Origin: Nitrosopumilaceae archaeon
GTDB taxonomy: Archaea > Thermoproteota > Nitrososphaeria > Nitrososphaerales > Nitrosopumilaceae
DNA length: 64,000 bases
Assembly: GCA_024644385.1 (NCBI GenBank)
Contig: JAHELB010000003.1
Coordinates: 4,223 to 68,222, forward strand
Direction of reading: 5' to 3'
Made by a program: the position numbers and the translations under genes. Positions 1 to 64,000 of the stretch are shown piece after piece. Every line of letters starts with the position of its first letter. Within the stretch, counting starts at the first letter, position 1. The notes beneath the pieces were generated by a model. The model was not told where the DNA came from. It saw only the letters and a list, made by a program, of their open reading frames with translations, and searched no databases.

Positions 1-414
1 TCTGTTGCAATACTTATTCTTCCTGTAGCCCAATCATCTCCAATTTTATACATTACCGGCTTGAGTATCTTATCAAAAAAGTCTGTAATATTAAAAATGC
101 AAATGTAATCCTCATAAATCTTAATGGAACCTTGAATATTTCCTTCGGTTAATTTTTTAAATAACTGTTGTTTGGAATTTTTTGACGCTTCTTCTCTTTT
201 TTTAATATCTTTTGGATTGTATTTTGCTAATCCAGATAATATTTTTGGATCGTTTCTATAGTCTGGTGGTAGGTCATCTTTTACAACCTCTGAGGATTTG
301 CCAAGGTATTTTACAATCTCTTGCTTGGATGTATTTTTTTTAGAGTCCCAGACACTTTTAACTAAATAGAGGTATTGATCTGACTTTACTTTTTTTGCTC
401 GAAGATACACCATA
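1..414 (-). CDS. Cobalamin (B12)-binding-domain protein, N-terminal part only (C-terminus lies off the window)
   Basis: Open frame on the minus strand from ATG (cat at 412-414) to the window edge; it is absent from the ORF track. The translation MVYLRAKKVKSDQYLYLVKS...ILKPVMYKIGDDWATGRISIATE matches the helical B12-binding_2 cap motif (IGxxWxxGxISxAxEH). Confidence 0.55.
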
Positions 415-514
415 ATTTCTCACATAAAAGAAGATATTTAACTAATGCCAACTTAAATTTATAGTGGTAAATTGTTTTAAATTGAAAATAATTTGTTCCT
501 AATTTTTCCTTATA

Positions 515-551
515 TTAGCACTAGAAATATTAATTAACACTAGTTTAAATA
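515..551 (+). promoter_or_regulatory. Tandem direct repeat (TTAGCACTA / TTAACACTA) abutting a TATA-like TTTAAATA box; a near-identical element lies at 2928-2963
   Basis: ttagcactagaaatattaattaacactagtttaaata. It sits between the divergent start at 414 (minus) and the plus-strand genes beginning at 573-653. Confidence 0.45.
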
Positions 552-652
552 ATTTAGTCCCATGTACTAGTCATGGAATACATTAATTCCCAAAAAATAC
601 CAAAATCAATGGTTTGGAGAGCAAATTTCCATCAATTAGGGGGACTATATTT

Positions 653-850
653 ATGGATAAGATGATTTTATCAGTAGGTGCAGTTCTCATCGCACTTGGG
701 ATAGGCTTTTTGGTAGTGGCCTCAATGGATTACACATTGAGCGGTGCATATACTACAGGGGGATATCTTTGGTTGGTCGTCGGTGCAATAACTGCTGGAA
801 TAGGAATCAAGGTTAATCGTTCAAGTAAAGAACTTGATGCAATGAGATAG
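653..850 (+). CDS. Small membrane protein (2 predicted TM helices)
   Basis: ORF track gives 614..850. I prefer the ATG at 653 (MDKMILSVGAVLIALGIGFLVV...). The protein is hydrophobic and the gene sits 4 nt upstream of the next gene. Confidence 0.5.
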   Translation: MDKMILSVGAVLIALGIGFLVVASMDYTLSGAYTTGGYLWLVVGAITAGIGIKVNRSSKELDAMR

Positions 851-854
851 AAAA

Positions 855-2234
855 ATGACCTACTTGCAAACTGAGAAATCTCAACTCAAACTTTCACCCT
901 ATTCAATTTTGGTTACTGGTGCTACGGGATTTATTGGATCGAGATTAATTTCCTCTCTTTGCGAGAAAGGATACAAGGTCACTGCAATGAGTAGAAAGAA
1001 AATAAAAGATTCAGAGAATGTGAGGTATGTGCAAGCTGATGTTTTTGATGTAGATCAATTGGAAAAAGCAATGAGAGGAATTGAAATTGCTTATTATTTG
1101 CTACACTCGATGGAAGGAAGTAAAAAAGAATGGAGGGAATTTTCTTCCCGTGAACGGACTCAAGCTCAAAACTTTTTAGAGGCTGCTACTAAGGCAGGTG
1201 TTAAAAGAATTATTTACCTAGGGGGCTTGGTTAACGACAGCCTCGAATTATCCCCTCATATGAAAAGCAGGAAAGAGGTTGGACAAATCCTAGCTTCTGG
1301 AAAAATTCCGGTAACAGAATTGCGTGCATCTATTATCATTGGTGCAGAAGGAGGTTCCTATGCTATGCTTCGATATTTAGTTGAGAGATTGAGAATAATG
1401 GTTTGTCCCTCTTGGGTAAAATCCTTGGCGCAACCAATCGCTGTGGATAATGTGTGTGATTATCTGATGGGTTGCTTAGAAAAACCAGAGACCACTGGAA
1501 AAATTTTTGAAATCGGAGGTCCTGAAAAGATGACGTATGAGGAATTAATGAGGCTATATTCAGCTTATTTAAACAAAAATTTGTTTGTCATACAAATCCC
1601 ATTTTTAACTACTAGACTGTCTTCCTATTGGGTTGATTTGATTACGCCCGTAAAAGCTTCTCTAGCACGCCCTTTGATTGATAGTTTGGTCCATGATACG
1701 ATTGTTACTGATGATTCGTTATCAAAAATTATTCCATTACATCTAAAATCAGTAAGAGAGTCTATTGATATTGCCACAAAAGAAATGAAACAAAATCCTC
1801 CCAAAGGCGAACTAAAAGAGGAACGAACAGGATTTAAGATTAACCAAAAACTAATTCAAACAAGTCTAATTGCACTTGCAATAATTGGTTCTACATACTA
1901 TTGGCTAGATGACCGACCAGAAGTTTGGCAACCTCTGTGGTTAATTGGTTCATTTATTTGGTATAGTGCAATTGTTGCAGCAATTATTTTTATAAATAAC
2001 AAAACACGTCTAGGATATCTAATTGCTGGTGTACTTTCATGGTTTACATTGGCTTTTTTGTTATTTGATAATTTTTACATAATTTTTGAGACTTCATTTT
2101 TAGCCACCCAACCAAATGAATTAATGACTATTAGAAACTTTGTTGGCATATTTGTTGCGGTATTAGCGGTCTTTGCATCTCACAATTTATTTCATAAAGT
2201 AATTGATTATCAATACAGAGGAAAGCCCATCTAA
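855..2234 (+). CDS. NAD(P)-binding SDR/NmrA-like oxidoreductase with a C-terminal multi-TM extension
   Basis: Rossmann motif VTGATGFIGSRL near the N-terminus. The last ~130 aa are hydrophobic helices. Confidence 0.75.
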   Translation: MTYLQTEKSQLKLSPYSILVTGATGFIGSRLISSLCEKGYKVTAMSRKKIKDSENVRYVQADVFDVDQLEKAMRGIEIAYYLLHSMEGSKKEWREFSSRERTQAQNFLEAATKAGVKRIIYLGGLVNDSLELSPHMKSRKEVGQILASGKIPVTELRASIIIGAEGGSYAMLRYLVERLRIMVCPSWVKSLAQPIAVDNVCDYLMGCLEKPETTGKIFEIGGPEKMTYEELMRLYSAYLNKNLFVIQIPFLTTRLSSYWVDLITPVKASLARPLIDSLVHDTIVTDDSLSKIIPLHLKSVRESIDIATKEMKQNPPKGELKEERTGFKINQKLIQTSLIALAIIGSTYYWLDDRPEVWQPLWLIGSFIWYSAIVAAIIFINNKTRLGYLIAGVLSWFTLAFLLFDNFYIIFETSFLATQPNELMTIRNFVGIFVAVLAVFASHNLFHKVIDYQYRGKPI

Positions 2235-2301
2235 TACTTTTTGAGAATATCCAAAAAAATTTCGTATTTGAGTTTTAATATTGGGTTGCTCAAATACTTG
2301 T

Positions 2302-2841
2302 TTATTGTTTGTTATTTTCTAAAATTAGAAAAAATTCTGGTGGTATATTTGAATAGAGTAAAAAATATGTTTGAGAAGCTAGATATGTATTATTAAATCT
2401 GAAAATAATTGGATGTATTTCTGAGAGGATTTCTCCTAAGGTAATCTTTTCATCTTTATATGTTTCCAAAAGATGAAGGAATTTTCTTTGTTCCTGTAAG
2501 CTGAAATTTTTGGAAAAATAACCAAAAATATGAAGAATGACGTTGGAGTGTTTTTTTATGGTCGGCGGATTTTCTAGAGCCTTTTCTAAATGATATTCAT
2601 AATATTCTAAAATTTCTAAAAAGGGTATCTTTTTGTATTTTGCTACAATATTTCCTAATTTCTTAAGTTCTTCTTGATCATGGGACATTAGCATATACTT
2701 ATTCATCGCCTGAAAATTAACCAGGTTTTTGATCTTTTTAGTCAGTTTTACATCATTGAATCTCTCCAGGACAAATTCTTTAACATCTGACTCAGAAATT
2801 TGAGTGTTTTTTATGCCTAGATTTTCAACTTTTTCACTCAT
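2302..2841 (-). CDS. DUF1722 (YbgA-like) protein
   Basis: NKYMLMSHDQEELKKLGNIV, HSNVILHIFGYFSKNFSLQEQRKF and QTYF follow the YbgA/DUF1722 consensus. Confidence 0.7.
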   Translation of the reverse strand: MSEKVENLGIKNTQISESDVKEFVLERFNDVKLTKKIKNLVNFQAMNKYMLMSHDQEELKKLGNIVAKYKKIPFLEILEYYEYHLEKALENPPTIKKHSNVILHIFGYFSKNFSLQEQRKFLHLLETYKDEKITLGEILSEIHPIIFRFNNTYLASQTYFLLYSNIPPEFFLILENNKQ

Positions 2842-2927
2842 TTAGAAAATCCAATTTGATTACATAAAAAGTCAAATAGAAAAAATTGGGATTACCACTA
2901 GAGTTTTTTGAAAGGGAATTAAAAAAT

Positions 2928-2963
2928 TTAGCACTAGATAATATTTTAGCACTATCTTAAATA
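2928..2963 (+). promoter_or_regulatory. Second copy of the tandem TTAGCACTA direct repeat plus a TATA-like box, ~22 nt upstream of the ATG at 2986
   Basis: ttagcactagataatattttagcactatcttaaata. It has the same architecture and spacing (18-19 nt) as 515-551. Confidence 0.45.
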
Positions 2964-2985
2964 TAATAATGAAATAAAATATTCA

Positions 2986-3891
2986 ATGAAAATAACAATC
3001 ACGACTATAGCAGTAATTTTGATAGTTGGTTCAATCACTTCATTTGCAAGCGCACAGGAAGTTCCCGCTTGGGTAAAAAACAATGCAGGATGGTGGGCTG
3101 AAGGAACAATTTCAGAATCAGATTTTGTACAAGGAATTCAATTCTTAATCAAGGAGGGAATTATTGTAGTACCACCAACAGCAGTATCTTCTGATAAATC
3201 TCAAGGAGTACCTGAATGGGTCAAAAATAATGCAGGATGGTGGGCTGAAGGAACAATAACTGATGCTGATTTTATTAATGGGATTCAGCATCTTATTAAA
3301 ACAGGAGTAATTTCTGTTTCTTCATCTGAAAAACCAGAAATGGAACAGCCAAAGTCAGTTTCTGAGGATTCAAAATTGACATCCTTAGAAAAAGAACTTG
3401 AAGCATGTTCTGAAATTACAAAAGCCTATCCAAGATTAAATTGTGAAAAAGCTGTAAAGCATGAAATTGAAGCGTACAAGATAATGAAAAGTGGCCAAGC
3501 TTTTCAAGTGGGACCATTAACATATTATTGGACTGGTCTTGGGACTGAAGGAAATTCATTTGAAATTACTTCAAGTGGACAAGCAATTCTATCTGTTAGG
3601 CTTTTAGCTGTACATAACGGTGGCTCTGATAATATCGCAATGATGTGCACTGGGCCTGCAATATGCAACTATGATGTATGGAATGGAGACAAAGCTTTCA
3701 AATATGCAGGAATGGATTTTACCAATGGACAAATTATTGTCAAACCTGGAACTTCAGCAATATTCAACATGTTGTTTGGTCCAAACATTGGTTACGGTGG
3801 GACAACATTTGAGTACGATGCATCAAAGGAGTATTACTTTAGAATCTCCGAGCCATATGGAAGTGCATCTATTCCCTTGAACATTCCATAG
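2986..3891 (+). CDS. Secreted protein with two N-terminal VPxWVKNNAGWWAEGTI...GIQxLIKxGII modules
   Basis: Signal peptide MKITITTIAVILIVGSITSFASA, followed by a duplicated 35-aa module and a C-terminal domain of unknown function. Confidence 0.7.
   Translation: MKITITTIAVILIVGSITSFASAQEVPAWVKNNAGWWAEGTISESDFVQGIQFLIKEGIIVVPPTAVSSDKSQGVPEWVKNNAGWWAEGTITDADFINGIQHLIKTGVISVSSSEKPEMEQPKSVSEDSKLTSLEKELEACSEITKAYPRLNCEKAVKHEIEAYKIMKSGQAFQVGPLTYYWTGLGTEGNSFEITSSGQAILSVRLLAVHNGGSDNIAMMCTGPAICNYDVWNGDKAFKYAGMDFTNGQIIVKPGTSAIFNMLFGPNIGYGGTTFEYDASKEYYFRISEPYGSASIPLNIP
3061..3312 (+). repeat. Intragenic duplication (3061-3165 and 3208-3312) encoding the WWAEG module
   Basis: The two 105-nt segments are highly similar at both DNA and protein level. 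Confidence 0.8.
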
Positions 3892-4123
3892 ATCCCCTTT
3901 TTTCTTTATTTGAATTTGGTAATTTTTCGTACTTTTTAATCCATTTTGTAGACTGATTCCAAAAAAGTCCCTATTTCTGCATGTTTTCATGCCTAAAAAA
4001 TTGTACTTTTTCATTAAAATTTGTAAAATGAGGCTAATTTGAGTTTAATTTTTTTCAGAGTTTACATATTTTTGTTCAAAATGAACCTACAGAAACTTAT
4101 CCAAATATGAGTTAATATCAAAT

Positions 4124-4846
4124 ATGAATATCTTACATGTTGATGATTCTCCCGAAATATGTGAACTGTATTCAGATATGTTTTCAGCAGATAATCACAC
4201 CGTTAGAAGCATTACGGATGGAAAGGAAGGGTTAGAATTAGTAATTCAAAATAATTTTGATTTAATTCTTCTTGATTTGTGTATGCCTAAATTTAGTGGA
4301 TTTGATTTTCTTCGTGAATTAAAAACTCGAAAACCCTCAGAGTTGAAAAAAGTGGTAGTAGTAAGCGTACTTGACTTTAATGAATCTCAAACCCAAGAAT
4401 TGTTAAATTTTGGAATCCACTCAGTTGAGGAAAAACCTTCAAGCATAAAAAAACTTGAGATTATTCAAAAAAATATGACACTCAATTCCAAGAAAGTACT
4501 TTTGATTGATGACAATATAGAAATCACTGGTCTTCTTTCAAAATTTCTTAAAGCCAAAGGGTATGACAATGAAATTACAAATAATCCTCTGGATGGACTA
4601 GAAAAAATTAAAAATAAAATGTACGATTATGTTTTTCTAGATATCCACATGCCTGAATTAAGCGGATTTGATATTATTCAAAATTTAGAATCTGAAAATA
4701 TTCTCAAAGATCAAAAAATAATAATATTTTCTGCCCATGATTTTAAGGCAGGGGAGATTACAGAATTATTAAAAAAAGAAGGCATAGAAGGGTATCTGAA
4801 AAAACCTATTCAACTTAATGCTCTTCTCGCAACTATAACAAAGTAA
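4124..4846 (+). CDS. Response regulator made of two tandem receiver (REC) domains, with no output domain
   Basis: REC1 shows LHVDDSPE...DLILLDLCMPKFSG. REC2 shows LLIDDNIE...DYVFLDIHMPELSG...GYLKKP. Acidic pocket, phospho-Asp and Lys are present in both. Confidence 0.85.
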   Translation: MNILHVDDSPEICELYSDMFSADNHTVRSITDGKEGLELVIQNNFDLILLDLCMPKFSGFDFLRELKTRKPSELKKVVVVSVLDFNESQTQELLNFGIHSVEEKPSSIKKLEIIQKNMTLNSKKVLLIDDNIEITGLLSKFLKAKGYDNEITNNPLDGLEKIKNKMYDYVFLDIHMPELSGFDIIQNLESENILKDQKIIIFSAHDFKAGEITELLKKEGIEGYLKKPIQLNALLATITK

Positions 4847-4854
4847 GAAATTTT

Positions 4855-4968
4855 TTATTTACCAAATAATTGAAATTTCCTTTTACATTTACCACAAAAT
4901 CTTTGCTTTGTTTTCTTGCTTTCAGTTCCTAAATCAGAACCACATCTATCGCATTTTTGTTTAATCAT
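4855..4968 (-). CDS. 37-aa zinc-ribbon protein (CxxC...CxxC)
   Basis: Below the ORF-track cutoff. Translation is MIKQKCDRCGSDLGTESKKTKQRFCGKCKRKFQLFGK. It lies downstream of tfb on the same strand. Confidence 0.4.
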   Translation of the reverse strand: MIKQKCDRCGSDLGTESKKTKQRFCGKCKRKFQLFGK

Positions 4969-5089
4969 TATATGTTTTCATATTTCTAGTAGAAGTTTCT
5001 TATATTTCCCAAAAATAATTTCCAATCCATTTAGTTAAATTGTTTTCCCAATTTATTTAATTTAAACGTATTTTTACATTTAACAAACA

Positions 5090-6013
5090 TCAAATTTCCA
5101 ACCTTAATGTCTGCTCTTCCTTTAATCCCTTGTATCGATTTCTTATTGTAACCTCCGTGACACCTGCAGCCTCGGCAAGATCTCGTTGAGTAATAGGAAA
5201 TCCTTTTTGAATGCAGGCCATGTATAATGCTGTTGCCGCAAGCCCCATTGGAGCCTTTCCTGCAGATTCTCTACTTGCTTGTGTATCTTCAAGTATTTTA
5301 GTCGCATAACGTTTTATTTTTTCGGGTATCTCAAGTTTGCTTGAAATTCTTGCAATACATTGAATTGAATCTACAACGGGCATCTTTAGTTCCAATTCAC
5401 GATACAATAGTCTGTAAGATCTTGCAATATCCTTTCGCTTTACATTTGCAGAAACGGCAACATCATTTAGTGTTCTGGGAGTTTCTGTATCTCTGCAAGC
5501 CGCATAAAGCGAGGCTGCAATCATTGCAGAAATGGATCTGCCGCGAATTAATTTTTTCTCCAAAGCCTTTCTGTAAATATAGGCAGCCTTCTCAAGAACA
5601 CTCGAAGAAATTGTTAGTTTGTCTTTTAATGTTCCCAACTCACCAAGTGCCTGTCTAAGATTCCTGTCTGCTGATTGAGCTTGACTTCTACTATCCCAAG
5701 TTCTTAGTCTCTCAATAGTAGTTTTCATCGATGAAGAAAGAGGTTTTCCCGTTGAATCCCTGTTGGCCGGTCCAATTATTGTGTATAATCCCTTGTCGTG
5801 TCTTGTAAGAGATGTTGGTGTTCCAGTTCTTGCAGGGTCTGGACCGCCATCCTTCTGAAAAGATCTCCATTCTGGACCTGCTTCTTGTGATTTTTCAGAG
5901 ACTACATTACCACATTTGGAACAAAATCGCTCTCCTGTATCTCCATCGGTTAGCATTGAATGTTTTCCACAACGTGAACATTTTGATTCACTCTGGAAAT
6001 TATCTATAACCAT
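5090..6013 (-). CDS. tfb: Transcription initiation factor IIB (TFB)
   Basis: N-terminal zinc ribbon CSRCG...CSKCG, then two cyclin-fold repeats typical of TFB. Confidence 0.95.
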   Translation of the reverse strand: MVIDNFQSESKCSRCGKHSMLTDGDTGERFCSKCGNVVSEKSQEAGPEWRSFQKDGGPDPARTGTPTSLTRHDKGLYTIIGPANRDSTGKPLSSSMKTTIERLRTWDSRSQAQSADRNLRQALGELGTLKDKLTISSSVLEKAAYIYRKALEKKLIRGRSISAMIAASLYAACRDTETPRTLNDVAVSANVKRKDIARSYRLLYRELELKMPVVDSIQCIARISSKLEIPEKIKRYATKILEDTQASRESAGKAPMGLAATALYMACIQKGFPITQRDLAEAAGVTEVTIRNRYKGLKEEQTLRLEI

Positions 6014-6043
6014 AAACCTGTGTCCTTTTCGGTCACTAGCTTG

Positions 6044-6322
6044 TCATCCAGTCCTTGTTACTGGAATTTCAATAGTGGAAACATTTCTTTTTTTTCCATC
6101 TGAAGAATCCAATAATTCAGAGTTAATTTTGATTTTTCCAATTTCAAATACATTGGTTTTTTGTAATAATATTTGTGCTACATCTACAGCAGGTCCTATA
6201 CTTTGTCCCCTAGCTTTTATTGTTATTGAAGGTAATGCAGATAATTGGACTATTGCTGAGGTTACATAAGTCATTAGGGGTTTTTTCCCAATGAAAATTG
6301 TATCTTTTAGATTGTCTAACAT
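6044..6322 (-). CDS. albA: Alba DNA/RNA-binding protein
   Basis: IFIGKKPLMTYVTSAIVQL...ITIKARGQSIGPAVDVAQIL is the Alba signature. The gene sits directly upstream of tfb. Confidence 0.9.
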   Translation of the reverse strand: MLDNLKDTIFIGKKPLMTYVTSAIVQLSALPSITIKARGQSIGPAVDVAQILLQKTNVFEIGKIKINSELLDSSDGKKRNVSTIEIPVTRTG

Positions 6323-6496
6323 AATTGGTTAGTTTTGATGTCTAATTTAAACTGCGTATGTATGTTTAGTCATAAATAATAAAAATTGTTTTAGATCTAA
6401 ATTAAACTCAACTAAAAAAGTATTAACAAATGTTTTTTATTTAATGTGAAAAGAATTTTTCAGGACACCTCTAATAATCAATTTTTTTTAAAAATC

Positions 6497-6925
6497 TCAG
6501 GTAGTTACAAGAACTGGAATAGTAGCATTTTGAACAAGTGTATTTGAAACACTACCCAATGAGGTTCCGTTCCTGTTTGAAATGCCTCTTCTACCCATAA
6601 TTACCACATCAAAATTACTTGAATTTATAAAATTTAGTAATTCTTTAGTAGTATTTCCATAAAGGATTTTTTCGTTAAGAATAATTTTTCTTTTTGCAGC
6701 CTCGTGTTCTATTGGACTTAGAAATTCTAATTCATGACGAAGGATTGAATCCTCGTGGGGGCGAATAATTTTAGCTACAGTTTCATCATAAGATATTACA
6801 TGTACCAAAGTTAATTGAGCGCCAGTTAATTCTGCCATGTTAAGTGCTTTGTTTAAGGCTCTCTGGGAGTGATCAGAGTCATCATATGGAACGAGAATAT
6901 TTCCAAATATTTTTGCCATAAACAA
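6497..6925 (-). CDS. Universal stress protein (UspA family)
   Basis: ILVPYDDSDHSQRAL...VVIMGRRG...LGSVS motifs. Confidence 0.85.
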   Translation of the reverse strand: MFMAKIFGNILVPYDDSDHSQRALNKALNMAELTGAQLTLVHVISYDETVAKIIRPHEDSILRHELEFLSPIEHEAAKRKIILNEKILYGNTTKELLNFINSSNFDVVIMGRRGISNRNGTSLGSVSNTLVQNATIPVLVTT

Positions 6926-7080
6926 AAAATGGATTAATTAGTTATTAGAGAAGTGGACAAATATCAAAAGTGAGAAATAACTATGATGGAAATTTGATAA
7001 AATTAATTTTAAATCGATCAATGCAATGCAATCTATTAACTTATATTCTCTAGCATAGAGGTTTATTTGGGCTCCAATAA

Positions 7081-8052
7081 ATGGGAAAAAATCTTTCAAA
7101 TTATGTTAATTCTAAAAATTCATTAAAATTTTTAACAATTTTTACTGTCATATTTACAATTAGTACCATATTTGATCAGGCAGCATTTGCCCAAGAAAGT
7201 ACAGAAAATGTTTGGTTGGGTCCAACAACCAATGCCTTAACTACATTCTTTAATCAGGTTGCTGAGTCCTTACCAAAAATTATTGCTGCAATTATATTAT
7301 TAGTAATCGGTTGGATTGTAGCAACAATTATTGCTAAAGTTATTCAAAAAGTTTCCGCCCTTACCCTCAAAACAATGAACAAAGACGAAGATGAAAATGA
7401 TGAGGCGGCTTTATCAAAGATCACATCCTCAAAAGGTTCTGCTAAATTAATTAGCACTGTTGTCAAGTGGTTTGTTTTCCTATTCTTCGTAATGGCTGCC
7501 GTAAACGCCTTAGAATTTGAGCAACTTACCGAAGCTATGACTAACTTGTGGTTATGGATTCCAAATCTTTTAGCATTTGTTCTCATTATAATAATTGGAA
7601 TGATGCTTGCCAAATTTGTTGGGAAGTGGGTTGAACATGAAATCCGAGAACATGAGTATGGGAATCCTAAATATTTTGTTTTAGCAGTCCAAGTAATTAT
7701 TTATGCCATTATTTTTGCAATTGCTCTTACACAACTTGGAGTAGGTCAGCAAGTCATTTCCATCCTCGTTTCAGCTTATGCATGGAGTATTGCAGGTGGG
7801 ATAGGTGCCGCAATAGCAATAGGATTAGGATTTGCTCTAAAAGAGATAATTCCTGGAATGATAAACTCTCAGTCAAAGAAACGTTTCGTTCTAAAAATAG
7901 GTCAAAAAGTCCAAATAGGTGAAGAAAGGGGAACTGTTACTGCAGTTGAACTTTTACACATTATACTTTCAAACGAGAATAATGAGAGTGTTGTAATCCC
8001 TACCAAAGATTTGGCAACCAAAACTATCCGAATCCTTGGAAAAACGGGTTAG
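7081..8052 (+). CDS. Membrane protein with repeated TM helices and an MscS-like C-terminal beta domain (putative mechanosensitive channel)
   Basis: Signal/TM segments are followed by IGQKVQIGEERGTVTAVELLHIIL..VVIPTKDL, which resembles the MscS beta-domain. Confidence 0.55.
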   Translation: MGKNLSNYVNSKNSLKFLTIFTVIFTISTIFDQAAFAQESTENVWLGPTTNALTTFFNQVAESLPKIIAAIILLVIGWIVATIIAKVIQKVSALTLKTMNKDEDENDEAALSKITSSKGSAKLISTVVKWFVFLFFVMAAVNALEFEQLTEAMTNLWLWIPNLLAFVLIIIIGMMLAKFVGKWVEHEIREHEYGNPKYFVLAVQVIIYAIIFAIALTQLGVGQQVISILVSAYAWSIAGGIGAAIAIGLGFALKEIIPGMINSQSKKRFVLKIGQKVQIGEERGTVTAVELLHIILSNENNESVVIPTKDLATKTIRILGKTG

Positions 8053-8138
8053 TGAATATTAATTTGTTGATAAATAAATTAACAAAGAAAAAAAATTAAA
8101 CTTTCTGAAAAATTCGTGAAAATAATTTAATGAGATTT

Positions 8139-8453
8139 TTAGATTGCAGATTCGCCTTTTTCTTTTGTACAAATATCTAAGGCGTTTTCAACATTAGTTA
8201 CAAAGACTTTGCCATCCCCTTTAGTACCAGTACATGCGACATTTCCAATTGCATCTAAAATCAAATTTACTTTTGAATCAGGCACAACTGTAACTATGGC
8301 TTCTTTAGAATAATATTGTCCAACAAGTGGAGCTTCTGCTGCACCTTGTCCTTGGGTATGCCATATGGTTACCCCTCCAACACCAACTTTTTTGATGGCA
8401 CTTACTACGCTGTCCCTCATATTAGGAGAAACGATAGCCTCTATTCTTTTCAT
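8139..8453 (-). CDS. P-II family nitrogen-regulatory-like protein
   Basis: MKRIEAIVSP...GVGGVTIWHTQGQG... has the P-II fold pattern. No adjacent amt gene. Confidence 0.75.
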   Translation of the reverse strand: MKRIEAIVSPNMRDSVVSAIKKVGVGGVTIWHTQGQGAAEAPLVGQYYSKEAIVTVVPDSKVNLILDAIGNVACTGTKGDGKVFVTNVENALDICTKEKGESAI

Positions 8454-8569
8454 AGTTATTCTTACTTATTTGCTCCCTTTAAAAGAGGTAATAAATTATC
8501 CGATCTGATTTTCAATGGGAAGATTATTCCTCTTATGATTTTTTTGGATTTCAGATTCTAAGACTATTT

Positions 8570-8944
8570 TTAGGAAGAAAATGTAGGATCTTTGTAAATA
8601 ACTTCATTTAGCAGGGCATCAAGAATCTGCTTTTGACCACCTGCATTATCAATTGTTACCAACAAAATTCTATTGTTAGACAATGGCATTGTTACTCGAC
8701 GTAATTTTTCATAAACTGCTAGGGTGTATAACCCTCGTCCAATCTCATCAAAATGTTTCATCCTGGATTTCCAAGCAGAAGCTGCATGGCGTAATGTGTC
8801 TTTAGTCGATTCAGGCGACAAGAAAAGATTAGCTCCTTCCCGAGATTTTGAAGCAATCATGTTACCATCCAAATCACTTATTGCCACAAAACGGATGTTT
8901 TGATCTATTGCCAATATTCGATCCAGTTGTTCAGTATCAGACAT
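8570..8944 (-). CDS. Roadblock/LC7-like small protein, paralog 1 of 3
   Basis: IRFVAISDLDGNMIAS resembles the Roadblock/MglB N-terminal strand. The protein is homologous to 9269..9631 and 13617..13979. Confidence 0.55.
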   Translation of the reverse strand: MSDTEQLDRILAIDQNIRFVAISDLDGNMIASKSREGANLFLSPESTKDTLRHAASAWKSRMKHFDEIGRGLYTLAVYEKLRRVTMPLSNNRILLVTIDNAGGQKQILDALLNEVIYKDPTFSS

Positions 8945-9068
8945 GCTCTATTTTTATACATGATGCTAAAATTTAAAGTTGATTCTTTTGGAATAATTGG
9001 AATTATCTATGAAGATGTTGATTTTAACATTAGAAAACTGTTTTATGTACAAAGAATTTTGAGAAATT

Positions 9069-9224
9069 ATGGGATTATTTTCTCGCAAAACAAAGGTGGC
9101 TATCTCTAATGTTTGCCCAAAATGTAACATGGTTTTCTCAGATCCTCAAAGAACATTACGTCATATTGCCAAAGCACATAAATCAAAAAGTAAATTTGAT
9201 TGTAATTCATGTGGTGGAAATTAA
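9069..9224 (+). CDS. 51-aa classical C2H2 zinc-finger protein
   Basis: Not in the ORF track. Translation MGLFSRKTKVAISNVCPKCNMVFSDPQRTLRHIAKAHKSKSKFDCNSCGGN has C-x2-C-x12-H-x4-H spacing. The track ORFs 9106..9309 and 9109..9297 are in other frames and lack motifs. Confidence 0.55.
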   Translation: MGLFSRKTKVAISNVCPKCNMVFSDPQRTLRHIAKAHKSKSKFDCNSCGGN

Positions 9225-9268
9225 AAGATGCCATAGAGACTCCAAATATAACAAATTTTTTAAAAATT

Positions 9269-9631
9269 CTAGTTTTGATTTTGATAATAAAGTTTAATGA
9301 CTTTATCAACTATTAAATTGGTGTCTGCATCTTTTTCGGTACTAACTAAAAGCAAGTGATCGTCTCCTAGGTAAAATGAGAAACGCTTCACCTTATCATA
9401 TTCAGCCAAAGTGTAAATAGTTTTTCCAAGCCACTTTGACATTTCTTTTCGTGCCTTCCAATCCATAACCGATAGATTTACGAGCTCATTTTCTTTGTGC
9501 TCCGAAAGTAAGTTTGAAACCCCCTCGCGAATACCACCACCAATCCGAGAAGCCCATTCATCATATACAGTCGCAAATCGTATTTTGGGATTTGACTCTA
9601 AAATTTGTGAGCAAAAAGTTTCATAGTCCAT
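9269..9631 (-). CDS. Roadblock/LC7-like small protein, paralog 2 of 3
   Basis: It aligns with paralogs 1 and 3 (xIRFAxxxD..., ...YTLAEYDKVKR..., LLLVST). Confidence 0.5.
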   Translation of the reverse strand: MDYETFCSQILESNPKIRFATVYDEWASRIGGGIREGVSNLLSEHKENELVNLSVMDWKARKEMSKWLGKTIYTLAEYDKVKRFSFYLGDDHLLLVSTEKDADTNLIVDKVIKLYYQNQN

Positions 9632-9733
9632 GGTTTTTCCATGTCTTGATAATTATTAGAGTTTTATTGTTTCCTAAATTACTTAGATTAAATTTTTAGT
9701 TTTCAGATGATCCTAAATTACATAGAAATTTGG

Positions 9734-10867
9734 TTAATCGATTCGTTGGCTTTCAGATACTTTCCAGCAATGATCATAGGTAAACAAGTCTGCCCCACCT
9801 AAGCGCCCAATCCAATTTGGAACTGTGGAATCTGCACATTGTTGGGTGATTCTATCTGCATATATTTGAAAAACTAGCCAAAGATTTTCAAATCCAACCT
9901 CTTGGCCTATAGCCATAAAATCCACTTGCTGATTTGCAATTCCGGCATTTTTTTGGATATCCTCAAAATACTCTTTTTGGATTTTTACATCCTCCACTGT
10001 GCCCAATCTTGTCAGGTGGCCGCCAATCAGTGTGTCAAATTCATATTCCAAAATTTGGTCATGAGCATATAAGAAAAATGGGACATCTTCTGCCATTGCT
10101 AAATCTTTGAATGGAACCCATCCAGGAAAAATTACATCAACTATCATTAAGACTTTTTGTTGTGGAGCATAGATGAAGATATTACCAGGGTCATGCATGG
10201 GTCCATGATACGCTAATTCTAGAATTTGATTTCCTACATCTAAGGTGTAATTATCCTCAAAAGTTACGGTGGGTATTGGTCTATTTGGATCATTTCTAAT
10301 TTTTAATTGTTCAGCAGTCCACTTGTGTGAAATAATTATTGCATCATCAGGAAACATTACTGCAGCTCCAATATGGTCATTATGGGAATGACTGTAAATA
10401 ACATGTGTTATTGGTTCATCAGTAACTTCAGTAATTGCATTTAGATAGTTTTGTCCAATTGATGGAGGAGCATCAACTGCAATTACTCCTTTCCCTGTAA
10501 CTAGAAACATTCCTTGATATGCGCCATCAGTTACCCAATAAAGGTCGTCGCTGATTTCGTCAACGAAATATCCTTTAGAAAAATCAATTTGAGGCCCAAA
10601 TGCTGCCTCAGGTAACGGTGCAGAAGAAGTCATTTTTTCAGGATGGATTGAAACTATTGAAGATAATTGTTTGACCGGTTCGGCTATTCCTGAATCATAC
10701 CATTTTTCAGCAGTAGGTGGATTCAAACATGCATATTTTTCTGCATTTATTCTGTAAACTAGGATTTTCCCATCTTTACAAAATAAATCAGATTCTTGGC
10801 TGAATGATTCTTGATTTGTAAAAAAACCTACTAAAAGCAAGGAAAAAAAGATGAGTGTGATTTTCAT
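9734..10867 (-). CDS. Secreted metallo-beta-lactamase-fold protein
   Basis: Signal peptide, the HSHNDH (HxHxDH) zinc motif, and an N-terminal CKDGKILV-x8-ACL motif. Confidence 0.8.
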   Translation of the reverse strand: MKITLIFFSLLLVGFFTNQESFSQESDLFCKDGKILVYRINAEKYACLNPPTAEKWYDSGIAEPVKQLSSIVSIHPEKMTSSAPLPEAAFGPQIDFSKGYFVDEISDDLYWVTDGAYQGMFLVTGKGVIAVDAPPSIGQNYLNAITEVTDEPITHVIYSHSHNDHIGAAVMFPDDAIIISHKWTAEQLKIRNDPNRPIPTVTFEDNYTLDVGNQILELAYHGPMHDPGNIFIYAPQQKVLMIVDVIFPGWVPFKDLAMAEDVPFFLYAHDQILEYEFDTLIGGHLTRLGTVEDVKIQKEYFEDIQKNAGIANQQVDFMAIGQEVGFENLWLVFQIYADRITQQCADSTVPNWIGRLGGADLFTYDHCWKVSESQRID

Positions 10868-11214
10868 GAAATTTTTTGGATTAGTCTTTTTTTAAATCTT
10901 TAATCATTACTTTTTTTGATTTTTTTTGATTTAATTTTCCAAGATGTAAAAATTTCCCGAAAAATAAATTAAATTTCATTGAATCATTTTTTTTAAATTA
11001 TGTAAATGGCATTACTTCGCCTTTTGCTACTTTTTTCTCCAATTTTGTTTTTTCTTCTTTTTTTTGTTTTGTTTCCATATTGATAATTTTGGTTTTTTGA
11101 TAATTTATAGGACATTATAAAAAATCTAAAGATTTGTACATTTTTTACCAGTTTATTAAATAATTTTAAAGTTTAAAAAAAATCACTATAATATTATAAT
11201 TTTCTATAGTTATT

Positions 11215-11658
11215 TTAGATAAACCGATTATCTTCTTTTACAGTGTTTAAAACCAAATGAGTACTTGTATTTTCTACATTTGGAATACTTGACACTTTTT
11301 TTACAAAATTGCTTAGTGAATTTCTATCTTTAAATTTTCCAATGACCAAAGTATCTGCCTCCCCTGTAATATCATAAACTGCACAAACATTTTCAGTTTT
11401 GGCAATTTCGTCTTCTACTTCTAACATTTTTCCCTTTGTTGTTTTTACTTCAATTATTGCAGTTATCTCATACCCTAAAGTCTCGTGATTCAATCTAACT
11501 GTGTATCCTTCAATAATTTTCTTCTCTTCAAGTTTTTTTATTCTTGAAATCATCGTAACTGTTGAAACATTAAGTTTGTGAGCTAATTGTCTTGCAGATT
11601 GTCTTGCATCAACTAATAGATGTTTTAGGATTTTTTCATCTTTTTCATCAAAATTCAT
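11215..11658 (-). CDS. Lrp/AsnC family transcriptional regulator
   Basis: N-terminal HTH (ILKHLLVDARQSARQLAHKLNVSTVTM) plus a C-terminal RAM/AsnC domain. Confidence 0.9.
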   Translation of the reverse strand: MNFDEKDEKILKHLLVDARQSARQLAHKLNVSTVTMISRIKKLEEKKIIEGYTVRLNHETLGYEITAIIEVKTTKGKMLEVEDEIAKTENVCAVYDITGEADTLVIGKFKDRNSLSNFVKKVSSIPNVENTSTHLVLNTVKEDNRFI

Positions 11659-12322
11659 TGGTTTTAGATAGTCAAATAATTATTTAAAATTTGATAATAT
11701 ACCTATACAAATGTAATCATTCTGGGTATAATATCAAAAATTTACTATGAAAATTTTTAAAAATAATTTAAATTATTTTTTATATAATTTTCAATAAATT
11801 TTTTGGCTATACAGTTGTTGGATTTTAAGAAATTTTTTTAACAAATTTAAGTTGTTTAACTTAGATAACTTAAAATATAATTTTTCAATCATTATTTGAC
11901 TAGGAGATCCAACCAATATCGGCGCCTCCAAAAAGATGAAGAAGGAATTTGATAAAACTTTGGTATCTAGAGGTTTTCCTTTCACATCCTCGTTGTCAAT
12001 TAAAAATTATTGAGTAATTTTATTAAATTGAAATTGTAACTATTTTGCTTGACAAAGAAGCATCTTTAAGTAATTTTATTTCATATAATATTTAGAGAAA
12101 AAAGCCAACGAGTTGTCACCAGCATAACTTTGATGTTATTGGTCTTAAACTCTAGAGGTTTCAGGTGGGCAAGAGTGTGCTTCGATTAAATCTGGAACTT
12201 GCTTTTTTCTTAAAAGCTATTAAATTTTCAGGAAAAAGTTTGATTTAGTTTTTTTAAAGGCTAAGGTAATTTTTAGAATTTTTTTTAAAAAAAGATAGAA
12301 TCAAAAAAGAAAGGAGTTTTCC

Positions 12323-13558
12323 CTATTGAAAGGGATCTATGAATGGACAATTGACGATGTGATCTGAATCCATTGGTCTTGCGAGTCCTACTGAAATTAA
12401 TCCTGCCTTTTGGTAAGCATCAATGTCAGCTTTGGTTTCTAAAACTGCGGCATTATCAGGATCTTCCCATGCAATCATGAATATTCTCCACATTGGCGAA
12501 TAGTTTGCATCACCTGGTCCGCCTGCTGCGATTCCAGGTTGAAAGCCCATTGGGCCAGATCCAATAATCCCATTACCAAATTGGAATAGATCAACTGCTG
12601 CAGAGTTTGCTATCAGACTAGCTGATGTTGGTGCATCTACTACTCCCATCATTCCAGCTGGAGCGCTAGGTGTAGCATCGGTTACAATATAATAAATTGT
12701 TCTACCATCTGGTCCCCAACCTCGATGAGCAATGAAAGTTACCGTCATCTCCTCTGTGTTGATATCAAGAACCTGTCCTCCACCATATGGAGTGTCATCA
12801 GCTAGAGTCTTGTCTTCTTTTACCATCATTTGACCTTCAGGCCAAACAATTTGCGGCATATTCAAAACCACGGGGAGATCAGCAAGAGTAATTTCACCTG
12901 CATCTTCTGCGGCCATGATCATTTCTTCAGAATCAAGTATTCTAGGATCAGCACTATCATTCCATGTTACATGAACATGTGAGGTAAGAGCACTATAGGT
13001 ATCCTGTTGTGCTGGAGTACTAGTAAAGACTTCACCTTGAAATCCATGAACACCGTCTCCTAAAACCCCATTTGTAAACATGTAGGTTTTAGATAGTGCC
13101 TCATTTGGTGCATTTGCTAATACTGGTGCAAGTTCTACTTGCCATCCCTGATTTTCTGTTATGATTTCTGCATGTGTAGGATCACTAGAGTCAGTTATGA
13201 TAAAGTAAACTGAACCCCCATCATAGAATCCTTGATGCAGTGGGATCGTTGCAGGTACATTTGCTCGTGATAATGGAAGCATCGGAGTATGTTTGATCAT
13301 TTCTTCACCCTCAGATATCATCACATTGTCGTTGGCCAGTACAACAGTTCCCCAACCTCTGGCTTCAATCACCTTGGAACTAGATTCATGCAAACAAGCA
13401 TGATTTCCAGTATGAGTTTTCTTTACCAGAACATCGCCATCTTTACACGTGACCATATCAATAGCAAATGATTCAGAGATAATATTTGGAGAAACAAATA
13501 CCATCAAGAGTGGAATCATTGCAAATATGGTCAATTTCTTTGTAAAAATTGGTGTCAT
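12323..13558 (-). CDS. Secreted protein of unknown function with an internal duplication
   Basis: Signal/TM segment and a CKDGDVLV-x8-ACL motif. Two related halves are visible (YFIITDSS...FTNGVLGDGVHGFQ and YYIVTDAT...FGNGIIGSGPMGFQ). The C-terminus carries YSPMW...VNCPF. It looks GC-richer than its neighbours by eye. Confidence 0.7.
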   Translation of the reverse strand: MTPIFTKKLTIFAMIPLLMVFVSPNIISESFAIDMVTCKDGDVLVKKTHTGNHACLHESSSKVIEARGWGTVVLANDNVMISEGEEMIKHTPMLPLSRANVPATIPLHQGFYDGGSVYFIITDSSDPTHAEIITENQGWQVELAPVLANAPNEALSKTYMFTNGVLGDGVHGFQGEVFTSTPAQQDTYSALTSHVHVTWNDSADPRILDSEEMIMAAEDAGEITLADLPVVLNMPQIVWPEGQMMVKEDKTLADDTPYGGGQVLDINTEEMTVTFIAHRGWGPDGRTIYYIVTDATPSAPAGMMGVVDAPTSASLIANSAAVDLFQFGNGIIGSGPMGFQPGIAAGGPGDANYSPMWRIFMIAWEDPDNAAVLETKADIDAYQKAGLISVGLARPMDSDHIVNCPFIDPFQ

Positions 13559-13616
13559 TGATTGCCAACAATTAAAATAGTATAAATTATTTTCACCAAG
13601 TCCCCCAAGGATTTAA

Positions 13617-13979
13617 TTAATTTTTAACCAATTTTTGAATTTTTTTTGCAGTTTTGTCAATGTCAACCTCAGGATCTGTTGAAACAAAAAGGACTTTATT
13701 ATCCACTAAAAACGTCATAGTTACAACCTTAACCCTTCTTGCTGCTGCATATTGAACAGGTCCTAGATTTTCATCAAATTCTTGTCTTGTCCTAATTCTT
13801 AAAACAGCCTCAATAAACATTTTCTTTCTATCTTCATCATTTTTTAGTGGGGTAACATCCCGTCGAAAGCTTCCCGATAAGAGATTGCCCATATAGTCTA
13901 AAAATCCAGCAAACCTAATTTCTGGTTCCTTTACTAATAAATCACATTTTTGTTGCAAGAGAAGATTTTCTGAATTCAT
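13617..13979 (-). CDS. Roadblock/LC7-like small protein, paralog 3 of 3
   Basis: EIRFAGFLDYMGNLLSG...VVTMTFLVDNKVLFVST aligns with the other two paralogs. Confidence 0.5.
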   Translation of the reverse strand: MNSENLLLQQKCDLLVKEPEIRFAGFLDYMGNLLSGSFRRDVTPLKNDEDRKKMFIEAVLRIRTRQEFDENLGPVQYAAARRVKVVTMTFLVDNKVLFVSTDPEVDIDKTAKKIQKLVKN

Positions 13980-14633
13980 CAGTTACATCACTAAATTTTT
14001 GGATAAATATTATCTATTGATTTCCATAATTGATATTACCAAAATTATTTTTGAGAGGCCTGAATACTATTATTTTTTGGACTAAGTTTAGACTGCTCCA
14101 AAAATAATTTAAAAGATTGGGCGAAAATGCCCAATCTTAGGACGCAAAGCCGACCAATAGACAAACAAATGACCTTCTACCAGCGGTTAATTTACAAAGA
14201 GATTTGCTTAATTTTGTTTAAAAGACTCTCGTAGAATTTATCAGTACAAATCATAAGTAGTGCCTAAATACTAATTTTAAAAAACAAAAATAATTGGAAC
14301 TGTCACCATACAACTAAACGTTTTTGGTCTTAAGATCCAATTGTTAAATTTTTTGTAAACGTTTTTCAAAACATGTAGAATCAGGTAATTTTCAATTTAT
14401 TAATTTAAAATTCACCTATTTCTTAACTATTAGAGTTGTTTAAGATGAGATTAGAATTTGATCGAAATCATGATAATATTAATCCAGTTTTAAAATACTT
14501 TGAAGTGCGTAAGCAACTAAAACAATCTATATAAGAAAATTGAATGAAGTGTATGGATGATCCAATTCACTGTAGATGTAGCGCTGTAAGCTAAAGGAAG
14601 TTTATTGAAAGATATATTTTTGGAAAGGGCCTT

Positions 14634-15503
14634 TTATTTTTTAGCAACAACAAGATCAACTTTGTAATTTAAAGTGGCCCTAGGATTTAGGTTTAGGTTC
14701 CATGAAATGTATGATGGTTTATCTGTATCATGTATTAGTTTAAATCCCAAATTTTTTAGATTCCTCCGTAAAGTATTCTCATCAAGAGGATTTTTAATAG
14801 AATTTTTGCCTCTGTCATAATCATATGGATCAGTGATTATTACATATCCATTTTGGATTTTACCCGATATTTGTTTTAAAAACTCCATAGGTTCAATTAA
14901 TTCCAAAAGATTCAGTGCTAAAACTAGATCAAAATTGGTTTCTCCAAAAATAGAGGATTGTGAATCGGCCACAAAAAAGTCGAGATTCTCTCCAGATTTC
15001 TTTTTGGCAATTTTTATGGCGCTAAAGGACCGATCAATTCCAAAAACTGTTCGGTTAGATTCAGCTAAAAATGAACTTACAGTTCCAATAGAGCAGCCAT
15101 ATTCTAATACTAACTTGGAATGTGGTAATTTTTTTAACATGTTTTTAATAATTGAATAAAATCTTGATCTTTGGCTTTTTTGATAAATATCAGTCCATCT
15201 TTCTTCGAGATTGGTCCTGTCTTCGATATTTTTAAAATTTACAGCCAAGGAATTTTTTAAAAAAAATTTCATTTTACTTGATACAGTTTTTGCAATTTTC
15301 CCGCCCAACATTCGTCTATTTGAGATATATTGCGAAAAATCATTCCACATTATTGGAATTCCTTCAATAATAGGATAAAGTGAATGGCATTTTTTGCAAT
15401 CTAAAATTCCTTCCTCAATTTCAATTTTTTTTTTGAATACATCGAGCTCTAGATTAGATCCACATTTTAGACAACGTAGATAATCCAAGCTAAATTCCTT
15501 CAA
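14634..15503 (-). CDS. Class I SAM-dependent methyltransferase with an N-terminal Trm112-like zinc ribbon
   Basis: LRCLKCGS...CKKCHSLYPIIEGIPIM, followed by motif I LEYGCSIGT. Confidence 0.8.
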   Translation of the reverse strand: MKEFSLDYLRCLKCGSNLELDVFKKKIEIEEGILDCKKCHSLYPIIEGIPIMWNDFSQYISNRRMLGGKIAKTVSSKMKFFLKNSLAVNFKNIEDRTNLEERWTDIYQKSQRSRFYSIIKNMLKKLPHSKLVLEYGCSIGTVSSFLAESNRTVFGIDRSFSAIKIAKKKSGENLDFFVADSQSSIFGETNFDLVLALNLLELIEPMEFLKQISGKIQNGYVIITDPYDYDRGKNSIKNPLDENTLRRNLKNLGFKLIHDTDKPSYISWNLNLNPRATLNYKVDLVVAKK

Positions 15504-15595
15504 TAGTATACTATGTTATTTTATTTTTTAATTAATAGTTTTTCAGACATCATCCAAGATAATATTAAATGTAGTTTGTATCAAGTAGAATCAAA

Positions 15596-16792
15596 ATGGT
15601 CGAGTATAATGAATTTGCAGAGGCGTTAATTGATCAACTTTCAGTTGAAATTTCTGAAGAAAAAGAAAATTCAGATTTAGCCTCAAAAATTGATGAAGAC
15701 AAGTCATTTAATGTAACTTTTGATTCAATAGAAAATATAACCAATAAAATATTTCCTTGGATAAAACAAGAAATATACAGTTTTACTGGATTGAAGGTTC
15801 CTCAGGAAACAAAGATAGAATTTCCAGAATTATTTGAATTAAAAAAATTAAAAGGTAATAGGATTTTTACTAACAATACCGCAAGAGGTTTTGTCGATTC
15901 CCTAGTAAATGCCATATCAAATGAAGATATCGACAAAATAGCGAGTTTAATGAAGCAAGATACGATAAAATATTTAGTATATTCCACTTATGTAAAAAAT
16001 TATTTTTCAAAAATTTCTGTGACCTTTGGAGATTATTTAGATGAAACTATTTACCTAAACAAAAGATTTCTCTCTATTTTACCTAAAATTAAATTATACA
16101 ATCTAGGTCAACCCTATGAATCGAGATTTGATTTAATAAATTCTAGTTACATTGGAGCAATTAAAATGACAATTTTAGAAGAATCTATCCATGCAATTCA
16201 AAAAAATCTTTACAAAAGTAATAAAGAGGCAGTTGTAAAAGTTAATGAAATTTACGAAGAATTAGCAAAAGTTATCCTAGAACTAGATGAAGGAACTCTT
16301 TCAACGATATTTGAATATATGAACTTGGAGGCTATACCAAATGAATTTCCCATCGCAAAAAGAGCAAATTTGTTTTTTGTGCTAAATCCAGAAAATTTTA
16401 TTCTTGGGACTTTACCACCCGATCAAATGGCAACAAAAGAAGGACGAATTGATCCCAAATTATCTGATATGATTCCTCAATTATCGGATATTTACCGGAG
16501 ATGGTTAAAACCAAGGCAACAACAATATTCTGCAATGACAATTATTCAAGGAATGGCAAACTTTGTGATTAGAAATATTCTCAAAAATGATTTAGATTTT
16601 AAAAATTATCTTTCAGTTTTTAAAGGAACTGATTTTATCTCCTTTCAGGCTCAAAAAAACATTGGAATTCAATTTACTGATACCATTTTCACTAAATTAG
16701 GTAAGAATGCTTTCAAAAAATTGATCGAGGATCCGCCCAATACTAATGAATTAAAAGATTCACAATTATACCTCAATAAAACAACACTGTAA
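15596..16792 (+). CDS. Hypothetical protein
   Basis: A long ORF with no recognisable motif. The next gene starts 4 nt after it, so co-transcription is likely. Confidence 0.55.
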   Translation: MVEYNEFAEALIDQLSVEISEEKENSDLASKIDEDKSFNVTFDSIENITNKIFPWIKQEIYSFTGLKVPQETKIEFPELFELKKLKGNRIFTNNTARGFVDSLVNAISNEDIDKIASLMKQDTIKYLVYSTYVKNYFSKISVTFGDYLDETIYLNKRFLSILPKIKLYNLGQPYESRFDLINSSYIGAIKMTILEESIHAIQKNLYKSNKEAVVKVNEIYEELAKVILELDEGTLSTIFEYMNLEAIPNEFPIAKRANLFFVLNPENFILGTLPPDQMATKEGRIDPKLSDMIPQLSDIYRRWLKPRQQQYSAMTIIQGMANFVIRNILKNDLDFKNYLSVFKGTDFISFQAQKNIGIQFTDTIFTKLGKNAFKKLIEDPPNTNELKDSQLYLNKTTL

Positions 16793-16795
16793 TAA

Positions 16796-17620
16796 TTGCA
16801 AGGAAAATTTGATCCATTTGTTGCAGAATGGGTTTCTTTTGTGACAAATTCAAACTTTAACCTAGTTGAAAAATGCTTAAAGTTTGTCCAGATTTTAGAT
16901 CAACCTAATTTGAATATTGAGGAATATATTCAAAAAATCAACCAAATGGGTAGAACACTTAATGAATCAATTAGTGATGTGAAAAATCCTACTTACCTTA
17001 TCTCAATATTAAATGAATATCTTTTTGAAAATCTAGGTTTTGTTGGAGAAGTAGATGATTACTATAACCCAAAAAATAATTTTCTAAACGAGGTAATTGA
17101 CAAAAAGTCAGGTCTTCCCATAACCCTATCAATTTTGTATGTTGAAATTGCAAAATTTATTGGGTTAAATTTGAAAATTATTGGATTTCCAAGTCATGTT
17201 TTGGTAAAATACAATGAGGAGATGATATTGGATCCCTTCAATGATGGAAGGTTGTTGAGTGTTGAGGATTTACAGGAAATACTAGACCGAAATTTTGATG
17301 GACAAATTGAATTTGAACCAGAATTTTTGGATGAAATAACCACAGAGCAGGTTCTAGTTAGATTAGCTCGCAATTTAAAAAATTCTTATTTCCAATCATA
17401 TGCAAATGAAAAAGCTTTGAAATGTGTAAACATGACTTTGGCTATAGAACCAGAATCTCCCGAAGATATAAGAGATAAGGGAATTTTGGAGGAAAAATTA
17501 TTGAACCATGATGTTGCACTAAATTATCTAAACCAATATCTAGAAATTAATCCAAACGCTGAAGATGTAGATTTTATTTTAGAATTAATTAGAACCATAA
17601 AGATGAAGATTAGTCAATAA
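16796..17620 (+). CDS. Transglutaminase-like/TPR protein (SirB1/YchA-like)
   Basis: TTG start. KKSGLPITLSILYVEIAKFIGLNLKIIGFPSHVLVKY resembles the SirB1 N-terminal domain, and the C-terminus is TPR-like. Confidence 0.6.
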   Translation: MQGKFDPFVAEWVSFVTNSNFNLVEKCLKFVQILDQPNLNIEEYIQKINQMGRTLNESISDVKNPTYLISILNEYLFENLGFVGEVDDYYNPKNNFLNEVIDKKSGLPITLSILYVEIAKFIGLNLKIIGFPSHVLVKYNEEMILDPFNDGRLLSVEDLQEILDRNFDGQIEFEPEFLDEITTEQVLVRLARNLKNSYFQSYANEKALKCVNMTLAIEPESPEDIRDKGILEEKLLNHDVALNYLNQYLEINPNAEDVDFILELIRTIKMKISQ

Positions 17621-17780
17621 TTGAATCGATGTCTTGACCTTGTTTTATCATACTAATTTCATGTCGGGCAATTTTATTTCTCAAGGCATGTTTTATAATA
17701 TCGAGTTCACTTCGAAGTAAAGCAATCTCATCTTCTAGTTTTGCTACCCGTTCATAAATTGTTTCTGCCTCAGAACTCAT
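17610..17780 (-). CDS. 56-aa coiled-coil protein (tentative)
   Basis: Below the ORF cutoff. MSSEAETIYERVAKLEDEIALLRSELDIIKHALRNK... has a heptad character. Its 3' end overlaps the convergent gene by 11 nt. Confidence 0.3.
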   Translation of the reverse strand: MSSEAETIYERVAKLEDEIALLRSELDIIKHALRNKIARHEISMIKQGQDIDSIID

Positions 17781-17853
17781 GATTAATTATCATTAAAAAA
17801 ATGTCTTAAAAAGTTATGGGTGATTTTATTGATGGACAGGTTAGCTTTTTGAA

Positions 17854-18015
17854 CTATAATTCAAATTCCTGTCGGCATTTTTCACATTTGCCTCGTTCTT
17901 GACCTGGTTGACCGAGAACAAAAATTTTTCCAATAGTCATGCATTCGGGACACATGCCGGTGGTTGCATTTTTTGGTCCAGAACGTATTATTTTCTGGGT
18001 TTTTCTTCGTCCCAT
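17854..18015 (-). CDS. 53-aa zinc-ribbon protein resembling transcription elongation factor Elf1
   Basis: MGRRKTQKIIRSGPKNATTGMCPECMTIGKIFVLGQPGQERGKCEKCRQEFEL shows the basic MGRRK N-terminus plus CPxC...CxxC. The 76-aa track ORF 17882..18112 is in another frame and runs into the tRNA. Confidence 0.45.
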   Translation of the reverse strand: MGRRKTQKIIRSGPKNATTGMCPECMTIGKIFVLGQPGQERGKCEKCRQEFEL

Positions 18016-18057
18016 GCTTTAACCACCAACAACACTCTATTAAATTTAATTTTCGTA

Positions 18058-18144
18058 TGGCGCGGGGAGGGGGATTTGAACCCCCGTGTCCTTGCGGACA
18101 TAGGATTAGCAATCCTACGCCCTACCAGGCTAGGCGATCCCCGC
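18058..18144 (-). tRNA. tRNA-Ser (anticodon GCU) with a long variable arm and encoded CCA
   Basis: Hand-folded. Acceptor stem is GCGGGGA/TCCCCGC and D stem GCCT/GGGC. The anticodon stem TAGGA/TCCTA carries the loop TTGCTAA. The variable arm is GTCC-GCAA-GGAC and the T arm GGGGG-TTCAAAT-CCCCC. Confidence 0.95.
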
Positions 18145-18168
18145 ATAGGGAATGGTCAAATTAATCTG

Positions 18169-18176
18169 TAAATAAA
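18169..18176 (-). promoter_or_regulatory. TATA-like box (TTTATTTA) at -32 to -25 of tRNA-Ser
   Basis: Its position relative to the mature 5' end fits archaeal promoter geometry. Confidence 0.4.
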
Positions 18177-18177
18177 T

Positions 18178-18924
18178 TCATTCGTCACCAAATTGGCTGT
18201 AATTATTCACAATATCATCAATTGGTACTCGCTTTCCACCTACTATTTTTAGATCGACTTTAATCTGCTTGTCTACAATAGTTATGATGTTGTAGGTGTT
18301 TTCAAATAGTCCCCTAACCCTTTCAGACGTTGCAGCCCCTGCATTTACAACCATTAGCTTACCAAAATTCCAAATCCATGGTCTATGTTTGTGCCCACAT
18401 AAAACAAGATCGACACCTGTATCTAATATTGTTCGTAAAACATCTCCAGCATCTATTACGGTTAGTTGATCTGATCCAGTGTCGGGAATCGCAACAAGAT
18501 GATGGTGCATTGCTAAAATCTTTACTTTATCTTTGTATTTTTTCATTGTTCGCTCTAACCAAAGATTTTGTCGATATCCAACTTCACCTTCATTTCTATC
18601 AGGCCTTGCAGTTCCAAGTGTTACTAACACAATATCATCATTTAATTCATTAACTGTTTCAAAAGGAAAGAAATTTTTGAATAGTAAATAACCAGTATTC
18701 CTATAATCATGATTTCCACTAATAGAGAGAATTTTTTTTGTGTTAAATTGAGTTAAGAGTGATTTACACTCTTCATATTCCTTCATCATACCCTCATTTG
18801 TTAGATCACCTGTAATTACTATCACATCGGGATTTAGTTCATTTACTTCCTTAACAACTGTATCAAATATTTCTGGTTGAAACTGGGAACCAACATGGAG
18901 ATCTGAGAGTTGTACAATTATCAT
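18178..18924 (-). CDS. Calcineurin-like metallophosphoesterase
   Basis: Motifs DLHVG, GDLTNEG, GNHD, HHH and GHKH. Confidence 0.85.
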   Translation of the reverse strand: MIIVQLSDLHVGSQFQPEIFDTVVKEVNELNPDVIVITGDLTNEGMMKEYEECKSLLTQFNTKKILSISGNHDYRNTGYLLFKNFFPFETVNELNDDIVLVTLGTARPDRNEGEVGYRQNLWLERTMKKYKDKVKILAMHHHLVAIPDTGSDQLTVIDAGDVLRTILDTGVDLVLCGHKHRPWIWNFGKLMVVNAGAATSERVRGLFENTYNIITIVDKQIKVDLKIVGGKRVPIDDIVNNYSQFGDE

Positions 18925-19047
18925 CTTCTAACAAAATTAAAACAAATAATGTTAATAAATTACTCCAATTGAAAATATAACTACCTCCAAAAAATAGTTT
19001 TTGATAAGGGTAGAATTAAATACACTTTAACTTAAAATTTTGCTAAA

Positions 19048-20076
19048 ATGGGGAAAAAAGCAGCTGTGATTAATGGTGATGGAACCGGTCCTGAATTAGT
19101 AGACGCCATGATTCATGTCTTAGAATCTTGTAATACACAAGTTGAGCTTATTCGCTGCGAAGCAGGCTCAGAACAGTGGGAAAAAAATGGAGGTGACACC
19201 TACATTCCTGAATCTACATCAAAAATTCTAGATGAAAGCGATGCATGCTACAAAGGCCCCACTACAACAATACCATCACCTAGTGCTCCTAGGAGTGTTG
19301 CCGTATCTACACGACAAAAATTTCAGCTCTACGCCAACGTAAGACCAATTAAAACCTACGATAGACTCTCACCAAATAGAAAGCTTGATTTTGTATGCTT
19401 TAGGGAAGCAACAGAGGGATTGTATGCCGGTATAGAATTTGATACATCTGAAGATTCTGCTATAGCAATCAGAAAAACTACAAGAAAAGGGTGTAAAAGA
19501 ATTGCAGATTCTTCTTTTGAATGGGCAAAAAAATATGGATTGAAAAAAGTAACCGCGATTACCAAACGAAATATTCTAAAAAAAACTGATGGGATTTTTT
19601 GGAGTGAGATCGAAAGGGCGGCTCAAGAAAATCCAGGAATAGAGATTGAAGAGTATTATATTGATAATATGACCCAACAGTTAGTAAAAAATCCTGAGAG
19701 ATTTAATAATTCTGTTTTAGTCAGCACAAATTTGTTTATGGATATTATTTCTGAATGTGCATCAGGCAACACAGGTTCAATTGGAAATGTTTATTCAGCA
19801 AACCTTGGTGACAATTATGCCATGTTTGAACCAGCACATGGAAGTGCACCAAAATACAAGGGACTGGATAAAGTAAATCCTACTGCTGCAATTTTATCTG
19901 GGGCATGGATGGTAGAATATCTTGGTGAGCCCCAAATAAGAGACGCCATTTTCAAAGCAACCGATGAAATAATTAATGAGGGTAAGTTTGTAACATACGA
20001 TATTGGTGGGAATGCTAAAACGAGTGAAATGGCAGATGCAATTGCAAAACGTTCCGCTGAAATAATAAAAAGATAA
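19048..20076 (+). CDS. Isocitrate/3-isopropylmalate dehydrogenase family protein (substrate not assignable by eye)
   Basis: INGDGTGPE, NLFMDIISE (NLFGDILSD-like) and HGSAPK motifs. Confidence 0.85.
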   Translation: MGKKAAVINGDGTGPELVDAMIHVLESCNTQVELIRCEAGSEQWEKNGGDTYIPESTSKILDESDACYKGPTTTIPSPSAPRSVAVSTRQKFQLYANVRPIKTYDRLSPNRKLDFVCFREATEGLYAGIEFDTSEDSAIAIRKTTRKGCKRIADSSFEWAKKYGLKKVTAITKRNILKKTDGIFWSEIERAAQENPGIEIEEYYIDNMTQQLVKNPERFNNSVLVSTNLFMDIISECASGNTGSIGNVYSANLGDNYAMFEPAHGSAPKYKGLDKVNPTAAILSGAWMVEYLGEPQIRDAIFKATDEIINEGKFVTYDIGGNAKTSEMADAIAKRSAEIIKR

Positions 20077-20610
20077 TCACTTTTTTGCTTCAATAATTAT
20101 TAGTTCCTCGAAAAATAATTTCTTTTTTGCAATAACATTTGCTAATAATCCTTCTTTTTTTGTAAAATTAATTAAATCCTGATAATTGGAAAGCGAGGAT
20201 GTAATAAAGAGGAATTTTCCGGACTTTTTTAGGCATGGAATAGCTGATTTTATTATCTTTACAGGAATTACAAGTCCCCTTGGCCCACCGTCAGTAGCAA
20301 TATCCAAGATTTTATCAGTTGCTAGGTAAGGCAAGTTACAAACTATAAGATCAAATTTTACAGTCAGTGCGTCTGACCCATTACAACAAATGAGATTTTT
20401 TGTTTTGTAGGTTTGATTTTGTAGTACTTTATAATTAATATCAGTTCCAACTACAAAAGAAAAGTTTTCAGATAATAATTTTGTTAAATAACCCGAACCG
20501 CTTCCTATATCTAATGCAAATTCTCCTTTTTCATGTTCAATAATATCTGCTAAGAAAAAAGTATCCTCAGAAGGAGGATATTCTTCATTTACCAAGAATT
20601 TGATTTGCAA
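20077..20610 (-). CDS. HemK/Mtq2-like N5-glutamine methyltransferase
   Basis: Motif I LDIGSGSGYL and an NPPY-type motif CNLPYL. It is part of the conserved ksgA cluster. Confidence 0.75.
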   Translation of the reverse strand: MQIKFLVNEEYPPSEDTFFLADIIEHEKGEFALDIGSGSGYLTKLLSENFSFVVGTDINYKVLQNQTYKTKNLICCNGSDALTVKFDLIVCNLPYLATDKILDIATDGGPRGLVIPVKIIKSAIPCLKKSGKFLFITSSLSNYQDLINFTKKEGLLANVIAKKKLFFEELIIIEAKK

Positions 20611-21292
20611 GATTAATTATTTCTTCTCCTGAAAGATCATCTAGTCTTTTTTCATTTAGAGTTTCCTTGTTAAATTGTTTTAGAATATTTTTGACAGTTT
20701 TTCTTCTGTAGGAAAAAATTTTTTGGATTATATGAATTAGATCTTTATCCAAGATATTTTTTTGAATTATTCTTAGAACTACAGAATCTACTTTTGGGGG
20801 AGGGGAAAAATTATTTTTTTTTACCTTGAAAATACTTTTAATTTCAAAAGAATGATTTGCAATTATACTTACAGCTTTTCTATTCTTTGATGATTTGGCA
20901 AATAGTTTATCAGCAAATTCTTTTTGAACCATTATCACACCATGAGAAAAAGGAGTTTGAGCAAGCCATTCAATTGCATTTTTACTTTTAGAGTAGGGTA
21001 AATTTGATATAAAAATAGAAAAAGGATCTTTGTTCTTAAACCCGTCACCTGATTTTAAGATGAGATTGTTTATATTTGAAAAGATAGTTTTTGCTTTTCT
21101 AACAAGTTGTTCATCAACATCGATAGAAATTACTTTTTTTGCTTTCTCGCAAAGTAACGGAGTTAAAATTCCAGTTCCGGTTCCCAATTCAAATACAATA
21201 TCTTTTTTCGTAATTCTAGCCTCTGAAACAATCTTTTTGGCAATGGATTTTGAATTTAGAAAATGTTGTCCTAGTTTTTTTCTTTTTATCAT
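20585..21292 (-). CDS. rsmA: 16S/18S rRNA dimethyladenosine transferase (KsgA/Dim1)
   Basis: KKLGQHFL, ELGTGTGILT and NLPY motifs. Confidence 0.95.
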   Translation of the reverse strand: MIKRKKLGQHFLNSKSIAKKIVSEARITKKDIVFELGTGTGILTPLLCEKAKKVISIDVDEQLVRKAKTIFSNINNLILKSGDGFKNKDPFSIFISNLPYSKSKNAIEWLAQTPFSHGVIMVQKEFADKLFAKSSKNRKAVSIIANHSFEIKSIFKVKKNNFSPPPKVDSVVLRIIQKNILDKDLIHIIQKIFSYRRKTVKNILKQFNKETLNEKRLDDLSGEEIINLANQILGK

Positions 21293-21870
21293 CTCTTCAC
21301 AAAGAGATTCATTCTACTTTCACCCGTAATTTCATCCATAATTCGTTCTGAAATATGCTTTATGGGTTCCTTAAATCCAACCCTTTCTTGCAAATCTTTA
21401 TAACTTTCAAATTTTTTTTTATCTCGCTCTTCTATCATTATTTTCATGTATGTTTTTCCAATTCCTGGAATTAATTCTAACGCGTGTATCCTTGGAGTTA
21501 GTGGTTGTGCGTTATTGAGATATTCAACAAATCTTGTTTCGTTTTGGGTAACTATTTTTTCGACAACTGTTTGCAATTCAGTTTGTGATGAGGATGAAAT
21601 TTTATCATAATCCAATTTACCCAATACTGAGAGAACTTTTGTTCTTCCTTCTTTACCAATAAAAATTTTTTCTCCAATTTCAAAGGTAGAATTTGGAACA
21701 CCAAGAATTTCTAAAATTGTTAGTCTATCTTCTCCTATCGCTGTAATTATTATACCATCTCTTCCTTTAACCGTGGAGGATTTTCCCCTAGGATTAAAAT
21801 CTAAAACATATGCGTGTTCCTCATACTTTCTAGGTGAGTGTTGCTCCCTATACAAAATAAAACCTCCCAA
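21289..21870 (-). CDS. DUF655 HhH nucleic-acid-binding protein
   Basis: KYEEHAYVLDFNPRGK... with a C-terminal HhH (LELIPGIGK). The track ORF reaches 21942, but that part overlaps rpoF. The TTG at 21870 (or 21855) just after the rpoF stop is more likely the start. Confidence 0.7.
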   Translation of the reverse strand: MGGFILYREQHSPRKYEEHAYVLDFNPRGKSSTVKGRDGIIITAIGEDRLTILEILGVPNSTFEIGEKIFIGKEGRTKVLSVLGKLDYDKISSSSQTELQTVVEKIVTQNETRFVEYLNNAQPLTPRIHALELIPGIGKTYMKIMIEERDKKKFESYKDLQERVGFKEPIKHISERIMDEITGESRMNLFVKR

Positions 21871-21875
21871 GAAGA

Positions 21876-22211
21876 TTAAGAATGCTCCTTGATAATTTTG
21901 AGCATTTTTTCTAGAGTTTCCGCAAGGATAAGTTTCTTCCAACCAAATGTAAATGAACGTACTTCTGCTAAACTAGTAGGTCTAATGTTAACAATTTCAA
22001 CAGCTTCTTCTTCTGTTAATTCGCACTCTTTTATTAGTTGTTTTTTCATTTCCTTGGCATCTTTTGGATCAATTGCCGAAAATTTTGAAACATAATCATA
22101 TGTCCAACGTTGTATTTGGTCCATTTCTTCCGGATCTACTTTTTCTAAAATTCCTTTAACTTCCGAAAGAGATACAGCTTGTTTCTTTTTTACTTCTTCC
22201 ATTTTATACAC
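21876..22211 (-). CDS. rpoF: DNA-directed RNA polymerase subunit F (Rpo4/Rpb4-like)
   Basis: The size, the position between L21e and DUF655, and LSEVKGILEK...EEEAVEIVNIRP all fit Rpo4. Confidence 0.8.
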   Translation of the reverse strand: MYKMEEVKKKQAVSLSEVKGILEKVDPEEMDQIQRWTYDYVSKFSAIDPKDAKEMKKQLIKECELTEEEAVEIVNIRPTSLAEVRSFTFGWKKLILAETLEKMLKIIKEHS

Positions 22212-22503
22212 CGAATGGTTTGATATGATCTAGTCTAGTGATTAAGGTTTTTGTTTTATTCCCTAGTTTTACATCCAATGTAATTGCTCTTTTTCCTACA
22301 CTTGTGATATTTCCGACCTTACCATGGTATCTCCGGTGTGGTAGGCCTTTGTGTTGTCTAGGATCAATAATAACAAGGGCCTGCTCACCTTCATGGTACT
22401 CTCGCAGTAAAAAAGACACACCTCTTGGAGCATATTTGGTCATTACTTTTCTTGATTTGTGCTTAAATCCATGTGAATGACCTGAAGTTTTCTTGGTTGC
22501 CAT
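22204..22503 (-). CDS. rpl21e: 50S ribosomal protein L21e
   Basis: SHGFKHKSRKV...GEQALVIIDP...PHRRYHGKVG. Confidence 0.95.
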   Translation of the reverse strand: MATKKTSGHSHGFKHKSRKVMTKYAPRGVSFLLREYHEGEQALVIIDPRQHKGLPHRRYHGKVGNITSVGKRAITLDVKLGNKTKTLITRLDHIKPFGV

Positions 22504-22767
22504 ATCTGAGATAAATCTCCGCTAACCCTATTTTAACACTTTTCTTTGATTATCAAGAATTTTTTCCTAAAGATTTGAATTTTATCTCTTATTTTGCTAA
22601 ATTCGTGGTTTTGCAAACAAAATAAAAATGAAAACTATTATTATTTGATAATTTACAAATTCCCAAATCTAATTTTTTCAGAGATTAGTTTCAAAAATTA
22701 CTTTTTTTCTTGAAAAATAACAAATGTAAAATTTTGGATTTTTTGGATCAAACTTTATCTAATTCCT

Positions 22768-23253
22768 GTGAAAAAATATTTTATGTCTGAAAATAACTCC
22801 TCATTTTCTAATGAATCAATGGATTTATTGATTTCAGAGTGGAAAAAGTTGGAAAATATAATTAATCAAGCTTTTGAAAATTTTGAAAAACTTTCCATGC
22901 AAGAAATAATAGAGGCATATTATCAAGTAATTAATGTTACATCACTTGTAAAATTTTTAAGGCAGAAATTTAACGTTGAGAATACGACAGAGAATAAACG
23001 GTTCTTTGTTAGAATTATAGAAATCGAAAAATATATTGATGAAAAATTCAATACTAATTTTCATCCATTAATAATGTCGTATTTAGAAAAATTAATAGAA
23101 AATTCCAAGAAAAATCTTAAAAATATGACAAAAAATCAAGGAAATAAAACTAAAGAAGAGGTAGAAAATCAAGCAAAAATATTTGAAAAGTTACGTCAAA
23201 TGATGAGCACAAAAGAATTTGTAAATCAATATCACAGAGGATTAAAAAACTAA
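22768..23253 (+). CDS. Hypothetical protein (the start may be the ATG at 22783)
   Basis: ORF only; helical, Lys/Glu-rich. Confidence 0.5.
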   Translation: MKKYFMSENNSSFSNESMDLLISEWKKLENIINQAFENFEKLSMQEIIEAYYQVINVTSLVKFLRQKFNVENTTENKRFFVRIIEIEKYIDEKFNTNFHPLIMSYLEKLIENSKKNLKNMTKNQGNKTKEEVENQAKIFEKLRQMMSTKEFVNQYHRGLKN

Positions 23254-23303
23254 GGGGTGGTTTTTTACAATGAGTTTATCAAACCCTTTCTGATTACTGT
23301 ATT

Positions 23304-24140
23304 ATGATTGATGAGATTGGGGAAAATTTATCTCAACTAAAACAAGAATTTGTGAAAGTATACAAAGGAAATAGTCATATTCAAGAGATCATACCCATCT
23401 CAAAATCAGAAAACTTTCCTTTAGACACAGAACATTTAAAGATGCTTCATAGTTTTGCTGAAAAAAATCCAATTTACTATAATTCGTATGAACTGCTAAT
23501 TGGTAACATTCCGTGTATTGTATACGAGGGCGATATTAACCAGTACTGGCTAAACAGTATTAGCCATGGCTCAAGTTATCAACCATTTTATCCAACCTGG
23601 ATACTTAGCGCATACATTATTTCATTAATTGCAAAAAATCTTGATTATAGCGAAGTTTTGGATATTGGATCGGGGGATGGACGAATAGCCTATTGTGCAA
23701 AAATATTAGGGCTACAAACATTTTCAATTGAAGTCGATGAATCTCTAGTAGATCTTCAAAAATTAATTTCCTTTACAACGAAGGTGGATTTTAATCCCAT
23801 ATGCTCTGATGCCGTAGAATTTGATTATTCCGATCTGAAATTAAAAAAACCAATATTTTTTATTGGTGGGTTGGCTCAAATGGGAGGCGATATTTTGGCT
23901 AGTAGTATTATTGAAAAAATAAATGTAGAAAAGGATCTAAAAAATATCGGCATGACATTTGCTGGTACTTATTCTAAAAAATATTTTCCTGGAATCCCAT
24001 CTGAAAATATGTCAGAGGGAGGGTGGAAATCAATTATAGATAAAAATAATTTGAAGTTGGTCAAAACCATTACTCTTCCCACCGTGTGGACGTTTGACCA
24101 ACCTATTGATACCCCATACATTTTTACAAAATTTGATTAA
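23304..24140 (+). CDS. Putative SAM-dependent methyltransferase
   Basis: Motif-I-like VLDIGSGDGRIAYCA. The rest is unassigned. Confidence 0.5.
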   Translation: MIDEIGENLSQLKQEFVKVYKGNSHIQEIIPISKSENFPLDTEHLKMLHSFAEKNPIYYNSYELLIGNIPCIVYEGDINQYWLNSISHGSSYQPFYPTWILSAYIISLIAKNLDYSEVLDIGSGDGRIAYCAKILGLQTFSIEVDESLVDLQKLISFTTKVDFNPICSDAVEFDYSDLKLKKPIFFIGGLAQMGGDILASSIIEKINVEKDLKNIGMTFAGTYSKKYFPGIPSENMSEGGWKSIIDKNNLKLVKTITLPTVWTFDQPIDTPYIFTKFD

Positions 24141-24206
24141 ACTGTTTGAAAATGATTCAATGGTAAAGAACAAAGAAAACTGTTATCAAAGAATAGTAAT
24201 TCTTTA

Positions 24207-24599
24207 ATGGCAAAAAACAAATTTAACCTCATGACTGGAAAACAGCTGGTAATTAATCGAAACATTACTGATCCATTGTCAGCGGGAATTATTTATGACA
24301 AACAAAACCAAGATAAAATTTCTAAAAATAACATATTTGAACTTCATAGGGAACCATCCATGCCATTTGTTTTAGATCTAATATCGCAACTTGGGGAAAA
24401 AAATGGAATTATCTTGAAAGCCAGAGGCAAATCCATTGTAAATGCAGTAAATGTTGCCAAAATTATAACAAATAATCACCTAGAAGAGAGATCCATAGTC
24501 CATCAGGAGACAGTGGACTGCCATCCAATCCATGAAATGAGCGGTTTGGAATCGACTATTGAAGTGATTATTAAAATAACAAATCCAAAGAATTCCTAA
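24207..24599 (+). CDS. Divergent Alba-like protein with a ~45-aa N-terminal extension
   Basis: MPFVLDLISQLGEKNGIILKARGKSIVNAVNVAKIITNN parallels the Alba core seen at 6044..6322. Confidence 0.6.
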   Translation: MAKNKFNLMTGKQLVINRNITDPLSAGIIYDKQNQDKISKNNIFELHREPSMPFVLDLISQLGEKNGIILKARGKSIVNAVNVAKIITNNHLEERSIVHQETVDCHPIHEMSGLESTIEVIIKITNPKNS

Positions 24600-24691
24600 C
24601 CGTGGGAATCAAGGAGGTTAGTTGAATTTTTGGTTAGATCTAGATTTAAAGTTGATTGCTAGTTAAGTATGGGATTCTAAGGTAATAAAAT

Positions 24692-24836
24692 ATGGCAAAA
24701 AGAATAACAATAATAATAGATGAGAATTTTGATAAAAAAACTACGCCTGGTTAAAGCAAAACAAATTAAGAAAACTAACAGCTCTGGCTCATATTCTAAA
24801 ATACTCACTGATTTGATACGAAAACAATTGAAATAG
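24692..24836 (+). pseudogene. Ribbon-helix-helix (CopG-like) gene interrupted by a +1 frameshift in an A7 run (24734-24740)
   Basis: Frame 1 reads MAKRITIIIDENFDKK then stops at 24752. The next frame continues LRLVKAKQIKKTNSSGSYSKILTDLIRKQLK to the TAG at 24834-24836. Removing one A restores a 47-aa RHH-like protein. Confidence 0.55.
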
Positions 24837-24902
24837 ATTTAACTTTCCTTCCCAAAAAATTATTTCCAAATTTTAGAAAAACAAAGATTTAGAATCCACA
24901 AT

Positions 24903-25112
24903 ATGGGAAAAATTTTATTGGGTATCCCTTTGAAAAATAAAATAAAAATAGGATTTGTGGTTCAAATCATCCGAAAACAAGATCAACCAACTGGCAAGTT
25001 AACTGAAGGTATAGTAAAAAGAATTCTTACCTCAAGTAATTCCCACCCACATGGAATAAAAGTTGAATTGGAAGATGGGAAAATTGGAAGGGTTCAAAAT
25101 ATTCTGAATTAA
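24903..25112 (+). CDS. YwbE/DUF2196 family small protein
   Basis: IGFVVQIIRKQDQPTGKLTEGIVKRILTSSNSHPHGIKVELEDGKIGRV matches the YwbE pattern. Confidence 0.7.
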   Translation: MGKILLGIPLKNKIKIGFVVQIIRKQDQPTGKLTEGIVKRILTSSNSHPHGIKVELEDGKIGRVQNILN

Positions 25113-25178
25113 CTTATTTTTTTAAAATTATTAATATTTACAAAATTTTTTATTTGATATTATTTTTATTTAGAACTA

Positions 25179-26207
25179 TTGAAGTTAGTAATTTTATTAC
25201 TTTCATTTCTTTTTTCAGCACCTCTAGCTTATGCAGAAGATCCCTCAGAGGGTTGGAAAAGGTTGAGTGACATGCCGGAGGTAAGGTCTGAAATGGAATC
25301 TACTGCAATAAATAACAAGATCTATGTTCCCGGGGGATTCAACAGTAAATCAGAGGGTACCAACACAATTTTCATTTTTGATATTAAAAAAGATACATGG
25401 TATATGGGGGCTCCAATGCCACTGTCTTTACATCACGCGGCTACAACTTCCTTTAATGAAAAGGTATACGTAATTGGAGGATATCTTGATCCTTGGACAC
25501 CCTCAGATTCATTGCTGATTTATGATTCGGCTTTGGACATTTGGACTGTAGGTCCTGAAATGCCAACTGCACGAGGAGCATTGACTGCGCAGCTTCTTGA
25601 TGGGAAAATTTTTGCTGTGGGTGGAGTAAATAGAGAAGTACTTTCTGTAAATGAAGTTTTTAATCCAAAAACAAACACTTGGGAAATAAAATCCCCAATG
25701 TCTATGGCTAGAGAACATTTGACTTCGGTAGTATTAGATGAAAAACTCTATGTGATTGGGGGAAGAGATAGTAACCAATGGAATAAAGATCTCAATGAAA
25801 GATATGATCCCCAAACTGATTCATGGGAAATTTTAGAATCTTTACCAACTGCCAGAAGTGGGTTAACCGCATCTGTTCTAAATGGTGCGATCTTTGTTTT
25901 TGGTGGAGAGAGTAATCTTAAGACCTACAAGGAAAACGAAGCCTTTGTTCCAGGAGAGGGCTGGTTTTCACAACAGCCAATGCCAATTTCAAGACATGGT
26001 TTAGCCTCATCAACGGTTGGAAATAACATCTACCTAATAGGTGGCGGTGTTACTCCTGGTTTTAGTTTTAGTGGAATCACCGAGGAGTATCACAATACAG
26101 TAATCCCAGAATTTGGATCAATAGTAGGGTTAATTCTGGTAATATCTCTAGTTTGTATAATTGGTTTAAATTTAACAAAAAAATCGCTGTTTATTAGGTT
26201 TGGATAA
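25179..26207 (+). CDS. Secreted Kelch-repeat protein with a PEFG-CTERM sorting signal
   Basis: TTG start and signal peptide. About six Kelch blades (repeated xxIYVIGG / W motifs) precede the C-terminal IPEFGSIVGLILVISLVCIIG anchor. Confidence 0.85.
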   Translation: MKLVILLLSFLFSAPLAYAEDPSEGWKRLSDMPEVRSEMESTAINNKIYVPGGFNSKSEGTNTIFIFDIKKDTWYMGAPMPLSLHHAATTSFNEKVYVIGGYLDPWTPSDSLLIYDSALDIWTVGPEMPTARGALTAQLLDGKIFAVGGVNREVLSVNEVFNPKTNTWEIKSPMSMAREHLTSVVLDEKLYVIGGRDSNQWNKDLNERYDPQTDSWEILESLPTARSGLTASVLNGAIFVFGGESNLKTYKENEAFVPGEGWFSQQPMPISRHGLASSTVGNNIYLIGGGVTPGFSFSGITEEYHNTVIPEFGSIVGLILVISLVCIIGLNLTKKSLFIRFG

Positions 26208-26216
26208 TTTTTTTTT
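26208..26216 (+). terminator. Oligo-T tract (T9) immediately after the Kelch gene stop
   Basis: Archaeal RNA polymerase terminates at oligo-T runs. The position is directly 3' of the TAA at 26205-26207. Confidence 0.35.
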
Positions 26217-26362
26217 CTGATTTTATCCAAAAAATAATTTCGAAAAAAAACAAAAATAGTGATTATTTTTTTTTGATAAAAAAACTAATAGTATTTTTGT
26301 TTTTTTAATTTTAAATAATTTTGAGTTTTTTATAAAAGAGGATGATAAAAGAGAAAGAATCT

Positions 26363-27577
26363 CTATACGTCTTTTGGAGATGAATCACTAAACTCTTCAT
26401 CAAGTGCTTCTGACAGTACCAACTCTTCAGGTACCTCGACAGCTAGTTCTTGCCCATCAGTATTTGTTATTTCTGGTATCTCAGCCGTAGTTAGCTCCTG
26501 GCTTTCAGTGGTTGGTATTTCAACTTCTGGAGAATCAATTTTTTCTTTAGGCGTATCCTTTTTTGTAGTTTTTTTGGTTTCTTTTTTAGAGGTAGCCTTT
26601 TTTGGTTTCTTTTCTGCATCTTCTGGATCTATTATTCCTGCTTCACCCAAAGCAAAAATTACTTCCTCTTCTGGATGATGAGGACTGTCTACCATTCGTG
26701 CAATTCTCTTTTTGCCTGATTTCTTAAAGTATATTCTATAAGTACTTGTGTGTGCAACTACATTGCCACCAATTGGACGAGTTGGATCTCCAAAGAAAAC
26801 ATCAGGTGATGCCATCACTTGATTTGTTGCAAGTGCGGCACAGTTGTAGGTTTCTGCAATTCTAGATAACAGATGAACAAAATGATTTAGTTTTTGTTGT
26901 CTGTTAGATAGTGTTCCTCTTCCTAAATATTCAGCACGGAACAATCCAACTGCAGAATCTGCAATAATTAATTTGATATTATTTTCTTCAATTATAGGAC
27001 CTACTTCTTCAAGAATTAATGTTTGATGTGCACTGTTATATGCACGTGCAACAATGATATTATCAAGAACTTTTTGTGGATCCATGCCGTTTGCATTTGC
27101 AATGGATACAATTCTTTCAGGGCGGAAAGTGTTTTCAGTATCAATGTATATGACTCCACCTTCTAGTCCACCTTCTTCTTTTGATTTTTGGACTTGAACG
27201 CACATTGTAAGACACAGTTGTGTCTTGCCACATCCAAACTCACCGTAGACTTCAGTAAGTGCTTGTGTTTCAATGCCACCGTCAAATAATGTATCTAAAC
27301 AATTAGTACCAGTTGTAATTTTACCAATATCCTGTCTTCGCTTGTAGATTTCACTTGCGCTTACAAAATCTTTAGATATTAATCCACCTTCAACTAACTG
27401 TTGACGTGCTTTGTTGACAATTTTTTCTGCAGTATCTTTTTCCATTCCAGTTATGTCTGAAATTTCTACTGGGCCTCTAACAATTAGATCCATGATATTG
27501 TGAATGCCTGCGTCGGCTAATTTTTTTGTAGTTACAGGTCCTACACCTGCTAAACTATCTAATCTTAAATCTTCCAT
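26363..27577 (-). CDS. radA: DNA repair and recombination protein RadA with a ~85-aa low-complexity C-terminal tail
   Basis: N-terminal HhH, Walker A GEFGCGKTQ and Walker B LIIADS. The tail runs KKPKKATSKKETKKTTKKDTPKEK followed by an acidic stretch. Confidence 0.95.
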   Translation of the reverse strand: MEDLRLDSLAGVGPVTTKKLADAGIHNIMDLIVRGPVEISDITGMEKDTAEKIVNKARQQLVEGGLISKDFVSASEIYKRRQDIGKITTGTNCLDTLFDGGIETQALTEVYGEFGCGKTQLCLTMCVQVQKSKEEGGLEGGVIYIDTENTFRPERIVSIANANGMDPQKVLDNIIVARAYNSAHQTLILEEVGPIIEENNIKLIIADSAVGLFRAEYLGRGTLSNRQQKLNHFVHLLSRIAETYNCAALATNQVMASPDVFFGDPTRPIGGNVVAHTSTYRIYFKKSGKKRIARMVDSPHHPEEEVIFALGEAGIIDPEDAEKKPKKATSKKETKKTTKKDTPKEKIDSPEVEIPTTESQELTTAEIPEITNTDGQELAVEVPEELVLSEALDEEFSDSSPKDV

Positions 27578-27661
27578 ACGGTATCGTACGGTACAGTACT
27601 TTATAAGCTTAGTGTTTTAAGAAATGATCGTGATTGTATTGATTAAACCAATGAAACTGAT

Positions 27662-27844
27662 TTATCGTCTTTTTCTTCTTTGACCGGGTTTGTTTTGGCC
27701 AGGGAATCTGCCTAAAACAAATCTTTTCTTGAAATTGCTTTTGTTTCTAAGACTGGAATTAGTGCCAGTAATTTTTCTTCCCTCTACTTTGGGTGTTTGA
27801 CCTCGAACTTTACCTGCTTTGGTAAGCGAACCGTGTGTTGCCAT
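27662..27844 (-). CDS. rps30e: 30S ribosomal protein S30e
   Basis: HGSLTKAGKVRGQTPKVEG. Confidence 0.9.
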   Translation of the reverse strand: MATHGSLTKAGKVRGQTPKVEGRKITGTNSSLRNKSNFKKRFVLGRFPGQNKPGQRRKRR

Positions 27845-27883
27845 GACTTATTCAACTCTTATTGGAATTTATGTATTTGGAAA

Positions 27884-29617
27884 TTAATAGTATTTTGCCT
27901 TGACTTTTTCTATTACTAGTTCATGTTCTCGACTTTTTCTCCTAGCATATCGCTCCATTGCACCCAATGGAACACCTCCCAATGACCTTGCTATTGCATT
28001 AAAAAAGTATCTTTGAGGGCCTTTAGAGCCTGTTTTTGTCATGAATTTCTGAATTCCATATTTGAAATTGTGCTGCCATGTTTTGTACAATACTCCTAAT
28101 TGAGCAGGAGTCATTTCACTTCCAATATCAAAGAAATTAGATTTTTCTAGTAATCCTATTGGAACAAAGGTAAGAGCTGTTGCAGTAAACATTGAATTTG
28201 GTTGTTCACGTTCCAATTCACTAATCAAACTAATTGTCTCCCAAGAATCCTCTGGAGTTTCGTCATTATCCAACCCCATAATCAATGTAAATGCAGGAAT
28301 CCAATAATCTTTGTTTAACGTCCTAACTCCCTCTTTTACCACCCAATGCCACTCTTCGGGGGCATAGGGAGCTAGTTTTCTGTCTGCATATTTTTCAATT
28401 AACCTAAGGCTTCCTGTTTCAAAACCAGCCTGAACGCCAATCATGTTTTCTGGGCCAGATTTAATAATTTTAGATATATTAGGAATCAGTTTTTCATCGG
28501 CTATCGCACCAGCTAAAGTACCATGTGTCGGATTTGTATGTTTCACTCCAGTTGACATTATTGCAGTAAATAGTTCCTCCAGTGCTTCGCGGTTTGGCTC
28601 CATTCCTTTTGCGGTTCGTGGATCCATTCCATAAACAAAAATATCATCACTATGAATCCAAGCAGATGTAGCCCCACCTTTTTTCATATTTACTTCAATT
28701 TCTTTAACGACTTTTTCTGGAGGATAATAGCGTAAAGATCTTAGGGTTACATCACAAAATTTGCAACCTCTACCACATCCTCGCATTACCTCAACCATTC
28801 CATGCATACTTGGTTCAACAATATCTGGAATTTCTTCTAGGTCCGGTCTATCCCAAAAATTTACAAATCTTCCATGAACTTTTTTACCGTTTCTTTCAAA
28901 TTCTTTAATGTTAACTTTGAAATCACTCCTTTTTCTGAAAGGATCCATGTTTTCAAAATCGCCGTTAATTAAATAATTAAAGAATCTGCCAGCATGTCCA
29001 TCTATTTCTGGAGCAATACCTCCTAATTCTCCTTCTAAAATAGCATATATTCCAAACTCTTCAATTTTTTCAGGATCGTAATTATATTGCCAAGTACCCG
29101 ATGCACCGGAAATTACTTTTGCCTTACTTCCTGTTTTTTGTTTAGCTTTTTTTATTCTATGATGTAATTCGGTATTGTATAATTCATCATATGAGATTTG
29201 TTTTCTTCCATAAGTAAAGGTCATTGTAACAGGGCCCATTCCTAGAGGATCCATCTCATATGTTCCAATTACCTCAGTTTCAGGACCTATAAATTTTTCA
29301 ATGTAATTTGGATGAGCTACCACTACTTCATCTCGACGAAAACCATCTCGCAGTAGACCTGCTTCAAGTTTTCGTAAACCATATGGGGCAAAGTTTGCTA
29401 CACCGTTGGTGTGGGGAATATAATTACAAATAAAGTCAAAGAGAATTTTTGGAGTTACTTGGTTTTTTAGAATTTTGTACCAAATACTGTTTTTATCTCT
29501 GTTAGGATCAATTGCAGGCGCACAGCCAAAAAATGTGGCTAAAGATAAACCGCGATATGGTGACATTAAAGTCCGGTCTGCTGTCAAAACAATTTTTGGA
29601 GTTCCCATGACCTTCAT
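27884..29617 (-). CDS. Large radical SAM enzyme (single CxxxCxxC cluster) with an N-terminal accessory domain
   Basis: MRGCGRGCKFCDV is the radical SAM triad, and only 5 Cys occur in total. The N-terminal ~270 aa look like a B12-binding-like domain with an insertion. Confidence 0.8.
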   Translation of the reverse strand: MKVMGTPKIVLTADRTLMSPYRGLSLATFFGCAPAIDPNRDKNSIWYKILKNQVTPKILFDFICNYIPHTNGVANFAPYGLRKLEAGLLRDGFRRDEVVVAHPNYIEKFIGPETEVIGTYEMDPLGMGPVTMTFTYGRKQISYDELYNTELHHRIKKAKQKTGSKAKVISGASGTWQYNYDPEKIEEFGIYAILEGELGGIAPEIDGHAGRFFNYLINGDFENMDPFRKRSDFKVNIKEFERNGKKVHGRFVNFWDRPDLEEIPDIVEPSMHGMVEVMRGCGRGCKFCDVTLRSLRYYPPEKVVKEIEVNMKKGGATSAWIHSDDIFVYGMDPRTAKGMEPNREALEELFTAIMSTGVKHTNPTHGTLAGAIADEKLIPNISKIIKSGPENMIGVQAGFETGSLRLIEKYADRKLAPYAPEEWHWVVKEGVRTLNKDYWIPAFTLIMGLDNDETPEDSWETISLISELEREQPNSMFTATALTFVPIGLLEKSNFFDIGSEMTPAQLGVLYKTWQHNFKYGIQKFMTKTGSKGPQRYFFNAIARSLGGVPLGAMERYARRKSREHELVIEKVKAKYY

Positions 29618-29659
29618 GGCAATAATTTAATGATTTATTTTAAACCTTGCTGGTAAAGC

Positions 29660-30487
29660 CTAGTATTTTTCTAAAATTCCAGCCTTATTTCTGTAAAAAT
29701 AACCAAATTCGGGGTTTGATAATAGGTGATCACCATCAAAAATAGTTCCATCTCGGCAAACCAAGTCCTCACCAATACAACAACTTCCACAAATTCCCAC
29801 ACCACATTTCATCATACGCTCAAGACTTGCTTGGACGAATAATCCTTTTGAGTGGGCAATCTGAACAGTCTTAAACATCATTTTTTCAGGACCACAAGTA
29901 TATACTCCATCAAAATTGGTTTTATTTACCAATTTTTCTACCATGTCTGTGACAAAGCCTTTTTCTCCATAGGATCCATCATCAGTTGTAACAATAACCT
30001 GATGTGGGTTATTTTTCAACAACTTGTTAGCGAGTTCTTCGAAAAATACTTCGTCCTTTGTTCTTGCTCCAATTAAGAGGGTTATATCATCATCTGGTTT
30101 AACAAACAAAAGTAACCTCATCAATGGAACAAGACCCGTCCCACCCCCAACAAGCAAAAGGTTTCCTTTTTTTAAATCAAAAGAATTTCCATACGGACCT
30201 CTAATTCCAATTTGTTGTCCTTCCTTTAGATTATACATTCCAGTTGAGGCAGGGCCATGTCTTCTAACAGTAAATGCAGCCTTTCCTACCTCGTTAGAAA
30301 TCATTACACTCATAGGTAACTCATTTATTCCTGGAATCCACACCATTGCAAATTGTCCTGGCATAACACTGGACATTATTTCATTTGAAAATACTAAGGT
30401 TCTAACTGTGGGAGTTTCATCAATTATTTTTTCAATTTTACAAATTGTTGGGTGATTATTTGGTTGCAATTCCGACCATCTCCTCAA
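29660..30487 (-). CDS. pyrK: Dihydroorotate dehydrogenase electron-transfer subunit (PyrK)
   Basis: FAD/NAD-binding fold (LLLVGGGTGLVP) and a C-terminal 2Fe-2S motif CGVGICGSCC...C. It overlaps and precedes pyrD in an operon. Confidence 0.85.
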   Translation of the reverse strand: MRRWSELQPNNHPTICKIEKIIDETPTVRTLVFSNEIMSSVMPGQFAMVWIPGINELPMSVMISNEVGKAAFTVRRHGPASTGMYNLKEGQQIGIRGPYGNSFDLKKGNLLLVGGGTGLVPLMRLLLFVKPDDDITLLIGARTKDEVFFEELANKLLKNNPHQVIVTTDDGSYGEKGFVTDMVEKLVNKTNFDGVYTCGPEKMMFKTVQIAHSKGLFVQASLERMMKCGVGICGSCCIGEDLVCRDGTIFDGDHLLSNPEFGYFYRNKAGILEKY

Positions 30488-31364
30488 TTTTTGAAATCCC
30501 TTTTTTTTTCATGTAGTGAAGTATACCGTTATTGATATCATCAAAGATGTTTATCCAATTATCTCCCACGGCACTTCCAACCTGAACTGCCGATGCTCCT
30601 GCTAGGAAAAATTCAACAGCATCTTCCCAAGTAGATATACCACCACATCCGATTATGGGAATTTTGTATTGTGATGAAATTTCATAAACACAACGAAGGG
30701 CAATTGGTTTTATCGGAGTACCCGACAATCCTCCAAATTTGTTACTTAGGATTGGTCGTTGAGTTTCTACATCAATTGTTATGGCTCTAATTGTATTGAT
30801 TGCTGTAATCGCATCGATCCCCGAATCAATAGCCGTGCCTACGGTTTCAAGGTAATTGGTGGTACCTAATCCAACCTTTGCAATAACTGGAACATTTGTA
30901 GATTTCTTTACGGTGCTAACAATTTTTTTGACTAATTCTGGATCATCTCCAACTTCTAAGCCAACTTTTGCTACATGTGGACATGACAAATTTAATTCAA
31001 AACCAGCAACTTTACAATTTTCAAATTCTTTTATCATAAACTCAAAATCTTCTGGAATAGAGCCAACTAAGCTAACAATAATTGGAACCTCCCGGTTAGG
31101 TTCAATCATTTTTGCAAAATTTGGCGCTCCAGGATTTGAAAGACCTACTGCATTTATCCAGCCACCTCCATTTACACTTAAAACAGTTGGGTTGGGATAT
31201 CCCTCCCAAGGTTCCCTACTAAGAGATTTTGTAACAACTGCTCCTGCGCCTGAGCGATAAATTCTATTAAAAACATCCAACGAAATACCTAAAATTCCAG
31301 AGGCGAGCATGACAGGTCGTTCAAGACGAATTTGACCTACTGAAGTATCTAAACTGGTTTCCAC
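30456..31364 (-). CDS. pyrD: Dihydroorotate dehydrogenase 1B catalytic subunit (PyrD)
   Basis: NAVGLSNPG, ELNLSCPH, GGLSG and IIGCGGI motifs. Confidence 0.9.
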   Translation of the reverse strand: METSLDTSVGQIRLERPVMLASGILGISLDVFNRIYRSGAGAVVTKSLSREPWEGYPNPTVLSVNGGGWINAVGLSNPGAPNFAKMIEPNREVPIIVSLVGSIPEDFEFMIKEFENCKVAGFELNLSCPHVAKVGLEVGDDPELVKKIVSTVKKSTNVPVIAKVGLGTTNYLETVGTAIDSGIDAITAINTIRAITIDVETQRPILSNKFGGLSGTPIKPIALRCVYEISSQYKIPIIGCGGISTWEDAVEFFLAGASAVQVGSAVGDNWINIFDDINNGILHYMKKKGISKIEEMVGIATK

Positions 31365-31452
31365 TCTGAATCATACACGTAGATTTGAATATAACAGTTG
31401 AGTCAGATCCTATCTGTTACCTTTTTTAAAGGAGGCTTAGAATCAACAATTC

Positions 31453-32751
31453 ATGTATTCTGTAATTTTAACAGAATTTGGAATCTCAGTTTTCAATGAA
31501 GAGAAACTTGAAAAGGCATTTCCATTTTCGGATCCAATACAGAATTATCTTGCTGTTAAAAATAAAGAAGCAAGATTAGATGAGTTGGTTAATTTTCTAA
31601 ATCCACTACAGAGAGGAGTTACAGTAAATGATTCATCTTTGGTTAATTTATTAAAAAAAAATTCTATTGATGCACAACTTATGGAAGAAGATGAGCTAGA
31701 TGATGTTCAATCCTCTAAACCTCAAATTATTGTAAATTCAGGATTTGCCAGAGATATTCCAGAAGTTCTCAATAAACTAAGAGAATTTGCTCTTGGTCTA
31801 TCATCCTCAAAGGTTACCAAAGTATCAGAGAGTCCAGACTTACACATTATTCAAGCGATAAATTCACTGGATGAAATAGATAAAATTGCAAATGCAATGA
31901 GTTCAAGATTAAGAGAATGGTATGGTCTGCATTTTCCTGAATTAGAAAATGTAATTGACAGTATTAATGGGTATGCTCAAATTGTTCTTGCAGGTAAACG
32001 TGACTCATTAACAAAGGAAGTTTTTGAAAGTGCAGGATTTCCAGAACCCAAAATAGAAATGTTATCCTTAGTTGCGTCGAAAAGCCGAGGGGGCGATATC
32101 TCTGAAAAAAATTTGAAGATTGTTCAATTCATGGCAAAACAAATGCTTGATCTTCATGAGCTTAGAAAAAATTTAGAAGATCATGTAGAGTCTGAAATGA
32201 CCATTGTGGCACCTAACATATCTGCTATTCTTGGGACAGCAGTTGGTGCAAGAATTCTAGGCAGAGCTGGAAGTTTAACCAGACTCGCCTCAATGCCAGC
32301 AAGCACAGTACAGGTAATTGGTGCAGAAAAAGCATTGTTTCGATCCTTGAAAACAGGTGCTCAACCTCCAAAACATGGAATATTATTCCAACATGCGATG
32401 GTACATGCAGCCCCAAGATGGCAAAGAGGAAAAATTGCTAGAGCAATTGCGGCCAAGGCCGTAATTGCTGCTCGAGTAGATGTGTATGGAGAGGGACTAA
32501 ACGAGACTCTCCTTGAAAAACTTGACGTTAGGGTAAAAGAAATCGGTAAAAAATACGAGATGCCCACAGAAAGGGAGCCCAGAAGATTTGATTCTGTTAG
32601 ACAAGAAAAACGAGATTTTGATAGAAGAAGTGGAGGATTTTCTCAAAGGAATAGAGGAGATTCTAAAAGAAGTGAAAATAGATCACGTAGAGAAAATAGA
32701 GATTCAAAACAAAATAAGAATAAAAAGAGAAAAAAGTTTGGAAGAAGATAA
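31453..32751 (+). CDS. nop5: C/D box sRNP protein Nop5 (Nop56/58) with an Arg/Lys-rich tail
   Basis: The Nop domain shows LREWYGLHFPEL...VAPNISAILG...GAEKALFR...PKHGILFQH. Confidence 0.9.
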   Translation: MYSVILTEFGISVFNEEKLEKAFPFSDPIQNYLAVKNKEARLDELVNFLNPLQRGVTVNDSSLVNLLKKNSIDAQLMEEDELDDVQSSKPQIIVNSGFARDIPEVLNKLREFALGLSSSKVTKVSESPDLHIIQAINSLDEIDKIANAMSSRLREWYGLHFPELENVIDSINGYAQIVLAGKRDSLTKEVFESAGFPEPKIEMLSLVASKSRGGDISEKNLKIVQFMAKQMLDLHELRKNLEDHVESEMTIVAPNISAILGTAVGARILGRAGSLTRLASMPASTVQVIGAEKALFRSLKTGAQPPKHGILFQHAMVHAAPRWQRGKIARAIAAKAVIAARVDVYGEGLNETLLEKLDVRVKEIGKKYEMPTEREPRRFDSVRQEKRDFDRRSGGFSQRNRGDSKRSENRSRRENRDSKQNKNKKRKKFGRR

Positions 32752-33412
32752 TCAAGAATTTTTCTGGATAAAATCAGAAGGGATGAAAAAACTGGCTACT
32801 GAAAATTTAGTGATAGGAAATCAAGTTTACAAAGAAAAATTAATCACAAAAAAAGGAATAGAGTACAGACTTTGGGAACCTTTTAGAAGTAAATTGGCAG
32901 CATCAATTATGAATGAGCTTGAAGTATTTCCTTTTAAAAATAAATCAAAAGTATTGTATCTTGGTGTATCTACAGGGACAACTATTAGTCATATTTCAGA
33001 TATTGTTGGGCCAAGTGGAATTATTTTTGGCGTGGAGCATGCAAGTAGAGTAGCAAGAGATTTTTTAGATAGAGTTGCATCATATAGAAAAAATATTATT
33101 CCTATTTTACAAGATGCAAGGAAACCAAAAGAGTATTTTTCAATTTTTGGTAAAGTAGATGTAGTGTATGTAGATATTGCCCAGCCTGATCAAACTGAAA
33201 TAGCCATTACAAACTGTAAAATATATCTTAAAAAAAATGGCTATCTATTTTTGGTCATAAAAACAAGAAGTATCGATGTTACAAAATCACCAAGACGAAT
33301 TATTGATGAAGAAATTCTAAAATTAAAAGAAAATTTTGATATTATACAAGTTATTGATTTACATCCATATGATAAAGATCACGCCATGGTGATTGCTAAA
33401 TTTCATATCTAG
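32738..33412 (+). CDS. flpA: Fibrillarin (rRNA/tRNA 2'-O-methyltransferase)
   Basis: EYRLWEPFRSKLAA and VLYLGVSTGTTISHISD are present. The track ORF begins at 32588 inside nop5. The conserved N-terminus starts near FFWIKSEG, so the TTG at 32738 (14-nt overlap) is likely the start, with the ATG at 32783 as the alternative. Confidence 0.9.
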   Translation: MEEDNQEFFWIKSEGMKKLATENLVIGNQVYKEKLITKKGIEYRLWEPFRSKLAASIMNELEVFPFKNKSKVLYLGVSTGTTISHISDIVGPSGIIFGVEHASRVARDFLDRVASYRKNIIPILQDARKPKEYFSIFGKVDVVYVDIAQPDQTEIAITNCKIYLKKNGYLFLVIKTRSIDVTKSPRRIIDEEILKLKENFDIIQVIDLHPYDKDHAMVIAKFHI

Positions 33413-34029
33413 GTTTTATTAATAATTTTTTTAGTAGGTTTCCAACTTTTACGCACAAATTTAGGAATAGTTTTTTGATCTTTGTAGTATTTTTTTACAA
33501 ATTTAATTGTTTTTGCATCTGAAGGATATCCGCTACCCAAATCATAATCTTTCCTAAGATGAGCTATTGCCCTATCTCGAGTAACTTTAGCCAAAATTGA
33601 GGCGGCAGAAACTACAATAAACCTAGAGTCTGCATGATGATAAGAATTAATTTTTTTATTGTTTGATAATTTTGAAATCTCTTTCCCAAATCTTTTTGGA
33701 TTTACATCACATGAATCAACAAAAGATTTGTCTGGATTTAATTTAGTTATTACTTTAGCCATGAATTTGGCCTCAAGATGATTCAAACCATGTTTTTCAA
33801 CACTTGTATCAATAGACTTCGGTGAAATTTTTGAAACATAGTAATTATCCGCCAGAGAGATTATTTTTTTGTAAAGTTCTTCACGACGTATGGAAGAAAG
33901 TTTTTTTGAATCCTTAACTCCCAAACCAGAAAGTTTACGTAGTTTTTTTTTATTTATAGAGATTCCTGCGATAACAAGTGGTCCTAACATTGACCCCCTT
34001 CCAGCATCATCAACCCCACAAATTTGCAC
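33409..34029 (-). CDS. rnhB: Ribonuclease HII
   Basis: CGVDDAGRGSMLGPLVIAG and DSK motifs. Confidence 0.9.
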   Translation of the reverse strand: MQICGVDDAGRGSMLGPLVIAGISINKKKLRKLSGLGVKDSKKLSSIRREELYKKIISLADNYYVSKISPKSIDTSVEKHGLNHLEAKFMAKVITKLNPDKSFVDSCDVNPKRFGKEISKLSNNKKINSYHHADSRFIVVSAASILAKVTRDRAIAHLRKDYDLGSGYPSDAKTIKFVKKYYKDQKTIPKFVRKSWKPTKKIINKT

Positions 34030-34090
34030 AAATTTGCTCCAAGACTACAAGTATTAAACCATTATACGTCTAACAAGAGGATGTTAATCA

Positions 34091-35233
34091 TTGCAAATCA
34101 ACAAAGAAACCTTTGAGACAATCATAGAAGGTCAAACAAAATTAATGGTTCCCAAAAAATCGTTAACTGAAAAAGTTCCACCAAAAGTCCCGGCCTTTTT
34201 CAACCCAAAGGCAAAACTAACTCGAGATTTTTCTATTATTGCCTACAAAGCTTTCTTGAAAAATTTTACTGGGCCAAAAATTTTCCTTGAAGGATTGACA
34301 GGAATGGGAGCTAGGGGAATTCGTGTTGCAAATGAATTAGAATTAGACAAGGTAATTCTAAATGATTTAAATCCATCAGGTTTGGAACTTGCAAAATATT
34401 CTGGGAATTTAAATAATATACAAAATCTAGAGTTTTCTGAAAATGAAATATGCAGGTTTTTTAGCAAGTATTCACAAAAAGGTAGTCGAGCCTCTATTGT
34501 GGACATTGATCCGTTTGGTTCTCCTGCGCAATTTTTTGACTGTGCTCTAAGAGCAACTATGCACGGTGGAATATTATCCTGTACAGCTACGGATTTACAA
34601 GTATTAAATGGGCTATTTCAAAATGCATGTTCAAGGAAATATGGCGGGGTCCCCGTTAGGACTCAATATGGGAATGAAATCGCAATTCGTCTTATTCTGG
34701 GATGTTTAAGAAGAGTTGCAGGGCGTTTAGGGTTGAAAATTATCCCGCTTTATGTTGAAAGTAATTTTCATTATTATAGAATCTACGTTAAAATGCATAC
34801 CAGATCAGATCAGAAAGAAAACTTAGGATATGTTACTCATTGTAAAAATTGTGGTCATCGTAAAATGGTCTCCGAAAAAATAGATTCTTGTGAATTATGT
34901 AATTCAAAGAATAGTTTTGGAGGACCCCTTTGGATTGATAAAATTTTTGACAGAGAGTTTATCGAAAACATGTTACAAGGAATTTCTGAATTGAATGTAG
35001 ACAAATCTTGTGAAAAAAGTTTGAGAAAATGTTTGTTGGAGTCAGAAATGCCTGGAATTTATTTCACATTAGATGAAATTGCATCTAGAATGAAATCATC
35101 CCCACCAAAACTTGAGAATGCAATTAAAAATTTACAAAATAAGGGTTACATGTCCAGTCCTACATCTTTTAATCCAACAGGTTTTAGAACAAATGCAAAT
35201 GTAAAAGAAATAATTACAGTATTTTCAAATTAA
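34091..35233 (+). CDS. trm1: tRNA (guanine26-N2)-dimethyltransferase Trm1
   Basis: TTG start. IIEGQTKLMVP, FFNPKAKLTRD, DIDPFGSP and the Zn motif CKNCGH...CELC. Confidence 0.9.
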   Translation: MQINKETFETIIEGQTKLMVPKKSLTEKVPPKVPAFFNPKAKLTRDFSIIAYKAFLKNFTGPKIFLEGLTGMGARGIRVANELELDKVILNDLNPSGLELAKYSGNLNNIQNLEFSENEICRFFSKYSQKGSRASIVDIDPFGSPAQFFDCALRATMHGGILSCTATDLQVLNGLFQNACSRKYGGVPVRTQYGNEIAIRLILGCLRRVAGRLGLKIIPLYVESNFHYYRIYVKMHTRSDQKENLGYVTHCKNCGHRKMVSEKIDSCELCNSKNSFGGPLWIDKIFDREFIENMLQGISELNVDKSCEKSLRKCLLESEMPGIYFTLDEIASRMKSSPPKLENAIKNLQNKGYMSSPTSFNPTGFRTNANVKEIITVFSN

Positions 35234-35823
35234 GCTGTATATCCAAGACAAACAATGTATAGCTCACTACTTTGTTTTCTGCTTGCCGGAGGTTTCGTGA
35301 GATTTATTCGAGCAAATTTTTTCTTCAAAAAATCTCTAAACTCCATCGAATATTCCCCATCAAATATTTTAAAGACAGCATTTCCTTTATGTATCAGTAC
35401 TTTGTCCATAATTTTTGTGCATGAATAATTTAGTGAGATTTGTTTGGCGTGGTCAACTGTCCAATTTCCTGAAACCTGAGGAGAAAGGTCACAAATTACT
35501 GCATTAACCTTTCTACCAAAATATTCAAGTATTTCATCAACCATAGATTCGTCTTCAATATTACCACGAACTATGCTCGCACCAGGAATTTCTTCGACGT
35601 ATGATAAATCAATTCCCATCACTTTTCCCTTGTTTCCTGCAAGTTTTACTGCCATTTGGGTCCATCCCCCTGGAGCACAACCGAGATCAAGTACATAAAA
35701 GCCAGGTCCTATAAGACGATATGATTGATTTAGTTCTTTGAGTTTGTATGCAGCTCTGCTACGGAACCCCTGCTCATGGGCCAGATTTCTATAATAGTCG
35801 CGCCTCGCGTCTCGTAATCTCAT
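35230..35823 (-). CDS. rlmE: 23S rRNA 2'-O-ribose methyltransferase RlmE/FtsJ
   Basis: GFRSRAAYKLKEL...VLDLGCAPGGWTQ...VICDLSP. Confidence 0.9.
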   Translation of the reverse strand: MRLRDARRDYYRNLAHEQGFRSRAAYKLKELNQSYRLIGPGFYVLDLGCAPGGWTQMAVKLAGNKGKVMGIDLSYVEEIPGASIVRGNIEDESMVDEILEYFGRKVNAVICDLSPQVSGNWTVDHAKQISLNYSCTKIMDKVLIHKGNAVFKIFDGEYSMEFRDFLKKKFARINLTKPPASRKQSSELYIVCLGYTA

Positions 35824-36620
35824 TTCGATTTAACTGGTTTTTTAATTTCCGCTATTACCCAATCTTCAATTAATTGACAGGTTCTTGGACTGATTTCTCC
35901 ATCAATGGAACATTTCTGTTCAACAGGGCATACAAGACATGGAGCATTTTCAATAGATTGAGTACTGATGGGGGTTTTCTTTAAAATTAATTTGTATGTC
36001 CAACGGCCTTTTTCAAGAATTTTTTCTCTGTATATTGTTCCCATTCTTTCTAGTTTTAATGCAAGACGTGAACCATCTCTACTAGTAAGCTTTAGTTTTT
36101 TCCAGAGTTCACTTTGGAACATTCCTTCAGATTCTTTTTCGGCTAAAATATCACAAACTCTTGCTGTCAATCTTTCCATATCGACTTTTTCTATTTGAAA
36201 GTTTTCAATTTCGTTATCTGATAATTGTTCTTCTAATTCTTCCTCTAAAGTTTTTTCTTCCTCTCGTTTAATTTCTGCTAATTCTTTCTTTGTTAATTTT
36301 TTTGGTTTTACTGGTTTTTCTTCTGTTTTCTTTGTGGCCTTTTTAGTTTTGGTTGGTTTTTCTTCTGTTTTCTTTGTGGCCTTTTTAGTTTTGGTTGGTT
36401 TTTCTTCTGTTTTCTTTGTGGCCTTTTTAGTTTTGGTTGGTTTTTCTTTTATTTTCTTTGTGGCCTTTTTAGTTTTGGTTGGTTTTTCTTTTATTTTCTT
36501 TGTGGCCTTTTTAGTTTTGGTTGGTTTATTTGCAAGAATTTTAGATTTTTTCTTTAAGTCATCAATTTCTGCTTTGATTTTTGCGGCTTCTTCAATTAAA
36601 GTATCTTTTTTCTTTACCAT
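35820..36620 (-). CDS. RPC34/TFE-beta-like winged-helix protein with a C-terminal Cys cluster and an N-terminal Lys-rich tandem-repeat extension
   Basis: The C-terminus APCLVCPVEQKCSIDGEISPRTCQLIEDWV fits the PCxxCPxxxxCxxxGxISPxxCxYxxxW pattern of RPC34/TFE-beta. It is preceded by a wHTH-like MFQSELWKKLKLTSRDGSRLALKLERMG. The N-terminus is (E)KPTKTKKATKK(I/T)(K/E) repeated five times. Confidence 0.55.
   Translation of the reverse strand: MVKKKDTLIEEAAKIKAEIDDLKKKSKILANKPTKTKKATKKIKEKPTKTKKATKKIKEKPTKTKKATKKTEEKPTKTKKATKKTEEKPTKTKKATKKTEEKPVKPKKLTKKELAEIKREEEKTLEEELEEQLSDNEIENFQIEKVDMERLTARVCDILAEKESEGMFQSELWKKLKLTSRDGSRLALKLERMGTIYREKILEKGRWTYKLILKKTPISTQSIENAPCLVCPVEQKCSIDGEISPRTCQLIEDWVIAEIKKPVKSK
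36313..36522 (-). repeat. Five head-to-tail copies of a 42-bp coding repeat (14-aa KPTKTKKATKKxxE unit)
   Basis: Units begin at 36313, 36355, 36397, 36439 and 36481. Three are identical and two differ only in the ctgttt/ttattt segment. Degenerate partial copies flank the array. Confidence 0.95.
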
Positions 36621-36674
36621 TAAATCACCATTTTTTTAGATTTTTATTAATTTTCATTTTAAAATAATTCCTTC

Positions 36675-37136
36675 CTATTTAACAGTAAATTTCTCACTTG
36701 TAGTTATACTATTCTTTTGGTTTTGGTCAAGTAGATCTACTACTAATTCATATTCTCCAGGAATACCTACCAACTCGGAAAATGATTCCTCGCTTGGAAG
36801 AAATGGGTTTTCAATATCAAAACATTGATGGAAATAGCCACTTTGAGTAATCGCATTTTCATTAGAGGCATATATGGTAATGTATAGATCCCCACATGAA
36901 AACGATGGATCCTCAACTATAACCTGAACTTGAACAGGTTCTGATATTGAATATTGCTTTTCCAATCCAATAATTTTCATATTTTCACCTTGCAATTTTT
37001 CTCCAATTGAACCTACTTGCAATAAATTTAGTTCACGTCCGGGTTCTTGAAGAATGTCCATCATCACTATCGAACCAAAAATTACAGAAAAAACTACAGG
37101 TAAGACAAACACAACATAAGTTCCTCCCTTGACCAT
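36675..37136 (-). CDS. Membrane-anchored extracytoplasmic protein, unknown function
   Basis: N-terminal TM helix followed by a beta-rich ~110-aa domain. Confidence 0.55.
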   Translation of the reverse strand: MVKGGTYVVFVLPVVFSVIFGSIVMMDILQEPGRELNLLQVGSIGEKLQGENMKIIGLEKQYSISEPVQVQVIVEDPSFSCGDLYITIYASNENAITQSGYFHQCFDIENPFLPSEESFSELVGIPGEYELVVDLLDQNQKNSITTSEKFTVK

Positions 37137-37238
37137 TTTGATTTCTCACAGACGATTCCCCTATATCTGTTTAACAAATTTTTTGTTCAAGAGGAATTTG
37201 ACGAATGAGTTAAATCGTAGTCAACTAAGTATCGCTAG

Positions 37239-39338
37239 ATGCGACTAAGAAAATTTAGAGTTAGGGCATATCGTTGCATTCATGATTCCGGCGAAATAAC
37301 TGTAGGTGATTTGGCAGCTTTTGTTGGGAGAAATGAAAGTGGGAAAACAACAATTTTGCAAGCACTTACTTTATTGAATAAAGATGAAGTAATCTCTGAA
37401 TTGGATCTTTGCGATGAAATGTTTGAAGAACTTAAAGAAGAAATTAGATTAGCAGAGGGAGATTTTGAATTAAATCAAAGGGAAACTAATATGGTAAAGG
37501 AAAAATTTCCAAATTTACCAGAAGTCAAAAAAATTAAAATATTTAGGACAAATAAAAAACAAGAAGTCCAATATGAATTCGAAAATATAAAGATTAGTGA
37601 GAAATCAGATGGAAGTTTGAATTCTTGGGAAAATTTTTCCAAACGAATGTTAGAATTTTTGGAAACAATTCCGAATCATCTTAGAATACAAATAAATACA
37701 AAATTTTTTGAGGATCCTGCTCCAAAAAATCAATTAGAGTTTGATACAGGCCTATCCGAATTTAGTAATCAATTTCATGTTGTGGCAATACAAGATACCA
37801 AAGTAATTGAAGAATGGGAAAAAATTTATGCGAAACCAGAAAATCAATTTTCCAATTTACTTTCAGGAGGTAGCGAAAAATTAGCTTTGGAGAACTTTTT
37901 CTCTACTCAATTACATCCAAGATTTGTTTACTTTTCGGACTATAAGAAAATCTATGGGAATATCAATCTAAATGAATACATCAGGGATGAGAAAAGAGAA
38001 AGAGGAGAATCGATAGAGTATATTGAAGAATTTGACAAGGCAGAAACTGTTAGGAATCTTTTCTATTTAGCAGAATTAGACATAAATGAGCTAGAAGCCG
38101 TAAGAGATAGTCCATCAAGGTGTATCAAACTTCTCAATACAGCAAGTAATAGATTGACCAAAAAATTAAATCCTGCTTGGAAAGGAGATCCTATTCATGT
38201 TGAATTAAGATACAATCCTGGAAACATCATGAGTGTTGTTATTTCGGATGTTCACAGAGATGGAACAGTTACAAACACTGGATTGTTAAATAGAAGAGCT
38301 GAGGGTTTTAAGTGGACTTTTTCTTTTATTGTAAACTTTGCAGCAGAAACTCAAAGAGCTGAGCTTAAAGAGGCCATACTTCTTTTAGATGAGCCAGCAA
38401 GAAATCTACATCCAACTCAACAACGAGGAATTTCAGATTTACTGAAAAACCTGGCAGGTTCAAATCAAGTTTTATATGCAACACATTCTCCATTCATGAT
38501 TTTTGATTATTCTCCTGGTAATTTGTTAGTAGTAGAGTTGGACAAGAGGAAACATCTTAGTAGAATTTTTTATGATTATTGGAATGCAGATGATAAAACA
38601 CTAACACCCATACTTTATGGACTAGCAAGAGGATTAGTGGATTCTATCGTAGATAGAGAAATTGGGAGGAATTCCAGACCAGTCATTATCGTAGAAACCA
38701 TGTCTGATTCAATGTATCTAAATTCTTTTGATAAATTTCTTCAAGACCCAAACATTTCAATGAATCCATTAAATGTTGTTTCTGCTTTTAATAAAAATGC
38801 CGTATTACCACTTGCAATATTTTATAGGAACCACGGTTACAATACATTTGTTTTATTAGATAACACCGAAGAGTCAAAACAAATTTCTTCACAACTCGTT
38901 GCAAATGAATTTTCTCCTATTCAAACAATAATTTTTGAAAAAGATGGAAAACTTTTAGAGTCCATTGAAGATTATTTGGTCCTTGAAGATTATCTTTACG
39001 CAGTAAATCAAACATATGAAATTAAACTTAGACAAGAAGGATATTCCAATCTTACCCCTGAATTGGTAATTTCCAAGAAAAAGAAAGGAGTTGTGGAAGA
39101 CCTAAAGTCCATTTGGGAGGAACACAAAGACGATGATTGGAATGAATTTGATAATGAAGAGATTACTAGGTATATTTGTGAAAAAATTACCTTAGGTGAG
39201 ACCGATTTTCTTTCAGATAAAACCAAAGATCAATTTCGTTCACTCTATCGCCTTATTGCCGAACGGATACGACAATATCAAAATGCAGGCATCAGGACTG
39301 ATTTGGATAAATTTCGAAAGCCCCAAAAATCAGATTAA
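37239..39338 (+). CDS. ABC/AAA-type ATPase fused to a TOPRIM-like C-terminal module (OLD-family / AbiL / PARIS-like architecture)
   Basis: Walker A GRNESGKT (37326-37349), signature-like LNRRAEGFKWTFSF, Walker B ILLLDEP (D384/E385 at 38388-38393) and H-loop YATHSP. The C-terminal part carries VIIVETMSDSMYL (E486), FVLLDNTEE (D541) and ESIEDYL. Confidence 0.65.
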   Translation: MRLRKFRVRAYRCIHDSGEITVGDLAAFVGRNESGKTTILQALTLLNKDEVISELDLCDEMFEELKEEIRLAEGDFELNQRETNMVKEKFPNLPEVKKIKIFRTNKKQEVQYEFENIKISEKSDGSLNSWENFSKRMLEFLETIPNHLRIQINTKFFEDPAPKNQLEFDTGLSEFSNQFHVVAIQDTKVIEEWEKIYAKPENQFSNLLSGGSEKLALENFFSTQLHPRFVYFSDYKKIYGNINLNEYIRDEKRERGESIEYIEEFDKAETVRNLFYLAELDINELEAVRDSPSRCIKLLNTASNRLTKKLNPAWKGDPIHVELRYNPGNIMSVVISDVHRDGTVTNTGLLNRRAEGFKWTFSFIVNFAAETQRAELKEAILLLDEPARNLHPTQQRGISDLLKNLAGSNQVLYATHSPFMIFDYSPGNLLVVELDKRKHLSRIFYDYWNADDKTLTPILYGLARGLVDSIVDREIGRNSRPVIIVETMSDSMYLNSFDKFLQDPNISMNPLNVVSAFNKNAVLPLAIFYRNHGYNTFVLLDNTEESKQISSQLVANEFSPIQTIIFEKDGKLLESIEDYLVLEDYLYAVNQTYEIKLRQEGYSNLTPELVISKKKKGVVEDLKSIWEEHKDDDWNEFDNEEITRYICEKITLGETDFLSDKTKDQFRSLYRLIAERIRQYQNAGIRTDLDKFRKPQKSD

Positions 39339-39431
39339 TGAAGGTTTCTTATAATAGAGACTCTAATTTCAAATCTAAAAGTGAAAAATATTCAATTAAG
39401 GTTTAATTTAGAGATGGAGTGGACATTATCT

Positions 39432-41564
39432 ATGAATGAATCCTCTATGAGAGGAATTTTCCTTTCTTTATTTTTGGTGTTTACTTTAACAGTAATATTA
39501 ATTCCAATTAATGCATATGCAGCTGATTTAATTGTAGAAAGTGTTTCATATGAAAAAAGTACAATTTTAGAGATTACAAACGAAGGAGAAAAAGACGTTT
39601 ACTCCATTAGAATTTGGTTACCAGATGATTTTAATTTTGAATTTTTTAAAACTGAAAGTGGCTGGACTGGTGAACGAACACCGCAAGGTGTAATTGTTTT
39701 TTCTTCTGTCGAACCAATTAAGAATGGAGAATCTGTTAAATTTGGAGTTCAAACAAATGAATCAAAACCTGGAATAAACTGGAAGGCTTTAGATAAAGAA
39801 GGGGAACAAATAGAAATTGGAAAATCTATTGGGGATGACTGGTCTGATAAAATAAAAATCTCATCGAATACAAGTGTTATTGAAGGGATTTTAGAGAATT
39901 CCTCATTTAGAATAATACCAGAAAAACCAAACGCTGGAGGAACTATTCGAGTTACTGGAGATAATTTTGGTCTTTCACAACAATTGGACTTTTTTATCAA
40001 TACTCAAAAAATGGGATCGTTTTTTACTGATACGAGAGGTCATTTTATAACTACTTTTCAAATTCCAGATAATCAAGAAGCTGATCGAGTAGACTTTTTG
40101 GTCAAAGACAAGGTTGGAAAAGAGATCACATATAGTCTTAGATTAGGAGAACAGGGCACACAGATTCCAGAGACGGAGATTGTAAAACTTACGATCAAAG
40201 GGATCCCAGAGGTAATGTTTAGAGGAGACTTTTTGGAGATTTCAGGAACTGCACTTCCTGGAAGTGCGATAACTGCTTCAATTAAAAATCCAAATGATGA
40301 GATAATTAACACGAGAACTGCCGAAGTTAGTGCAAAGGGAACTTGGCAACTACCCGAACCAATAATTGTGCCACTTGAAGCCCCCTTTGGAAAGTATAGT
40401 GCCGAGATTTCGGATGGAAGAGAGAGTATTTTCAAGTCTTGGACGGTTGAATCCTCCAAAGTCATCGTGATAGCTCCAACCAAATTAAAATATGTTCCTG
40501 GTGAGACTTTAAAATATAACGGAACGGCCTTGCCAAACCAATCCATTGAATTGATTCTTGAGGATCCGCTAGGAAATGAGAAAGTTTCAGATATATTTAA
40601 TTTGGATAAAACAGGAATTGTAGAGTTTTCCTACCCTACAACGGCAAATATTGACAAAGAGGGAACTTGGACCTTAATAGCTACCCAGGGGAAAAATAAA
40701 GAATTAATTTATGCTGGGTTGGGAGAACTTCCATCCATCCCTGTTAATTTAGAATTTAACAAGTTAAATTACAAACCCACAGAAGATGCAATAATTTCGC
40801 TAACGGGACAACCCTCAGAAGTATTAACTTTGTTAATAATTGACCCTTCTGATAAACCAAAAGGAGACGCCATTCAAATTAAATTAGAACAAGATGGAAG
40901 GGGTATTCATACTTTGGATCTTAATGGCTATTCTTCTGGAGTTTATTCTGCCGTAGCTAGTAAGGGATCTGCTAAAAGTACTGAAATTTTCACCGTAGGT
41001 CTGCAGACAGGATCTGGTGAAATAAAAATTGGAACAACCAAATTAAGTTATGAGCCAGGAGACCCCGTTTTAATTTTAGGTGAAACTAAACCTAATACTC
41101 TTCTTGATTTAATATTATTAGACCCTGATGACAAAGAGATAAAAACAAAACTGACTTTTTCAGACAAACAAGGAAAGATTACTGAAAGTTCCTTTAGGAT
41201 TCCTTCTGAAGCAAAACCTGGAATTTGGACTATTAAAGCAACTAGTGGTTCCAATTTTTTTAATACTGAATTTGAAATAACAGCTATCCAAGCAGAGGGC
41301 CTAGCAATATCTGTGGAAGAGGGAGATATAATACCAGGTGTGGGTAAAACTATCACAATTAAAGTGGTAGGCGCCAAACATACCGTAAATATCGATATTG
41401 TCTCAAGCGATGGAGAAATAATCGAAGAATTAGCCTTCCCTGCTTCCAAGGATGGCAGAATAAATCAACCTTGGGTAATTCCTTCAGGAACTGAACCTGG
41501 CACCTATACCTTCAAGGCCGAGGATCCTTTCGATGATGCTGAAACCACTTTTATTATCAAATAA
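39432..41564 (+). CDS. Large secreted protein built from ~7 Ig/MG-like (macroglobulin-type) beta-sandwich repeats
   Basis: Signal peptide MRGIFLSLFLVFTLTVILIPINAYA. A recurring ...GxWTLxAxxG...F.V pattern appears (GTWTLIATQG, GIWTIKATSG, GTYTFKAED, GKYSAEISDG). The track start is the GTG at 39381; I prefer the ATG at 39432. Confidence 0.7.
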   Translation: MNESSMRGIFLSLFLVFTLTVILIPINAYAADLIVESVSYEKSTILEITNEGEKDVYSIRIWLPDDFNFEFFKTESGWTGERTPQGVIVFSSVEPIKNGESVKFGVQTNESKPGINWKALDKEGEQIEIGKSIGDDWSDKIKISSNTSVIEGILENSSFRIIPEKPNAGGTIRVTGDNFGLSQQLDFFINTQKMGSFFTDTRGHFITTFQIPDNQEADRVDFLVKDKVGKEITYSLRLGEQGTQIPETEIVKLTIKGIPEVMFRGDFLEISGTALPGSAITASIKNPNDEIINTRTAEVSAKGTWQLPEPIIVPLEAPFGKYSAEISDGRESIFKSWTVESSKVIVIAPTKLKYVPGETLKYNGTALPNQSIELILEDPLGNEKVSDIFNLDKTGIVEFSYPTTANIDKEGTWTLIATQGKNKELIYAGLGELPSIPVNLEFNKLNYKPTEDAIISLTGQPSEVLTLLIIDPSDKPKGDAIQIKLEQDGRGIHTLDLNGYSSGVYSAVASKGSAKSTEIFTVGLQTGSGEIKIGTTKLSYEPGDPVLILGETKPNTLLDLILLDPDDKEIKTKLTFSDKQGKITESSFRIPSEAKPGIWTIKATSGSNFFNTEFEITAIQAEGLAISVEEGDIIPGVGKTITIKVVGAKHTVNIDIVSSDGEIIEELAFPASKDGRINQPWVIPSGTEPGTYTFKAEDPFDDAETTFIIK

Positions 41565-41603
41565 CTTCAAACAATTTTATTTTACCCTATTTCGATTAAA
41601 CCT

Positions 41604-42116
41604 ATGAATCTAAAAGATAAAATTTCTGAATATCCCAACTTTCCTAAAAAAGGAGTTTTGTTTCGTGACTTTAGTCCACTCTTAAAGGATCCCCCCGCAA
41701 TGTCATTTATTGCCGATGAATTTACAAAAATTTTCCATCCTAAGGATGTTGATTTGTTTGCTGGAATAGAGTCAAGAGGGTTTCTGCTAGCAAGTATTCT
41801 TGCCATCAGATACAATAAAGGTATGATTATGATAAGAAAAGCCAACAAATTACCTGGGAAGACAATCAAGTTATCATACAAAATTGAATATGGTAAAGAT
41901 ACCATCGAAATTCAAAAAGATGTGATAAAAAAAAGTCAAAAAATTGTTATCTGTGATGATTTACTTGCAACAGGTGGAACTGCGGGAGCATCTGCAAAAC
42001 TAATAGAAAAAGTTGGGGGAAAGATAACTGGTTTTGCATTTATAATTGAATTAACCGAGTTGGGCGGAATAAAAAAAATTAGTAAATACAAATCTAAATC
42101 ATTGGTGAAATACTAG
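41604..42116 (+). CDS. apt: Adenine phosphoribosyltransferase
   Basis: PRPP motif [13 protein letters not shown] and [10 protein letters not shown]. Confidence 0.9.
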
Positions 42117-42907
42117 TGGAAAGAGATGTAGAGATAGGAATTTTTGGTGGAACGGGAATTTATGACTCTGGTCTCCTTGAAAATTCTCAAGAAATAACAA
42201 TTGACACTCCATTTGGAAAACCATCGGATTCAATAACAGTGGGATTTTTCAAAGGAAGGAAAATTGCCTTTTTGCCAAGACATGGCAAAAAACATGCTAT
42301 TGCACCACACATGATAAACTATAGGGCAAACATTTGGGCTTTCAAGGAACTAGGCATCTCAAGAATTATTGCGCCATCAGCGGTAGGAAGTTTAAAAGAA
42401 GAAATTGAGCCTGGTCACTTTGCTCTACCATCGCAGTTTTTGGATTTTACTAAATCAAGAAAGGGATCCTTTTCAGAGGAGGGGCGAGTAATTCATATTT
42501 CAGTGGCAGATCCATTCTGTCCAGAATTACAAGATTCAATTAAAAAAGTGGTAAACGAACAAGGGCATAAAATTCACAATGCATGTACTTATGTATGCAT
42601 TGAGGGCCCAAGATTTTCAACCAAAGCAGAATCTAGGTTCTATAGAACAACGGGTGCAGATATTATTGGAATGACTTTAGTTCCTGAATGTCAACTTGCA
42701 AGGGAAGGGCAAATGTGTTACGCTTCAATTTCCACAGTAACTGATTATGATGTTTGGGCCGAAAAACCTGTTACTGCCAAAGAAGTACTAGAAACACTTG
42801 GGAAAAATGTTGAAAAAACAAAAAAATTATTGGTGGATTTAATAGAAAATATCCCTACAACAAGACAATGCAATTGTGTCAAAGCTTTGGAAGAAGCTGA
42901 ATTTTAG
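42116..42907 (+). CDS. mtnP: S-methyl-5'-thioadenosine phosphorylase
   Basis: GTG start. GIFGGTG, FLPRHG and [10 protein letters not shown] motifs. Confidence 0.9.
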
Positions 42908-43188
42908 TCATCAACAAAAGATTCTTTTTTTAATCCCTCTGGAAGGTTTAGATCACCGTGTAAAAGATTGTTCTGTAAGTTCATAATTATTTCATCCACA
43001 TTGTACCCAAGTGACTCTAATTCTCTTTCGGTGGATTTTGATATTTTTGCTCCAATATTTTGTCCTCCGATTCTACCAAAGGCTATCGCTGTAAATCGGA
43101 AGGAGTGATTATCAATCGTAAAATTTCCTGTAATTTTAGCAGCCATTTGACTCCCATGAACATTATTAATGTTGACTATAAGGTCCAT
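42904..43188 (-). CDS. Hypothetical 94-aa protein
   Basis: ORF only. It is the last gene of a tight three-gene minus-strand unit. Confidence 0.5.
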
Positions 43189-43196
43189 TTCAAAAA

Positions 43197-43595
43197 TTAA
43201 ATTTCAACTGCAGTATTAACGTGGTCATCAACAAGAAAACTCCAATGGTTATCATCCTCAACCTTGTAATCTTTAACATTTAATGGGATCACTTTTTCAT
43301 CAATACACTCATGTTTGAGTTCATCATTTTCTTTTATCTTTACTAATTTCCATTTGTATTTTCCTTGCTGAAGTTTACATATAGTTACAGCCCATTTTGC
43401 GTCAGGCCCAATCTTTGGCATACCTACTAAATCAGCCAGTTCTTCAATACCTAGTTGTTTTTCTTCACAAAATTTCTTTTTACAATTAGCACATCTCCAA
43501 ACATCAACGGAACCGATCGTTCTCTCGTCTATATTGATGTTAATTACTCCAAAGTATACCGGTTGATGCTTGCACGACTCTGTATCAATGTTCAA
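43197..43595 (-). CDS. Hypothetical protein with a Cys4-type zinc-ribbon-like N-terminus
   Basis: CKHQ...CANCKKKFC. Confidence 0.5.
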   Translation of the reverse strand: MNIDTESCKHQPVYFGVININIDERTIGSVDVWRCANCKKKFCEEKQLGIEELADLVGMPKIGPDAKWAVTICKLQQGKYKWKLVKIKENDELKHECIDEKVIPLNVKDYKVEDDNHWSFLVDDHVNTAVEI

Positions 43596-43617
43596 TGCTG
43601 TTCACCGATAACTTGCA

Positions 43618-43971
43618 TTATTTAGTTCTTGCATCTTCATAGGGTTTTTCAAGTATTACACCTATACTATCTACTATTTTGTTTCGTTTAAATTCGATCT
43701 TTTCTCTTTCACAAAACCGCCTATACATATTAACAGCAGTAAATCTAGGATGCATGGCCTCAAATTCTTTTTCAGAGATATCGATAAACGCACCCAAGGC
43801 CAAAAGCTCCTTTGCGGTTTTAAAGGCAAGATCCTTTGAAATATTTAGTTTTTCTGCAATTTGTTGATAACTCATTTGTCCATAGCAGGTAATTAAAAGA
43901 AAAATTTTTGCTTGAAGGGAATTTAATTTAATTTCAGAAATTAGTTTCTCCTCAATTAATGATGTATCCAT
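43618..43971 (-). CDS. TrmB-like winged-helix transcriptional regulator
   Basis: LNSLQAKIFLLITCYGQMSYQQIAEKLNISKDLAFKTAKELLALGA is a wHTH. Confidence 0.6.
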   Translation of the reverse strand: MDTSLIEEKLISEIKLNSLQAKIFLLITCYGQMSYQQIAEKLNISKDLAFKTAKELLALGAFIDISEKEFEAMHPRFTAVNMYRRFCEREKIEFKRNKIVDSIGVILEKPYEDARTK

Positions 43972-44009
43972 AAATTTGAAACAATTTTCAAATAAATAAA
44001 GGATATTTT

Positions 44010-44246
44010 TTAATCCTGTTTTTTAATAAATTTTTTTGATATTTTTAAAGAAAACCCCATGGCGATAAAATGAATGATAGCACCAACTATTATTGCCTGA
44101 AGAAGATCATTCAGAATTAGCCATGCTAAAAGAAATGAGGAGAGTGAAGGAATAATTACGAAAAGTGCGATAACGGTACTTTTAAGAAAAACTTCTTTTT
44201 TGGTTAGGTTATCTGATTTTTTTTCCTCGGACAACGGATTAGTCAT
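44010..44246 (-). CDS. Small membrane protein (2 TM)
   Basis: The track ORF reaches 44345. The internal ATG at 44246 (MTNPLSEEKK...) avoids overlap with the divergent gene. Confidence 0.45.
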   Translation of the reverse strand: MTNPLSEEKKSDNLTKKEVFLKSTVIALFVIIPSLSSFLLAWLILNDLLQAIIVGAIIHFIAMGFSLKISKKFIKKQD

Positions 44247-44365
44247 GGCATCTGACAATAAAAACCAAAGATACTTTATATTTGGTAAACACAGATTTTT
44301 TCTGTTTGGCAAGTTACAAGGGAACCTATTCCAATGAACAATCACTAAATTTTGTAATTCCTGTA

Positions 44366-44767
44366 ATGATAATTCTTTTCCTTGGAATAATTTATGTCAT
44401 GACTCAAAGATCGGGTTCTGGTTTTGTTAGTTTCATTTTAATTGGTGTGGCAGCACTTACTATGATCTATTGGGCCAGAGTAGTAAAAAAAATGACCAAG
44501 GAGCAAAAACCTGTATTCTCAGCAGGAGAACAAGAGGCAAAAAACTGGGTATATGACCTTATCAAAGGAGATGGAGATTTTGTTTTTGTTGCTGAAGTCC
44601 CTGGACCAGAGGATAAGATAATGGTACGGTTGATTGATGGTGTTTTGTATATACGGGGTTCAGCAAATTTCTCAAAAGAAGTTCCAATAGAAGGTTCAAA
44701 TACTATGCAAATTTTTGATTTTAAATATCGAAATGGTGTTTTGACATTAAGAATTAAAAAAGATTAG
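44366..44767 (+). CDS. Membrane-anchored Hsp20/alpha-crystallin-domain protein
   Basis: Two N-terminal TM helices precede FVFVAEVPGPEDKIMVRLIDGVLYIRG...YRNGVLTLRIKK (ACD). I prefer the ATG at 44366 over the track start at 44282. Confidence 0.65.
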   Translation: MIILFLGIIYVMTQRSGSGFVSFILIGVAALTMIYWARVVKKMTKEQKPVFSAGEQEAKNWVYDLIKGDGDFVFVAEVPGPEDKIMVRLIDGVLYIRGSANFSKEVPIEGSNTMQIFDFKYRNGVLTLRIKKD

Positions 44768-45879
44768 AGACTTTTCGCTAACTCTAATTTTTGTGGTAGA
44801 TACTTATCGGTGATGTTTGTTAACCCGTACTTTGAAAATGCTTCCAACTCTGCTTTTCGTTTTAACCGTAAAAATACTTCCAACTCTTTTTTCCATATTC
44901 CATCCAGATATCTAGGATCTTTTTGTAGATCATAACATCTCTTAATGTCTGATTCAGTCATTGGGATAGTAGGGAGTTTATATTTTTCAATATCAGTAGC
45001 CCAAACACCAACCCATTTTGCGTCAGGAACGGTTAGTTCTCTAAGGTGTGCTGCATTTGCAGAACCTGATTTGATTACCATCGCTATGTGTTCTCCATAC
45101 ACATCACCGTCTGTTAGAATAATAACTGGTAGATTCATTTCATCATGTAATCGTTTCAAAAGAGTTCTGGTAGAACGCGGAGCTTGCCCTCCAGTATTAA
45201 TAATAATTGACTTGAATTTTTTGTCAACTTGCTCTTCAACAAATCTAGTAAACAAGCCACCTTTTTCAATGGCGATTACAATCTCTGCACTGGTATCAAT
45301 TAATTCGGCTGTAGTTAAGCTAGGACCTATTGCATATCCATCTGGATGATTAGATAAATTCATAGATTTTCCTTCGTATCCGGGAATGGTATATTCTATG
45401 TTCAAATCACCAAAAATTGAACTACGTTCTTCAGGAAAAATATGAAAATCTTCTCTAGGTCTGGATGTTACAGCCTCTAAATCTACGATAATATTATCAG
45501 ATTCACTCTGGTCCTCAAAATCAATTTCAAATGCTTGAGATGAATAATAGATATCTCTTAAGGTTGATGATTTTTTTTCATTTGTTAATCTATTGGCAAA
45601 AAATGCTAACCACATCAATTGTGTAAATGATCTTAATTGAGAAGTATTTCTTGAGCTCCTCACAGCACTAGAAGTACCCAATATGTATTGTCGAAGTTTT
45701 TTATCATACACAATGTTACTTACGGATCTACTCGGAATCGAAAATTTAGGAAATTGTCCCTTGTCTAGATCTTCATATATTTTAGCACCGTGACTTTGGA
45801 GCATCTCAAGAATATTCTTTTGTTTTTCTAAAGCTTTTTTACTTGCTGCCTTTATTTTATTTTCAGTTTTTTTGCTCAT
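44764..45879 (-). CDS. top6A: DNA topoisomerase VI subunit A (Spo11-like)
   Basis: Winged-helix region with the catalytic Tyr (RDIYYS) and a TOPRIM (IAIEKGG...ILTDGDVYG). Confidence 0.95.
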   Translation of the reverse strand: MSKKTENKIKAASKKALEKQKNILEMLQSHGAKIYEDLDKGQFPKFSIPSRSVSNIVYDKKLRQYILGTSSAVRSSRNTSQLRSFTQLMWLAFFANRLTNEKKSSTLRDIYYSSQAFEIDFEDQSESDNIIVDLEAVTSRPREDFHIFPEERSSIFGDLNIEYTIPGYEGKSMNLSNHPDGYAIGPSLTTAELIDTSAEIVIAIEKGGLFTRFVEEQVDKKFKSIIINTGGQAPRSTRTLLKRLHDEMNLPVIILTDGDVYGEHIAMVIKSGSANAAHLRELTVPDAKWVGVWATDIEKYKLPTIPMTESDIKRCYDLQKDPRYLDGIWKKELEVFLRLKRKAELEAFSKYGLTNITDKYLPQKLELAKSL

Positions 45880-47710
45880 TTTCTATTGGTTTCTCCTCTT
45901 GTAATATTTTTTGGAAATTAGGTTCTTTTTTCTTCCCTGCAAGTTCTGTACAAAATTGTGCGATTAAAGGAATGTACTTTGCATAAAGATTTGCTCTCTT
46001 TTTTGCAGCTTCTACTTGACCTCGTTTATTCATAAAAACAGATAATTTTCTCGCCATGAACTGAATTGCTAATTTAAGTTCTTTTTCAATTTCTTGTCTA
46101 TCTGCAACATTTTCCTTTCCCGCTGTTTTGTATGGGATTCTAGTAGAACAGATATGGGAGACAATTACCAAGGGAGGATCCCCCTTTGCTTTATAACGGC
46201 TCCAATCAATATCATTAATTACTTTTAGGACAACATCACTTCCTTCATCGTAGAGTAAAGGAATACGGTTTGCAAATCGATAAACCTTGATTCCACGGGT
46301 ACTGATTTCACCACCGTATGCAATTCCCATCTCGACGACAAAAGGAAATCCAGAATAAGCAGAAGCATTACGCTGGATCACGGTAAGAAAATCAGGTTTG
46401 AAAAATTTCTTCATTCCTTTCTCAAGAGGCTCTTCGCCAAGTGGAGCTAGGCAGCTTGGATCAGGACCCATAAAGTCCTCAAATTTTTGTAAGGAATCAC
46501 TAAATTTGGCAAGTTCTTGGTTAGTCATAGTTCCCACACGTTTTTCAGGCTTGAATCCTGCAAATTCTGCAAATTTTACGGCAGTAGTGGGACCAACCCT
46601 TTGGAATTTTTTTGACAAAAAGGAAGTTAATGTTTCTCCTTGAACGGTGTTGGTTAATTGTTTGTAGTATTGACTTTCTGAATCCATTTCTATTGATTTA
46701 GATGTAGAATCTCCAAAATCCCAATAAAATAATTTTTTGTTTGGAACATCTATATCTTCAATTCTAATTTTATTTAGTTTTTCAAAATCCATTTTTAGAA
46801 ATGACATTAATGCGATTACAACTCTAACTTGTCTTGAAAGATTTTTCCAACGTTTTTTAGCTTTTTCCATTATCGCTGTGAAACTTAAACTCTTTTTTGA
46901 AAGACCCAGATCCTTTCTTACTTTTTCTATCATCGCATCATCAATCGTCGGAATTTCAAACTGAGATTCAACAACCATTCTTCTGATGGTTTCAACATCA
47001 GTTCCATAAGGGTGTGGTTTGATTATAGTGGGGGATTTAGGCATCATGTTGATCATTCGAGGGTAATGGAATTTTTCTCCTTTAGGATCATCAAAAGTAA
47101 TCGACGCATATGGAGTAATCAGAGATGTTTGATAAACATAATCTCTAATTTTCGATCCAGCTTTTGAATAATCACCTTCAAGAAAAATACTAACCGAAAG
47201 ACCTTGTCTTGCAACTTCTTTTGTTTTGTGTTTCAAAATAACTGGTTTATTCTTTTGAATATCAAGTAACATCTCATATTCGTGTAATAATTTTCCATCG
47301 GTAGAACTTTTGACTGTTACAGGTTTGTTTGTGGTAATTTGTCCATAAAGAATTGCCATGGTTGCACCTAAACCAAACATTCCTCTTGCTTGTTTCAATC
47401 CAAATTTAGAACCATAAAGAACTGTTCCAAATGCTAATGGAACATGTTTTGACTCAATTCCAGGTCCATTGTCCTTGACACTTAAAATGTATTGTTTTGG
47501 GTCAGATTTTTCAGGATCAACTGCCTTTATTGTCAGGTGAATATCAGGAAGAATTCCCTTAGCATCGCACGCATCCAGACCATTTTCTACAAATTCCCTT
47601 ACTGCTGTATATAATGACCTCGAGGGATTACTAAATCCAGCAAGATCTCTATTTCTATAGAAGAATTCACTTGGGGAGATTTGGTTAAATTTTTCCTTAA
47701 TCGAAGACAT
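45863..47710 (-). CDS. top6B: DNA topoisomerase VI subunit B
   Basis: GHKL ATPase motifs (ENGLDA, DNGPGI, GMFGLG). It overlaps top6A in an operon. Confidence 0.95.
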   Translation of the reverse strand: MSSIKEKFNQISPSEFFYRNRDLAGFSNPSRSLYTAVREFVENGLDACDAKGILPDIHLTIKAVDPEKSDPKQYILSVKDNGPGIESKHVPLAFGTVLYGSKFGLKQARGMFGLGATMAILYGQITTNKPVTVKSSTDGKLLHEYEMLLDIQKNKPVILKHKTKEVARQGLSVSIFLEGDYSKAGSKIRDYVYQTSLITPYASITFDDPKGEKFHYPRMINMMPKSPTIIKPHPYGTDVETIRRMVVESQFEIPTIDDAMIEKVRKDLGLSKKSLSFTAIMEKAKKRWKNLSRQVRVVIALMSFLKMDFEKLNKIRIEDIDVPNKKLFYWDFGDSTSKSIEMDSESQYYKQLTNTVQGETLTSFLSKKFQRVGPTTAVKFAEFAGFKPEKRVGTMTNQELAKFSDSLQKFEDFMGPDPSCLAPLGEEPLEKGMKKFFKPDFLTVIQRNASAYSGFPFVVEMGIAYGGEISTRGIKVYRFANRIPLLYDEGSDVVLKVINDIDWSRYKAKGDPPLVIVSHICSTRIPYKTAGKENVADRQEIEKELKLAIQFMARKLSVFMNKRGQVEAAKKRANLYAKYIPLIAQFCTELAGKKKEPNFQKILQEEKPIENEQKN

Positions 47711-48269
47711 TTTGATCTTCCCACAGTTTCATTTTTTCTTGTTTGCTTCGTCTATTTGCTGCTTCTAATTTGTTGTAGACAGTTCCATGCATACTACCAT
47801 TTGATATTGACGAAATTGCATTTACCGTTAATCGTAGTTTGTTAGGTTCTCCAATTATTGAAACAGTTTTTCCATATATCGAGATTAAGGTACCAGTTAA
47901 ATTTTCCATGTTTCGTCTAGCCTTACCACCTTCTCCAATAAGTCTCCCTTTAATTCTTTCAATATTCCCACTTGATTTTCCTCCAAATTCTGTCAAATTA
48001 ATAACATGTAAAGTATTTTCTCCATTTATCAAAGTCATTGCATTTTCTGGTGAGAAACCTCGACCTATTGCAGTAACAATTTCCATAGCCTTGAATGGTT
48101 CAACTTTTTCAACATCATCGGTGGATTTAATTAAAACTTCTCCAGTTTCACCATTAACATCTAAATTCACAAAACAAGTTTGTTCAATCTTAGATTTAAC
48201 AGAACCAGACTTCCCAATTAAAACAGCAATTCGATCATTGGGTATTCGAATTAGTTTTTCAAAGATCAT
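47697..48269 (-). CDS. KH-domain RNA-binding protein (Dim2/Pno1-like)
   Basis: Two KH-like GxxG segments (IGKSG, IGEGGKAR). It lies downstream of the RIO kinase, as in other archaea. Confidence 0.8.
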   Translation of the reverse strand: MIFEKLIRIPNDRIAVLIGKSGSVKSKIEQTCFVNLDVNGETGEVLIKSTDDVEKVEPFKAMEIVTAIGRGFSPENAMTLINGENTLHVINLTEFGGKSSGNIERIKGRLIGEGGKARRNMENLTGTLISIYGKTVSIIGEPNKLRLTVNAISSISNGSMHGTVYNKLEAANRRSKQEKMKLWEDQNVFD

Positions 48270-49045
48270 GATATCATTTCCTTTAACACTTTTGTGGGAT
48301 CATTAACAGGGATTCCTCGTTTAGAAAAGAATCGGGTAATGTTATTAATATCTCTTTTAAGAAATTCTTGTGCATTTGGATGGCGAAGATCCACTGCGGA
48401 TCCTAGATCAAATAAGACTAACCCAGTATCAGTTTTAAAAATATTATATTCTGAAAAATCTCCATGAACTAATTCTGCTTTTGTATATAGATTTTTGATT
48501 AGTGAAATTGCACTATGATAATCATTCTCATCAATTTGAGATTCCAGTAAAACCTTGCAGGGAGACCCGTTTTTACCCACAAATTCCATTGCTAATACAT
48601 TATTTGTGACATGAATAGGTCTTGGAACAGATATTCCACAATCATAACACCGTAAAAGATTTTTAAATTCTTTTTTTGCCCATAGATAAACCAAATTTTT
48701 TGTACCTTTTTTTATTTTTGAAAATCTTGGATCTCCAAGAATGTAGGCTTCTCTTTTTTTGAAATTTGAGGTACTTACTAGATAAATTTTCAATGCAACA
48801 TCAATGTTATTTTCATCTACAGCCCAAAAAACAACAGATTCTTTTCCGGCACTTATTGAGCCGTTAACATAAGCAATAATATGATCTTTGATTAACTTGT
48901 ACAAAGTCATAACAGTTGGTTTATCTAAAACCTCGTTGATTACCTTGCCTTTCTTAAAACCATCTTTAAGTTGTTTTTTTCTTGTTTTAGAAAAGATTTT
49001 TTCATCAAGTTTCGATTCTAATTTTCTGCTAATATCATCTTGCAT
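48266..49045 (-). CDS. rio1: RIO-type serine/threonine protein kinase
   Basis: GSISAGKESVVF, LVHGDFSEYN and DLGSAV motifs. Confidence 0.9.
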   Translation of the reverse strand: MQDDISRKLESKLDEKIFSKTRKKQLKDGFKKGKVINEVLDKPTVMTLYKLIKDHIIAYVNGSISAGKESVVFWAVDENNIDVALKIYLVSTSNFKKREAYILGDPRFSKIKKGTKNLVYLWAKKEFKNLLRCYDCGISVPRPIHVTNNVLAMEFVGKNGSPCKVLLESQIDENDYHSAISLIKNLYTKAELVHGDFSEYNIFKTDTGLVLFDLGSAVDLRHPNAQEFLKRDINNITRFFSKRGIPVNDPTKVLKEMIS

Positions 49046-49142
49046 TAATTGGTTTTACCCGCACTAGATAAAATGGATTTCTTTGATTAATTAAAGGTTA
49101 GTGAGTTCATCTACAATAAAATTTCAAATTAAATAATAATTA

Positions 49143-49439
49143 TTACATTTTGAAAACAATTAGAAATGGAATTCCTCCAACGGTTTTAACAGCAGTTTCG
49201 GAGCCAACCCCTAATTCTAAAGAGAGTGAGATGGTATCTTTTCCAACCATGTTGATTATTGAAGAATTTTTTAGTAAATTTTTTGCTTCATTATGTTCAA
49301 TTATTTTTTCACCGTAGTAGCTCTTACTAATTTTCATGTTTAATTGATCTTGAACAATGGTTTTTCCTAAAAGATCAATGTCACAGATATTTAGCATTTG
49401 ATTTTTTTGGTATTCAGAAATTTTAACTGAAAATCGCAT
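49143..49439 (-). CDS. DUF424 protein
   Basis: MLNICDIDLLGKTI... is typical of DUF424, and the gene sits next to aIF2-beta. Confidence 0.6.
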   Translation of the reverse strand: MRFSVKISEYQKNQMLNICDIDLLGKTIVQDQLNMKISKSYYGEKIIEHNEAKNLLKNSSIINMVGKDTISLSLELGVGSETAVKTVGGIPFLIVFKM

Positions 49440-49861
49440 TATGCATATTTACCTTTTAAGGTTGATTTTGCACCACAAGCTTCACAAATTAAAAAGGAAA
49501 TTCTGTTTTCTTTTACGATTTTAGTGTCTGGACTTTTACATGTGGGGCATTCGAGATAGTCTTTGACATAAATTTGGAAGAGGCGCGTAAAATCATCAGG
49601 GGCTCGTCTGCCCACAAACATAGCTTTATCCCCTAAACGTTCAGCAGGAACTGCAAATTCTTTTGAAAGGTATTGTAGGACTTTATCGGGATCTCTACGA
49701 AGAACCTTTGGAAATTCTGAGAAATTCCGGAGATAAGTTTTTTGACCTTCCCACATAACATCAACAACTGGTAATTCAAACCTAGCCTTTGATCCTTTTT
49801 TAGTATCGCCTATTTTATCTTGAATTCTTTTAAGTAGAATTTCATAGTCGGACTTTGTCAT
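49439..49861 (-). CDS. eif2b: Translation initiation factor 2 subunit beta (aIF2-beta)
   Basis: YEILLKRI... with the C-terminal zinc ribbon CPTCKSPDT...CEACG. I prefer the ATG at 49861 over the TTG at 49882. Confidence 0.9.
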   Translation of the reverse strand: MTKSDYEILLKRIQDKIGDTKKGSKARFELPVVDVMWEGQKTYLRNFSEFPKVLRRDPDKVLQYLSKEFAVPAERLGDKAMFVGRRAPDDFTRLFQIYVKDYLECPTCKSPDTKIVKENRISFLICEACGAKSTLKGKYA

Positions 49862-49928
49862 ATATGGTCGTTGTAGGGCCAACCCTATATTGGTTTTTGA
49901 AAAAGAGGAATCCTGTGGATTTTTAAAC

Positions 49929-50075
49929 TTATTCCATTTTTCCTATTCGGAAAACATTAGTCCCACATTTAGGACAGGTACCTTTTACGGCAGGACGTCC
50001 ATTCTTTAGTTTAGTTTCTTTAGGATCTTTGATGTCCCTTTTAGCTCTGCATTTTACACAATATGCTGTTACCAT
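49929..50075 (-). CDS. 48-aa zinc-ribbon protein (DUF5679-like)
   Basis: Below the ORF cutoff. Translation is MVTAYCVKCRAKRDIKDPKETKLKNGRPAVKGTCPKCGTNVFRIGKME. Confidence 0.55.
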   Translation of the reverse strand: MVTAYCVKCRAKRDIKDPKETKLKNGRPAVKGTCPKCGTNVFRIGKME

Positions 50076-50325
50076 TCTAAGACAAGTCAATCCTTGTTCT
50101 ATTTAGGAAGAGGCTGTGAAAATTATTTAACCACAGGCTAGATGGTTGTAAATTTTTTATCGATTTAGGAAAGAAGAATTCCAAAAAAATCAATAAAAAA
50201 TGAAAAATCTTTATTTTTTTATGAGATAATTCCATAACAATAAACTTTTTTTTATTTTTTTTATACAAAATAACAAATTTGGAAAAATTACCAATTATAA
50301 ACACCCAAAAAGAACAATTCTTAAA

Positions 50326-50823
50326 ATGGCTTCAAAAAAAGGGATTGCAATCACTATCATAATCCTGATAGCCATTACAGCAGCAAGTTTCCTTTTTTGG
50401 TTTCTGCCTCAGGAAAGCCAATTTTCATTGATTACAACAGATCATGGGAATTACCTTGATGGAACAAAAGAAATTCACTTTATTCTAGAACAAACCATCT
50501 CTACAGAGTTTCAAAAACTAAAAGATGGAGAAATATCTCCAGATGAGTATCTTCAAATTGCTGATGTTACGTCCTCACAGATTTCCACTCAAATAAGTGA
50601 ATTTGTAATCTCAAAACCACCAAATGAATGGCAAGATAGTTACATTAGTTATTTGGAGGCTTTTAAAAATTTCAATTCTTATGTAATCGAAACCAAAGTC
50701 TATGCTAATTTAATCAAAGAAGGAAAAACAGATCAATTAGAGCAATCCTTAACCAAAATTCAATCCTTTTTGGATGAATCTAACAGATTTATAGAAACGT
50801 CAGATAATTCTCGACCCAAATAG
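50326..50823 (+). CDS. Membrane-anchored hypothetical protein
   Basis: N-terminal TM helix, then a helical soluble domain. Confidence 0.55.
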   Translation: MASKKGIAITIIILIAITAASFLFWFLPQESQFSLITTDHGNYLDGTKEIHFILEQTISTEFQKLKDGEISPDEYLQIADVTSSQISTQISEFVISKPPNEWQDSYISYLEAFKNFNSYVIETKVYANLIKEGKTDQLEQSLTKIQSFLDESNRFIETSDNSRPK

Positions 50824-50893
50824 CCTCAGACCTAATAATAATAATTTGACTTGTTGGAAATCGTTAAAAAGTAATTTTGTGATAATAAAACCA

Positions 50894-52039
50894 ATGTCTC
50901 AAAATTCAAACAGGGTAGAGAAGGATGTTAGTCAATCAACCTCCAATAAGCTTCTTGTTATTTGCATAGATAGAGACAACGATGTAGGTGAAAAAGCAGG
51001 AATAGTTACACCCGTCATTGGGCGAGATGCCTGTATTGAAGCAGCTCAAAGATTGGCTTTGGAGGATCCAGAAGATGCCGATTCTAATTCAATTTTTGCT
51101 GCAATTAAAACATATGAAGATTTGATTAGTAAGGGTTACCAAGCTGAAGTAATAACAGTAGCTGGGGTTAAAAGGAAGGGAGTCCAAGCAGATGAAAAAA
51201 TACTTGAGGAAACCAAGAAAGTTTTAGAAAATTTTCCTGCAAATGGAGCAGTTATAGTTTCAGATGGTGAAGACGATGAAAGTGTCGTACCAGTAATTCA
51301 AAATATTCTCCCTGTAATTTCGGTTCAACGAGTAGTAATGAAAGTTAGTAGAAGTGTAGAATATTCGTATGCTGTTTTTGGAAAATATCTAAAAATGATA
51401 GCATACGATTCCAAATACTCCAAATTTTTCTTGGGAGTTCCAGGAATTCTTTTGTTAATAGGAGGAATTGCCACCGTCGTTGGCTATACCACAGAAATTA
51501 CTGCTGTGTTAGTAAGTATTTTGGGCGGTTCTCTTCTCATTAGGGCTTTTGATATCGATAAAGCTTGGTCTCATATGGTAAAACCTACACCGATGGGATT
51601 CGTTAGAATTTTCACCATGGTAGCAGGGGTTTTGTTAATTTTATCGTCTATACCAGCTGGTATTAATGCAGTTGATGAAAAGTTGTTAGAATCCGAAACT
51701 GAAATCCTTTCAGTTGTCTCCAACAAAGTAATAATTGGACAATTTATCTCAGGTGCTTTGCCTATTTTGTGGATTGGGTTGGGGGCTATTTTCGCGGGTA
51801 TGTTACTTAGTAATTGGATTGGAGGAATTCCACGACAAATTAGCGATGTGCTAAGAATAGTGGTCTTGATAGCTTTGTATCCCACCGTATTTCAATTTAC
51901 AAATACAATGATAAATGATGAGAGTTCGTTTAGTTTAGTCCCACCTTTGCTAGGAGGCCTTGCTATTACTTTGATTTCAGCCACGATTTTATTCAAGAAA
52001 TACAGAAAGCAAAAGGACCAAGAAATGGTCTCAGATTAA
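50894..52039 (+). CDS. DUF373-like integral membrane protein
   Basis: Soluble N-terminal domain (LLVICIDRDNDVGEK...) followed by ~6 TM helices. I prefer the ATG at 50894 over the TTG at 50846. Confidence 0.6.
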   Translation: MSQNSNRVEKDVSQSTSNKLLVICIDRDNDVGEKAGIVTPVIGRDACIEAAQRLALEDPEDADSNSIFAAIKTYEDLISKGYQAEVITVAGVKRKGVQADEKILEETKKVLENFPANGAVIVSDGEDDESVVPVIQNILPVISVQRVVMKVSRSVEYSYAVFGKYLKMIAYDSKYSKFFLGVPGILLLIGGIATVVGYTTEITAVLVSILGGSLLIRAFDIDKAWSHMVKPTPMGFVRIFTMVAGVLLILSSIPAGINAVDEKLLESETEILSVVSNKVIIGQFISGALPILWIGLGAIFAGMLLSNWIGGIPRQISDVLRIVVLIALYPTVFQFTNTMINDESSFSLVPPLLGGLAITLISATILFKKYRKQKDQEMVSD

Positions 52040-52272
52040 ATTTAGAGTCAGATAATGAGTTAATTTTTTTAAAAAAACACTGATATTTTCAACCCTGTAA
52101 TGAAAGACTGGTGATTTAGATAAACAGAATAAAAGATACCGTTTTTCAATTTTCTGGGTTATACAAGATTTATTCTAAAAAACTAGAAAACGAGATTAAA
52201 AATGGGGATATTCCAAACCATGTTGCCCTAATTTTAGATGGAAATAGGAGATGGGCAAAAAGACATCTTGCC

Positions 52273-52911
52273 ATGACAAAAATAGGCCATTGGAAGGGAG
52301 CTGACGCAGTAGAAAACTTGTTAGATTGGTGCGAGCAGCTTGACATCAAAATTATTACTCTATATGCTCTCTCAGTGGAGAATCTAAACCGGAACGACAA
52401 AGAATTACAATATCTTTTTGAATTAATTCGTTTAAGGCTAGAAAAATTGTACAAAGATCCTCGAATCCACAAAAATAAGATGAGAATAAAAGGAATAGGG
52501 AGAATTGAACTTTTACCAGAACCGATCAAAGAAATCCTGCATAAATTGGAGCAGTCCACAAAAGGATATGATAGTCATTTTCTTAATATAGCATTAGCTT
52601 ATGGTGGACAACTTGAATTGGTTGATGCGGTAAAAAAAATTGGAGAAAAAATTAAGGAAGGATCTCTCAAAATTAATGACATTGATAAGAAAGAAATTGA
52701 ATCGAATTTGTATACATCACATTTACCACAATCATCTCCTGACATGATTTTAAGAACTTCGGGAGAAAAAAGGTTGAGTGGGTTTCTAATGTGGCAAAGT
52801 GTTTATAGTGAATTAGTTTTTATGGATATTTTTTGGCCAGAGTTTAGAAAAATAGATTTAATGAGAGCCATTAGGACTTATCAAGAACGAAAAAGGAGAA
52901 TTGGAAAATGA
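52273..52911 (+). CDS. uppS: Undecaprenyl (cis-prenyl) diphosphate synthase. Conserved coding sequence continues upstream to ~52129 without a canonical start codon.
   Basis: In-frame upstream sequence encodes LYKIYSKKLENEIKNGDIPNHVALILDGNRRWAK, the catalytic N-terminus. Downstream motifs are ALSVENLNR and RTSGEKRLSGF. See the corresponding finding. Confidence 0.85.
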   Translation: MTKIGHWKGADAVENLLDWCEQLDIKIITLYALSVENLNRNDKELQYLFELIRLRLEKLYKDPRIHKNKMRIKGIGRIELLPEPIKEILHKLEQSTKGYDSHFLNIALAYGGQLELVDAVKKIGEKIKEGSLKINDIDKKEIESNLYTSHLPQSSPDMILRTSGEKRLSGFLMWQSVYSELVFMDIFWPEFRKIDLMRAIRTYQERKRRIGK

Positions 52912-53327
52912 TCGAAGAGACATCAGCAGGTGTTGTTTTATTTAGAAAAGAAAATGAAAAAATTTTGTTTTTACTACTTCATTATCCCTCAGGGCATTGG
53001 GACTTTGTAAAAGGAAAAATGGAAAAAGGAGAATCAGCAAATCAGACGGCAATTAGAGAAACTGAAGAAGAAACAGGGATTATTGATGTAAAATTTTTAG
53101 AAAACTTTGAAGAATGGATACAATATAATTTTCAATATCAAGGAGAGATTGTTAATAAAAAAGTGGTTTTTTTTCTTGGAGAAACAAAAACTAAGGACAT
53201 AAAAATTTCTAATGAGCATATAAATTATACCTGGATGGATTACGCAACTGCTATGGAAAGAACAACTTTTGATAACGCGAAAACAATTTTGTCAAAATCT
53301 TATAAACTACTTTCCAAAACTTTGTAA
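52908..53327 (+). CDS. Nudix hydrolase
   Basis: Nudix box GKMEKGESANQTAIRETEEETGI. Confidence 0.85.
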   Translation: MIEETSAGVVLFRKENEKILFLLLHYPSGHWDFVKGKMEKGESANQTAIRETEEETGIIDVKFLENFEEWIQYNFQYQGEIVNKKVVFFLGETKTKDIKISNEHINYTWMDYATAMERTTFDNAKTILSKSYKLLSKTL

Positions 53328-54053
53328 TTGTAAATTCTTTGCAACCTCAACTGGGTTTTTTGCATTTAGAATTGTTCTACCCACAATTAAATAATCAGAC
53401 CCGGCAGAAACTACTTCCTTAGCATTTCCTCCCTGGGTTCCAACTCCTGGAGAATATATCTTCAATTTTTTTCCGGCCTGTTTTCGACAAAACGAAATAA
53501 TTTTAGGAAAAGTTGCCCCTACAACAATGCCATCAACCTTGGACTTTAAGGCCCAATCAAGAAACAGTTGGTATAGTAGTTGCTTTTTTTTTAATTTAAT
53601 TTCCATATCATATGTTAATTTAGCCTCAGGGGCGCTCATATGGCAGAGGGTGATTACACCCTTTTCCTTTTTATGGCAAATTTTTACTAGATTGTTTAAA
53701 CTATCAAAACCCATAATGGGGTTTGCAATAATTGCATCAAATCCCAAGTTCCACAAATTTTCTGTTGTTATTCTATTTGTGTTTCCTATATCATTTAGTT
53801 TGATATCTGCAATTGTTTGTAAACCATATTTGTGAGCTGTTTTGTTAATTTTACAAATTTGTTTCGATCCAAGTGGTAATAACAAATGAAAATTAAGTTT
53901 AATTCCACAAAGAAATGGATGAAGATTTATTATATTTCGGATTGTTTTTGATTCTAAATTTTTTATTGAATGGTCATAATCATTTGCAAGAATTACCTTA
54001 CCATTGCTCTTTGAGATTTCTGAAATTCTAGTTTTGAAGGTGGCCATAATCAA
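53307..54053 (-). CDS. pyrF: Orotidine 5'-phosphate decarboxylase
   Basis: VILANDYD, ADIKLNDIGNT and a C-terminal GSDYLIVGR. Confidence 0.8.
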   Translation of the reverse strand: MIMATFKTRISEISKSNGKVILANDYDHSIKNLESKTIRNIINLHPFLCGIKLNFHLLLPLGSKQICKINKTAHKYGLQTIADIKLNDIGNTNRITTENLWNLGFDAIIANPIMGFDSLNNLVKICHKKEKGVITLCHMSAPEAKLTYDMEIKLKKKQLLYQLFLDWALKSKVDGIVVGATFPKIISFCRKQAGKKLKIYSPGVGTQGGNAKEVVSAGSDYLIVGRTILNAKNPVEVAKNLQLQSFGK

Positions 54054-54687
54054 CTAGTGGATGAGTATCTTTTAGTTTTATAATTTTCACATATGAATAT
54101 CCATGTTCGGATGGACTATTAACAAAAGTTGGATCAGAATTATTATTTGAAAATTTTAAAAATGGTTTTTGAGGATCCTCGCCAAGTACAACATGACAAA
54201 AATATGATGTTCCTTCTTCATTAAAATTCATGAAGACTCCTATTAGCCATTTTTCGTTGCGAGGAAATAAAAACAATGGGAACGGATTTTCATCAAACCC
54301 CCAAGTTAACTTTGCAAGACTTGCCAAATCTTCAAGTTCTATAGGTTGGTATCTATCAGCAGTTCCATTTCCAGGGCGCAAGGTTTCAGGGAGTGATTTT
54401 ATGCGAACAATTGGAGAATAAAGTTTACTAGCATCTGATGTGGAATCTACAATTTCTGTCTGTTCTGTTTCACCCCTAAACGCATAACAAAGATAATGAC
54501 CATTATGTTCAAGCGGAGTGTAATATACAATTGGTTTTTCTTTTAGTATATCCATTTGTACTGATAAAATTTTTCTCCCCTCATGATCATGAAGAAATGA
54601 AATACGTGGGGCTCTCTCCAATGCACAAACAAGTCTAGAAAATTCTAAAGTCGATGAAACTTGAATGTATCGAGGTAGTTTGTCCAC
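54028..54687 (-). CDS. Hypothetical protein
   Basis: ORF only. It overlaps the pyrF start by 26 nt, suggesting co-transcription. Confidence 0.55.
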   Translation of the reverse strand: MDKLPRYIQVSSTLEFSRLVCALERAPRISFLHDHEGRKILSVQMDILKEKPIVYYTPLEHNGHYLCYAFRGETEQTEIVDSTSDASKLYSPIVRIKSLPETLRPGNGTADRYQPIELEDLASLAKLTWGFDENPFPLFLFPRNEKWLIGVFMNFNEEGTSYFCHVVLGEDPQKPFLKFSNNNSDPTFVNSPSEHGYSYVKIIKLKDTHPLVDYGHLQN

Positions 54688-54736
54688 GAAAGTTTTTTGT
54701 ATTATACTAAATTAAACTTACCCAAACTTTTTCAGG

Positions 54737-55738
54737 CTAGCTTCTTCTATCAATTACATCGTTGATGGCAGGACCTGTACCAATTATAGTAACAGGCGTC
54801 TTCAACTCTGCTTCGATATTTTCTATGAATGATTTTGCTTCATCAGAAATTTCGTCATAAGATATTTTTCCCGCGCAGGCTGGAAATAATACATCTAACT
54901 TTGTAATTGAAATTTGGGTTGCGCTGTTAAGCATTATTGCACGCCTAGCTAAGTCAAAATCAAAATCAGCCGCACGTCTTTGTCTACCTGTAACCGTTCC
55001 AAATTCGGACCAACCCTTTTTCTCCGCTTCTGCAAGTGATAGCTCCTTTGTTAAAGGTCCTGTGCCTACTCTAGTAACATATGCTTTGAAAACTACTATC
55101 ACCTCATCAACCTTTTTTGGTCCCAATCCAATATCTGCACAAATTCCTGAGGCTGTTACATCTTTTGAGGTTACAAAGGGATAAGTCCCATGCCATAATG
55201 ATAAGAAGGTACCTTGAGTCCCTTCAACCAGAACATTTTCATTTGAAGAGAGAGCAGAATTAATTTCATCAGGCACATCAATGATTAACGAGGCAAGAAC
55301 ATTGACGTCTTTTGCCATTTTTAACACCCTCATAGCTCGGTCAGCATTGGCAGGACCAGTACCTGAGCCGGTGCTACCAATTTTTTCTTTTAATTCTCCT
55401 TTCGAATCACTTGTAAGGTGTTTTTCCTCAATTATTCCACAGTGCTTATCCACAAAGGCCCTCCCTGATACACCAAAATCCTGAATTTCTTTAAGAAGAA
55501 CATCTGGATTTACCACAACACCTGGTCCAATCATTACTTTGGCGTTTTTATTTAAAAAACCACTTGGCAACATTCTAACCTTATAGACCTTTTTACCATC
55601 ATGAATTGTGTGACCAGCGTTTGGGCCTGCTCCCCCGCGAACAATGATTTTTGGATTATCTTTGATGGCAAGATATGAAATAATTTTTCCTTTTCCCTCG
55701 TCGCCAAAAAAACCACCAACGACTACAGTAGATGTCAC
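54737..55738 (-). CDS. purA: Adenylosuccinate synthetase (short archaeal form)
   Basis: GGFFGDEGKGKI and GPNAGH motifs, with TGRQRR toward the C-terminus. Confidence 0.95.
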   Translation of the reverse strand: MTSTVVVGGFFGDEGKGKIISYLAIKDNPKIIVRGGAGPNAGHTIHDGKKVYKVRMLPSGFLNKNAKVMIGPGVVVNPDVLLKEIQDFGVSGRAFVDKHCGIIEEKHLTSDSKGELKEKIGSTGSGTGPANADRAMRVLKMAKDVNVLASLIIDVPDEINSALSSNENVLVEGTQGTFLSLWHGTYPFVTSKDVTASGICADIGLGPKKVDEVIVVFKAYVTRVGTGPLTKELSLAEAEKKGWSEFGTVTGRQRRAADFDFDLARRAIMLNSATQISITKLDVLFPACAGKISYDEISDEAKSFIENIEAELKTPVTIIGTGPAINDVIDRRS

Positions 55739-55773
55739 AATTTTGAACTGAAATTCCGTTTATTTAAGCTAAA

Positions 55774-56280
55774 GTGGTGCACATGATTTATTATCAAACA
55801 GAAAATTCAACTAGAACATTGGCTGAACCAAATTATGCAGGAAACATTATAGTTATTTTAGCAAATCTTCCAGATTTTCTCAGAACACCAATCTTGAAAA
55901 AAAGAATGATGGAATTTTTTGAGATGCCAGATCCCGAAAAAAAACAGCTGATCAATAATGCTTTGGAAGCTGGGCCAACAATTCCTTTTCCAAATTTTGC
56001 AAAATTGTTTAAGACATGGTTGGAAATACTAACAGTGTTACCAGAAGATCAGAGAAGTGGTTTATTTCTTGCGTACCTTAATGAAATATCTGAACATCCC
56101 CAGAAACTAATTACTTTTAATTTAGATGGAATATTAGAGATTTTTCTATCATTGGATAAGGAGAAGCAGACCATAATTTCCCAGTCTGTTAAAAATATAA
56201 TTAATAGGTTCGAGGATGAAAGAAAAAGAAGATTACTACTAGTGATTCCTGATAATGCTCAAACCTATTTGAAACTCTAA
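55774..56280 (+). CDS. Hypothetical protein
   Basis: ORF only (GTG at 55774 or ATG at 55783). Confidence 0.5.
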   Translation: MVHMIYYQTENSTRTLAEPNYAGNIIVILANLPDFLRTPILKKRMMEFFEMPDPEKKQLINNALEAGPTIPFPNFAKLFKTWLEILTVLPEDQRSGLFLAYLNEISEHPQKLITFNLDGILEIFLSLDKEKQTIISQSVKNIINRFEDERKRRLLLVIPDNAQTYLKL

Positions 56281-56558
56281 GCGTTTGGATTTTCGTCTGG
56301 TTTTCGATTATCCTCATTGGTATAATCCACGATTTCTCCTTCTGGAGTAAGGACACCGGCAAATATTTTTTCATGTTTTTTTAAGAGTTTTCTATGATCA
56401 GGCATAGACATATCTAGCCTCATTTCATTCATTACCATTACTCGATATTCCTTCCATTCGTTCCAACACTTGGTGCAAACTGGGTATTTGCTGCCAACTG
56501 GATCTAATTCTTCATTATCAGAAATTGGATTTTTACATTTAGTACAGGTCTGACTCAT
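56277..56558 (-). CDS. YggX-like Fe(II)-trafficking/oxidative-damage protection protein with N-terminal CxxC pairs
   Basis: CWNEWKEYRVMVMNEMRLDMSMPDHRKLLKKHEKIF parallels E. coli YggX ([33 protein letters not shown]). I prefer the ATG at 56558. The longer track ORF (to 56690) runs over kinase-relic sequence. Confidence 0.6.
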   Translation of the reverse strand: MSQTCTKCKNPISDNEELDPVGSKYPVCTKCWNEWKEYRVMVMNEMRLDMSMPDHRKLLKKHEKIFAGVLTPEGEIVDYTNEDNRKPDENPNA

Positions 56559-56744
56559 ATATTGAAGCAAGAAAGAACTCTTTTTATCTTTTTTTGAATG
56601 TGGAGTATAAACACTCAGGAAAACTAATTCTTTGATGATTGTGCCACAAAATTGATCAAAAAATCCTTTGAAGGATCTTCTTGTCCTCAAAACCAGAGCC
56701 AGTCTTTGGGTTGATGCGAGAATTCTATGACTTTTAAAGTGTAG

Positions 56745-56930
56745 TTTAAAATTAAAAACGATTTAATTAAATTTAAAATATTTGAACCACTGTTTACCAC
56801 AAAAGAGGAGGGAACTGGGCTGGGTCTTGCCAGCTGTAAATCTATCATAGAATCTCATAAAGGAACAATAACAGTCTAGACAAAACCTACTACATTTAAA
56901 ATAAAATTACCAAAACCATTGAATGGGTGA
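56745..56930 (+). pseudogene. Relic of the C-terminal HATPase_c end of a sensor histidine kinase
   Basis: KIFEPLFTTKEEGTGLGLASCKSIIESHKGTITV (G2 box) ends at the TAG at 56877. It continues in frame as TKPTTFKIKLPKP (the ...GTTFxIxLP tail). There is no HisKA, N or G1 box and no start codon. Weaker relic-like sequence (LWVDARIL) lies in another frame at 56656-56730. Confidence 0.6.
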
Positions 56931-57124
56931 TCTTTCATAATTAATAAAAAACAAAATATTTTTTCTGAACTATATTGATACGAAATAGGTTGGATTCAGG
57001 AAAATCTAGTTACGGCTTAGTCATAAAGAAGAGAATATCTTTTAGAAAATAGAGGAGATTTACTATGTTTTTTTAATTTGTTAACTAAAGGAAATTTATA
57101 GAATCAACTAGTATGGAATATTGA

Positions 57125-57871
57125 TTGACAGAAGATAATAGAAAAGTTCTTCCAAAGGACTTTGGTTCAGATTTTAGTCTACCTGGTCGCCTAGAGGAGG
57201 GCAATTCAGAGTATTTTGACGTAGAACCCATAAAGCCCAAACCAAAAAACCGTGCCATTTTGGTATTTGCATTGGCTTTTGTTCTAGTTGCAGCTGGGTT
57301 TTTTTCATATTATTTTATTAATCAAAGTGAGATTGACTCGAAGATTATTCAGAATAGAATCAATGATCCTGAAAGGAAGCTAGTAAACCAGTATGGTGTA
57401 GGTCGATATGGAAGTGACCACGCGCATGCTGCCATGGCTATTTTTATCGATGAGGAACAGCTAAATTTTGGATTGTCTCAATTTCAGGTTACCAGTAGGT
57501 ACATCCACTTTGAAAATCATAATCCATACCAAATTCACAAGCATGCAACCAACGTTCCATTGGAAATGTTGTTTTCCTCAATTGGAATGAAAATAACACC
57601 AGAGTGTATTATCTTGAATGATGGAGTATCTGCAGAGATGATAGCTGGTAAATTTTGTTCAGGACAAGACCAATCCTTGGCGGTTTATATCAATGGAGAG
57701 CAATATTATTCGGATATCTCCCAGTATGAGATTAACCATAATGACCGAATATTGATTTCCTTTGGTGATGTTGAATCAATCTCAAAGCAGCTATTGTATT
57801 TGGATTCTTTGAGAATTTTTGATGTTCCAAAGCAGACCCCGCAGTATTCAGGAAATGATATTTCGGTCTGA
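57125..57871 (+). CDS. Membrane-anchored hypothetical protein with His-rich motifs
   Basis: TTG start and one TM helix. DHAHAAMAIFIDEEQLNF...IHFENHNPYQIHKHA suggests a metal-binding beta domain. Confidence 0.55.
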   Translation: MTEDNRKVLPKDFGSDFSLPGRLEEGNSEYFDVEPIKPKPKNRAILVFALAFVLVAAGFFSYYFINQSEIDSKIIQNRINDPERKLVNQYGVGRYGSDHAHAAMAIFIDEEQLNFGLSQFQVTSRYIHFENHNPYQIHKHATNVPLEMLFSSIGMKITPECIILNDGVSAEMIAGKFCSGQDQSLAVYINGEQYYSDISQYEINHNDRILISFGDVESISKQLLYLDSLRIFDVPKQTPQYSGNDISV

Positions 57872-57991
57872 AACAAGGATCTTTTTTAGGCAGTTCAATT
57901 CCTAGAATAGTTTGAAATTTTTTTTCATAAAATGTATTTCCTCTATTCTATACATAAAATTTAAGAAAATCAAACGTCATATAATATAAGG

Positions 57992-58246
57992 TCAGATTTT
58001 TCTGCTGTTATATCCAAATAAAATTATTACAAGACTTGTACCCCATAAGAAAAGGTTCCCCACAATATATGATATGGAGAATGGTTCTGGTCCGGAAATC
58101 ATATACCAACCAACTATCGTGGTAATTCCAAATAATATTATTCCCAGGGTAATTAATCCCTTGGTCACTGCTTTATTTTCTGTAACTTCTATTGGACTAA
58201 ATACACCATTACTTGAATAATCGGTATAGCTATCTAATTTATTCAT
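57992..58246 (-). CDS. Small membrane protein (2 TM)
   Basis: Hydrophobic ORF. Confidence 0.45.
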   Translation of the reverse strand: MNKLDSYTDYSSNGVFSPIEVTENKAVTKGLITLGIILFGITTIVGWYMISGPEPFSISYIVGNLFLWGTSLVIILFGYNSRKI

Positions 58247-58760
58247 GATTTTATTTTTAATGAAAGTATATGAAAATTTGTAGTACAGTAGATTACAACA
58301 CGTCTTAATTTATTTTTACATATTACACTAACCATAATTTTCAACTAAGATTGAAATTGTGTTGGATAATCTTTAAAAGGTCGAAAGGAGATTATGGTAT
58401 AAAAAAATTGAATAACCAAGTCAAACAATATGCGAAGATTCAAAAAGAATGAATTGTACCAAAGAATGTGAAGGCCATGAACGAATATAGTGGTGACAAA
58501 AGTCAAGATGAATTGAAATTATTTCTCCACCAAACAAACTTTACGTTATAATCTGGATTAGGATGATTTTTTGTGCGTAGAAAGAGGTGCGCATTTTTTT
58601 ATTAACGGCTAATAAACTTGTTAACCCTTTAACCGAAAATAATCCCATAAACCAGTTCCACCAGGTTGAGAATAAATTTTCCCTCAAATATTCAAAAATA
58701 TGAAAAACAATCCAATTTGTGAATGTAAAGTAATAATAGTTAACAAGGACAAAATTAAAT

Positions 58761-58970
58761 GTGAAGATAAAGTGTCCAAAATGCAAAGAAAATGCAGAAT
58801 TGGCAATGGATTTTTCTATAGTTACATGTGATCATTGTAATTTAGATATGAGTTATGGGGAATATGTGAAATATGTAGCTCACAATCAGAAAACGTATTC
58901 TGATATTCTTGGAGACTATGCCGGAAGCACAGAGGGACAAACTGCAGGATCCTTGGATGAATGGGATTAA
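58761..58970 (+). CDS. Small zinc-ribbon protein
   Basis: GTG start. MKIKCPKCKENAEL...VTCDHCNL has two CxxC pairs. Confidence 0.55.
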   Translation: MKIKCPKCKENAELAMDFSIVTCDHCNLDMSYGEYVKYVAHNQKTYSDILGDYAGSTEGQTAGSLDEWD

Positions 58971-59029
58971 CAAATGAAAAAAACATCCATCAGATTAAAA
59001 TAATTAGTTTTTGCTATTTCTAACCAGAG

Positions 59030-59671
59030 TTGGAATTTTTATTAGAAAACATTCTAAACCTTGTTGGATTTCTAGTAGGATTGATAATTGGAATTGTCTC
59101 TATAATTGGTTATAGAAACACAGGAAGTCCGACCTTGTTTAGATTGGCAATCGCATTTTGTTCTATCAGTGCTGGATTTTTCGTAATATGGACGGGATAT
59201 ATGGTAGAAGATTTTGTGCTAAAGGCAGGACATTTAGAGAGATGGATACAAACCCTTGGCATTGCAATCCAAACTGTAGGTTACTTTTTCATAGCATTTT
59301 CTCACAGCATTAAATCTCTTTTTCCAAAATCTAGATACTTTAGATCAATTGGAATCTTTCCATTGTTCTTAGTCTCTTCAGTACAAATAGAACACATCTT
59401 TAGATCAGTATCTTTTATCTTGTTGGCATATGGTGCCATTGAAACTACTTTATCCTATTTAGAAAATCGAAATAAAGGGGCCATTTCAGTTGCTTTAGGG
59501 CTGTCTTTATTGGCGTTAGGTGAATTTCTGGGATGGTATTCCTTTGTATTTCCAGAATCTGTATTGTATTTTGTATCAATGATTATCAAAATAGCTGGAT
59601 TGATAGCACTTTTCATTCCAGTGAGCAAGATACCCCTCACCAAAATAAAATTTGATGAAAGCTTTGATTAG
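59030..59671 (+). CDS. Seven-TM integral membrane protein, unknown function
   Basis: TTG start. Seven hydrophobic segments by eye. Confidence 0.6.
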   Translation: MEFLLENILNLVGFLVGLIIGIVSIIGYRNTGSPTLFRLAIAFCSISAGFFVIWTGYMVEDFVLKAGHLERWIQTLGIAIQTVGYFFIAFSHSIKSLFPKSRYFRSIGIFPLFLVSSVQIEHIFRSVSFILLAYGAIETTLSYLENRNKGAISVALGLSLLALGEFLGWYSFVFPESVLYFVSMIIKIAGLIALFIPVSKIPLTKIKFDESFD

Positions 59672-59791
59672 GAAAAACTAGGCTCAATTTTTTTGATAAA
59701 TCAAATTTGTCAAATTCTTTTATCTTTTTGGTATATTGGAAAATAGCATGCCACTATCATAGAAATTATTAAAATAATCAATAGAGAAAAA

Positions 59792-60079
59792 ATGGTAGAG
59801 TATCGAACTCATATGAAGATAATTGGAGATATTCTTTCAACTACCCGTGACGATCTCCAAGATGAAGATGGAGCCACTGTAACTTATCTAATTAGAAAAG
59901 CGAATGTGTCTCATTCAAGAATATCCAGAATATTATCAGTTCTAGTATCCCAAGGATTGCTAGAAAAAGTTGATTCGCAGGGTTCACATAAATACAAAAT
60001 TAGTCAGACAGGAAGAGAGTTTTTGCAAGCATATCATAAATTTAGCGGCTTTGCCATTAATTTTGGTCTGACTATCTAA
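59792..60079 (+). CDS. Winged-helix DNA-binding protein (HTH_45-like)
   Basis: IIGDILSTT...GATVTYLIRKANVSHSRISRILSVLVSQGLLEKV. Confidence 0.65.
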   Translation: MVEYRTHMKIIGDILSTTRDDLQDEDGATVTYLIRKANVSHSRISRILSVLVSQGLLEKVDSQGSHKYKISQTGREFLQAYHKFSGFAINFGLTI

Positions 60080-60244
60080 TCCTCTGGTTCCTCAGTTTCA
60101 TCTGAATCATCATCAAATTCATCCTCAAATTCATTATCTTCGTATTCTGAAGAGTTACTCGTCATTTTAAAATTATATTTTCTTGAGATTAAAAACCTAT
60201 TCAAATGAAAATGAATAATTAAAGAACAAAGTCAGGTAATTCAA

Positions 60245-60844
60245 TTGAAAATAAATTGTAATACAGAGGGTATTGACAAAGCAACCAAAGTTGTAAAGGA
60301 TGGCGGAATTGTGGTTTTTCCTACAGATACTGTTTATGGAATAGGATGCGATCCTTACAATGAAAAATCAGTGGATAGAATTTATCAAATCAAAAAAAGA
60401 CCCAAATCAAAGCCCTTCCCGGTTTTGACTTTTTCAATCAATATGGCAACTAAAATTGTTGATTTTGATAATGATTCTAAAAAAATAGCTGAAAGGTTTT
60501 GGCCTGGCCCTTTAACGTTGGTATTAAAATTAAAAGATGAAAGATTGAGAAAGACTTTAAATTTGCAAGAAAAAATTGCTGTCCGAGTTCCAAATAACAA
60601 ATGTTTGCTAAACCTATTGAAAAATACTAAATTTTTAATCGGAACAAGTGCAAATAATTCTGGGGAAGATTCATTTACAAACTCTGACGATTGCTATCAA
60701 AAAATGAACGGATTTGATGTTTTTTTAGATGATGGAGATATTAAAGATGGTAAAGAATCAACAATTCTAGAAATGATACAAGGAAACCCAATTTTTCATA
60801 GAATAGGGGCCTTGAAAAAAGAGGAGATTATAGAAACTTTTTGA
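60245..60844 (+). CDS. tsaC: L-threonylcarbamoyladenylate synthase (TsaC/YrdC-domain, Sua5 family)
   Basis: TTG start. VVFPTDTVYGIGCDPYN, RIYQIKKRPKSKPF and TSANNSG motifs. Confidence 0.85.
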   Translation: MKINCNTEGIDKATKVVKDGGIVVFPTDTVYGIGCDPYNEKSVDRIYQIKKRPKSKPFPVLTFSINMATKIVDFDNDSKKIAERFWPGPLTLVLKLKDERLRKTLNLQEKIAVRVPNNKCLLNLLKNTKFLIGTSANNSGEDSFTNSDDCYQKMNGFDVFLDDGDIKDGKESTILEMIQGNPIFHRIGALKKEEIIETF

Positions 60845-61362
60845 ATTTATTAATTACATGTGCTAGACATTTGGAACCAGAAACCCAAGAGGAAATTATG
60901 AGAATTCTAGAGGATTTGGGGGATTCTGAACCTAAAATTTTGATTTCAAGCATGTCAGGAATTTTAACAGTAAAAACAAAATTAGATCCATTTATGGTCG
61001 TAAAAAAGATACGTGAATCAATAATCGATGAACCTTGGAGCGTCAGATATTGTCTTCGAATAATACCCATACAAAGGGTAACTGAAACAAAAATCGAAGA
61101 TATGGAACGAGAAATTTCAGATTTATTAGGATTAATTTCAGAGGGAGAATCTTATAGAATATCAATAGAAAAAAGAAATTCTGATGTTTCAAGTAAAGAA
61201 CTGATCACAAGGGTGGCCAAGATTATTAAAAATAAAGTTTCATTAGAAAATCCAGATAAGATTATACAAATTGAGATTTTAGGAGCAAGGACAGGTATCT
61301 CTATTTTAAATAAATTTGATATTTTAAGCGTTGAAAAAACAAAAAGAAGTTTATCCGAGTAG
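60841..61362 (+). CDS. THUMP-domain protein
   Basis: TTG start overlapping the tsaC stop. Size and pattern fit stand-alone archaeal THUMP proteins (LLITCARHLE...YRISIEKRN...). Confidence 0.65.
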   Translation: MNLLITCARHLEPETQEEIMRILEDLGDSEPKILISSMSGILTVKTKLDPFMVVKKIRESIIDEPWSVRYCLRIIPIQRVTETKIEDMEREISDLLGLISEGESYRISIEKRNSDVSSKELITRVAKIIKNKVSLENPDKIIQIEILGARTGISILNKFDILSVEKTKRSLSE

Positions 61363-62127
61363 AATAGCTCCTTTTTCAATTAAAAGATCTTCTAAAGGAG
61401 TCTTGGAGTAAATTGAATCTAATTGTTTTTTTGTTATTTTAAAGTATTTTTTTAAAAATGATGAGTGGTCTTTAGAAAAAATTTCAATTATCAGTGGATT
61501 TAATTTTCGATATAGCTTTTCCAATTCAGTTTTGTTCCCTATAGCAATCAAAATAAAATTATTTTTGGGTTTAATTCCTACTGACATTATTGCATCTCCA
61601 ATCTGTTTTGTAGCTGCAAAACGCAACAGAATATCTGTTTCAAGTTTATTTGAAAGCAAGATATTTTCCTGCTCAGATTTGATTGATATGAAAAGAATTT
61701 TTTTTAAATGATATGAATTTAGAATAAATTTACTTGAAATTGCTTGTAATTTCAATTTTGGAAAATCTTTTCTAAGGGTTTCTAAAAAGGAAACACCGAT
61801 TTTTTTACTTCCCTTTATCTCAACAATTTGAATTAATTTTTTCCCAACTTTAAGTCCAATTTTTTTATTAGATCCACCATGAATAATAGGAATAATACTC
61901 ACAAGATCACTGTTTTTTACTAGAGTCTTTTTACCCTCCATTGAAGAAGAATCTGCCCCATTAATCGCTATTAGAATATTGTTGGTGTCAAGGTCAGGTG
62001 TATTTTTTGGTTTAATTTTTAAGATTAAATCTAGTAATTTATCAATTGTAATGGTATCTATTTCTAATTCTAATTCCTCTGAGGAAAACAATTTTTTTGC
62101 CCCTCCAACTAGTTTTACAGTTACCAT
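61351..62127 (-). CDS. Fusion of a MoaD/ThiS/SAMP-like ubiquitin-fold domain (aa 1-85, ending IIHGG) to KEOPS subunit Cgi121 (aa ~86-258)
   Basis: The N-terminus MVTVKLVGGAKKLF...LVKNSDLVSIIPIIHGG is MoaD-like. The C-terminus LETDILLRFAATKQIGDAIMSVGIKPKNNFILIAIG...EDLLIEKGAIL parallels M. jannaschii Cgi121 (WMEILVRASGQRQIHEAIKIIGAKDGNVCLI...). Confidence 0.6.
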   Translation of the reverse strand: MVTVKLVGGAKKLFSSEELELEIDTITIDKLLDLILKIKPKNTPDLDTNNILIAINGADSSSMEGKKTLVKNSDLVSIIPIIHGGSNKKIGLKVGKKLIQIVEIKGSKKIGVSFLETLRKDFPKLKLQAISSKFILNSYHLKKILFISIKSEQENILLSNKLETDILLRFAATKQIGDAIMSVGIKPKNNFILIAIGNKTELEKLYRKLNPLIIEIFSKDHSSFLKKYFKITKKQLDSIYSKTPLEDLLIEKGAILLG

Positions 62128-62168
62128 ATTTTGATTAATTAAGGTGAGGAATTTAATTTTTTGAAAAA

Positions 62169-62564
62169 TTAATCGGTTTTTTCTTCTGTTGGTTCTGGGG
62201 TTTCTGGAGCATCTATGGAATCATCACCAATTTCAATAACTTTTTCTTCTGATTCTATAGCTGAATTTGTATCAATTTCGATTATTTCCTCAGTAGGTGC
62301 ACTTTCATCGATTAAAGAATCCTCTTTGGACTGGTTTAATTCTTGTTCAAGGTTTTCTTTTTTTATAAATTTAGTGATATAACCTGCGACTCTATTCTTT
62401 AATCCCTTTGAGCGGATAATGGCAAGGTTCCCTAATAATTTTTTATTGTCAGCAAAATTTTCATTAAATTTTGATTTGTGTTGGTTCATTACTTCATATG
62501 AAAGTCGCTTAATCCTATCCATTCTTCCATTACTAAACTGGGGTTTTTTATACCTATATTCCAA
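62169..62564 (-). CDS. rps17e: 30S ribosomal protein S17e with an acidic C-terminal extension
   Basis: DRIKRLSYEVMNQHKSKFNENFADNKKLL...LKNRVAGYITKF matches the eS17 core. Confidence 0.85.
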   Translation of the reverse strand: MEYRYKKPQFSNGRMDRIKRLSYEVMNQHKSKFNENFADNKKLLGNLAIIRSKGLKNRVAGYITKFIKKENLEQELNQSKEDSLIDESAPTEEIIEIDTNSAIESEEKVIEIGDDSIDAPETPEPTEEKTD

Positions 62565-63309
62565 GAAAATTTTTGGAATTTGTCTCTAGTATTGATGCCA
62601 TTTCATCATACTTTATGTTTAAAATTTTAGAAGAACAAAAAACCACGCTTGGGATAAAACCTATTTGTGCTTGTTTTAATTCAAAACACCTAGAAAACCT
62701 GACAGGACCATCGGTTTCTACAAGAATTTTATCTTGATCAGTTTTAGTTAATAGATTCTGTTTATCGTTTGCATAAACCATAACAGGTCCATAGGATACA
62801 AAAAAATTCATATCCATTGCCCTTTGTAGTTGTTTCTTGTTACCATCAAACCAATGGAGTAATGCATTTTTCGTACTAAACGAAGTCATTATTTCAAATA
62901 TATCATCAAGGCTTTTTCTTGAATGAATGGATATAGGTTTCTGATGTTTTTCCGCAATAGAGAGTAAAGACTCAAAAATATTAATCTGATTTTTTTTATC
63001 TTCCTCTGATTTAGTATAAGTTGGATCTAAACCAATTTCCCCTATTCCTGAAATAATACTAGAGTTCTCCTCTATCAATTCAATCATCTTATCTAAATTA
63101 TCATTTGCACATTCCGGATGAATTCCAATAAAAGGTAAAATCAAATTACTTTTTTTGGCAATTTCTAAGGTTCTTAGAGAGTTCGTTCTATCCATGGAGA
63201 CACAACATGCCTTGATTTTCATGACTTCCATTCCTTGGATTATATGATTTAGATCTTTTTGAAATTCAGGATCGGAGAGATGAATGTGAGAATCAAATAA
63301 CCATGTCAT
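62554..63309 (-). CDS. TatD-family metal-dependent hydrolase
   Basis: FDSHIHL, GEIGLD, SIHSR and ETDGP motifs. Confidence 0.9.
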   Translation of the reverse strand: MTWLFDSHIHLSDPEFQKDLNHIIQGMEVMKIKACCVSMDRTNSLRTLEIAKKSNLILPFIGIHPECANDNLDKMIELIEENSSIISGIGEIGLDPTYTKSEEDKKNQINIFESLLSIAEKHQKPISIHSRKSLDDIFEIMTSFSTKNALLHWFDGNKKQLQRAMDMNFFVSYGPVMVYANDKQNLLTKTDQDKILVETDGPVRFSRCFELKQAQIGFIPSVVFCSSKILNIKYDEMASILETNSKNFLGI

Positions 63310-63405
63310 TATTTAGTAATTTTAAAAATAGTCTGTATAAATCGATTTCTTGGTGATATTTTTTCACTCATAATCTTTTACCATGATATACAAAAACTCC
63401 AAGTA

Positions 63406-63627
63406 ATGAAATCTTCTGAATTAGGTCTTTCGGCAATGTATAGAATTTTGAAAAAAGCCGGAGCAGAACGAGTTAGTGACGAATCAGCAGATGAACTACG
63501 CCGAATTATAGAGAATGTAGCTATCGAAATTGCAAAAAGTGCTGTAGATATGTCATCTCATGCAGGAAGAAAAACAGTTAAAGCTGAAGACGTAAAACTT
63601 GCTTCAAAACCATTTACCAAATTCTAA
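63406..63627 (+). CDS. Archaeal histone (HMf family)
   Basis: LSAMYRILKKAGAERVSDESADELRRIIENVAIEIAKSAVDMSSHAGRKTVKAEDVKLA is a histone fold. Confidence 0.9.
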   Translation: MKSSELGLSAMYRILKKAGAERVSDESADELRRIIENVAIEIAKSAVDMSSHAGRKTVKAEDVKLASKPFTKF

Positions 63628-63666
63628 TCTAAAGAGTTTAATTATTCATTTTGTGTTTTTTAAAAC

Positions 63667-63738
63667 GGTACTCTGGCAGAACGGTTATGCGTGAGCCTGC
63701 AAAGCTTATACAAGGGGGTTCGACTCCCTCGGGTACCT
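63667..63738 (+). tRNA. tRNA-Cys (anticodon GCA), with discriminator U73 and no encoded CCA
   Basis: Hand-folded. Acceptor stem is GGTACTC/GGGTACC, and the anticodon stem TGAGC/GCTTA carries the loop CTGCAAA. The T arm is GGGGG-TTCGACT-CCCTC. A TATA-like tttaattatt lies at 63638-63647 and an oligo-T run follows at 63738-63743. Confidence 0.9.
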
Positions 63739-63748
63739 TTTTTAAAAC

Positions 63749-64000
63749 TTATTCAACTACTACCTTTCCTGCCATCCAAGGATGTAAGGTACAAAAATAA
63801 TCAAAAGTACCCTTTTCATCAAAAACAAAGGTGAATTGTTGTTGTGGATCTAAATATCCACTATCAAACAAAGAATTGGGTTCCTCATAAAAACCAGAAG
63901 TTACACTATGAAAGGCCACATCCTCATTTGACCAAATTACTGGTTCCCCTTGTTTTACATAAATGATAGATGGGACATAACATGAATTATCTTCTTCACA
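63749..64000 (-). CDS. Plastocyanin/blue (type 1) copper protein, C-terminal part only (N-terminus lies off the window)
   Basis: The reverse translation ends ...VAFHSVTSG...FDYFCTLHPWMAGKVVVE*. The H...C-x2-H-x2-M ligand set is that of cupredoxins. Confidence 0.8.
   Translation of the reverse strand, partial: CEEDNSCYVPSIIYVKQGEPVIWSNEDVAFHSVTSGFYEEPNSLFDSGYLDPQQQFTFVFDEKGTFDYFCTLHPWMAGKVVVE

What the first reader, a model, noticed from the sequence alone, without database searches (positions are those of the whole stretch)
515..2963. Two promoters share a tandem TTAGCACTA direct-repeat operator fused to the TATA box, next to a B12-binding-domain gene and a DUF1722 gene
**Seen in sequence.** The elements at 515-551 (ttagcactagaaatattaattaacactagtttaaata) and 2928-2963 (ttagcactagataatattttagcactatcttaaata) are near-identical. 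Each has two 9-bp direct repeats 18-19 nt apart, and the second repeat abuts a T/CTTAAATA box. Each lies in a divergent intergenic region:
- the B12-binding-domain gene (start 414, minus) versus the small-membrane/SDR operon
- DUF1722 (start 2841, minus) versus the secreted WWAEG protein, whose ATG is ~22 nt after the box, suggesting a leaderless mRNA

**Established knowledge.** Operators overlapping BRE/TATA are the classic mode of archaeal repression. B12-dependent CarH/LitR photoregulators bind tandem direct repeats. YbgA/DUF1722 is typically linked to photolyase and light regulons in bacteria.

**Inference.** This looks like a small regulon, possibly B12- or light-responsive, controlled by the truncated upstream gene. 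That gene has a non-MerR N-terminus (MVYLRAKKVKSDQYLYLVKS...).
Basis: partly seen in the sequence, partly recalled or inferred. Interest (0 to 1): 0.65.

Follow-up and report, generated by a model that had tools for sequence, protein, structure and literature searches.

The report
Archaeal B12 light-switch repressor and operator
Ammonia-oxidizing archaea appear to carry a vitamin-B12-based light sensor joined to a previously undescribed DNA-binding domain, and its TTAGCACTAG repeat boxes sit on the TATA/BRE of its own gene and of a small, conserved, probably light-induced gene set that includes photolyase in related genomes.

Summary
In this Nitrosopumilaceae window, all six TTAVCACTA matches (1.4 expected) and all seven strong 10-bp boxes lie in two intergenic regions.

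They form three tandem-box promoters, not two. The DUF1722 promoter has one inverted box.

The layout is box–N8-9–box–TATA–21-23 nt–start codon. It recurs at hundreds of sites in ammonia-oxidizing archaea. Boxes are conserved, spacers are not, and each target class keeps its own variant.

Full-length orthologues of the truncated gene are about 280 aa:
- an N-terminal three-stranded β-sheet domain with no Pfam or PDB match;
- a cobalamin module closest to CarH/LitR, with Wx9EH and the His177 equivalent aligned.

Recurrent targets are the regulator, the secreted protein, SDR, a CrtI-like FAD oxidoreductase, DUF1722 and small proteins. In ten relatives DUF1722 forms an operon with CPD photolyase at this same locus.

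Best reading: an AdoCbl-dependent dark repressor that blocks BRE/TATA and is released by light. DNA binding, cofactor and light response are inferred, not shown. I found no published description.

The parts
1..413 (-). 5' part (137 codons) of the regulator gene. It covers the N-terminal beta-sheet domain, a linker and the start of the B12-binding_2 helix bundle. The window end cuts off the rest of the gene.
   Evidence: Translation is and the PF02607 hit (E 5e-5). The 91%-identical full-length orthologue L001 is 280 aa and carries PF02607 + PF02310. The structure model shows strands 2-9, 12-23 and 28-39, then helices.
435..470 (-). Promoter and operator of the regulator gene itself. Distal box TTACCACTAT is at 470-461, proximal box TTGGCATTAG at 451-442 and TATA TTAAATA at 441-435. 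The ATG at 413 lies 21 nt after the TATA.
   Evidence: Sequence is and PWM scores 11.6 and 16.4. The same architecture sits at the same offset in nearly all of the 78 orthologous loci. Box spacing is 19 in 75 of 76.
515..551 (+). Promoter and operator of the small-membrane-protein/SDR operon. Distal box TTAGCACTAG is at 515-524, proximal box TTAACACTAG at 534-543 and TATA TTTAAATA at 544-551.
   Evidence: PWM 18.0 and 12.9. Orthologous divergent promoters are listed.
573..652 (+). Probable 5' leader of the operon. It contains an ATG at 573 (22 nt after the TATA) that opens a 30-codon ORF, 573-665, which resembles only the one in the closest relative.
   Evidence: the ORF clusters only with L001. 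In L055 and L168 the small membrane protein itself starts about 21 nt after the TATA.
653..850 (+). Small membrane protein (65 aa, MDKMILS...). It is the first gene of the regulated operon.
   Evidence: ORF; no Pfam match. Homologues lie behind the operator in L021, L055, L139 and L168.
855..2234 (+). NAD(P)-binding SDR/NmrA-like oxidoreductase with a hydrophobic C-terminal region (459 aa).
   Evidence: Pfam PF13460, PF05368 and PF01370. It is a direct operator target in 14 + 5 loci.
2302..2841 (-). Stand-alone DUF1722 (YbgA-like) gene. In relatives it is the first gene of a DUF1722-photolyase pair. The photolyase is absent here: only 67 nt separate the DUF1722 stop from the SDR stop.
   Evidence: PF08349 at E 4e-33. 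The DUF1722-photolyase arrangement is seen in L027, 32, 40, 41, 43, 45, 47, 49, 52 and 61. The photolyase is TIGR03556 at E 6e-104. A motif scan found no photolyase in the window.
2864..2871 (-). TATA box of the DUF1722 promoter (minus strand TTTTTATG). The start codon at 2841 lies 22 nt downstream.
   Evidence: Sequence. Orthologues align on CTTTATATGCAAA-N~20-GTG.
2892..2901 (+). Single box TTACCACTAG. It is inverted relative to DUF1722 and lies about 20 nt upstream of the DUF1722 TATA.
   Evidence: PWM 15.1. An inverted box lies at about -61 to -50 from the start codon in most of the 64 DUF1722 loci. This includes loci without a neighbouring tandem operator, such as L002, L014, L049, L067 and L069.
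2928..2963 (+). Promoter and operator of the secreted-protein gene. Distal box TTAGCACTAG is at 2928-2937, proximal box TTAGCACTAT at 2946-2955 and TATA CTTAAATA at 2956-2963.
   Evidence: PWM 17.4 and 12.3. This target class keeps 18-nt spacing in 43 of 54 orthologues.
2986..3891 (+). Secreted or membrane-anchored protein (301 aa). It has two VPxWVKNNAGWWAEG repeats and a conserved C-terminal domain. Apart from the regulator, it is the most frequent target of the operator. The mRNA is probably leaderless.
   Evidence: ORF; no Pfam or NCBIfam match. It is a target in 58 of the regulator-linked loci and 35 of the pattern-derived loci.

Best explanation
The TTAGCACTAG boxes are the operator of a transcription factor specific to ammonia-oxidizing archaea. 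Its gene is the truncated minus-strand ORF at 1-413.

The protein (about 280 aa in orthologues) has two parts:
- A small basic N-terminal three-stranded beta-sheet domain. DNA binding by this domain is inferred.
- A CarH/LitR-type adenosylcobalamin light-sensing module made of a four-helix bundle and a Rossmann domain.

Proposed mechanism, by analogy with CarH (inferred):
- In the dark the AdoCbl-loaded protein oligomerises.
- It then occupies two direct 10-bp boxes whose starts are 18-19 bp apart.
- The promoter-proximal box lies where the BRE would be and abuts the TATA box, so TFB/TBP cannot assemble and the (mostly leaderless) transcript is not made.
- Light breaks the Co-C bond, the oligomer falls apart or leaves the DNA, and the genes are derepressed.

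The regulon comprises:
- the regulator itself (autoregulation);
- a secreted WWAEG-repeat protein;
- a small-membrane-protein/SDR operon;
- a CrtI-like FAD oxidoreductase;
- several small proteins;
- DUF1722, through a different single-box arrangement. In many relatives DUF1722 forms an operon with CPD photolyase.

Shown here: the motif's specificity, its conservation, its position relative to TATA and start codon, the target families, the sensor-module homology and its signature residues.

Inferred: which protein binds the boxes, the cofactor, the response to light, and the direction of regulation.
For: **Specificity.**
- All strong boxes in 64 kb lie in the two intergenic regions.
- A strict pattern scan of 185,579 species' genomes returned mostly ammonia oxidizers: 71 of the 80 rows shown. 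The few bacterial hits lack the TTRS prefix and a downstream ORF.

**Conservation.**
- 78 orthologous regulator promoters keep TTAGCACTAK-N9-TTAGCAYTAG-TTAWATA-N20-23-ATG, while spacers vary.
- 229 operators were found in 884 kb of regulator-linked loci, and 141 more elsewhere.
- In the pattern-derived set, the start codon lies 21-23 nt after the TATA in 103 of 122 sites with an ORF.
- Information content is 1-2.6 bits per box position against 0-0.3 in the spacer.
- Each target class keeps its own box variant and spacing.

**Link between regulator and operator.**
- The regulator's own promoter carries the operator in nearly every one of the 78 Nitrosopumilaceae loci with the gene.
- Regulator homologues and the same box co-occur in Nitrososphaeraceae.

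**Sensor module.**
- PF02607 + PF02310.
- The best NCBIfam match is the CarH repressor, E 8e-17.
- phmmer against all PDB sequences finds only TtCarH/LitR at the top, E 8e-11.
- In that alignment W128-x9-E138-H139 falls on CarH W131/E141/H142, and GEEH173 falls on GERH177.
- A profile search gives CarH/LitR at 5e-21.
- The top 50 Foldseek hits for the window fragment are all CarH/LitR helix bundles.

**N-terminal domain.**
- The model is confident, with three long beta strands.
- A profile finds 529 clusters. 38 of 39 proteins of about 280-316 aa carry the B12 domains. Other hosts include HNH nucleases and a DDE transposase, which fits nucleic-acid binding.

**Light-related content.**
- A DUF1722-photolyase pair lies at this locus in 10 relatives.
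- A TudS-DUF1722 fusion plus photolyase is flanked by boxes in L109.
- In bacteria, DUF1722/RudS and photolyase belong to LitR-controlled light operons (PMC11417400).
- No cobalamin-biosynthesis or B12-enzyme genes appear among the targets.
Against: - No experiment of any kind supports binding, cofactor or light response.
- The window's own gene is cut after residue 137. Its Rossmann domain and His ligand are seen only in orthologues.
- The N-terminal domain has no Pfam match and no significant PDB fold match (best E = 1). DNA binding rests on context alone.
- The DUF1722 promoter has one inverted box that does not overlap BRE/TATA. Simple occlusion does not explain its control.
- The Nitrososphaeraceae regulator genes examined (L186, L120) show no obvious operator upstream of the start codon I assigned.
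- Photolyase is absent from this window.
- The information-content figures are partly circular, because the sites were selected with a PWM. The fixed-offset conservation of the distal box is the independent part.
- B12-binding domains with the same signatures can also act as antirepressors or cofactor sensors.
Confidence: 0.7

Rival explanations
1. The boxes are a real operator, but the signal is cobalamin status (availability or form of B12) or redox state rather than light. The protein would then act as a cofactor-sensing repressor.
For: The sensor is a B12-binding module. Related modules also occur in non-photoreceptor corrinoid proteins and in MetH, which rank next in the searches. The most frequent targets (secreted protein, small proteins) have no known link to light.
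Against: - No cobalamin biosynthesis, transport or B12-dependent enzyme gene is among more than 350 operator-linked genes.
- The Wx9EH cap and the His177 equivalent, which mark AdoCbl photoreceptors, align exactly.
- Photolyase and DUF1722 are linked to the system.
- The closest structures and sequences are CarH/LitR, ahead of MetH and corrinoid proteins.
Confidence: 0.12
2. The boxes are bound by a different, unidentified transcription factor. The B12-domain protein would be just another regulon member, or an antirepressor like AerR, and its N-terminal beta domain would not bind DNA.
For: The N-terminal domain has no recognised DNA-binding fold. B12-domain antirepressors without a DNA-binding domain exist: AerR is among the PDB hits at 5e-15.
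Against: - The gene's own promoter carries the operator in nearly all of the 78 loci examined.
- The gene is the hub of the cluster of regulated genes.
- The N-terminal domain is invariant at R5, K7, Y14, Y16, V18, W22, Q31, Y36 and G38 across families in which the box is also unchanged.
- The same domain heads HNH nucleases and a DDE transposase.
- No other conserved regulator gene is linked to the cluster.
Confidence: 0.1
3. The protein binds the boxes but acts as a light- or dark-dependent activator, or as a dual regulator, rather than a dark repressor.
For: At the DUF1722 promoter the single box lies about 20 nt upstream of the TATA. This position is typical of archaeal activators rather than repressors.
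Against: At every tandem operator the proximal box occupies the BRE position and abuts the TATA. From established knowledge of archaeal regulators such as MDR1, LrpA, Phr and TrmB, this is the classic repressor geometry. CarH/LitR relatives are dark repressors (PMC11417400).
Confidence: 0.06
4. The repeats are a generic promoter or BRE variant, or a dispersed repeat with no dedicated regulator.
For: They are AT-rich and fused to the TATA box. Single 1-mismatch matches to the 9-mer are no commoner than chance in the window (15 against 12.4 expected).
Against: Only 7 strong boxes occur in 64 kb, all at four promoters. The same handful of gene families carries them across two archaeal families. 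Class-specific variants are conserved.
Confidence: 0.02

Closest known systems
CarH / LitR: bacterial MerR-family, adenosylcobalamin-dependent photoreceptor repressors (Thermus thermophilus, Myxococcus xanthus, Bacillus megaterium; PDB 5c8d, 5c8e, 3whp)
   Same: - The sensor module is a four-helix bundle plus a Rossmann domain.
- The Wx9EH cap and the lower-ligand His align residue for residue, and these are the top sequence and fold matches.
- The operator is made of direct repeats overlapping the core promoter.
- The regulator sits beside its targets and appears to autoregulate.
- The regulon has light-protection content: photolyase, DUF1722, SDR and a CrtI-like oxidoreductase.
   Different: - The DNA-binding domain is not a MerR winged helix. 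It is a ~40-residue three-stranded beta sheet with no Pfam or PDB relative.
- The host is archaeal, so what is occluded is BRE/TATA rather than -35/-10.
- The boxes are 10-mers with starts 18-19 bp apart. From my own knowledge, the CarH operator has contiguous 11-bp repeats.
- The NCBIfam CarH equivalog cut-off is not reached (61.5 against 400 bits).
Class II LitR light regulons of Pseudomonas (phrB-litR-rudS operons), as summarised in PMC11417400 and PMC9758184
   Same: The gene content overlaps: photolyase and a DUF1722-containing gene under a B12-domain regulator encoded next to them. In L109 the DUF1722 is even fused to a TudS-like domain, as in RudS.
   Different: The regulator's DNA-binding domain, the operator sequence and the promoter type all differ. 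Most archaeal DUF1722 copies are stand-alone. The archaeal regulon adds lineage-specific secreted and small proteins.
AerR / PpaA: B12-binding antirepressors of purple bacteria (PDB 7te2)
   Same: A cobalamin-binding module is used for light and redox control of transcription. AerR is a PDB sequence hit at 5e-15.
   Different: AerR has no DNA-binding domain and works through CrtJ. The archaeal protein has an extra conserved N-terminal domain and its own operator-bearing promoter. CarH/LitR score better than AerR.
Archaeal repressors that bind over BRE/TATA (for example MDR1, LrpA, Phr, TrmB; from established knowledge)
   Same: The operator geometry matches: the site overlaps or abuts BRE/TATA about 25-45 nt upstream of the start, which predicts a block to TBP/TFB recruitment.
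   Different: Those are HTH/wHTH proteins that sense metals, amino acids, heat or sugars. None is known to use a cobalamin sensor or a beta-sheet DNA-binding domain.
Stand-alone or otherwise fused cobalamin-binding proteins with solved structures (PDB 8j2x, 8j2w, 8jbs, 8j2y with GGDEF)
   Same: These are the best profile hits (1e-25 to 1e-22). The Wx9EH and His motifs are conserved in the printed alignment.
   Different: Their partner domains differ, and none has the archaeal N-terminal domain. I did not look up what is known about their function.

Membership tests
CarH/LitR family of AdoCbl photoreceptor repressors | C-terminal cobalamin-binding module: a four-helix bundle (PF02607) followed by a Rossmann-type B12-binding domain (PF02310) | tested here: met
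   The window fragment hits PF02607. The full-length 91%-identical orthologue hits PF02607 at 82-152 and PF02310 at 165-261. 38 of 39 family members carry both domains.
CarH/LitR family of AdoCbl photoreceptor repressors | Wx9EH motif capping the 5'-deoxyadenosyl group, and the His that becomes the lower axial ligand (TtCarH W131, E141, H142, H177) | tested here: met
   The phmmer alignment to 5c8a/5c8d puts DHWATGKISIATEH on EAWHRGEIGVAEEH and PLGEEHHLG on PPGERHEIG. E137, H138, G171, E172 and H174 of the alignment are at least 90% conserved. Within the window itself only W128 is visible, because the gene is cut at residue 137.
CarH/LitR family of AdoCbl photoreceptor repressors | N-terminal MerR-type winged-helix DNA-binding domain | tested here: not met
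   Residues 1-80 have no Pfam match. AlphaFold models give three beta strands and no helix in residues 1-40. The NCBIfam CarH match covers only model positions 83-264 and scores 61.5 bits against a cut-off of 400.
CarH/LitR family of AdoCbl photoreceptor repressors | AdoCbl-dependent oligomerisation and operator binding in the dark, both lost on illumination | not testable with these tools
   This needs purified protein, UV-vis spectroscopy, SEC and EMSA in dark and light.
CarH/LitR family of AdoCbl photoreceptor repressors | Operator of tandem direct repeats overlapping the core promoter of light-induced genes, including the regulator's own operon | tested here: met
   Tandem direct boxes abut the TATA at the regulator's promoter and at target promoters. 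The repeat length and spacing differ from CarH's.
Archaeal BRE/TATA-occluding repressor (functional class) | Binding site overlapping BRE/TATA at a fixed distance from the transcription start | tested here: inconclusive
   The position relative to the TATA and to the start codon is fixed: 21-23 nt in 103 of 122 pattern-derived sites with an ORF. Transcription starts and actual binding are not known.
Bacterial-type light regulon (photolyase / DUF1722-RudS / SDR / FAD oxidoreductase) | Co-regulated or clustered photolyase and DUF1722 genes next to a B12-domain regulator | tested here: met
   In 10 related loci a DUF1722-photolyase pair lies between the operator-bearing intergenic regions and the regulator gene. 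The photolyase is TIGR03556 at E 6e-104. In the window itself the photolyase is missing.

The most novel reading that the evidence does not exclude
Ammonia-oxidizing archaea (both Nitrosopumilaceae and Nitrososphaeraceae) sense light with a B12-based photoreceptor transcription factor. Its DNA-binding domain is a previously unrecognised small beta-sheet fold.

If so, this would be:
- the first cobalamin photoreceptor regulator described in Archaea;
- the first defined light regulon of this globally important group;
- a pointer to unknown photoprotection functions in the secreted WWAEG protein, the 61-aa and 184-aa proteins, and the SDR/FAD-oxidoreductase pair.

The same beta domain, reused by transposases and HNH nucleases, would be a new sequence-specific DNA-binding module.
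Probability: 0.6. Interest if true: 0.85.

Novelty: new variant of a known kind. Interest (0 to 1): 0.78.

Why it matters
Ammonia-oxidizing archaea drive nitrification in the oceans and in soils, and they are known to be inhibited by light. No light sensor or light-responsive regulator has been defined for them.

This finding gives a concrete, testable system:
- a named protein family;
- its 10-bp box and operator grammar;
- a short list of target genes conserved across two archaeal families.

Consequences if confirmed:
- CarH-type B12 photoreception would extend from Bacteria into Archaea.
- The sensor module would be shown to have been recombined with an unrelated DNA-binding domain and adapted to TBP/TFB promoters.
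- A small light-switchable repressor/operator pair would become available for archaeal and other TBP-dependent expression systems.
- Current database names for the protein (methionine synthase, MtbC1 corrinoid protein, hypothetical) would need correcting.

Tried and rejected
- **Plain 9-mer with one mismatch.** It is not enriched overall (15 against 12.4 expected). Only the exact or degenerate core and the clustering of sites are informative.
- **First crude pair scan.** It produced false pairs in coding regions and was replaced by a PWM.
- **The search for homologous proteins with the 137-aa fragment.** It returned mostly truncated or frameshifted metagenomic fragments. Full-length proteins were taken from genome loci instead.
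- **First genome-wide pattern.** About half the returned rows were chance matches in AT-rich bacteria, with no TTRS prefix and no ORF. A stricter pattern was used.
- **Foldseek of the N-terminal domain alone.** It gave nothing meaningful. I had recalled a resemblance to the beta-sheet DNA-binding domains of integrase arm-binding and AP2 type, but this could not be supported.
- **Second box 18-19 nt from the DUF1722 box.** None was found.
- **The match at 52787-52810.** It lacks the TTRS prefixes, scores below the PWM threshold, and is taken as chance.
- **Auto-operators at Nitrososphaeraceae regulator genes.** None was obvious in L186 or L120.
- **Literature searches.** I combined CarH/LitR/B12 photoreceptor terms with Thaumarchaeota, Nitrosopumilus and ammonia-oxidizing archaea. 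No paper on such a regulator turned up.
- **The 30-codon ORF at 573.** I considered it as a leaderless small gene and rejected it, because it is conserved only in the closest relative.


Full report
**Context.** The window is AT-rich (about 33% G+C). It comes from a member of the Nitrosopumilaceae, the ammonia-oxidizing archaea (AOA). The best relatives of its first gene are Nitrosopumilaceae MAGs and isolates.

Genes in the region of the finding:
- 1-413 (-): the 5' part of a gene whose product hits the B12-binding_2 helix bundle (PF02607).
- 653-850 (+): a small membrane protein.
- 855-2234 (+): an NAD-binding SDR/NmrA-like protein.
- 2302-2841 (-): DUF1722.
- 2986-3891 (+): a secreted protein without a family match.

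**The observation.**

Two small corrections apply. The minus-strand gene starts at 413, and the repeat unit is a 10-mer, TTAGCACTAG.

The pattern is far from chance:
- TTAVCACTA occurs six times in 64 kb against 1.4 expected. None of 100 shuffles reached six, and all six matches lie in the two intergenic regions.
- A half-site weight matrix built from related promoters scores seven sites above 11 bits. These are + 515, 534, 2892, 2928 and 2946, and - 470 and 451. The rest of the window peaks at 10.5 bits.
- The paired pattern CACTA-N13-14-CAYTA occurs four times against 0.25 expected.

- The regulator gene's own promoter, read on the minus strand, has the same architecture. It runs TTACCACTAT (470-461), nine nt, TTGGCATTAG (451-442), TTAAATA (441-435), then 21 nt to the ATG at 413.
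- The box at 2892-2901 belongs to the DUF1722 promoter, not to the tandem operator of the secreted-protein gene.

**Conservation.**

A search of one genome per species found 80 loci encoding relatives of the 137-aa fragment (54-91% identity). In 78 of them the start of the gene is present.

The regulator's promoter aligns at a fixed offset as TTAGCACTAK-N9-TTAGCAYTAG-TTAWATA, followed by 20-23 nt and the start codon. The nine-nt spacer and the stretch after the TATA vary freely. I anchored this alignment on the proximal box only, so the conservation of the distal box is independent evidence.

Scanning the 884 kb of these loci with the matrix gave 229 tandem operators:
- Box starts are 19 nt apart in 172 and 18 nt apart in 54.
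- Almost all are followed by a TATA box and a start codon at a constant distance.

Information content is 1-2.6 bits per position in the boxes and 0-0.3 in the spacer. This figure is partly circular, because the sites were selected with the matrix.

Each target class keeps its own variant across genomes:

| Target class | Spacing | Box variant |
|---|---|---|
| Regulator | 19 nt in 75 of 76 | proximal TTAGCATTAG |
| Secreted protein | 18 nt in 43 of 54 | standard boxes |
| FAD oxidoreductase | 19 nt | distal ...CTAT, proximal TTAGCACTTG, TATA TATAAATA |

- With the looser pattern, hits from ammonia oxidizers carried the unspecified TTRS prefixes and an ORF 21-22 nt after the TATA. Hits in AT-rich bacteria carried neither.
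- With the stricter pattern, 71 of the 80 rows shown were ammonia oxidizers. These included Nitrososphaeraceae, Nitrosocosmicus and Nitrososphaera.
- Among 141 distinct operators in these pattern-derived loci, the start codon lies 21-23 nt after the TATA in 103 of the 122 with an ORF.

This fits leaderless transcripts. It places the proximal box where the BRE should be.

**Targets.**

Operator-linked genes fall into a few families:

| Target | Regulator-linked loci | Pattern-derived loci |
|---|---|---|
| Regulator itself | 76 | 29 |
| Secreted WWAEG-repeat protein | 58 | 35 |
| CrtI/amine-oxidase-like FAD oxidoreductase (PF01593) | 22 | none clustered with the reference |
| SDR, direct or behind the small membrane protein | 14 | 5 (+3 small membrane protein) |
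| 61-aa protein MAEEQEWANLL... | 2 | 9 |
| ~184-aa protein | 1 | 7 |
| Zn-ribbon proteins, 59 aa and 67-69 aa | 4 and 5 | 4 and 4 |
| Two membrane proteins in Nitrososphaeraceae | not sampled | 8 each |

No cobalamin-biosynthesis gene or B12-dependent enzyme appears among the targets.

DUF1722 is controlled differently. Its promoter (CTTTATATGCAAA, then about 20 nt to a GTG or ATG) has a single box in inverted orientation about 20 nt upstream of the TATA. The box sits at about -61 to -50 in most of 64 loci. This includes loci with no tandem operator nearby.

**Photolyase link.**

In ten Nitrosarchaeum-type loci the gene order matches the window, with one addition. The order is secreted protein, operator region, DUF1722, then SDR (convergent), operator region, regulator. 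The addition is a 450-aa gene that follows DUF1722 on the same strand after 8-94 nt. It is a CPD photolyase (TIGR03556, E 6e-104).

In the window only 67 nt separate the DUF1722 stop from the SDR stop. A motif scan finds no photolyase anywhere in the 64 kb.

Other arrangements:
- In L109 a TudS-like/DUF1722 fusion precedes a photolyase, with boxes around it.
- In L173 and L181 a photolyase is followed directly by the operator of the 61-aa gene.

In bacteria, DUF1722 (as RudS) and photolyase are members of LitR-controlled light operons (PMC11417400).

**The regulator.**

Full-length orthologues are about 280 aa.

The C-terminal module:
- Residues 82-261 are PF02607 + PF02310.
- The best NCBIfam match is the CarH repressor, E 8e-17. 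It is far below the equivalog cut-off and covers only the sensor part.
- A single-sequence search of all PDB sequences finds TtCarH/LitR first, E 8e-11 to 9e-10.
- In that alignment DHWATGKISIATEH falls on CarH's W131...E141-H142, and GEEH on GERH177.
- A family profile gives cobalamin-binding proteins 8j2x/8jbs at 1e-25, LitR/CarH at 5e-21, MetH at 8e-20 and AerR at 5e-15.
- The AlphaFold model of the window's 137 residues has pLDDT 85. Its top 50 PDB fold matches are all CarH/LitR helix bundles. The E-values are weak (0.035) because only about 58 residues of the bundle are present.

The N-terminal domain:
- The first ~40 residues form three long antiparallel beta strands rich in Lys and Arg.
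- They have no Pfam match and no significant PDB fold match.
- A profile of this domain finds 529 clusters among 1.84 billion representatives.
- 38 of 39 hits of about 280-316 aa carry the B12 domains.
- Among other hits are two HNH nucleases, a DDE transposase and an AbiEii protein. This suggests a portable nucleic-acid-binding module.

Homologues in Nitrososphaeraceae (L186, L120; 38-40% identity) keep the Wx9EH and GExH motifs.

Public databases call the protein 'B12 binding domain protein', 'cobalamin-dependent protein', 'MtbC1', 'methionine synthase' or 'hypothetical'.

**Interpretation.**

The best-supported model is a CarH-like, AdoCbl-dependent dark repressor with a new DNA-binding domain. 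Bound to the two boxes, it would cover the BRE and abut the TATA, blocking TFB/TBP. Light would release it.

Steps that are shown:
- operator specificity, conservation and geometry;
- the target families;
- the sensor homology and signature residues;
- the link to photolyase and DUF1722.

Steps that are inferred:
- that this protein binds the boxes;
- that the cofactor is AdoCbl;
- that light is the signal;
- that binding represses.

Open points:
- The single inverted box at the DUF1722 promoter does not overlap BRE/TATA.
- The reason for class-specific 18 versus 19 nt spacing is unknown.
- Each box contains an imperfect palindrome (TAG-CA-CTA), so it may bind one domain or two.
- The two Nitrososphaeraceae regulator genes examined lack an obvious auto-operator.

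**Rivals.** The alternatives, in order of weight, are a cobalamin-status or redox sensor (0.12), a different DNA-binding factor with this protein acting as an antirepressor (0.10), an activator or dual regulator (0.06), and a generic promoter element (0.02).

**Novelty.** Five searches of the paper library combined CarH, LitR or B12-photoreceptor terms with Thaumarchaeota, Nitrosopumilus or ammonia-oxidizing archaea. None found a description of such a regulator. The sensor module is of a known kind. The DNA-binding domain, the archaeal promoter context, the operator and the regulon appear to be new. I therefore rate it a new variant of a known kind, of high interest for nitrifier biology and for photoreceptor evolution.

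Noticed in passing
window 2235-2301, compared with L027:2954-4330 and nine other loci: Related genomes carry a CPD photolyase gene directly downstream of DUF1722. This window has only a 67-nt gap there and no photolyase anywhere in its 64 kb. The organism has either lost the gene or never acquired it at this locus, yet it keeps the regulator and the rest of the cluster.
   Followed up: partly
window 4124-4846 (+): The protein consists of two tandem response-regulator receiver domains (PF00072, two stretches) with no output domain. It lies just downstream of the regulated cluster. No box lies upstream of it.
   Followed up: no
window 5090-6013 (-): A transcription factor B (TFB) gene with a TFIIB zinc ribbon and cyclin repeats lies about 2 kb from the cluster. 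Ammonia oxidizers have several TFB paralogues. I did not examine whether this one relates to the regulated promoters.
   Followed up: partly
window 573-665 (+): An ATG lies exactly 22 nt after the TATA of the SDR-operon promoter and opens a 30-codon ORF that overlaps the start of the small membrane protein gene. It is conserved only in the closest relative (L001). In other genomes the small membrane protein or the SDR itself starts at that position. This genome therefore seems to have gained an ~80-nt leader.
   Followed up: partly
L109:1716-2690 (+), Nitrosopumilus sp. b1: A 324-aa TudS-like/DUF1722 fusion (RudS-like architecture) sits directly upstream of a photolyase gene in an archaeon, with operator boxes nearby. 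Most archaeal copies seen here are stand-alone DUF1722.
   Followed up: partly
proteins P0184, P0189, P0210 and others: The ~40-residue N-terminal beta-sheet domain of the regulator also heads proteins with HNH nuclease, DDE transposase and AbiEii domains. It has no Pfam model. It may be an unrecognised DNA-binding module shared with mobile elements.
   Followed up: partly
L186, L120, L110, L190, L094, L127 (Nitrososphaeraceae): In soil ammonia oxidizers the same tandem boxes precede two membrane-protein families (about 66 aa and about 196 aa) that are not seen as targets in the Nitrosopumilaceae sampled. The regulon content is therefore partly lineage-specific.
   Followed up: partly
window 52787-52810 (-): This is a fourth match to the loose paired pattern CACTA-N14-CAYTA. 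It lacks the TTRS prefixes and scores below the box threshold, so I take it as a chance match.
   Followed up: yes

What the first reader, a model, noticed from the sequence alone, without database searches (positions are those of the whole stretch)
37239..39338. Stand-alone ABC-ATPase fused to a TOPRIM-like module (OLD / AbiL / PARIS-like): candidate single-gene defence system
**Seen in sequence.** One 699-aa ORF carries the following motifs in order:
- Walker A GRNESGKT
- an ABC-signature-like LNRRAEGFKWTFSF
- Walker B ILLLDEP (D384/E385)
- H-loop YATHSP
- a C-terminal region with VIIVETMSDSMYL (E486), FVLLDNTEE (D541) and ESIEDYL

**Established knowledge.** This motif order is the architecture of OLD-family nucleases such as P2 Old and Gabija GajA. 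It is also that of the ATPase plus DUF4435-TOPRIM pairs AbiLi/AbiLii and PARIS AriA/AriB, which can occur as fusions. All of these are anti-phage systems.

**Inference.** The gene has no helicase or other partner. It sits with two extracytoplasmic Ig-like genes (36675-37136 and 39432-41564) in a block that interrupts housekeeping genes: rlmE and the TFE-beta-like gene on one side, apt and mtnP on the other. The second Asp of the TOPRIM DxD is replaced (D-N-T), so the chemistry may be non-canonical. I am not aware of this architecture having been characterised in ammonia-oxidising archaea.
Basis: partly seen in the sequence, partly recalled or inferred. Interest (0 to 1): 0.75.

Follow-up and report, generated by a model that had tools for sequence, protein, structure and literature searches.

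The report
Core OLD-like ATPase-nuclease in marine archaea
The gene does encode an OLD-type ATPase joined to a TOPRIM nuclease-like domain, but it is not a mobile anti-virus island: it is an intact gene kept at the same chromosomal spot, under very strong purifying selection, in every ammonia-oxidising Nitrosopumilaceae locus examined, so it looks like a defence-type enzyme recruited long ago for a cellular job.

Summary
ORF 37239-39338 (+, 699 aa) carries every motif listed, at the stated positions.

The architecture call is supported. The N-terminal part is an OLD/AAA_15 ABC-ATPase. The C-terminal part is a TOPRIM domain plus a helical bundle; its best structural matches are the C-terminal regions of OLD nucleases.

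- All 81 loci from species-representative genomes and the window (81-100% identity), and the longer of 80 pelagic metagenome loci (66-71%), show the same order: fibrillarin, RNase HII, Trm1, RlmE, TFE-beta-like, [153-aa], OLD, MG2, apt, mtnP.
- The ORF is always intact.
- dN/dS is 0.056, below RlmE, apt and mtnP.
- Its distances track the neighbouring housekeeping genes (r = 0.85).

Its nearest outside relatives (33-42% identity) are bacterial or mobile-element genes. These sit beside integrases, methylases and antitoxins, and relatives occur on viral contigs.

ATPase motifs are invariant in 166 of 166 archaeal orthologues. The TOPRIM site is remodelled but still constrained.

Best reading: an independently domesticated OLD-family enzyme, analogous to Sulfolobales Cran1. 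Its cellular role is inferred, not shown.

The parts
37195..37238 (+). Conserved 44-nt block directly upstream of the start codon. It contains GAGTTAAAT at about -32..-24, a TATA-like box placed for a leaderless or short-leader transcript.
   Evidence: In 40 of 44 positions the base is at least 80% conserved across 81 loci, although synonymous sites in the gene are near saturation. There is no Rfam match and no unusual RNA fold (z = -0.15). The promoter role is inferred.
37239..39338 (+). Complete ORF of 699 aa plus stop codon: an OLD-family-like ATPase-TOPRIM protein.
37239..37598 (+). ATPase N-terminal lobe (aa 1-120), including Walker A GRNESGKT (aa 30-37, nt 37326-37349).
   Evidence: Pfam AAA_15. 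The Walker A motif is invariant in 166 of 166 archaeal orthologues, apart from R31 (164 of 166). pLDDT is about 90-96.
37599..38180 (+). Mostly helical insertion inside the ATPase domain (aa 121-314). It occupies the position of the dimerisation or coiled insertion of OLD, GajA and SMC-like ATPases.
   Evidence: The AF2 model places helices at 130-225 and 268-313, with lower pLDDT. This is the least conserved part of the protein (dN/dS 0.073). A dimerisation role is inferred only.
38181..38573 (+). ATPase C-terminal lobe (aa 315-445). It holds the signature-like RRAEGF (352-357), Walker B LLLDEP (381-386, D384/E385), the D-loop His H391 and the H-loop ATHSP (H416).
   Evidence: All of these residues are invariant in 166 of 166 orthologues. 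The spacing from D384 to H391 and the H-loop His match the OLD catalytic residues defined for Thermus scotoductus (Ts) OLD and phage P2 OLD (PMC7049728).
38670..39038 (+). TOPRIM domain (aa 478-600). Layout: beta1 followed by E486 and D490; beta3 followed by D541-N-T543-E544-E545; then S575-I-E577-D578.
   Evidence: - The secondary-structure order b1-a1-b2-a2-b3-a3-b4 carries E486 after b1 and D541 after b3.
- Pfam OLD-like_TOPRIM scores only 17-19 bits, below the 23.2-bit cut-off, for this protein. It matches 21 of the 26 family C-terminal regions (CTRs) scanned, that count including the window's own sub-threshold match.
- The five best Foldseek matches of the C-terminal model are OLD C-terminal regions.
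- dN/dS is 0.039.
39039..39335 (+). C-terminal helical domain (aa 601-699). It includes F637-D-N639, where the wider family has a near-invariant F-x-K.
   Evidence: AF2 helices at 607-693. The model aligns over 218-241 columns with the TOPRIM-plus-helical C-terminal regions of Class 2 OLD proteins. The K-to-N change is shown.

Best explanation
**What it is.** The gene is an intact, vertically inherited gene held at a fixed locus in Nitrosopumilaceae. It encodes an OLD-family enzyme with three parts:
- an ABC-type ATPase containing a helical insertion,
- a TOPRIM domain,
- a C-terminal helical bundle.

**Origin.** It descends from a family of stand-alone OLD-like genes that are otherwise scattered in bacteria, prophages and mobile elements. 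It was captured once by an ancestor of this archaeal family and has been kept ever since.

**Likely mechanism (inferred from characterised OLD enzymes).** ATP binding and hydrolysis by the fully conserved ATPase head control a metal-dependent TOPRIM site that binds and nicks nucleic acid.
- Metal A ligands would be E486, D541 and a relocated carboxylate at E544.
- Metal B ligands would be D490, S575 and E577.

**Likely role (inferred).** Because the gene behaves like a housekeeping gene, its present job is most probably cellular, such as chromosome or chromatin maintenance, replication, repair or cell-cycle progression. That would parallel Cran1 of Sulfolobales rather than strain-variable antiviral defence.

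**Shown versus inferred.**
- Shown: architecture, synteny, intactness, selection and the active-site states.
- Inferred: enzymatic activities, substrate and cellular role.
For: **Architecture**
- AAA_15 scores 1e-25.
- PADLOC Old and GajA profiles align through the TOPRIM region.
- The only PDB sequence match below E = 0.05 is Ts OLD, 6p74.
- The full AF2 model (pLDDT 86) is closest to Ts OLD and GajA.
- The C-terminal model (pLDDT 91) is closest to the C-terminal regions of Xanthomonas campestris pv. campestris (Xcc) and Burkholderia pseudomallei (Bp) OLD.
- 21 of the 26 family C-terminal regions scanned match Pfam OLD-like_TOPRIM, the window's own sub-threshold match included.

**Fixed, vertically inherited gene**
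- 253 species-representative genomes encode a relative.
- Gene order is identical in all 80 loci fetched from them and in the longer pelagic metagenome loci.
- 81 of 81 ORFs are intact at 697-703 aa, as are all 79 further ORFs not cut by a contig end.
- dN/dS is 0.056. For comparison: Top6A 0.048, RlmE 0.068, mtnP 0.072, apt 0.079, and the flanking genes 0.27 and 0.34.
- Pairwise distances correlate with six concatenated neighbouring housekeeping genes at r = 0.85; 0 of 999 Mantel permutations reach this.
- There is no compositional anomaly.
- Variable insertions occur elsewhere in the region but never at this gene.

**Contrast with the wider family**
- The nearest outside relatives are only 33-42% identical.
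- The three bacterial relatives whose contexts were read lie beside a phage integrase, in a methylase/Vsr/helicase island, or beside a Phd antitoxin.
- The closest archaeal relative lies beside MJECL32/33-like genes.
- 48 viral contigs carry relatives (best local segments 22-47% identical; full-length matches about 22-27%) and none carries the archaeal clade.

**Still functional**
- ATPase motifs are invariant in 166 of 166 orthologues.
- TOPRIM dN/dS is 0.039.
- 157 of 166 orthologues keep three acidic residues in aa 541-545.

**Precedent**
- Cran1 is a vertically inherited OLD ATPase-nickase whose gene could not be deleted, with a cell-cycle role. It has a non-canonical LxD motif (PMC12796447).
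Against: - No experiment bears on this protein, and no expression or phenotype data were found.
- Every locus was retrieved through the gene itself. Absence from some Nitrosopumilaceae genomes has therefore not been tested without bias.
- The comparison genes are linked to it, so co-divergence shows inheritance of the region, not of the gene alone.
- Several residues that are near-invariant in the wider family are changed in the window's clade: G487T, G518N, D/E543T/S, D/E575S and K639N. Nuclease chemistry may therefore be weakened, altered or lost.
- Similarity to Cran1 is only at motif level, so the functional analogy is not based on homology.
- A conserved chromosomal OLD gene could still act in defence.
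Confidence: 0.55

Rival explanations
1. It is a chromosomally fixed antiviral or abortive-infection OLD enzyme. It would still act in defence, for example by sensing a virus-induced change and nicking DNA or cutting tRNA, but it has become a permanent part of the Nitrosopumilaceae genome.
For: - Most characterised bacterial and phage OLD proteins act in defence. This includes stand-alone Class 1 enzymes in Vibrio cholerae and E. coli YbjD (abstracts).
- The wider family sits in defence-like and mobile contexts.
- PADLOC profiles for Old, GajA and AriA are the best matches.
Against: - From established knowledge, defence genes normally show patchy presence, changing context and faster evolution.
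- Here the locus is fixed in every locus long enough to judge, across two clades.
- dN/dS is lower than for RlmE, apt and mtnP.
- No copy of the archaeal clade is on viral contigs.
- In Sulfolobales, the one archaeal OLD protein with this evolutionary pattern gave no sign of a defence role (PMC12796447).
Confidence: 0.28
2. It is an ATPase-driven DNA-binding or clamp protein whose TOPRIM domain no longer cuts. The conserved function would be ATP-dependent engagement of DNA, as in RecF, SMC or Rad50, with the TOPRIM domain acting as a metal- or DNA-binding module.
For: - ATPase motifs are absolutely invariant, while the canonical TOPRIM residues G487, D/E543, D/E575 and K639 are replaced in the window's clade. 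D541 itself is replaced in another sub-clade, which reads LLADS.
- The E. coli YbjD phenotypes need the ATPase domain but not the Toprim domain (abstract).
- Foldseek also finds SMC, Rad50 and cohesin heads.
Against: - E486, D490, E577 and D578 are invariant, and a third carboxylate is kept near D541 in 157 of 166 orthologues.
- TOPRIM dN/dS is as low as that of the ATPase core.
- Ts OLD uses S-x-E and Cran1 uses L-x-D, and both are active.
Confidence: 0.12
3. One reading: a stand-alone, horizontally mobile single-gene defence system that forms a variable block with two Ig-like genes, inserted between housekeeping genes.
For: The OLD-type architecture and the absence of a partner gene, as in Class 1 OLD genes.
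Against: - The block and both flanks are collinear in every locus long enough to judge.
- There is no compositional difference.
- Purifying selection is strong.
- The gene co-diverges with its neighbours.
- Real insertion hot spots exist nearby but never include this gene.
Confidence: 0.03

Closest known systems
Class 1 OLD nucleases (Thermus scotoductus OLD, PDB 6p74; phage P2 Old)
   Same: - It is a stand-alone gene without a helicase.
- It has an ABC-type ATPase with Walker A Lys, Walker B acid, D-loop His and H-loop His.
- Its TOPRIM domain has a Glu after beta1, an acid four residues later, and an S-x-E metal-B motif as in Ts OLD.
- No extra helix lies between alpha3 and beta4.
- 6p74 is the best sequence match and the best whole-structure match.
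   Different: - It is about 110-190 aa longer.
- It has a C-terminal helical domain that Ts OLD lacks.
- D-x-D is replaced by D-N-T/S.
- It is fixed and vertically inherited rather than sporadic.
Class 2 OLD nucleases (Burkholderia pseudomallei and Xanthomonas campestris OLD C-terminal regions, 6nk8 and 6njw; Gabija GajA)
   Same: - It has a TOPRIM domain followed by a helical domain. The five best structural matches of the C-terminal model are these proteins, with probability 0.97-1.0.
- GajA profiles align across aa 368-605.
   Different: - There is no UvrD-like helicase (GajB) next to it.
- TM-scores are only 0.32-0.42.
- The position that is a near-invariant Lys in the wider family is Asn here. 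It may correspond to Bp OLD K562, but that rests on position alone.
Cran1 (SiRe_0086), Class 5 OLD ATPase-nickase of Sulfolobales
   Same: - It is an OLD-family protein confined to one archaeal lineage, conserved and vertically inherited there.
- It has a non-canonical DxD motif (LxD in Cran1).
- No link to a defence context is seen in the window's clade or the pelagic clade.
(PMC12796447.)
   Different: - Similarity is limited to the Walker A and Walker B/H-loop motifs.
- Cran1 is about 200 aa shorter and monomeric.
- The closest relatives of this protein are 33-42% identical, most of them bacterial or from mobile elements, so the recruitment was independent.
- Cran1's activities and its resistance to deletion are measured; nothing is measured here.
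PARIS AriA/AriB and AbiLi/AbiLii
   Same: An ABC ATPase of the same AAA_15 type. The AriA profile is the top PADLOC match, at 2e-24 over aa 1-421.
   Different: - That profile covers only the generic ATPase.
- No DUF4435-type TOPRIM match was found.
- The fused AriAB profile matches only weakly, at 7.6e-11, and its best-scoring stretch lies within the ATPase.
- AbiLi matches only partially and there is no AbiLii partner.

Membership tests
OLD family (ATPase + TOPRIM nucleases) | N-terminal ABC-type ATPase with Walker A Lys, Walker B acid, D-loop His and H-loop His | tested here: met
   K36, D384/E385, H391 (Walker B Asp + 7, as in P2 D299/H306) and H416 are all present. All are invariant in 166 of 166 orthologues.
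OLD family (ATPase + TOPRIM nucleases) | C-terminal TOPRIM fold | tested here: met
   - The model shows b1-a1-b2-a2-b3-a3-b4, with the Glu after b1 and the Asp after b3.
- The top five Foldseek hits are OLD C-terminal regions.
- 21 of the 26 family C-terminal regions scanned match PF20469, the window's own match included.
- The window protein alone is below the Pfam cut-off, at 17-19 bits against 23.2.
OLD family (ATPase + TOPRIM nucleases) | Metal-A triad: Glu plus D-x-D | tested here: not met
   - E486 and D541 are present, but the second Asp is T or S in all 81 members of the window's clade.
- An acid at 544 replaces it in most of them.
- The pelagic clade keeps D-N-D.
- Cran1, an accepted OLD enzyme, also departs from the motif, with L-x-D.
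OLD family (ATPase + TOPRIM nucleases) | Metal-B ligands: an acid four residues after the Glu, plus [S/T]-x-E | tested here: met
   D490, S575 and E577 are present; D490 and E577 are invariant in all archaeal orthologues (position 575 is S in nearly all, T or A in a few). This is the same pattern as Ts OLD D381/S478/E480.
OLD family (ATPase + TOPRIM nucleases) | ATP hydrolysis and metal-dependent nicking or cleavage | not testable with these tools
   Requires purified protein.
Class 1 OLD | Single gene with no adjacent UvrD/PcrA/Rep-like helicase | tested here: met
   No helicase lies within about 4 kb upstream or 6 kb downstream in the window, or in the fetched flanks (up to 10 kb each side) of the syntenic loci.
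Class 1 OLD | No C-terminal helical domain; shorter than Class 2 | tested here: not met
   The protein is 699 aa. Helices at 607-693 form a C-terminal domain, and the best matches are Class 2 C-terminal regions (definition from PMC7049728).
Class 2 OLD / Gabija GajA | Helicase partner (GajB/UvrD-like) immediately downstream | tested here: not met
   The downstream gene is an MG2-domain protein in every locus.
PARIS (AriA/AriB or fused AriAB) | DUF4435-type TOPRIM effector, either as a partner or fused | tested here: not met
   No DUF4435 match appears in Pfam scans of the whole protein or of the C-terminal part. The AriAB profile scores only 7.6e-11, with its best-scoring stretch inside the ATPase.
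Class 5 OLD (Cran1) | Sequence membership of the Sulfolobales clade | tested here: not met
   BLASTP against Cran1 residues 1-399 aligns only the Walker A and Walker B/H-loop segments. The closest relatives lie elsewhere.
Class 5 OLD (Cran1) | Lineage-wide conservation and vertical inheritance (a shared behaviour, not membership) | tested here: met
Mobile or variable defence island gene | Patchy presence, changing neighbourhood, compositional or rate anomaly | tested here: not met
   The locus is fixed, GC is flat, dN/dS is 0.056 and the gene co-diverges with its neighbours. Presence/absence across all genomes was not tested without bias.

The most novel reading that the evidence does not exclude
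Ammonia-oxidising Nitrosopumilaceae recruited a mobile defence-type OLD ATPase-nuclease, independently of Sulfolobales, as a permanent and probably indispensable chromosome or cell-cycle factor. They then re-engineered its TOPRIM metal site. The third carboxylate moved between positions 542, 543 and 544 in different sub-lineages, and the conserved Lys was lost together with one of these moves. On this reading, turning OLD enzymes into housekeeping nickases is a recurrent theme in archaea.
Probability: 0.4. Interest if true: 0.7.

Novelty: new variant of a known kind. Interest (0 to 1): 0.55.

Why it matters
OLD-family proteins are usually read, and automatically annotated, as anti-phage defence genes. 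One archaeal exception, Cran1 in Sulfolobales, was described in late 2025.

This result would add a second, independent and much more widespread case, in one of the most abundant groups of archaea in the ocean and in soils. If it holds, it has three consequences:
- Defence-finding pipelines would over-call this gene in every Nitrosopumilaceae genome that carries it.
- A conserved, unstudied gene of ammonia oxidisers would gain a concrete, testable biochemical hypothesis.
- The natural series of active-site variants (DNDYE with Lys; DN[TS]EE without Lys; DD[STA]xE) is a ready-made experiment on how TOPRIM metal sites can be rebuilt.

Tried and rejected
- **Sequence link from the C-terminal region to solved structures.** A profile of 26 family C-terminal regions found no OLD chain in the PDB sequences. 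The TOPRIM link therefore rests on Pfam/PADLOC profiles and on structure comparison.
- **Placement among the clades of the Cran1 paper.** The held part of its dataset contains no Nitrosopumil* entry and no sequence with the family's NESGKT Walker A. No clade could be assigned. The stored file may be cut.
- **Literature on this gene in Nitrosopumilus.** Nothing was found. One paper reports different OLD nucleases on thaumarchaeal casposons.
- **An RNA element in the conserved upstream block.** There is no Rfam match and the fold is no better than shuffled sequence.
- **Viral origin of the archaeal clade.** Viral contigs carry only distant family members. Foldseek against viral models gave giant-virus "ATP-dependent endonuclease" and phage SMC/SbcC-like proteins at low TM-scores, which was not informative.
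- **MG2 or the 153-aa gene as functional partners.** Rejected. Their rates are 5-6 times higher. The MG2 gene has its own conserved promoter-like element and the 153-aa gene is transcribed divergently. In one lineage 4.8 kb is inserted between OLD and MG2. MG2 does stay adjacent in another rearranged lineage.
- **First CDS extraction.** The offset-based extraction lost most genes to indels and was replaced by ORF-based extraction.
- **Active-site geometry.** Model coordinates are not exposed, so distances could not be measured.
Full report
**1.

The window contains one ATG-initiated ORF at 37239-39338 on the + strand, 699 aa long.
- Walker A GRNESGKT (aa 30-37)
- LNRRAEGFKWTFSF (350-363)
- Walker B ILLLDEP (D384/E385)
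- YATHSP (H416)
- VETMSD (E486)
- LLDNTEE (D541)
- ESIEDYL (574-580)

Pfam gives AAA_15 at E = 1e-25 over aa 1-421 and AAA_21 at 1e-15.

**2. The protein has the OLD-family architecture**

*ATPase.*
- PADLOC's best matches are AriA (2e-24, a generic AAA_15-like profile), Old (3.5e-19) and several GajA profiles that align as far as aa 589-605.
- The only PDB sequence match below E = 0.05 is the Class 1 OLD nuclease of Thermus scotoductus (Ts), 6p74, at 3.5e-8.
- K36, D384/E385, H391 and H416 correspond to the P-loop Lys, Walker B acid, D-loop His and H-loop His. These were shown to be catalytic in Ts OLD and phage P2 OLD (PMC7049728).

*TOPRIM.*
- By sequence alone the window protein is sub-threshold for Pfam OLD-like_TOPRIM: 17-19 bits against a cut-off of 23.2.
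- The wider family has canonical motifs: VEGxTD, GG, LLDx[D/E], [D/E]xED and FxK.
- 21 of the 26 family C-terminal regions scanned match that Pfam model at E <= 0.01, with a best E of 1.7e-7; the count includes the window's own sub-threshold match.

*Structure.*
- An AlphaFold2 model built on 133 sequences has mean pLDDT 86. It shows b1-a1-b2-a2-b3-a3-b4, with E486 just after b1 and D541 just after b3, followed by a helical domain.
- Whole-model Foldseek ranks Ts OLD first (1.4e-12) and GajA next. Retron/Septu PtuA and SMC/Rad50 heads follow.
[quoted passage not shown] Probabilities are 0.97-1.0, E is 8e-4 to 5e-3, and TM-scores are only 0.32-0.42.

*Class.* The protein is OLD-like with a mixed character. 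Like Class 1 it is a single gene and has no extra helix between a3 and b4. Like Class 2 it has a C-terminal helical domain. No DUF4435 match was found, so the PARIS and AbiL comparison rests only on the ATPase.

**3. It is not a variable block**

*Retrieval.* A scan of one genome per GTDB species found relatives in 253 genomes. The best 80, at 81-98% identity, were fetched with flanks. They include Nitrosopumilus, Nitrosarchaeum and Nitrosomaritimum, among them complete chromosomes.

*Synteny.* Every locus with enough flank has the same order and orientation: Fibrillarin+, RNase HII-, Trm1+, RlmE-, TFE-beta-like-, 153-aa ORF-, OLD+, MG2+, apt+, mtnP+, three small ORFs-, a 161-aa ORF+, Top6A-. 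In four loci (L038, L044, L061, L080) the repeat-rich TFE-beta-like gene fell below the tblastn threshold.
- Spacing around the OLD gene is constant.
- Real insertions of 2-5 kb occur elsewhere in the region: between RNase HII and Trm1, between mtnP and the next ORF, and before the 161-aa ORF. None occurs at this gene.

*Intactness.* All 81 ORFs are intact, at 697-703 aa.

*Selection.* Median pairwise dN/dS (Nei-Gojobori, same method for all genes):

| Gene | dN/dS |
|---|---|
| Top6A | 0.048 |
| OLD (this gene) | 0.056 |
| RlmE | 0.068 |
| mtnP | 0.072 |
| apt | 0.079 |
| Fibrillarin | 0.15 |
| 153-aa neighbour | 0.27 |
| MG2 neighbour | 0.34 |

*Co-divergence.* Pairwise protein distances of the OLD gene correlate with those of six concatenated neighbouring housekeeping genes at r = 0.85, and 0 of 999 Mantel permutations reach this value. 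That is as good as each housekeeping gene against the others (0.73-0.90).

*A second clade.* A second set of orthologues, 66-71% identical, was fetched from marine metagenomes. It shows the same gene order, except that the fast-evolving 153-aa ORF is no longer detectable.

*Deeper lineages.* At 63-70% identity the flanks are partly rearranged.
- In one lineage an IS and four genes lie between OLD and MG2, while MG2-apt-mtnP is kept.
- In another an rve integrase lies just upstream, while OLD-MG2 adjacency is kept.

*Conclusion.* The gene was already at this locus in the common ancestor of a large part of Nitrosopumilaceae.

**4. The wider family behaves differently**

*Identity gap.* Outside the archaeal clade the next relatives drop to 33-42% identity over the full length, at 679-790 aa. 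The relatives that carry names are bacterial: Methylacidiphilales and Acidiferrales among these nearest ones, Rhizobiaceae and Mesorhizobium among the more distant ones.

*Genomic contexts of the relatives.*
- One lies beside a phage integrase.
- One lies in a DNA-methylase/Vsr/helicase/MZB island with an M78-peptidase pair.
- One lies beside a Phd antitoxin.
- The closest archaeal relative, at 38-39% identity, lies beside homologues of genes MJECL32 and MJECL33 of the Methanocaldococcus extrachromosomal element. Reading this as a mobile element is my inference from the family names.

*Viral contigs.* 48 IMG/VR contigs carry family members (best local segments 22-47% identical; full-length matches about 22-27%). 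None carries the archaeal clade.

*Other thaumarchaeal OLD genes.* Thaumarchaeal casposons carry other OLD nucleases (PMC6563490).

*Reading.* The pattern is a sporadic, mobile, defence-like family with one branch that became fixed in an archaeal lineage.

**5. What changed and what did not**

*ATPase.* Across 166 archaeal orthologues the ATPase motifs are invariant: Walker A, RRAEGF, LLLDEP, H391 and ATHSP.

*TOPRIM.* E486, D490, E577 and D578 are invariant. Several positions that are near-invariant in the wider family are replaced in the window's clade:
- G487 to T
- G518 to N/S, with K519 gained
- [D/E]575 to S
- signature Ser354 to Ala
- D/E543 to T/S
- K639 to N

*Mapping onto the OLD two-metal scheme.* In that scheme metal A is bound by the Glu and D-x-D. 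Metal B is bound by an acid four residues after the Glu and by [S/T]-x-E. A Lys or Arg completes the site (PMC7049728).
- Metal B is complete here: D490, S575 and E577.
- Metal A lacks its third ligand at position 543.

*The moving carboxylate.* 157 of 166 orthologues keep exactly three acidic residues within aa 541-545.

| Sub-lineage | Motif at 541-545 | Third acid at | Residue 639 |
|---|---|---|---|
| Pelagic clade | DNDYE | 543 | K (rarely R or Q) |
| Window's clade | DN[TS][ED]E | 544 | N (K in one sequence) |
| Smaller clade | DD[STA]xE | 542 | N, P, G or R |

I read this as relocation of the ligand rather than loss.

*Constraint.* The TOPRIM domain is as constrained as the ATPase core in the window's clade: dN/dS 0.039 against 0.047. 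So it is still doing something. Active OLD enzymes tolerate such departures: S-x-E in Ts OLD and L-x-D in Cran1.

**6. Most likely function**

*Mechanism.* By analogy with characterised OLD enzymes, the ATPase head controls a metal-dependent TOPRIM site that binds and nicks nucleic acid. The head probably dimerises through the helical insertion at aa 121-314, though this is not tested. DNA is the default substrate. RNA cannot be excluded, because P2 OLD was recently reported to cut tRNA (PMC12445682, title and abstract).

*Cellular role.* The role is inferred only from evolutionary behaviour. A gene held intact at one locus, with dN/dS below that of rRNA and tRNA modification enzymes, across lineages that include the small genomes of pelagic clades, looks like a housekeeping gene.

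*Precedent.* The one precedent is Cran1 of Sulfolobales.
- It is a vertically inherited OLD ATPase-nickase that cannot be deleted.
- It is expressed cyclically and associates with chromatin.
- It gives no virus protection (PMC12796447).

The present protein is not a Cran1 orthologue. BLASTP aligns only the Walker A and Walker B/H-loop motifs, and its closest relatives are the bacterial and mobile-element family. The recruitment would therefore be independent.

*Confidence.*

| Claim | Confidence |
|---|---|
| OLD-type architecture | about 0.9 |
| Fixed, vertically inherited gene | about 0.9 |
| Cellular rather than defence role | about 0.55 |

*Rivals.*
- A fixed defence or abortive-infection enzyme: 0.28.
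- An ATPase-driven DNA binder with a non-cutting TOPRIM domain: 0.12.
- The original mobile-island reading: 0.03.

**7. Limits**

- Every locus was found through the gene itself, so true absences were not surveyed.
- The comparison genes are linked to it.
- dS is near saturation for many pairs, so only pairs with dS 0.05-1.5 (0.05-2.0 in the per-domain analysis) were used.
- No global OLD phylogeny was computed.
- The equivalence of position 639 to Bp OLD K562 rests on position only.
- No literature on this gene in ammonia oxidisers was found in the held library.

**8. Verdict**

- The architectural inference is right.
- What is there is a new variant of a recently recognised kind, a domesticated OLD-family enzyme.
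- Interest is moderate (0.55). It extends the Cran1 idea to a globally abundant archaeal family, it flags a systematic false positive for defence annotation, and it offers a natural series of TOPRIM active-site variants. Its function remains untested.

Noticed in passing
loci L012, L014, L015, L022, L029, L050, L065, L068, L070, L080 (regions corresponding to window 34030-34090, 42907-42910 and 43971-44282): Extra DNA of 2-5 kb is inserted at three recurrent spots in the otherwise collinear region: between RNase HII and Trm1, between mtnP and the 94-aa ORF, and before the 161-aa ORF. These are the real variable sites of this neighbourhood. Their content was not examined.
   Followed up: no
window 35820-36620 (-): The 266-aa 'TFE-beta-like' protein carries five tandem copies of a Lys-rich 14-aa unit (PTKTKKATKKxxEK) ahead of a winged-helix region, which gives only a weak MarR match. 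Its length ranges from 224 to 288 aa among species, which suggests variation in repeat number.
   Followed up: partly
window 39381-41564 (+), true start probably 39432: - The MG2-domain protein (four MG2 matches) starts at a conserved ATG at 39432, not at the GTG listed by the ORF finder.
- A conserved TTAAGGTTTAA box lies about 40 nt upstream.
- It evolves fast (dN/dS 0.34).
- It still stays next to the OLD gene in a lineage where both outer flanks are rearranged (L083, L084).
   Followed up: partly
window 36675-37136 (-): The 153-aa ORF has an N-terminal hydrophobic segment and no Pfam match. It evolves fast (dN/dS 0.27; 39-88% identity among species) and is no longer detectable by tblastn in the pelagic clade.
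   Followed up: partly
window 37195-37238: The 44 nt upstream of the OLD start codon are at least 80% conserved at 40 positions across 81 loci, and include a TATA-like GAGTTAAAT. A second conserved block (ATTCCCTTATATCTATTTAGCAAAA, about 37160-37190) lies upstream of the divergent 153-aa gene. There is no Rfam match and no unusual fold.
   Followed up: partly
L082 12363-16757; L083 3067-3750: In deeper-branching relatives, a DDE transposase plus four genes lie between OLD and MG2 (on a 1.13-Mb contig). In another lineage an rve-type integrase lies directly upstream of OLD. The organisms were not identified.
   Followed up: no
L081 4188-6192: The closest archaeal relative outside the clade (P0122, 38-39% identity) lies next to homologues of MJECL33 and MJECL32, genes of the Methanocaldococcus jannaschii large extrachromosomal element. 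This hints at a plasmid-like carrier.
   Followed up: no
window 42904-43971 (-): Three small conserved ORFs of 94, 132 and 117 aa are always present in the syntenic block. No Pfam match was found for the 132-aa and 117-aa ORFs; the 94-aa ORF was not scanned. The 132-aa ORF is Cys-rich and strongly constrained (dN/dS 0.072).
   Followed up: no

What the first reader, a model, noticed from the sequence alone, without database searches (positions are those of the whole stretch)
61351..62127. Ubiquitin-like (MoaD/SAMP-type) domain with an internal Gly-Gly fused to KEOPS subunit Cgi121, inside a t6A/tRNA-modification cluster
**Seen in sequence.** Residues 1-85 (nt 61873-62127) read like a MoaD/ThiS beta-grasp protein. 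They end in the hallmark ...IIPIIHGG, but the chain continues into a Cgi121-like domain. The divergent neighbours are TsaC/Sua5 (60245-60844) and a THUMP protein (60841-61362).

**Established knowledge.** TsaC/Sua5 makes threonylcarbamoyl-AMP and KEOPS (Kae1-Bud32-Cgi121-Pcc1) transfers it to tRNA A37. Urm1 and SAMPs link ubiquitin-fold proteins to tRNA thiolation. Eukaryotic ubiquitin is made as fusions that are cleaved after GG.

**Inference.** Either the Ubl is a permanent KEOPS-tethered module, or it is released after GG by a JAMM-type protease as a free SAMP-like modifier or sulfur carrier. The second case would couple t6A and Ubl chemistry. I cannot tell from the sequence whether this fusion has been described.
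Basis: partly seen in the sequence, partly recalled or inferred. Interest (0 to 1): 0.7.

Follow-up and report, generated by a model that had tools for sequence, protein, structure and literature searches.

The report
Urm1-like ubiquitin-fold domain fused to Cgi121
This ammonia-oxidising archaeon encodes a small ubiquitin-like protein joined head-to-tail to the tRNA-modification subunit Cgi121; the fusion was already reported in 2010, and comparison with relatives suggests it is a precursor that is cut after Gly-Gly into two normal-sized proteins.

Summary
ORF 61351-62127 (-) encodes 258 aa. Residues 1-85 are a ThiS/MoaD/Urm1-type beta-grasp domain ending in IIPIIHGG. Residues 86-258 are a complete Cgi121. 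Profile matches, an AlphaFold model and Foldseek all agree.

The fusion is not new. Makarova & Koonin (2010) described it in all Thaumarchaea, with the same neighbours in Nitrosopumilus maritimus.

What I add:
- HGG is invariant in 283 of 283 fused orthologues. The segment after it is the most variable in the protein.
- At least two lineages carry the same gene block with the genes split. There the Ubl ends exactly at HGG-stop and is followed by a separate, normal-sized Cgi121.
- A JAMM protease gene lies next to the block in Ca. Nitrosopolaris and 5 kb away in a Nitrososphaera gargensis-type locus.
- By the 2010 tables, N. maritimus has one E1, two JAMM genes, no free-standing Ubl gene and no molybdenum-cofactor pathway.

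Best reading (about 0.55): a precursor cleaved after Gly85 by a JAMM protease, as shown for MoaD-MoaE fusions. This would release an Urm1-like sulfur carrier or modifier plus Cgi121. A permanent tether remains possible (about 0.3).

One correction: Sua5 and THUMP are convergent with this gene, not divergent. No E1 or JAMM gene was found in the parts of the window I checked.

The parts
61351..62127 (-). Whole ORF, 258 aa (28.8 kDa): Ubl-Cgi121 fusion, orthologue of the N. maritimus protein GI 161528937
61873..62127 (-). Residues 1-85: ThiS/MoaD/Urm1-type beta-grasp domain (9.1 kDa, pI 5.2)
   Evidence: Pfam ThiS 29.8 bits and Urm1 24.4 bits on the isolated domain. AlphaFold and Foldseek matches to SAMP1, Urm1 and MoaD. 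A profile of the domain against PDB finds Ta0895, T. brucei Urm1 and S. solfataricus Urm1.
61873..61881 (-). Codons for His83-Gly84-Gly85: the invariant Urm1-type tail and proposed cleavage site after Gly85
   Evidence: 283/283 fused orthologues have it, column entropy 0. Split orthologues stop directly after it. The next residue is S, A, T or G in 259/283.
61354..61872 (-). Residues 86-258: complete Cgi121 (19.7 kDa, pI 9.95). The first beta-hairpin starts at about residue 89, so the true linker is only about 3 residues.
   Evidence: Pfam CGI-121, NCBIfam NF011465. Foldseek to 4ww7_B, 8up5_C, 7kjt_H. PDB profile hit to M. jannaschii Cgi121, E = 1.5e-8. Stand-alone Cgi121 proteins of 166-205 aa align from about residue 90-113.
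62169..62564 (-). Ribosomal protein S17e, immediately upstream on the same strand (41-nt gap), with a long acidic C-terminal tail. The true start is probably Met15 at 62522.
   Evidence: Pfam Ribosomal_S17e E = 7.6e-14. Conserved position in all loci. Noted by Makarova & Koonin.
62554..63309 (-). TatD-family hydrolase, upstream on the same strand and overlapping the start of S17e
   Evidence: Pfam TatD_DNase E = 6e-51. Conserved synteny.
60841..61362 (+). Stand-alone THUMP-domain protein (173 aa). It is convergent with cgi121 (3' ends overlap by 12 nt) and overlaps the Sua5 stop by 4 nt.
   Evidence: Pfam THUMP 31.9 bits. Conserved synteny.
60245..60844 (+). TsaC/Sua5 L-threonylcarbamoyladenylate synthase (short TsaC type, 199 aa)
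   Evidence: Pfam Sua5_yciO_yrdC E = 3e-53. TIGR00057 170 bits against a cut-off of 123. Conserved synteny.

Best explanation
The gene encodes a two-part precursor. The N-terminal 85 residues are an Urm1-like small archaeal ubiquitin-fold protein. The remaining 173 residues are an ordinary Cgi121, the KEOPS subunit that holds the tRNA 3'-CCA end during t6A37 synthesis.

I propose three steps:
1. A JAMM/MPN+ metalloprotease encoded elsewhere in the genome cuts after Gly85. Natural MoaD-MoaE fusions are cut in this way.
2. The cut yields a 9.1-kDa Ubl with a free -HGG carboxylate and a 19.7-kDa Cgi121 that joins KEOPS.
3. The genome's single E1-like enzyme then adenylates or thiocarboxylates the free Ubl. 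The Ubl acts as a sulfur carrier (most plausibly for tRNA 2-thiolation through the NcsA-type PP-loop ATPase), as a protein modifier, or both.

The fusion and the S17e-Ubl-Cgi121 operon would keep the products co-expressed in equal amounts.

What is shown: the domain identities, the invariance of HGG, the split orthologues and the JAMM adjacency in relatives. What is inferred: the cleavage, the protease and the downstream role.
For: 1. Identity of both domains.

2. HGG is invariant in 283/283 fused proteins. These span Nitrosopumilaceae, Nitrososphaera and deep-branching relatives down to about 25-30% identity. Residues 86-112 have the highest entropy (2.3-2.4 bits), and indels at 88-91 occur in about 45% of sequences.

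3. The same syntenic block occurs with the two genes split:
- L081-L083 have an 84-aa Ubl ending HGG-stop, a 21-nt gap and a 176-aa Cgi121.
- L084-L086 (Ca. Nitrosopolaris) have an 84-aa Ubl, a 76-nt gap and a 193-aa Cgi121.
- L087 has a 93-aa Ubl ending HGG-stop, a 742-nt gap and a 179-aa Cgi121.
- L090/L091 are a second lineage, which also contains the fused P0225 and P0228. They have an 86-aa Ubl ending HGG-stop, a 20-nt gap and a 185-aa Cgi121.
The mature sizes predicted from cleavage (85 + 173 aa) equal the sizes of the split gene products.

4. Some Nitrososphaeraceae Ubls carry 2-12-residue tails after HGG. These would also need trimming if the terminal Gly is to be used.

5. A Prok-JAB gene with an HSHx7SxxD motif is divergently adjacent to S17e-Ubl-Cgi121 in Nitrosopolaris. 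Another lies 5.2 kb upstream in the N. gargensis-type locus.

6. Makarova & Koonin's tables for N. maritimus and Cenarchaeum list two Ubl domains. In N. maritimus these are this fusion and a 443-aa protein (GI 161529056) that fits their Ubl-E1-TBP architecture. They also list one E1, two JAB proteases and one NcsA-like PP-loop ATPase, and no ThiS, Urm1 or MoCo-biosynthesis genes. A free Ubl for the E1 can therefore only come from cleavage.

7. Precedent. The JAMM proteases DR0402 and HvJAMM1 cleave linear MoaD-MoaE and SAMP1-MoaE fusions into active parts.

8. The junction is modelled as low-confidence coil: pLDDT about 65 at residues 81-90.
Against: - No direct evidence of cleavage exists. 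No proteomic or biochemical study of this protein was found.
- No JAMM or E1 gene was found in the window ORFs screened or in the 6-kb flanks of 80 Nitrosopumilaceae loci. The protease is therefore assumed from published tables for N. maritimus, not seen in this organism.
- Persistence of the fusion across two orders would also fit a permanent physical role.
- A Gly-Gly can be conserved simply as an inter-domain hinge.
- Split genes can encode subunits that stay bound non-covalently, so fission alone does not prove cleavage.
- The neighbour-joining tree that places the split forms among fused ones has weak bootstrap support, 18-36%.
- NcsA-type enzymes can use sulfide directly in some archaea (my own knowledge), so a Ubl sulfur carrier is not strictly required.
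Confidence: 0.55

Rival explanations
1. Permanent KEOPS-tethered module. The beta-grasp domain is never removed and acts in cis. It could be an extra docking surface for the E1, NcsA, the proteasome or Bud32/Kae1. It could also help hold the tRNA acceptor end, as TGS-type beta-grasp domains do. In the split lineages the same domain would bind Cgi121 non-covalently.
For: - The fusion has been maintained across Nitrosopumilales, Nitrososphaera and deeper relatives.
- The linker is very short, about 3 residues before the first Cgi121 strand.
- pTM is 0.68 with high pLDDT in both domains, so the model does not exclude a defined inter-domain arrangement.
- Ubl-Cgi121 adjacency is kept even where the genes are split. 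This is typical of interacting subunits.
Against: - A purely structural domain has no reason to keep His-Gly-Gly invariant in 283/283 sequences next to the most variable segment.
- It also has no reason to end exactly at GG in the split forms.
- An internal GG cannot be adenylated by an E1 (established enzymology of ThiF/MoeB/Uba4).
- The profile matches are to ThiS, MoaD and Urm1, and no match to TGS was returned.
- JAMM adjacency in Nitrosopolaris points to GG-directed chemistry.
Confidence: 0.3
2. Chaperone-type precursor. The Ubl is cleaved off, but its main job is to aid folding, solubility or assembly of Cgi121, as ubiquitin does for ribosomal proteins eL40 and eS31 in eukaryotes. The released Ubl would have little function of its own.
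For: - The architecture matches ubiquitin-ribosomal protein fusions: Ubl-GG joined directly to a small basic RNA-binding protein (pI 9.95 against 5.2 for the Ubl).
- The gene lies in an operon with a ribosomal protein.
Against: - The split lineages express Cgi121 without a fused Ubl yet keep the Ubl with an intact HGG. The Ubl is therefore under selection in its own right.
- N. maritimus keeps an E1 with no other free Ubl to activate.
Confidence: 0.1
3. Artefact: two adjacent genes joined by a sequencing or assembly error, or a lost stop codon, in this one genome.
For: Split versions of the same gene pair do exist in some relatives.
Against: The uninterrupted fusion is found in 1691 database proteins and relatives occur in 345 species genomes. 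These include the cultured N. maritimus, N. gargensis, N. viennensis and N. evergladensis.
Confidence: 0.01

Closest known systems
Ubl-Cgi121 fusion of Thaumarchaea (Makarova & Koonin 2010, Archaea 2010:710303; N. maritimus GI 161528937)
   Same: It is the same protein family with the same gene order: 95-aa HTH, 198-aa Sua5, 173-aa THUMP, 257-aa fusion, 129-aa S17e, TatD, histone (compared). The window protein is an orthologue; it is 83% identical to a Nitrosopumilus sp. protein, P0012.
   Different: Nothing essential differs. The 2010 paper did not report the split orthologues, the JAMM adjacency or the invariance of HGG across hundreds of sequences. It proposed regulation by SAMPylation or coordinated function rather than precursor cleavage.
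Archaeal and eukaryotic Urm1 (S. solfataricus Urm1 4WWM, Saci_0669, yeast Urm1 2AX5)
   Same: - Beta-grasp fold.
- Identical style of tail: IIPINHGG in Sulfolobus against IIPIIHGG here.
- The Pfam Urm1 model is passed by the isolated domain.
- The gene lies next to S17e, as in Sulfolobales.
   Different: - Urm1 proteins are free-standing with a terminal GG. Here the GG is internal and followed by Cgi121.
- The NCBIfam Urm1_like equivalog cut-off is not reached: 22.5 bits against 70.
- Sulfolobales lack Cgi121.
Natural MoaD-MoaE linear fusions cleaved by JAMM/MPN+ proteases (D. radiodurans DR2607/DR0402; HvJAMM1 with SAMP1-MoaE)
   Same: An N-terminal ThiS/MoaD-type Ubl with GG is joined directly to a partner protein. 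Cleavage yields a Ubl with a C-terminal Gly plus an active partner.
   Different: The partner here is a tRNA-modification subunit, not the Ubl's own enzyme partner. Thaumarchaea lack MoCo synthesis altogether. Cleavage is untested here.
Eukaryotic ubiquitin-ribosomal protein fusions (UBA52, RPS27A) and FUBI-eS30
   Same: A ubiquitin-fold protein ending in GG is fused directly to a small basic RNA-binding protein of the translation apparatus. It is made as a precursor and cut after GG (established knowledge).
   Different: The Ubl family differs (Urm1/MoaD type, not ubiquitin). The protease class would differ (JAMM expected, not USP/UCH). The partner is a KEOPS subunit, not a ribosomal protein.
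Cgi121/TPRKB of KEOPS (M. jannaschii MJ0187: 3ENH, 7KJT, 8UP5)
   Same: Fold and family match. The helix motif LLR-x5-QI-x2-AI is kept: R169, Q175, I176, A179 and I180 are invariant or nearly so. Ile176 aligns with Mj Ile72, whose mutation abolishes CCA-tail binding and t6A activity.
   Different: It carries an 85-residue N-terminal Ubl that is absent from all characterised Cgi121 proteins. Mj Met60 aligns with Thr164 here.

Membership tests
Cgi121 (KEOPS subunit) | Sequence match to curated family models above their cut-offs | tested here: met
   Pfam PF08617 scores 34.6 bits (cut-off 25). NCBIfam equivalog NF011465 scores 148 bits (cut-off 40).
Cgi121 (KEOPS subunit) | Cgi121 fold | tested here: met
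   The AlphaFold model has pLDDT above 90 over residues 100-250. Foldseek matches 4ww7_B, 8up5_C, 8k20_C and 7kjt_H at E = 2e-8 to 1e-7 with TM 0.68-0.76.
Cgi121 (KEOPS subunit) | tRNA 3'-CCA binding surface (Mj Met60 and Ile72 on helices alpha3/alpha4) | tested here: inconclusive
   The Ile72 equivalent, Ile176, is conserved in at least 99% of sequences, with Arg169 and Gln175 invariant. Met60 aligns with Thr164. This rests on a profile alignment only.
Cgi121 (KEOPS subunit) | Binds Bud32 and supports t6A synthesis | not testable with these tools
   This needs reconstitution. Kae1, Bud32 and Pcc1 were not among the window ORFs I scanned.
ThiS/MoaD beta-grasp sulfur-carrier superfamily | Sequence match and beta-grasp fold | tested here: met
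   Pfam PF02597 scores 29.8 bits (cut-off 22.5), and 26/26 family members match it. Foldseek matches MoaD 1fm0_D and 1jwb_D at TM 0.80 and SAMP1 2l52.
ThiS/MoaD beta-grasp sulfur-carrier superfamily | Gly-Gly at the free C-terminus of the protein, the substrate for E1 adenylation | tested here: not met
   GG is present at the end of the domain but is internal in the translation product (residues 84-85 of 258). It is terminal only in the split orthologues. It would be met only after cleavage.
Urm1 family | Match to Urm1 models and an HGG tail | tested here: inconclusive
   - Pfam PF09138 scores 20.5 bits on the whole protein (cut-off 21.8) and 24.4 bits on residues 1-85.
- 20/26 family members match at E<=0.01.
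- NCBIfam Urm1_like scores 22.5 bits against a cut-off of 70.
- The HGG tail is invariant.
SAMP-type protein modifiers | E1-dependent isopeptide conjugation to target lysines | not testable with these tools
   NCBIfam SAMP1 scores 17.1 bits against a cut-off of 60. Conjugates can only be shown by mass spectrometry or immunoblot.
JAMM-processed linear Ubl fusions (MoaD-MoaE type) | Ubl N-terminal to its partner, with GG at the junction | tested here: met
   HGG is followed by S, A, T or G in 259/283 sequences, then by the first strand of Cgi121.
JAMM-processed linear Ubl fusions (MoaD-MoaE type) | A JAMM/MPN+ protease is encoded by the same genome | not testable with these tools
   None was found in the window ORFs screened or in the flanks of 80 related loci. 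N. maritimus and Cenarchaeum are reported to have two each. A Prok-JAB gene is adjacent in Nitrosopolaris and 5 kb away in the N. gargensis-type locus. The rest of this genome is not available.
JAMM-processed linear Ubl fusions (MoaD-MoaE type) | Cleavage after GG demonstrated | not testable with these tools
   This needs an experiment. No published test was found.

The most novel reading that the evidence does not exclude
After release by a JAMM protease, the Urm1-like Ubl works together with KEOPS on the same tRNA. While Cgi121 holds the CCA end of tRNA-Lys(UUU), the thiocarboxylated Ubl would supply sulfur for s2U34, so that t6A37 and U34 thiolation are installed in a coupled way. Alternatively, the Ubl is conjugated to S17e or to KEOPS subunits to tune translation. 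Either case would be the first direct mechanistic link between a ubiquitin-fold system and t6A synthesis. It would also be an archaeal counterpart of ubiquitin-ribosomal protein precursors.
Probability: 0.15. Interest if true: 0.75.

Novelty: already known. Interest (0 to 1): 0.4.

Why it matters
Thaumarchaeota are among the most abundant archaea on Earth. By the 2010 genome tables, their only ubiquitin-fold domains are fused to other proteins: one to Cgi121 and one to the E1.

If the Ubl-Cgi121 protein is a cleaved precursor, these organisms make their sole free Urm1-like modifier in the way eukaryotes make ubiquitin. That would push precursor processing of ubiquitin-fold proteins deep into the archaeal relatives of eukaryotes. 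It would also tie this processing to the translation apparatus, through S17e, KEOPS and Sua5.

If the fusion is permanent, thaumarchaeal KEOPS has an extra subunit domain that no structural or biochemical study of KEOPS has considered.

Either answer is reachable with simple experiments. The KEOPS papers I checked do not mention the fusion.

Tried and rejected
- **Exact-sequence look-up of the window protein.** It returned nothing, so context came from relatives.
- **First genome scan with the 37-sequence alignment.** It failed for lack of a conserved stretch. A 10-sequence alignment worked, but its best 80 loci were all Nitrosopumilaceae. Wider taxonomy had to come from source names.
- **JAMM or E1 in the window.** A motif scan of the 78 retained ORFs of at least 70 aa found no HxHx(6-14)SxxD motif and no protein ending in GG. 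phmmer with two thaumarchaeal JAB proteins found nothing significant. The recurrent weak hits (E 0.3-1) are an unrelated 153-168-aa protein. Pfam on 27 window ORFs found only housekeeping genes.
- **KEOPS partners in the window.** The kinase-like ORF at 48266-49045 is RIO1, not Bud32.
- **Later literature.** Two KEOPS comparative papers (PMC4615747, PMC9889334) and two Urm1 papers (PMC4569737, PMC12645042) do not mention the fusion. Full-text searches found only the 2010 paper.
- **Sequencing artefact.** Rejected because of the wide distribution of the fusion.
- **Tree of fused and split forms.** The topology suggests that fission is derived, but bootstrap support is too weak to rely on.
- **Inter-domain packing.** It could not be judged, because only pLDDT and pTM are returned and not the error matrix or coordinates.
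- **P0246, another free Ubl ending in HGG.** It could not be placed in a genomic context.
Full report

Yes. ORF 61351..62127 on the minus strand starts with ATG and encodes 258 aa.

- The N-terminal part matches Pfam ThiS (PF02597) over residues 4-85 at 29.8 bits (cut-off 22.5). The match ends on the last profile position, at Gly85.
- The C-terminal part matches Pfam CGI-121 (PF08617) over residues 122-250 at 34.6 bits (cut-off 25).
- The NCBIfam Cgi121 equivalog NF011465 scores 148 bits against a cut-off of 40.
- An AlphaFold2 model built on 56 sequences has mean pLDDT 88.7 and pTM 0.68. It shows a beta-grasp pattern over residues 2-80, a low-confidence coil at 81-88 (block mean pLDDT 65) and the first Cgi121 strand at 89-94.
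- Foldseek against the PDB matches Cgi121 chains from yeast, Arabidopsis, human and M. jannaschii (E = 2e-8 to 1e-7, target TM 0.68-0.76).
- Foldseek separately matches SAMP1, Ta0895, Urm1 and MoaD (target TM up to 0.80-0.82).

**2. What kind of Ubl is it?**

A profile of the Ubl domain alone (26 fused and free members) finds these PDB entries: Thermoplasma Ta0895 (E = 8e-8), T. brucei Urm1 (1e-6), S. solfataricus Urm1 (2e-5), then CysO, SAMP1 and yeast Urm1. The Sulfolobus Urm1 tail reads IIPINHGG, against IIPIIHGG here.

All 26 members match Pfam ThiS and 20 also match Pfam Urm1. The window's isolated domain passes the Urm1 cut-off, 24.4 bits against 21.8. The NCBIfam Urm1_like and SAMP1 equivalog cut-offs are not reached.

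I therefore call it an Urm1-like member of the ThiS/MoaD superfamily, not a proven Urm1 orthologue.

**3. Where does Cgi121 begin?**

Stand-alone Cgi121 proteins of 166-205 aa align to the query from about residue 90-113. They carry an N-terminal hairpin that corresponds to residues 89-104 here. The true linker is therefore only about three residues (Ser-Asn-Lys).

A cut after Gly85 would give an 85-aa Ubl (9.1 kDa, pI 5.2) and a 173-aa Cgi121 (19.7 kDa, pI 9.95). Both are of normal size.

**4. Surroundings.**

The gene order in the window is:
- Upstream on the same strand: TatD (62554-63309), then S17e (62169-62564), then the fusion gene.
- Converging from the other side: Sua5/TsaC (60245-60844) and a stand-alone THUMP protein (60841-61362). 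These two overlap each other by 4 nt, and THUMP overlaps the fusion's 3' end by 12 nt.

This order is conserved:
- It is kept in all 80 Nitrosopumilaceae loci as far as each contig reaches; 60 show the full eight-gene block.
- It is kept in a Nitrososphaera gargensis-type locus.
- It is kept in part in a deep-branching lineage.

I found no Kae1, Bud32, Pcc1, E1 or JAMM gene in the parts of the window I checked. That check was a motif scan of the 78 retained ORFs of at least 70 aa, phmmer with two JAB queries against all ORFs of at least 50 aa, and Pfam on 27 ORFs.

**5. It is already described.**

[quoted passage not shown] They also noted that it is apparently cotranscribed with S17e in N. 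maritimus.

Their supplementary table lists the N. maritimus protein (GI 161528937, 257 aa). Its neighbours are 95, 198 and 173 aa on one side and 129, 272 and 78 aa on the other. This is the same arrangement as in the window.

Database pipelines already give the protein both annotations. The later KEOPS and Urm1 papers I checked do not mention it, and I found no experimental test.

**6. New comparative evidence on mechanism.**

(a) Invariance of HGG.
- His83-Gly84-Gly85 is present in all 283 full-length fused proteins I collected. These range from Nitrosopumilaceae and Nitrososphaera (gargensis, viennensis, evergladensis) to relatives only about 25-30% identical.
- Its column entropy is zero. 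Residues 86-112 have the highest entropy in the protein (2.3-2.4 bits), and about 45% of sequences have indels at 88-91.
- The residue after GG is S, A, T or G in 259 of 283.

(b) Split orthologues. The same block exists with the two halves as separate genes.
- In Nitrososphaeraceae, including Ca. Nitrosopolaris, an 84- or 93-aa Ubl ends at HGG-stop.
- It is followed after 21, 76 or 742 nt by a 176-193-aa Cgi121 with its own ATG. S17e lies upstream, and THUMP and Sua5 lie downstream where the contig reaches them.
- One such Ubl cluster is seen on more than 100 contigs.
- A second, distant lineage contains both fused forms (P0225, P0228) and a split form. The split form is an 86-aa Ubl ending HGG-stop, a 20-nt gap and a 185-aa Cgi121.
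- So the boundary has been opened or closed at least twice, each time exactly after GG.
- A neighbour-joining tree nests the Nitrososphaeraceae split forms among fused ones, which suggests fission. Bootstrap support is weak, 18-36%.

(c) Tails after HGG. Some Nitrososphaeraceae Ubls carry 2-12 extra residues after HGG. They would need trimming if the terminal Gly is used.

(d) JAMM adjacency. A 138-aa Prok-JAB gene (Pfam E = 2.7e-16, HSHx7SxxD motif) sits divergently next to S17e-Ubl-Cgi121 in Nitrosopolaris. Another lies 5.2 kb upstream in the N. gargensis-type locus.

(e) Published gene counts. For N. maritimus and Cenarchaeum, Makarova & Koonin's Table S1 gives:
- two Ubl domains; in N. maritimus these are this fusion and a 443-aa protein (GI 161529056) consistent with their Ubl-E1-TBP architecture;
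- one E1, two JAB proteases and one NcsA-type PP-loop ATPase;
- no ThiS or Urm1 genes and no MoCo-biosynthesis genes.
A free Ubl for the E1 to activate can therefore only arise by proteolysis, and MoCo synthesis is not its purpose.

(f) Precedent. JAMM proteases cleave the natural MoaD-MoaE fusion of D. radiodurans and an engineered SAMP1-MoaE fusion in Haloferax, releasing active parts.

**7. Most likely mechanism.**

The gene product is a precursor. A JAMM/MPN+ protease cuts after Gly85. Cgi121 joins KEOPS. The Urm1-like Ubl, now with a free HGG carboxylate, is activated by the E1. It then serves as a sulfur carrier (most plausibly for tRNA thiolation), a protein modifier, or both.

Shown: the domain identities, the HGG invariance, the split orthologues and the JAMM adjacency in relatives. 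Inferred: the cleavage, which protease does it, and the downstream role. I put about 0.55 on cleavage.

The main rival, at about 0.3, is a permanent KEOPS-tethered domain. It explains the long persistence of the fusion and the very short linker. It does not explain the invariant His-Gly-Gly, nor why split forms stop exactly after it. A chaperone-only precursor gets about 0.1. An artefact is excluded.

**8. Is the Cgi121 part functional?**

The helix motif that contains M. jannaschii Ile72 is conserved. Mutation of Ile72 abolishes CCA-tail binding and t6A activity. Here Arg169, Gln175, Ile176 and Ala179 are invariant or nearly invariant across the alignments, and Ile180 is conserved in at least 90% of the 37 representatives. 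Mj Met60 aligns with Thr164. This is consistent with a working Cgi121 but rests on a profile alignment only.

**9. Verdict.**

It is already in the literature, so its novelty class is 'already known'.

It is still unresolved experimentally and is overlooked by the KEOPS papers I checked. The split orthologues and the JAMM adjacency give a sharper, directly testable hypothesis. Interest is moderate, 0.4.

Noticed in passing
window 60245-61362 (+): Sua5/TsaC and a stand-alone 173-aa THUMP-domain protein overlap by 4 nt, which looks like an operon. They stay together next to Cgi121 across Nitrosopumilaceae, Nitrososphaera and the split lineages. THUMP domains bind tRNA acceptor ends in other enzymes, so this could be an undescribed tRNA-binding partner in t6A synthesis.
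   Followed up: partly
window 62169-62564 (-): The S17e ORF is 131 aa. Only residues 14-73 match the S17e models. The rest is a long, very acidic C-terminal tail. The annotated TTG start is probably too far upstream, and Met15 at 62522 fits the orthologues better.
   Followed up: no
L089 9142-9987 and L091 1667-2509: In a deep-branching lineage, a 280-aa gene with no Pfam match even at E<=1 sits between S17e and the Ubl, overlapping the Ubl start by 4 nt in L091. It carries an LDPxxIDxKTxxVLDGMHR motif reminiscent of ParB/sulfiredoxin-type domains.
   Followed up: partly
proteins P0281, P0448, P0458, P0447, P0278, P0280 (Nitrososphaeraceae): These free-standing Ubl genes continue past HGG for 2-12 residues (MF, RL, YN, CFNMLLLHAGNV). 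They are either true pro-peptides needing trimming or scars of gene fission.
   Followed up: partly
proteins P0166 (308 aa) and P0203 (329 aa): These fused orthologues have long poly-glycine or low-complexity inserts directly after HGG. The junction tolerates large expansions while HGG itself is kept.
   Followed up: no
L084 3039-3455 (-) and L088 4355-4762 (-): Minimal Prok-JAB (JAMM) genes of 134-138 aa lie next to the S17e-Ubl-Cgi121 block in Ca. Nitrosopolaris and 5.2 kb from it in a Nitrososphaera gargensis-type locus. No counterpart is seen in the 6-kb flanks of 80 Nitrosopumilaceae loci.
   Followed up: partly
window 27884-29617 (-), 57125-57871 (+), 54028-54687 (-), 55774-56280 (+): These sizeable ORFs (577, 248, 219 and 168 aa) have no Pfam family at the thresholds used. 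The 168-aa one has clear homologues about 3 kb from cgi121 in many Nitrosopumilaceae loci.
   Followed up: no
window 20077-21292, 31453-35823, 47697-49882: The window is rich in translation and RNA-modification genes: KsgA/Dim1 plus a small methyltransferase, Nop56/58-fibrillarin, Trm1, FtsJ, RIO1 plus a KH protein, and an IF2B/IF5-domain protein (probably eIF2-beta). This is ordinary archaeal housekeeping context. RIO1 is not Bud32.
   Followed up: yes
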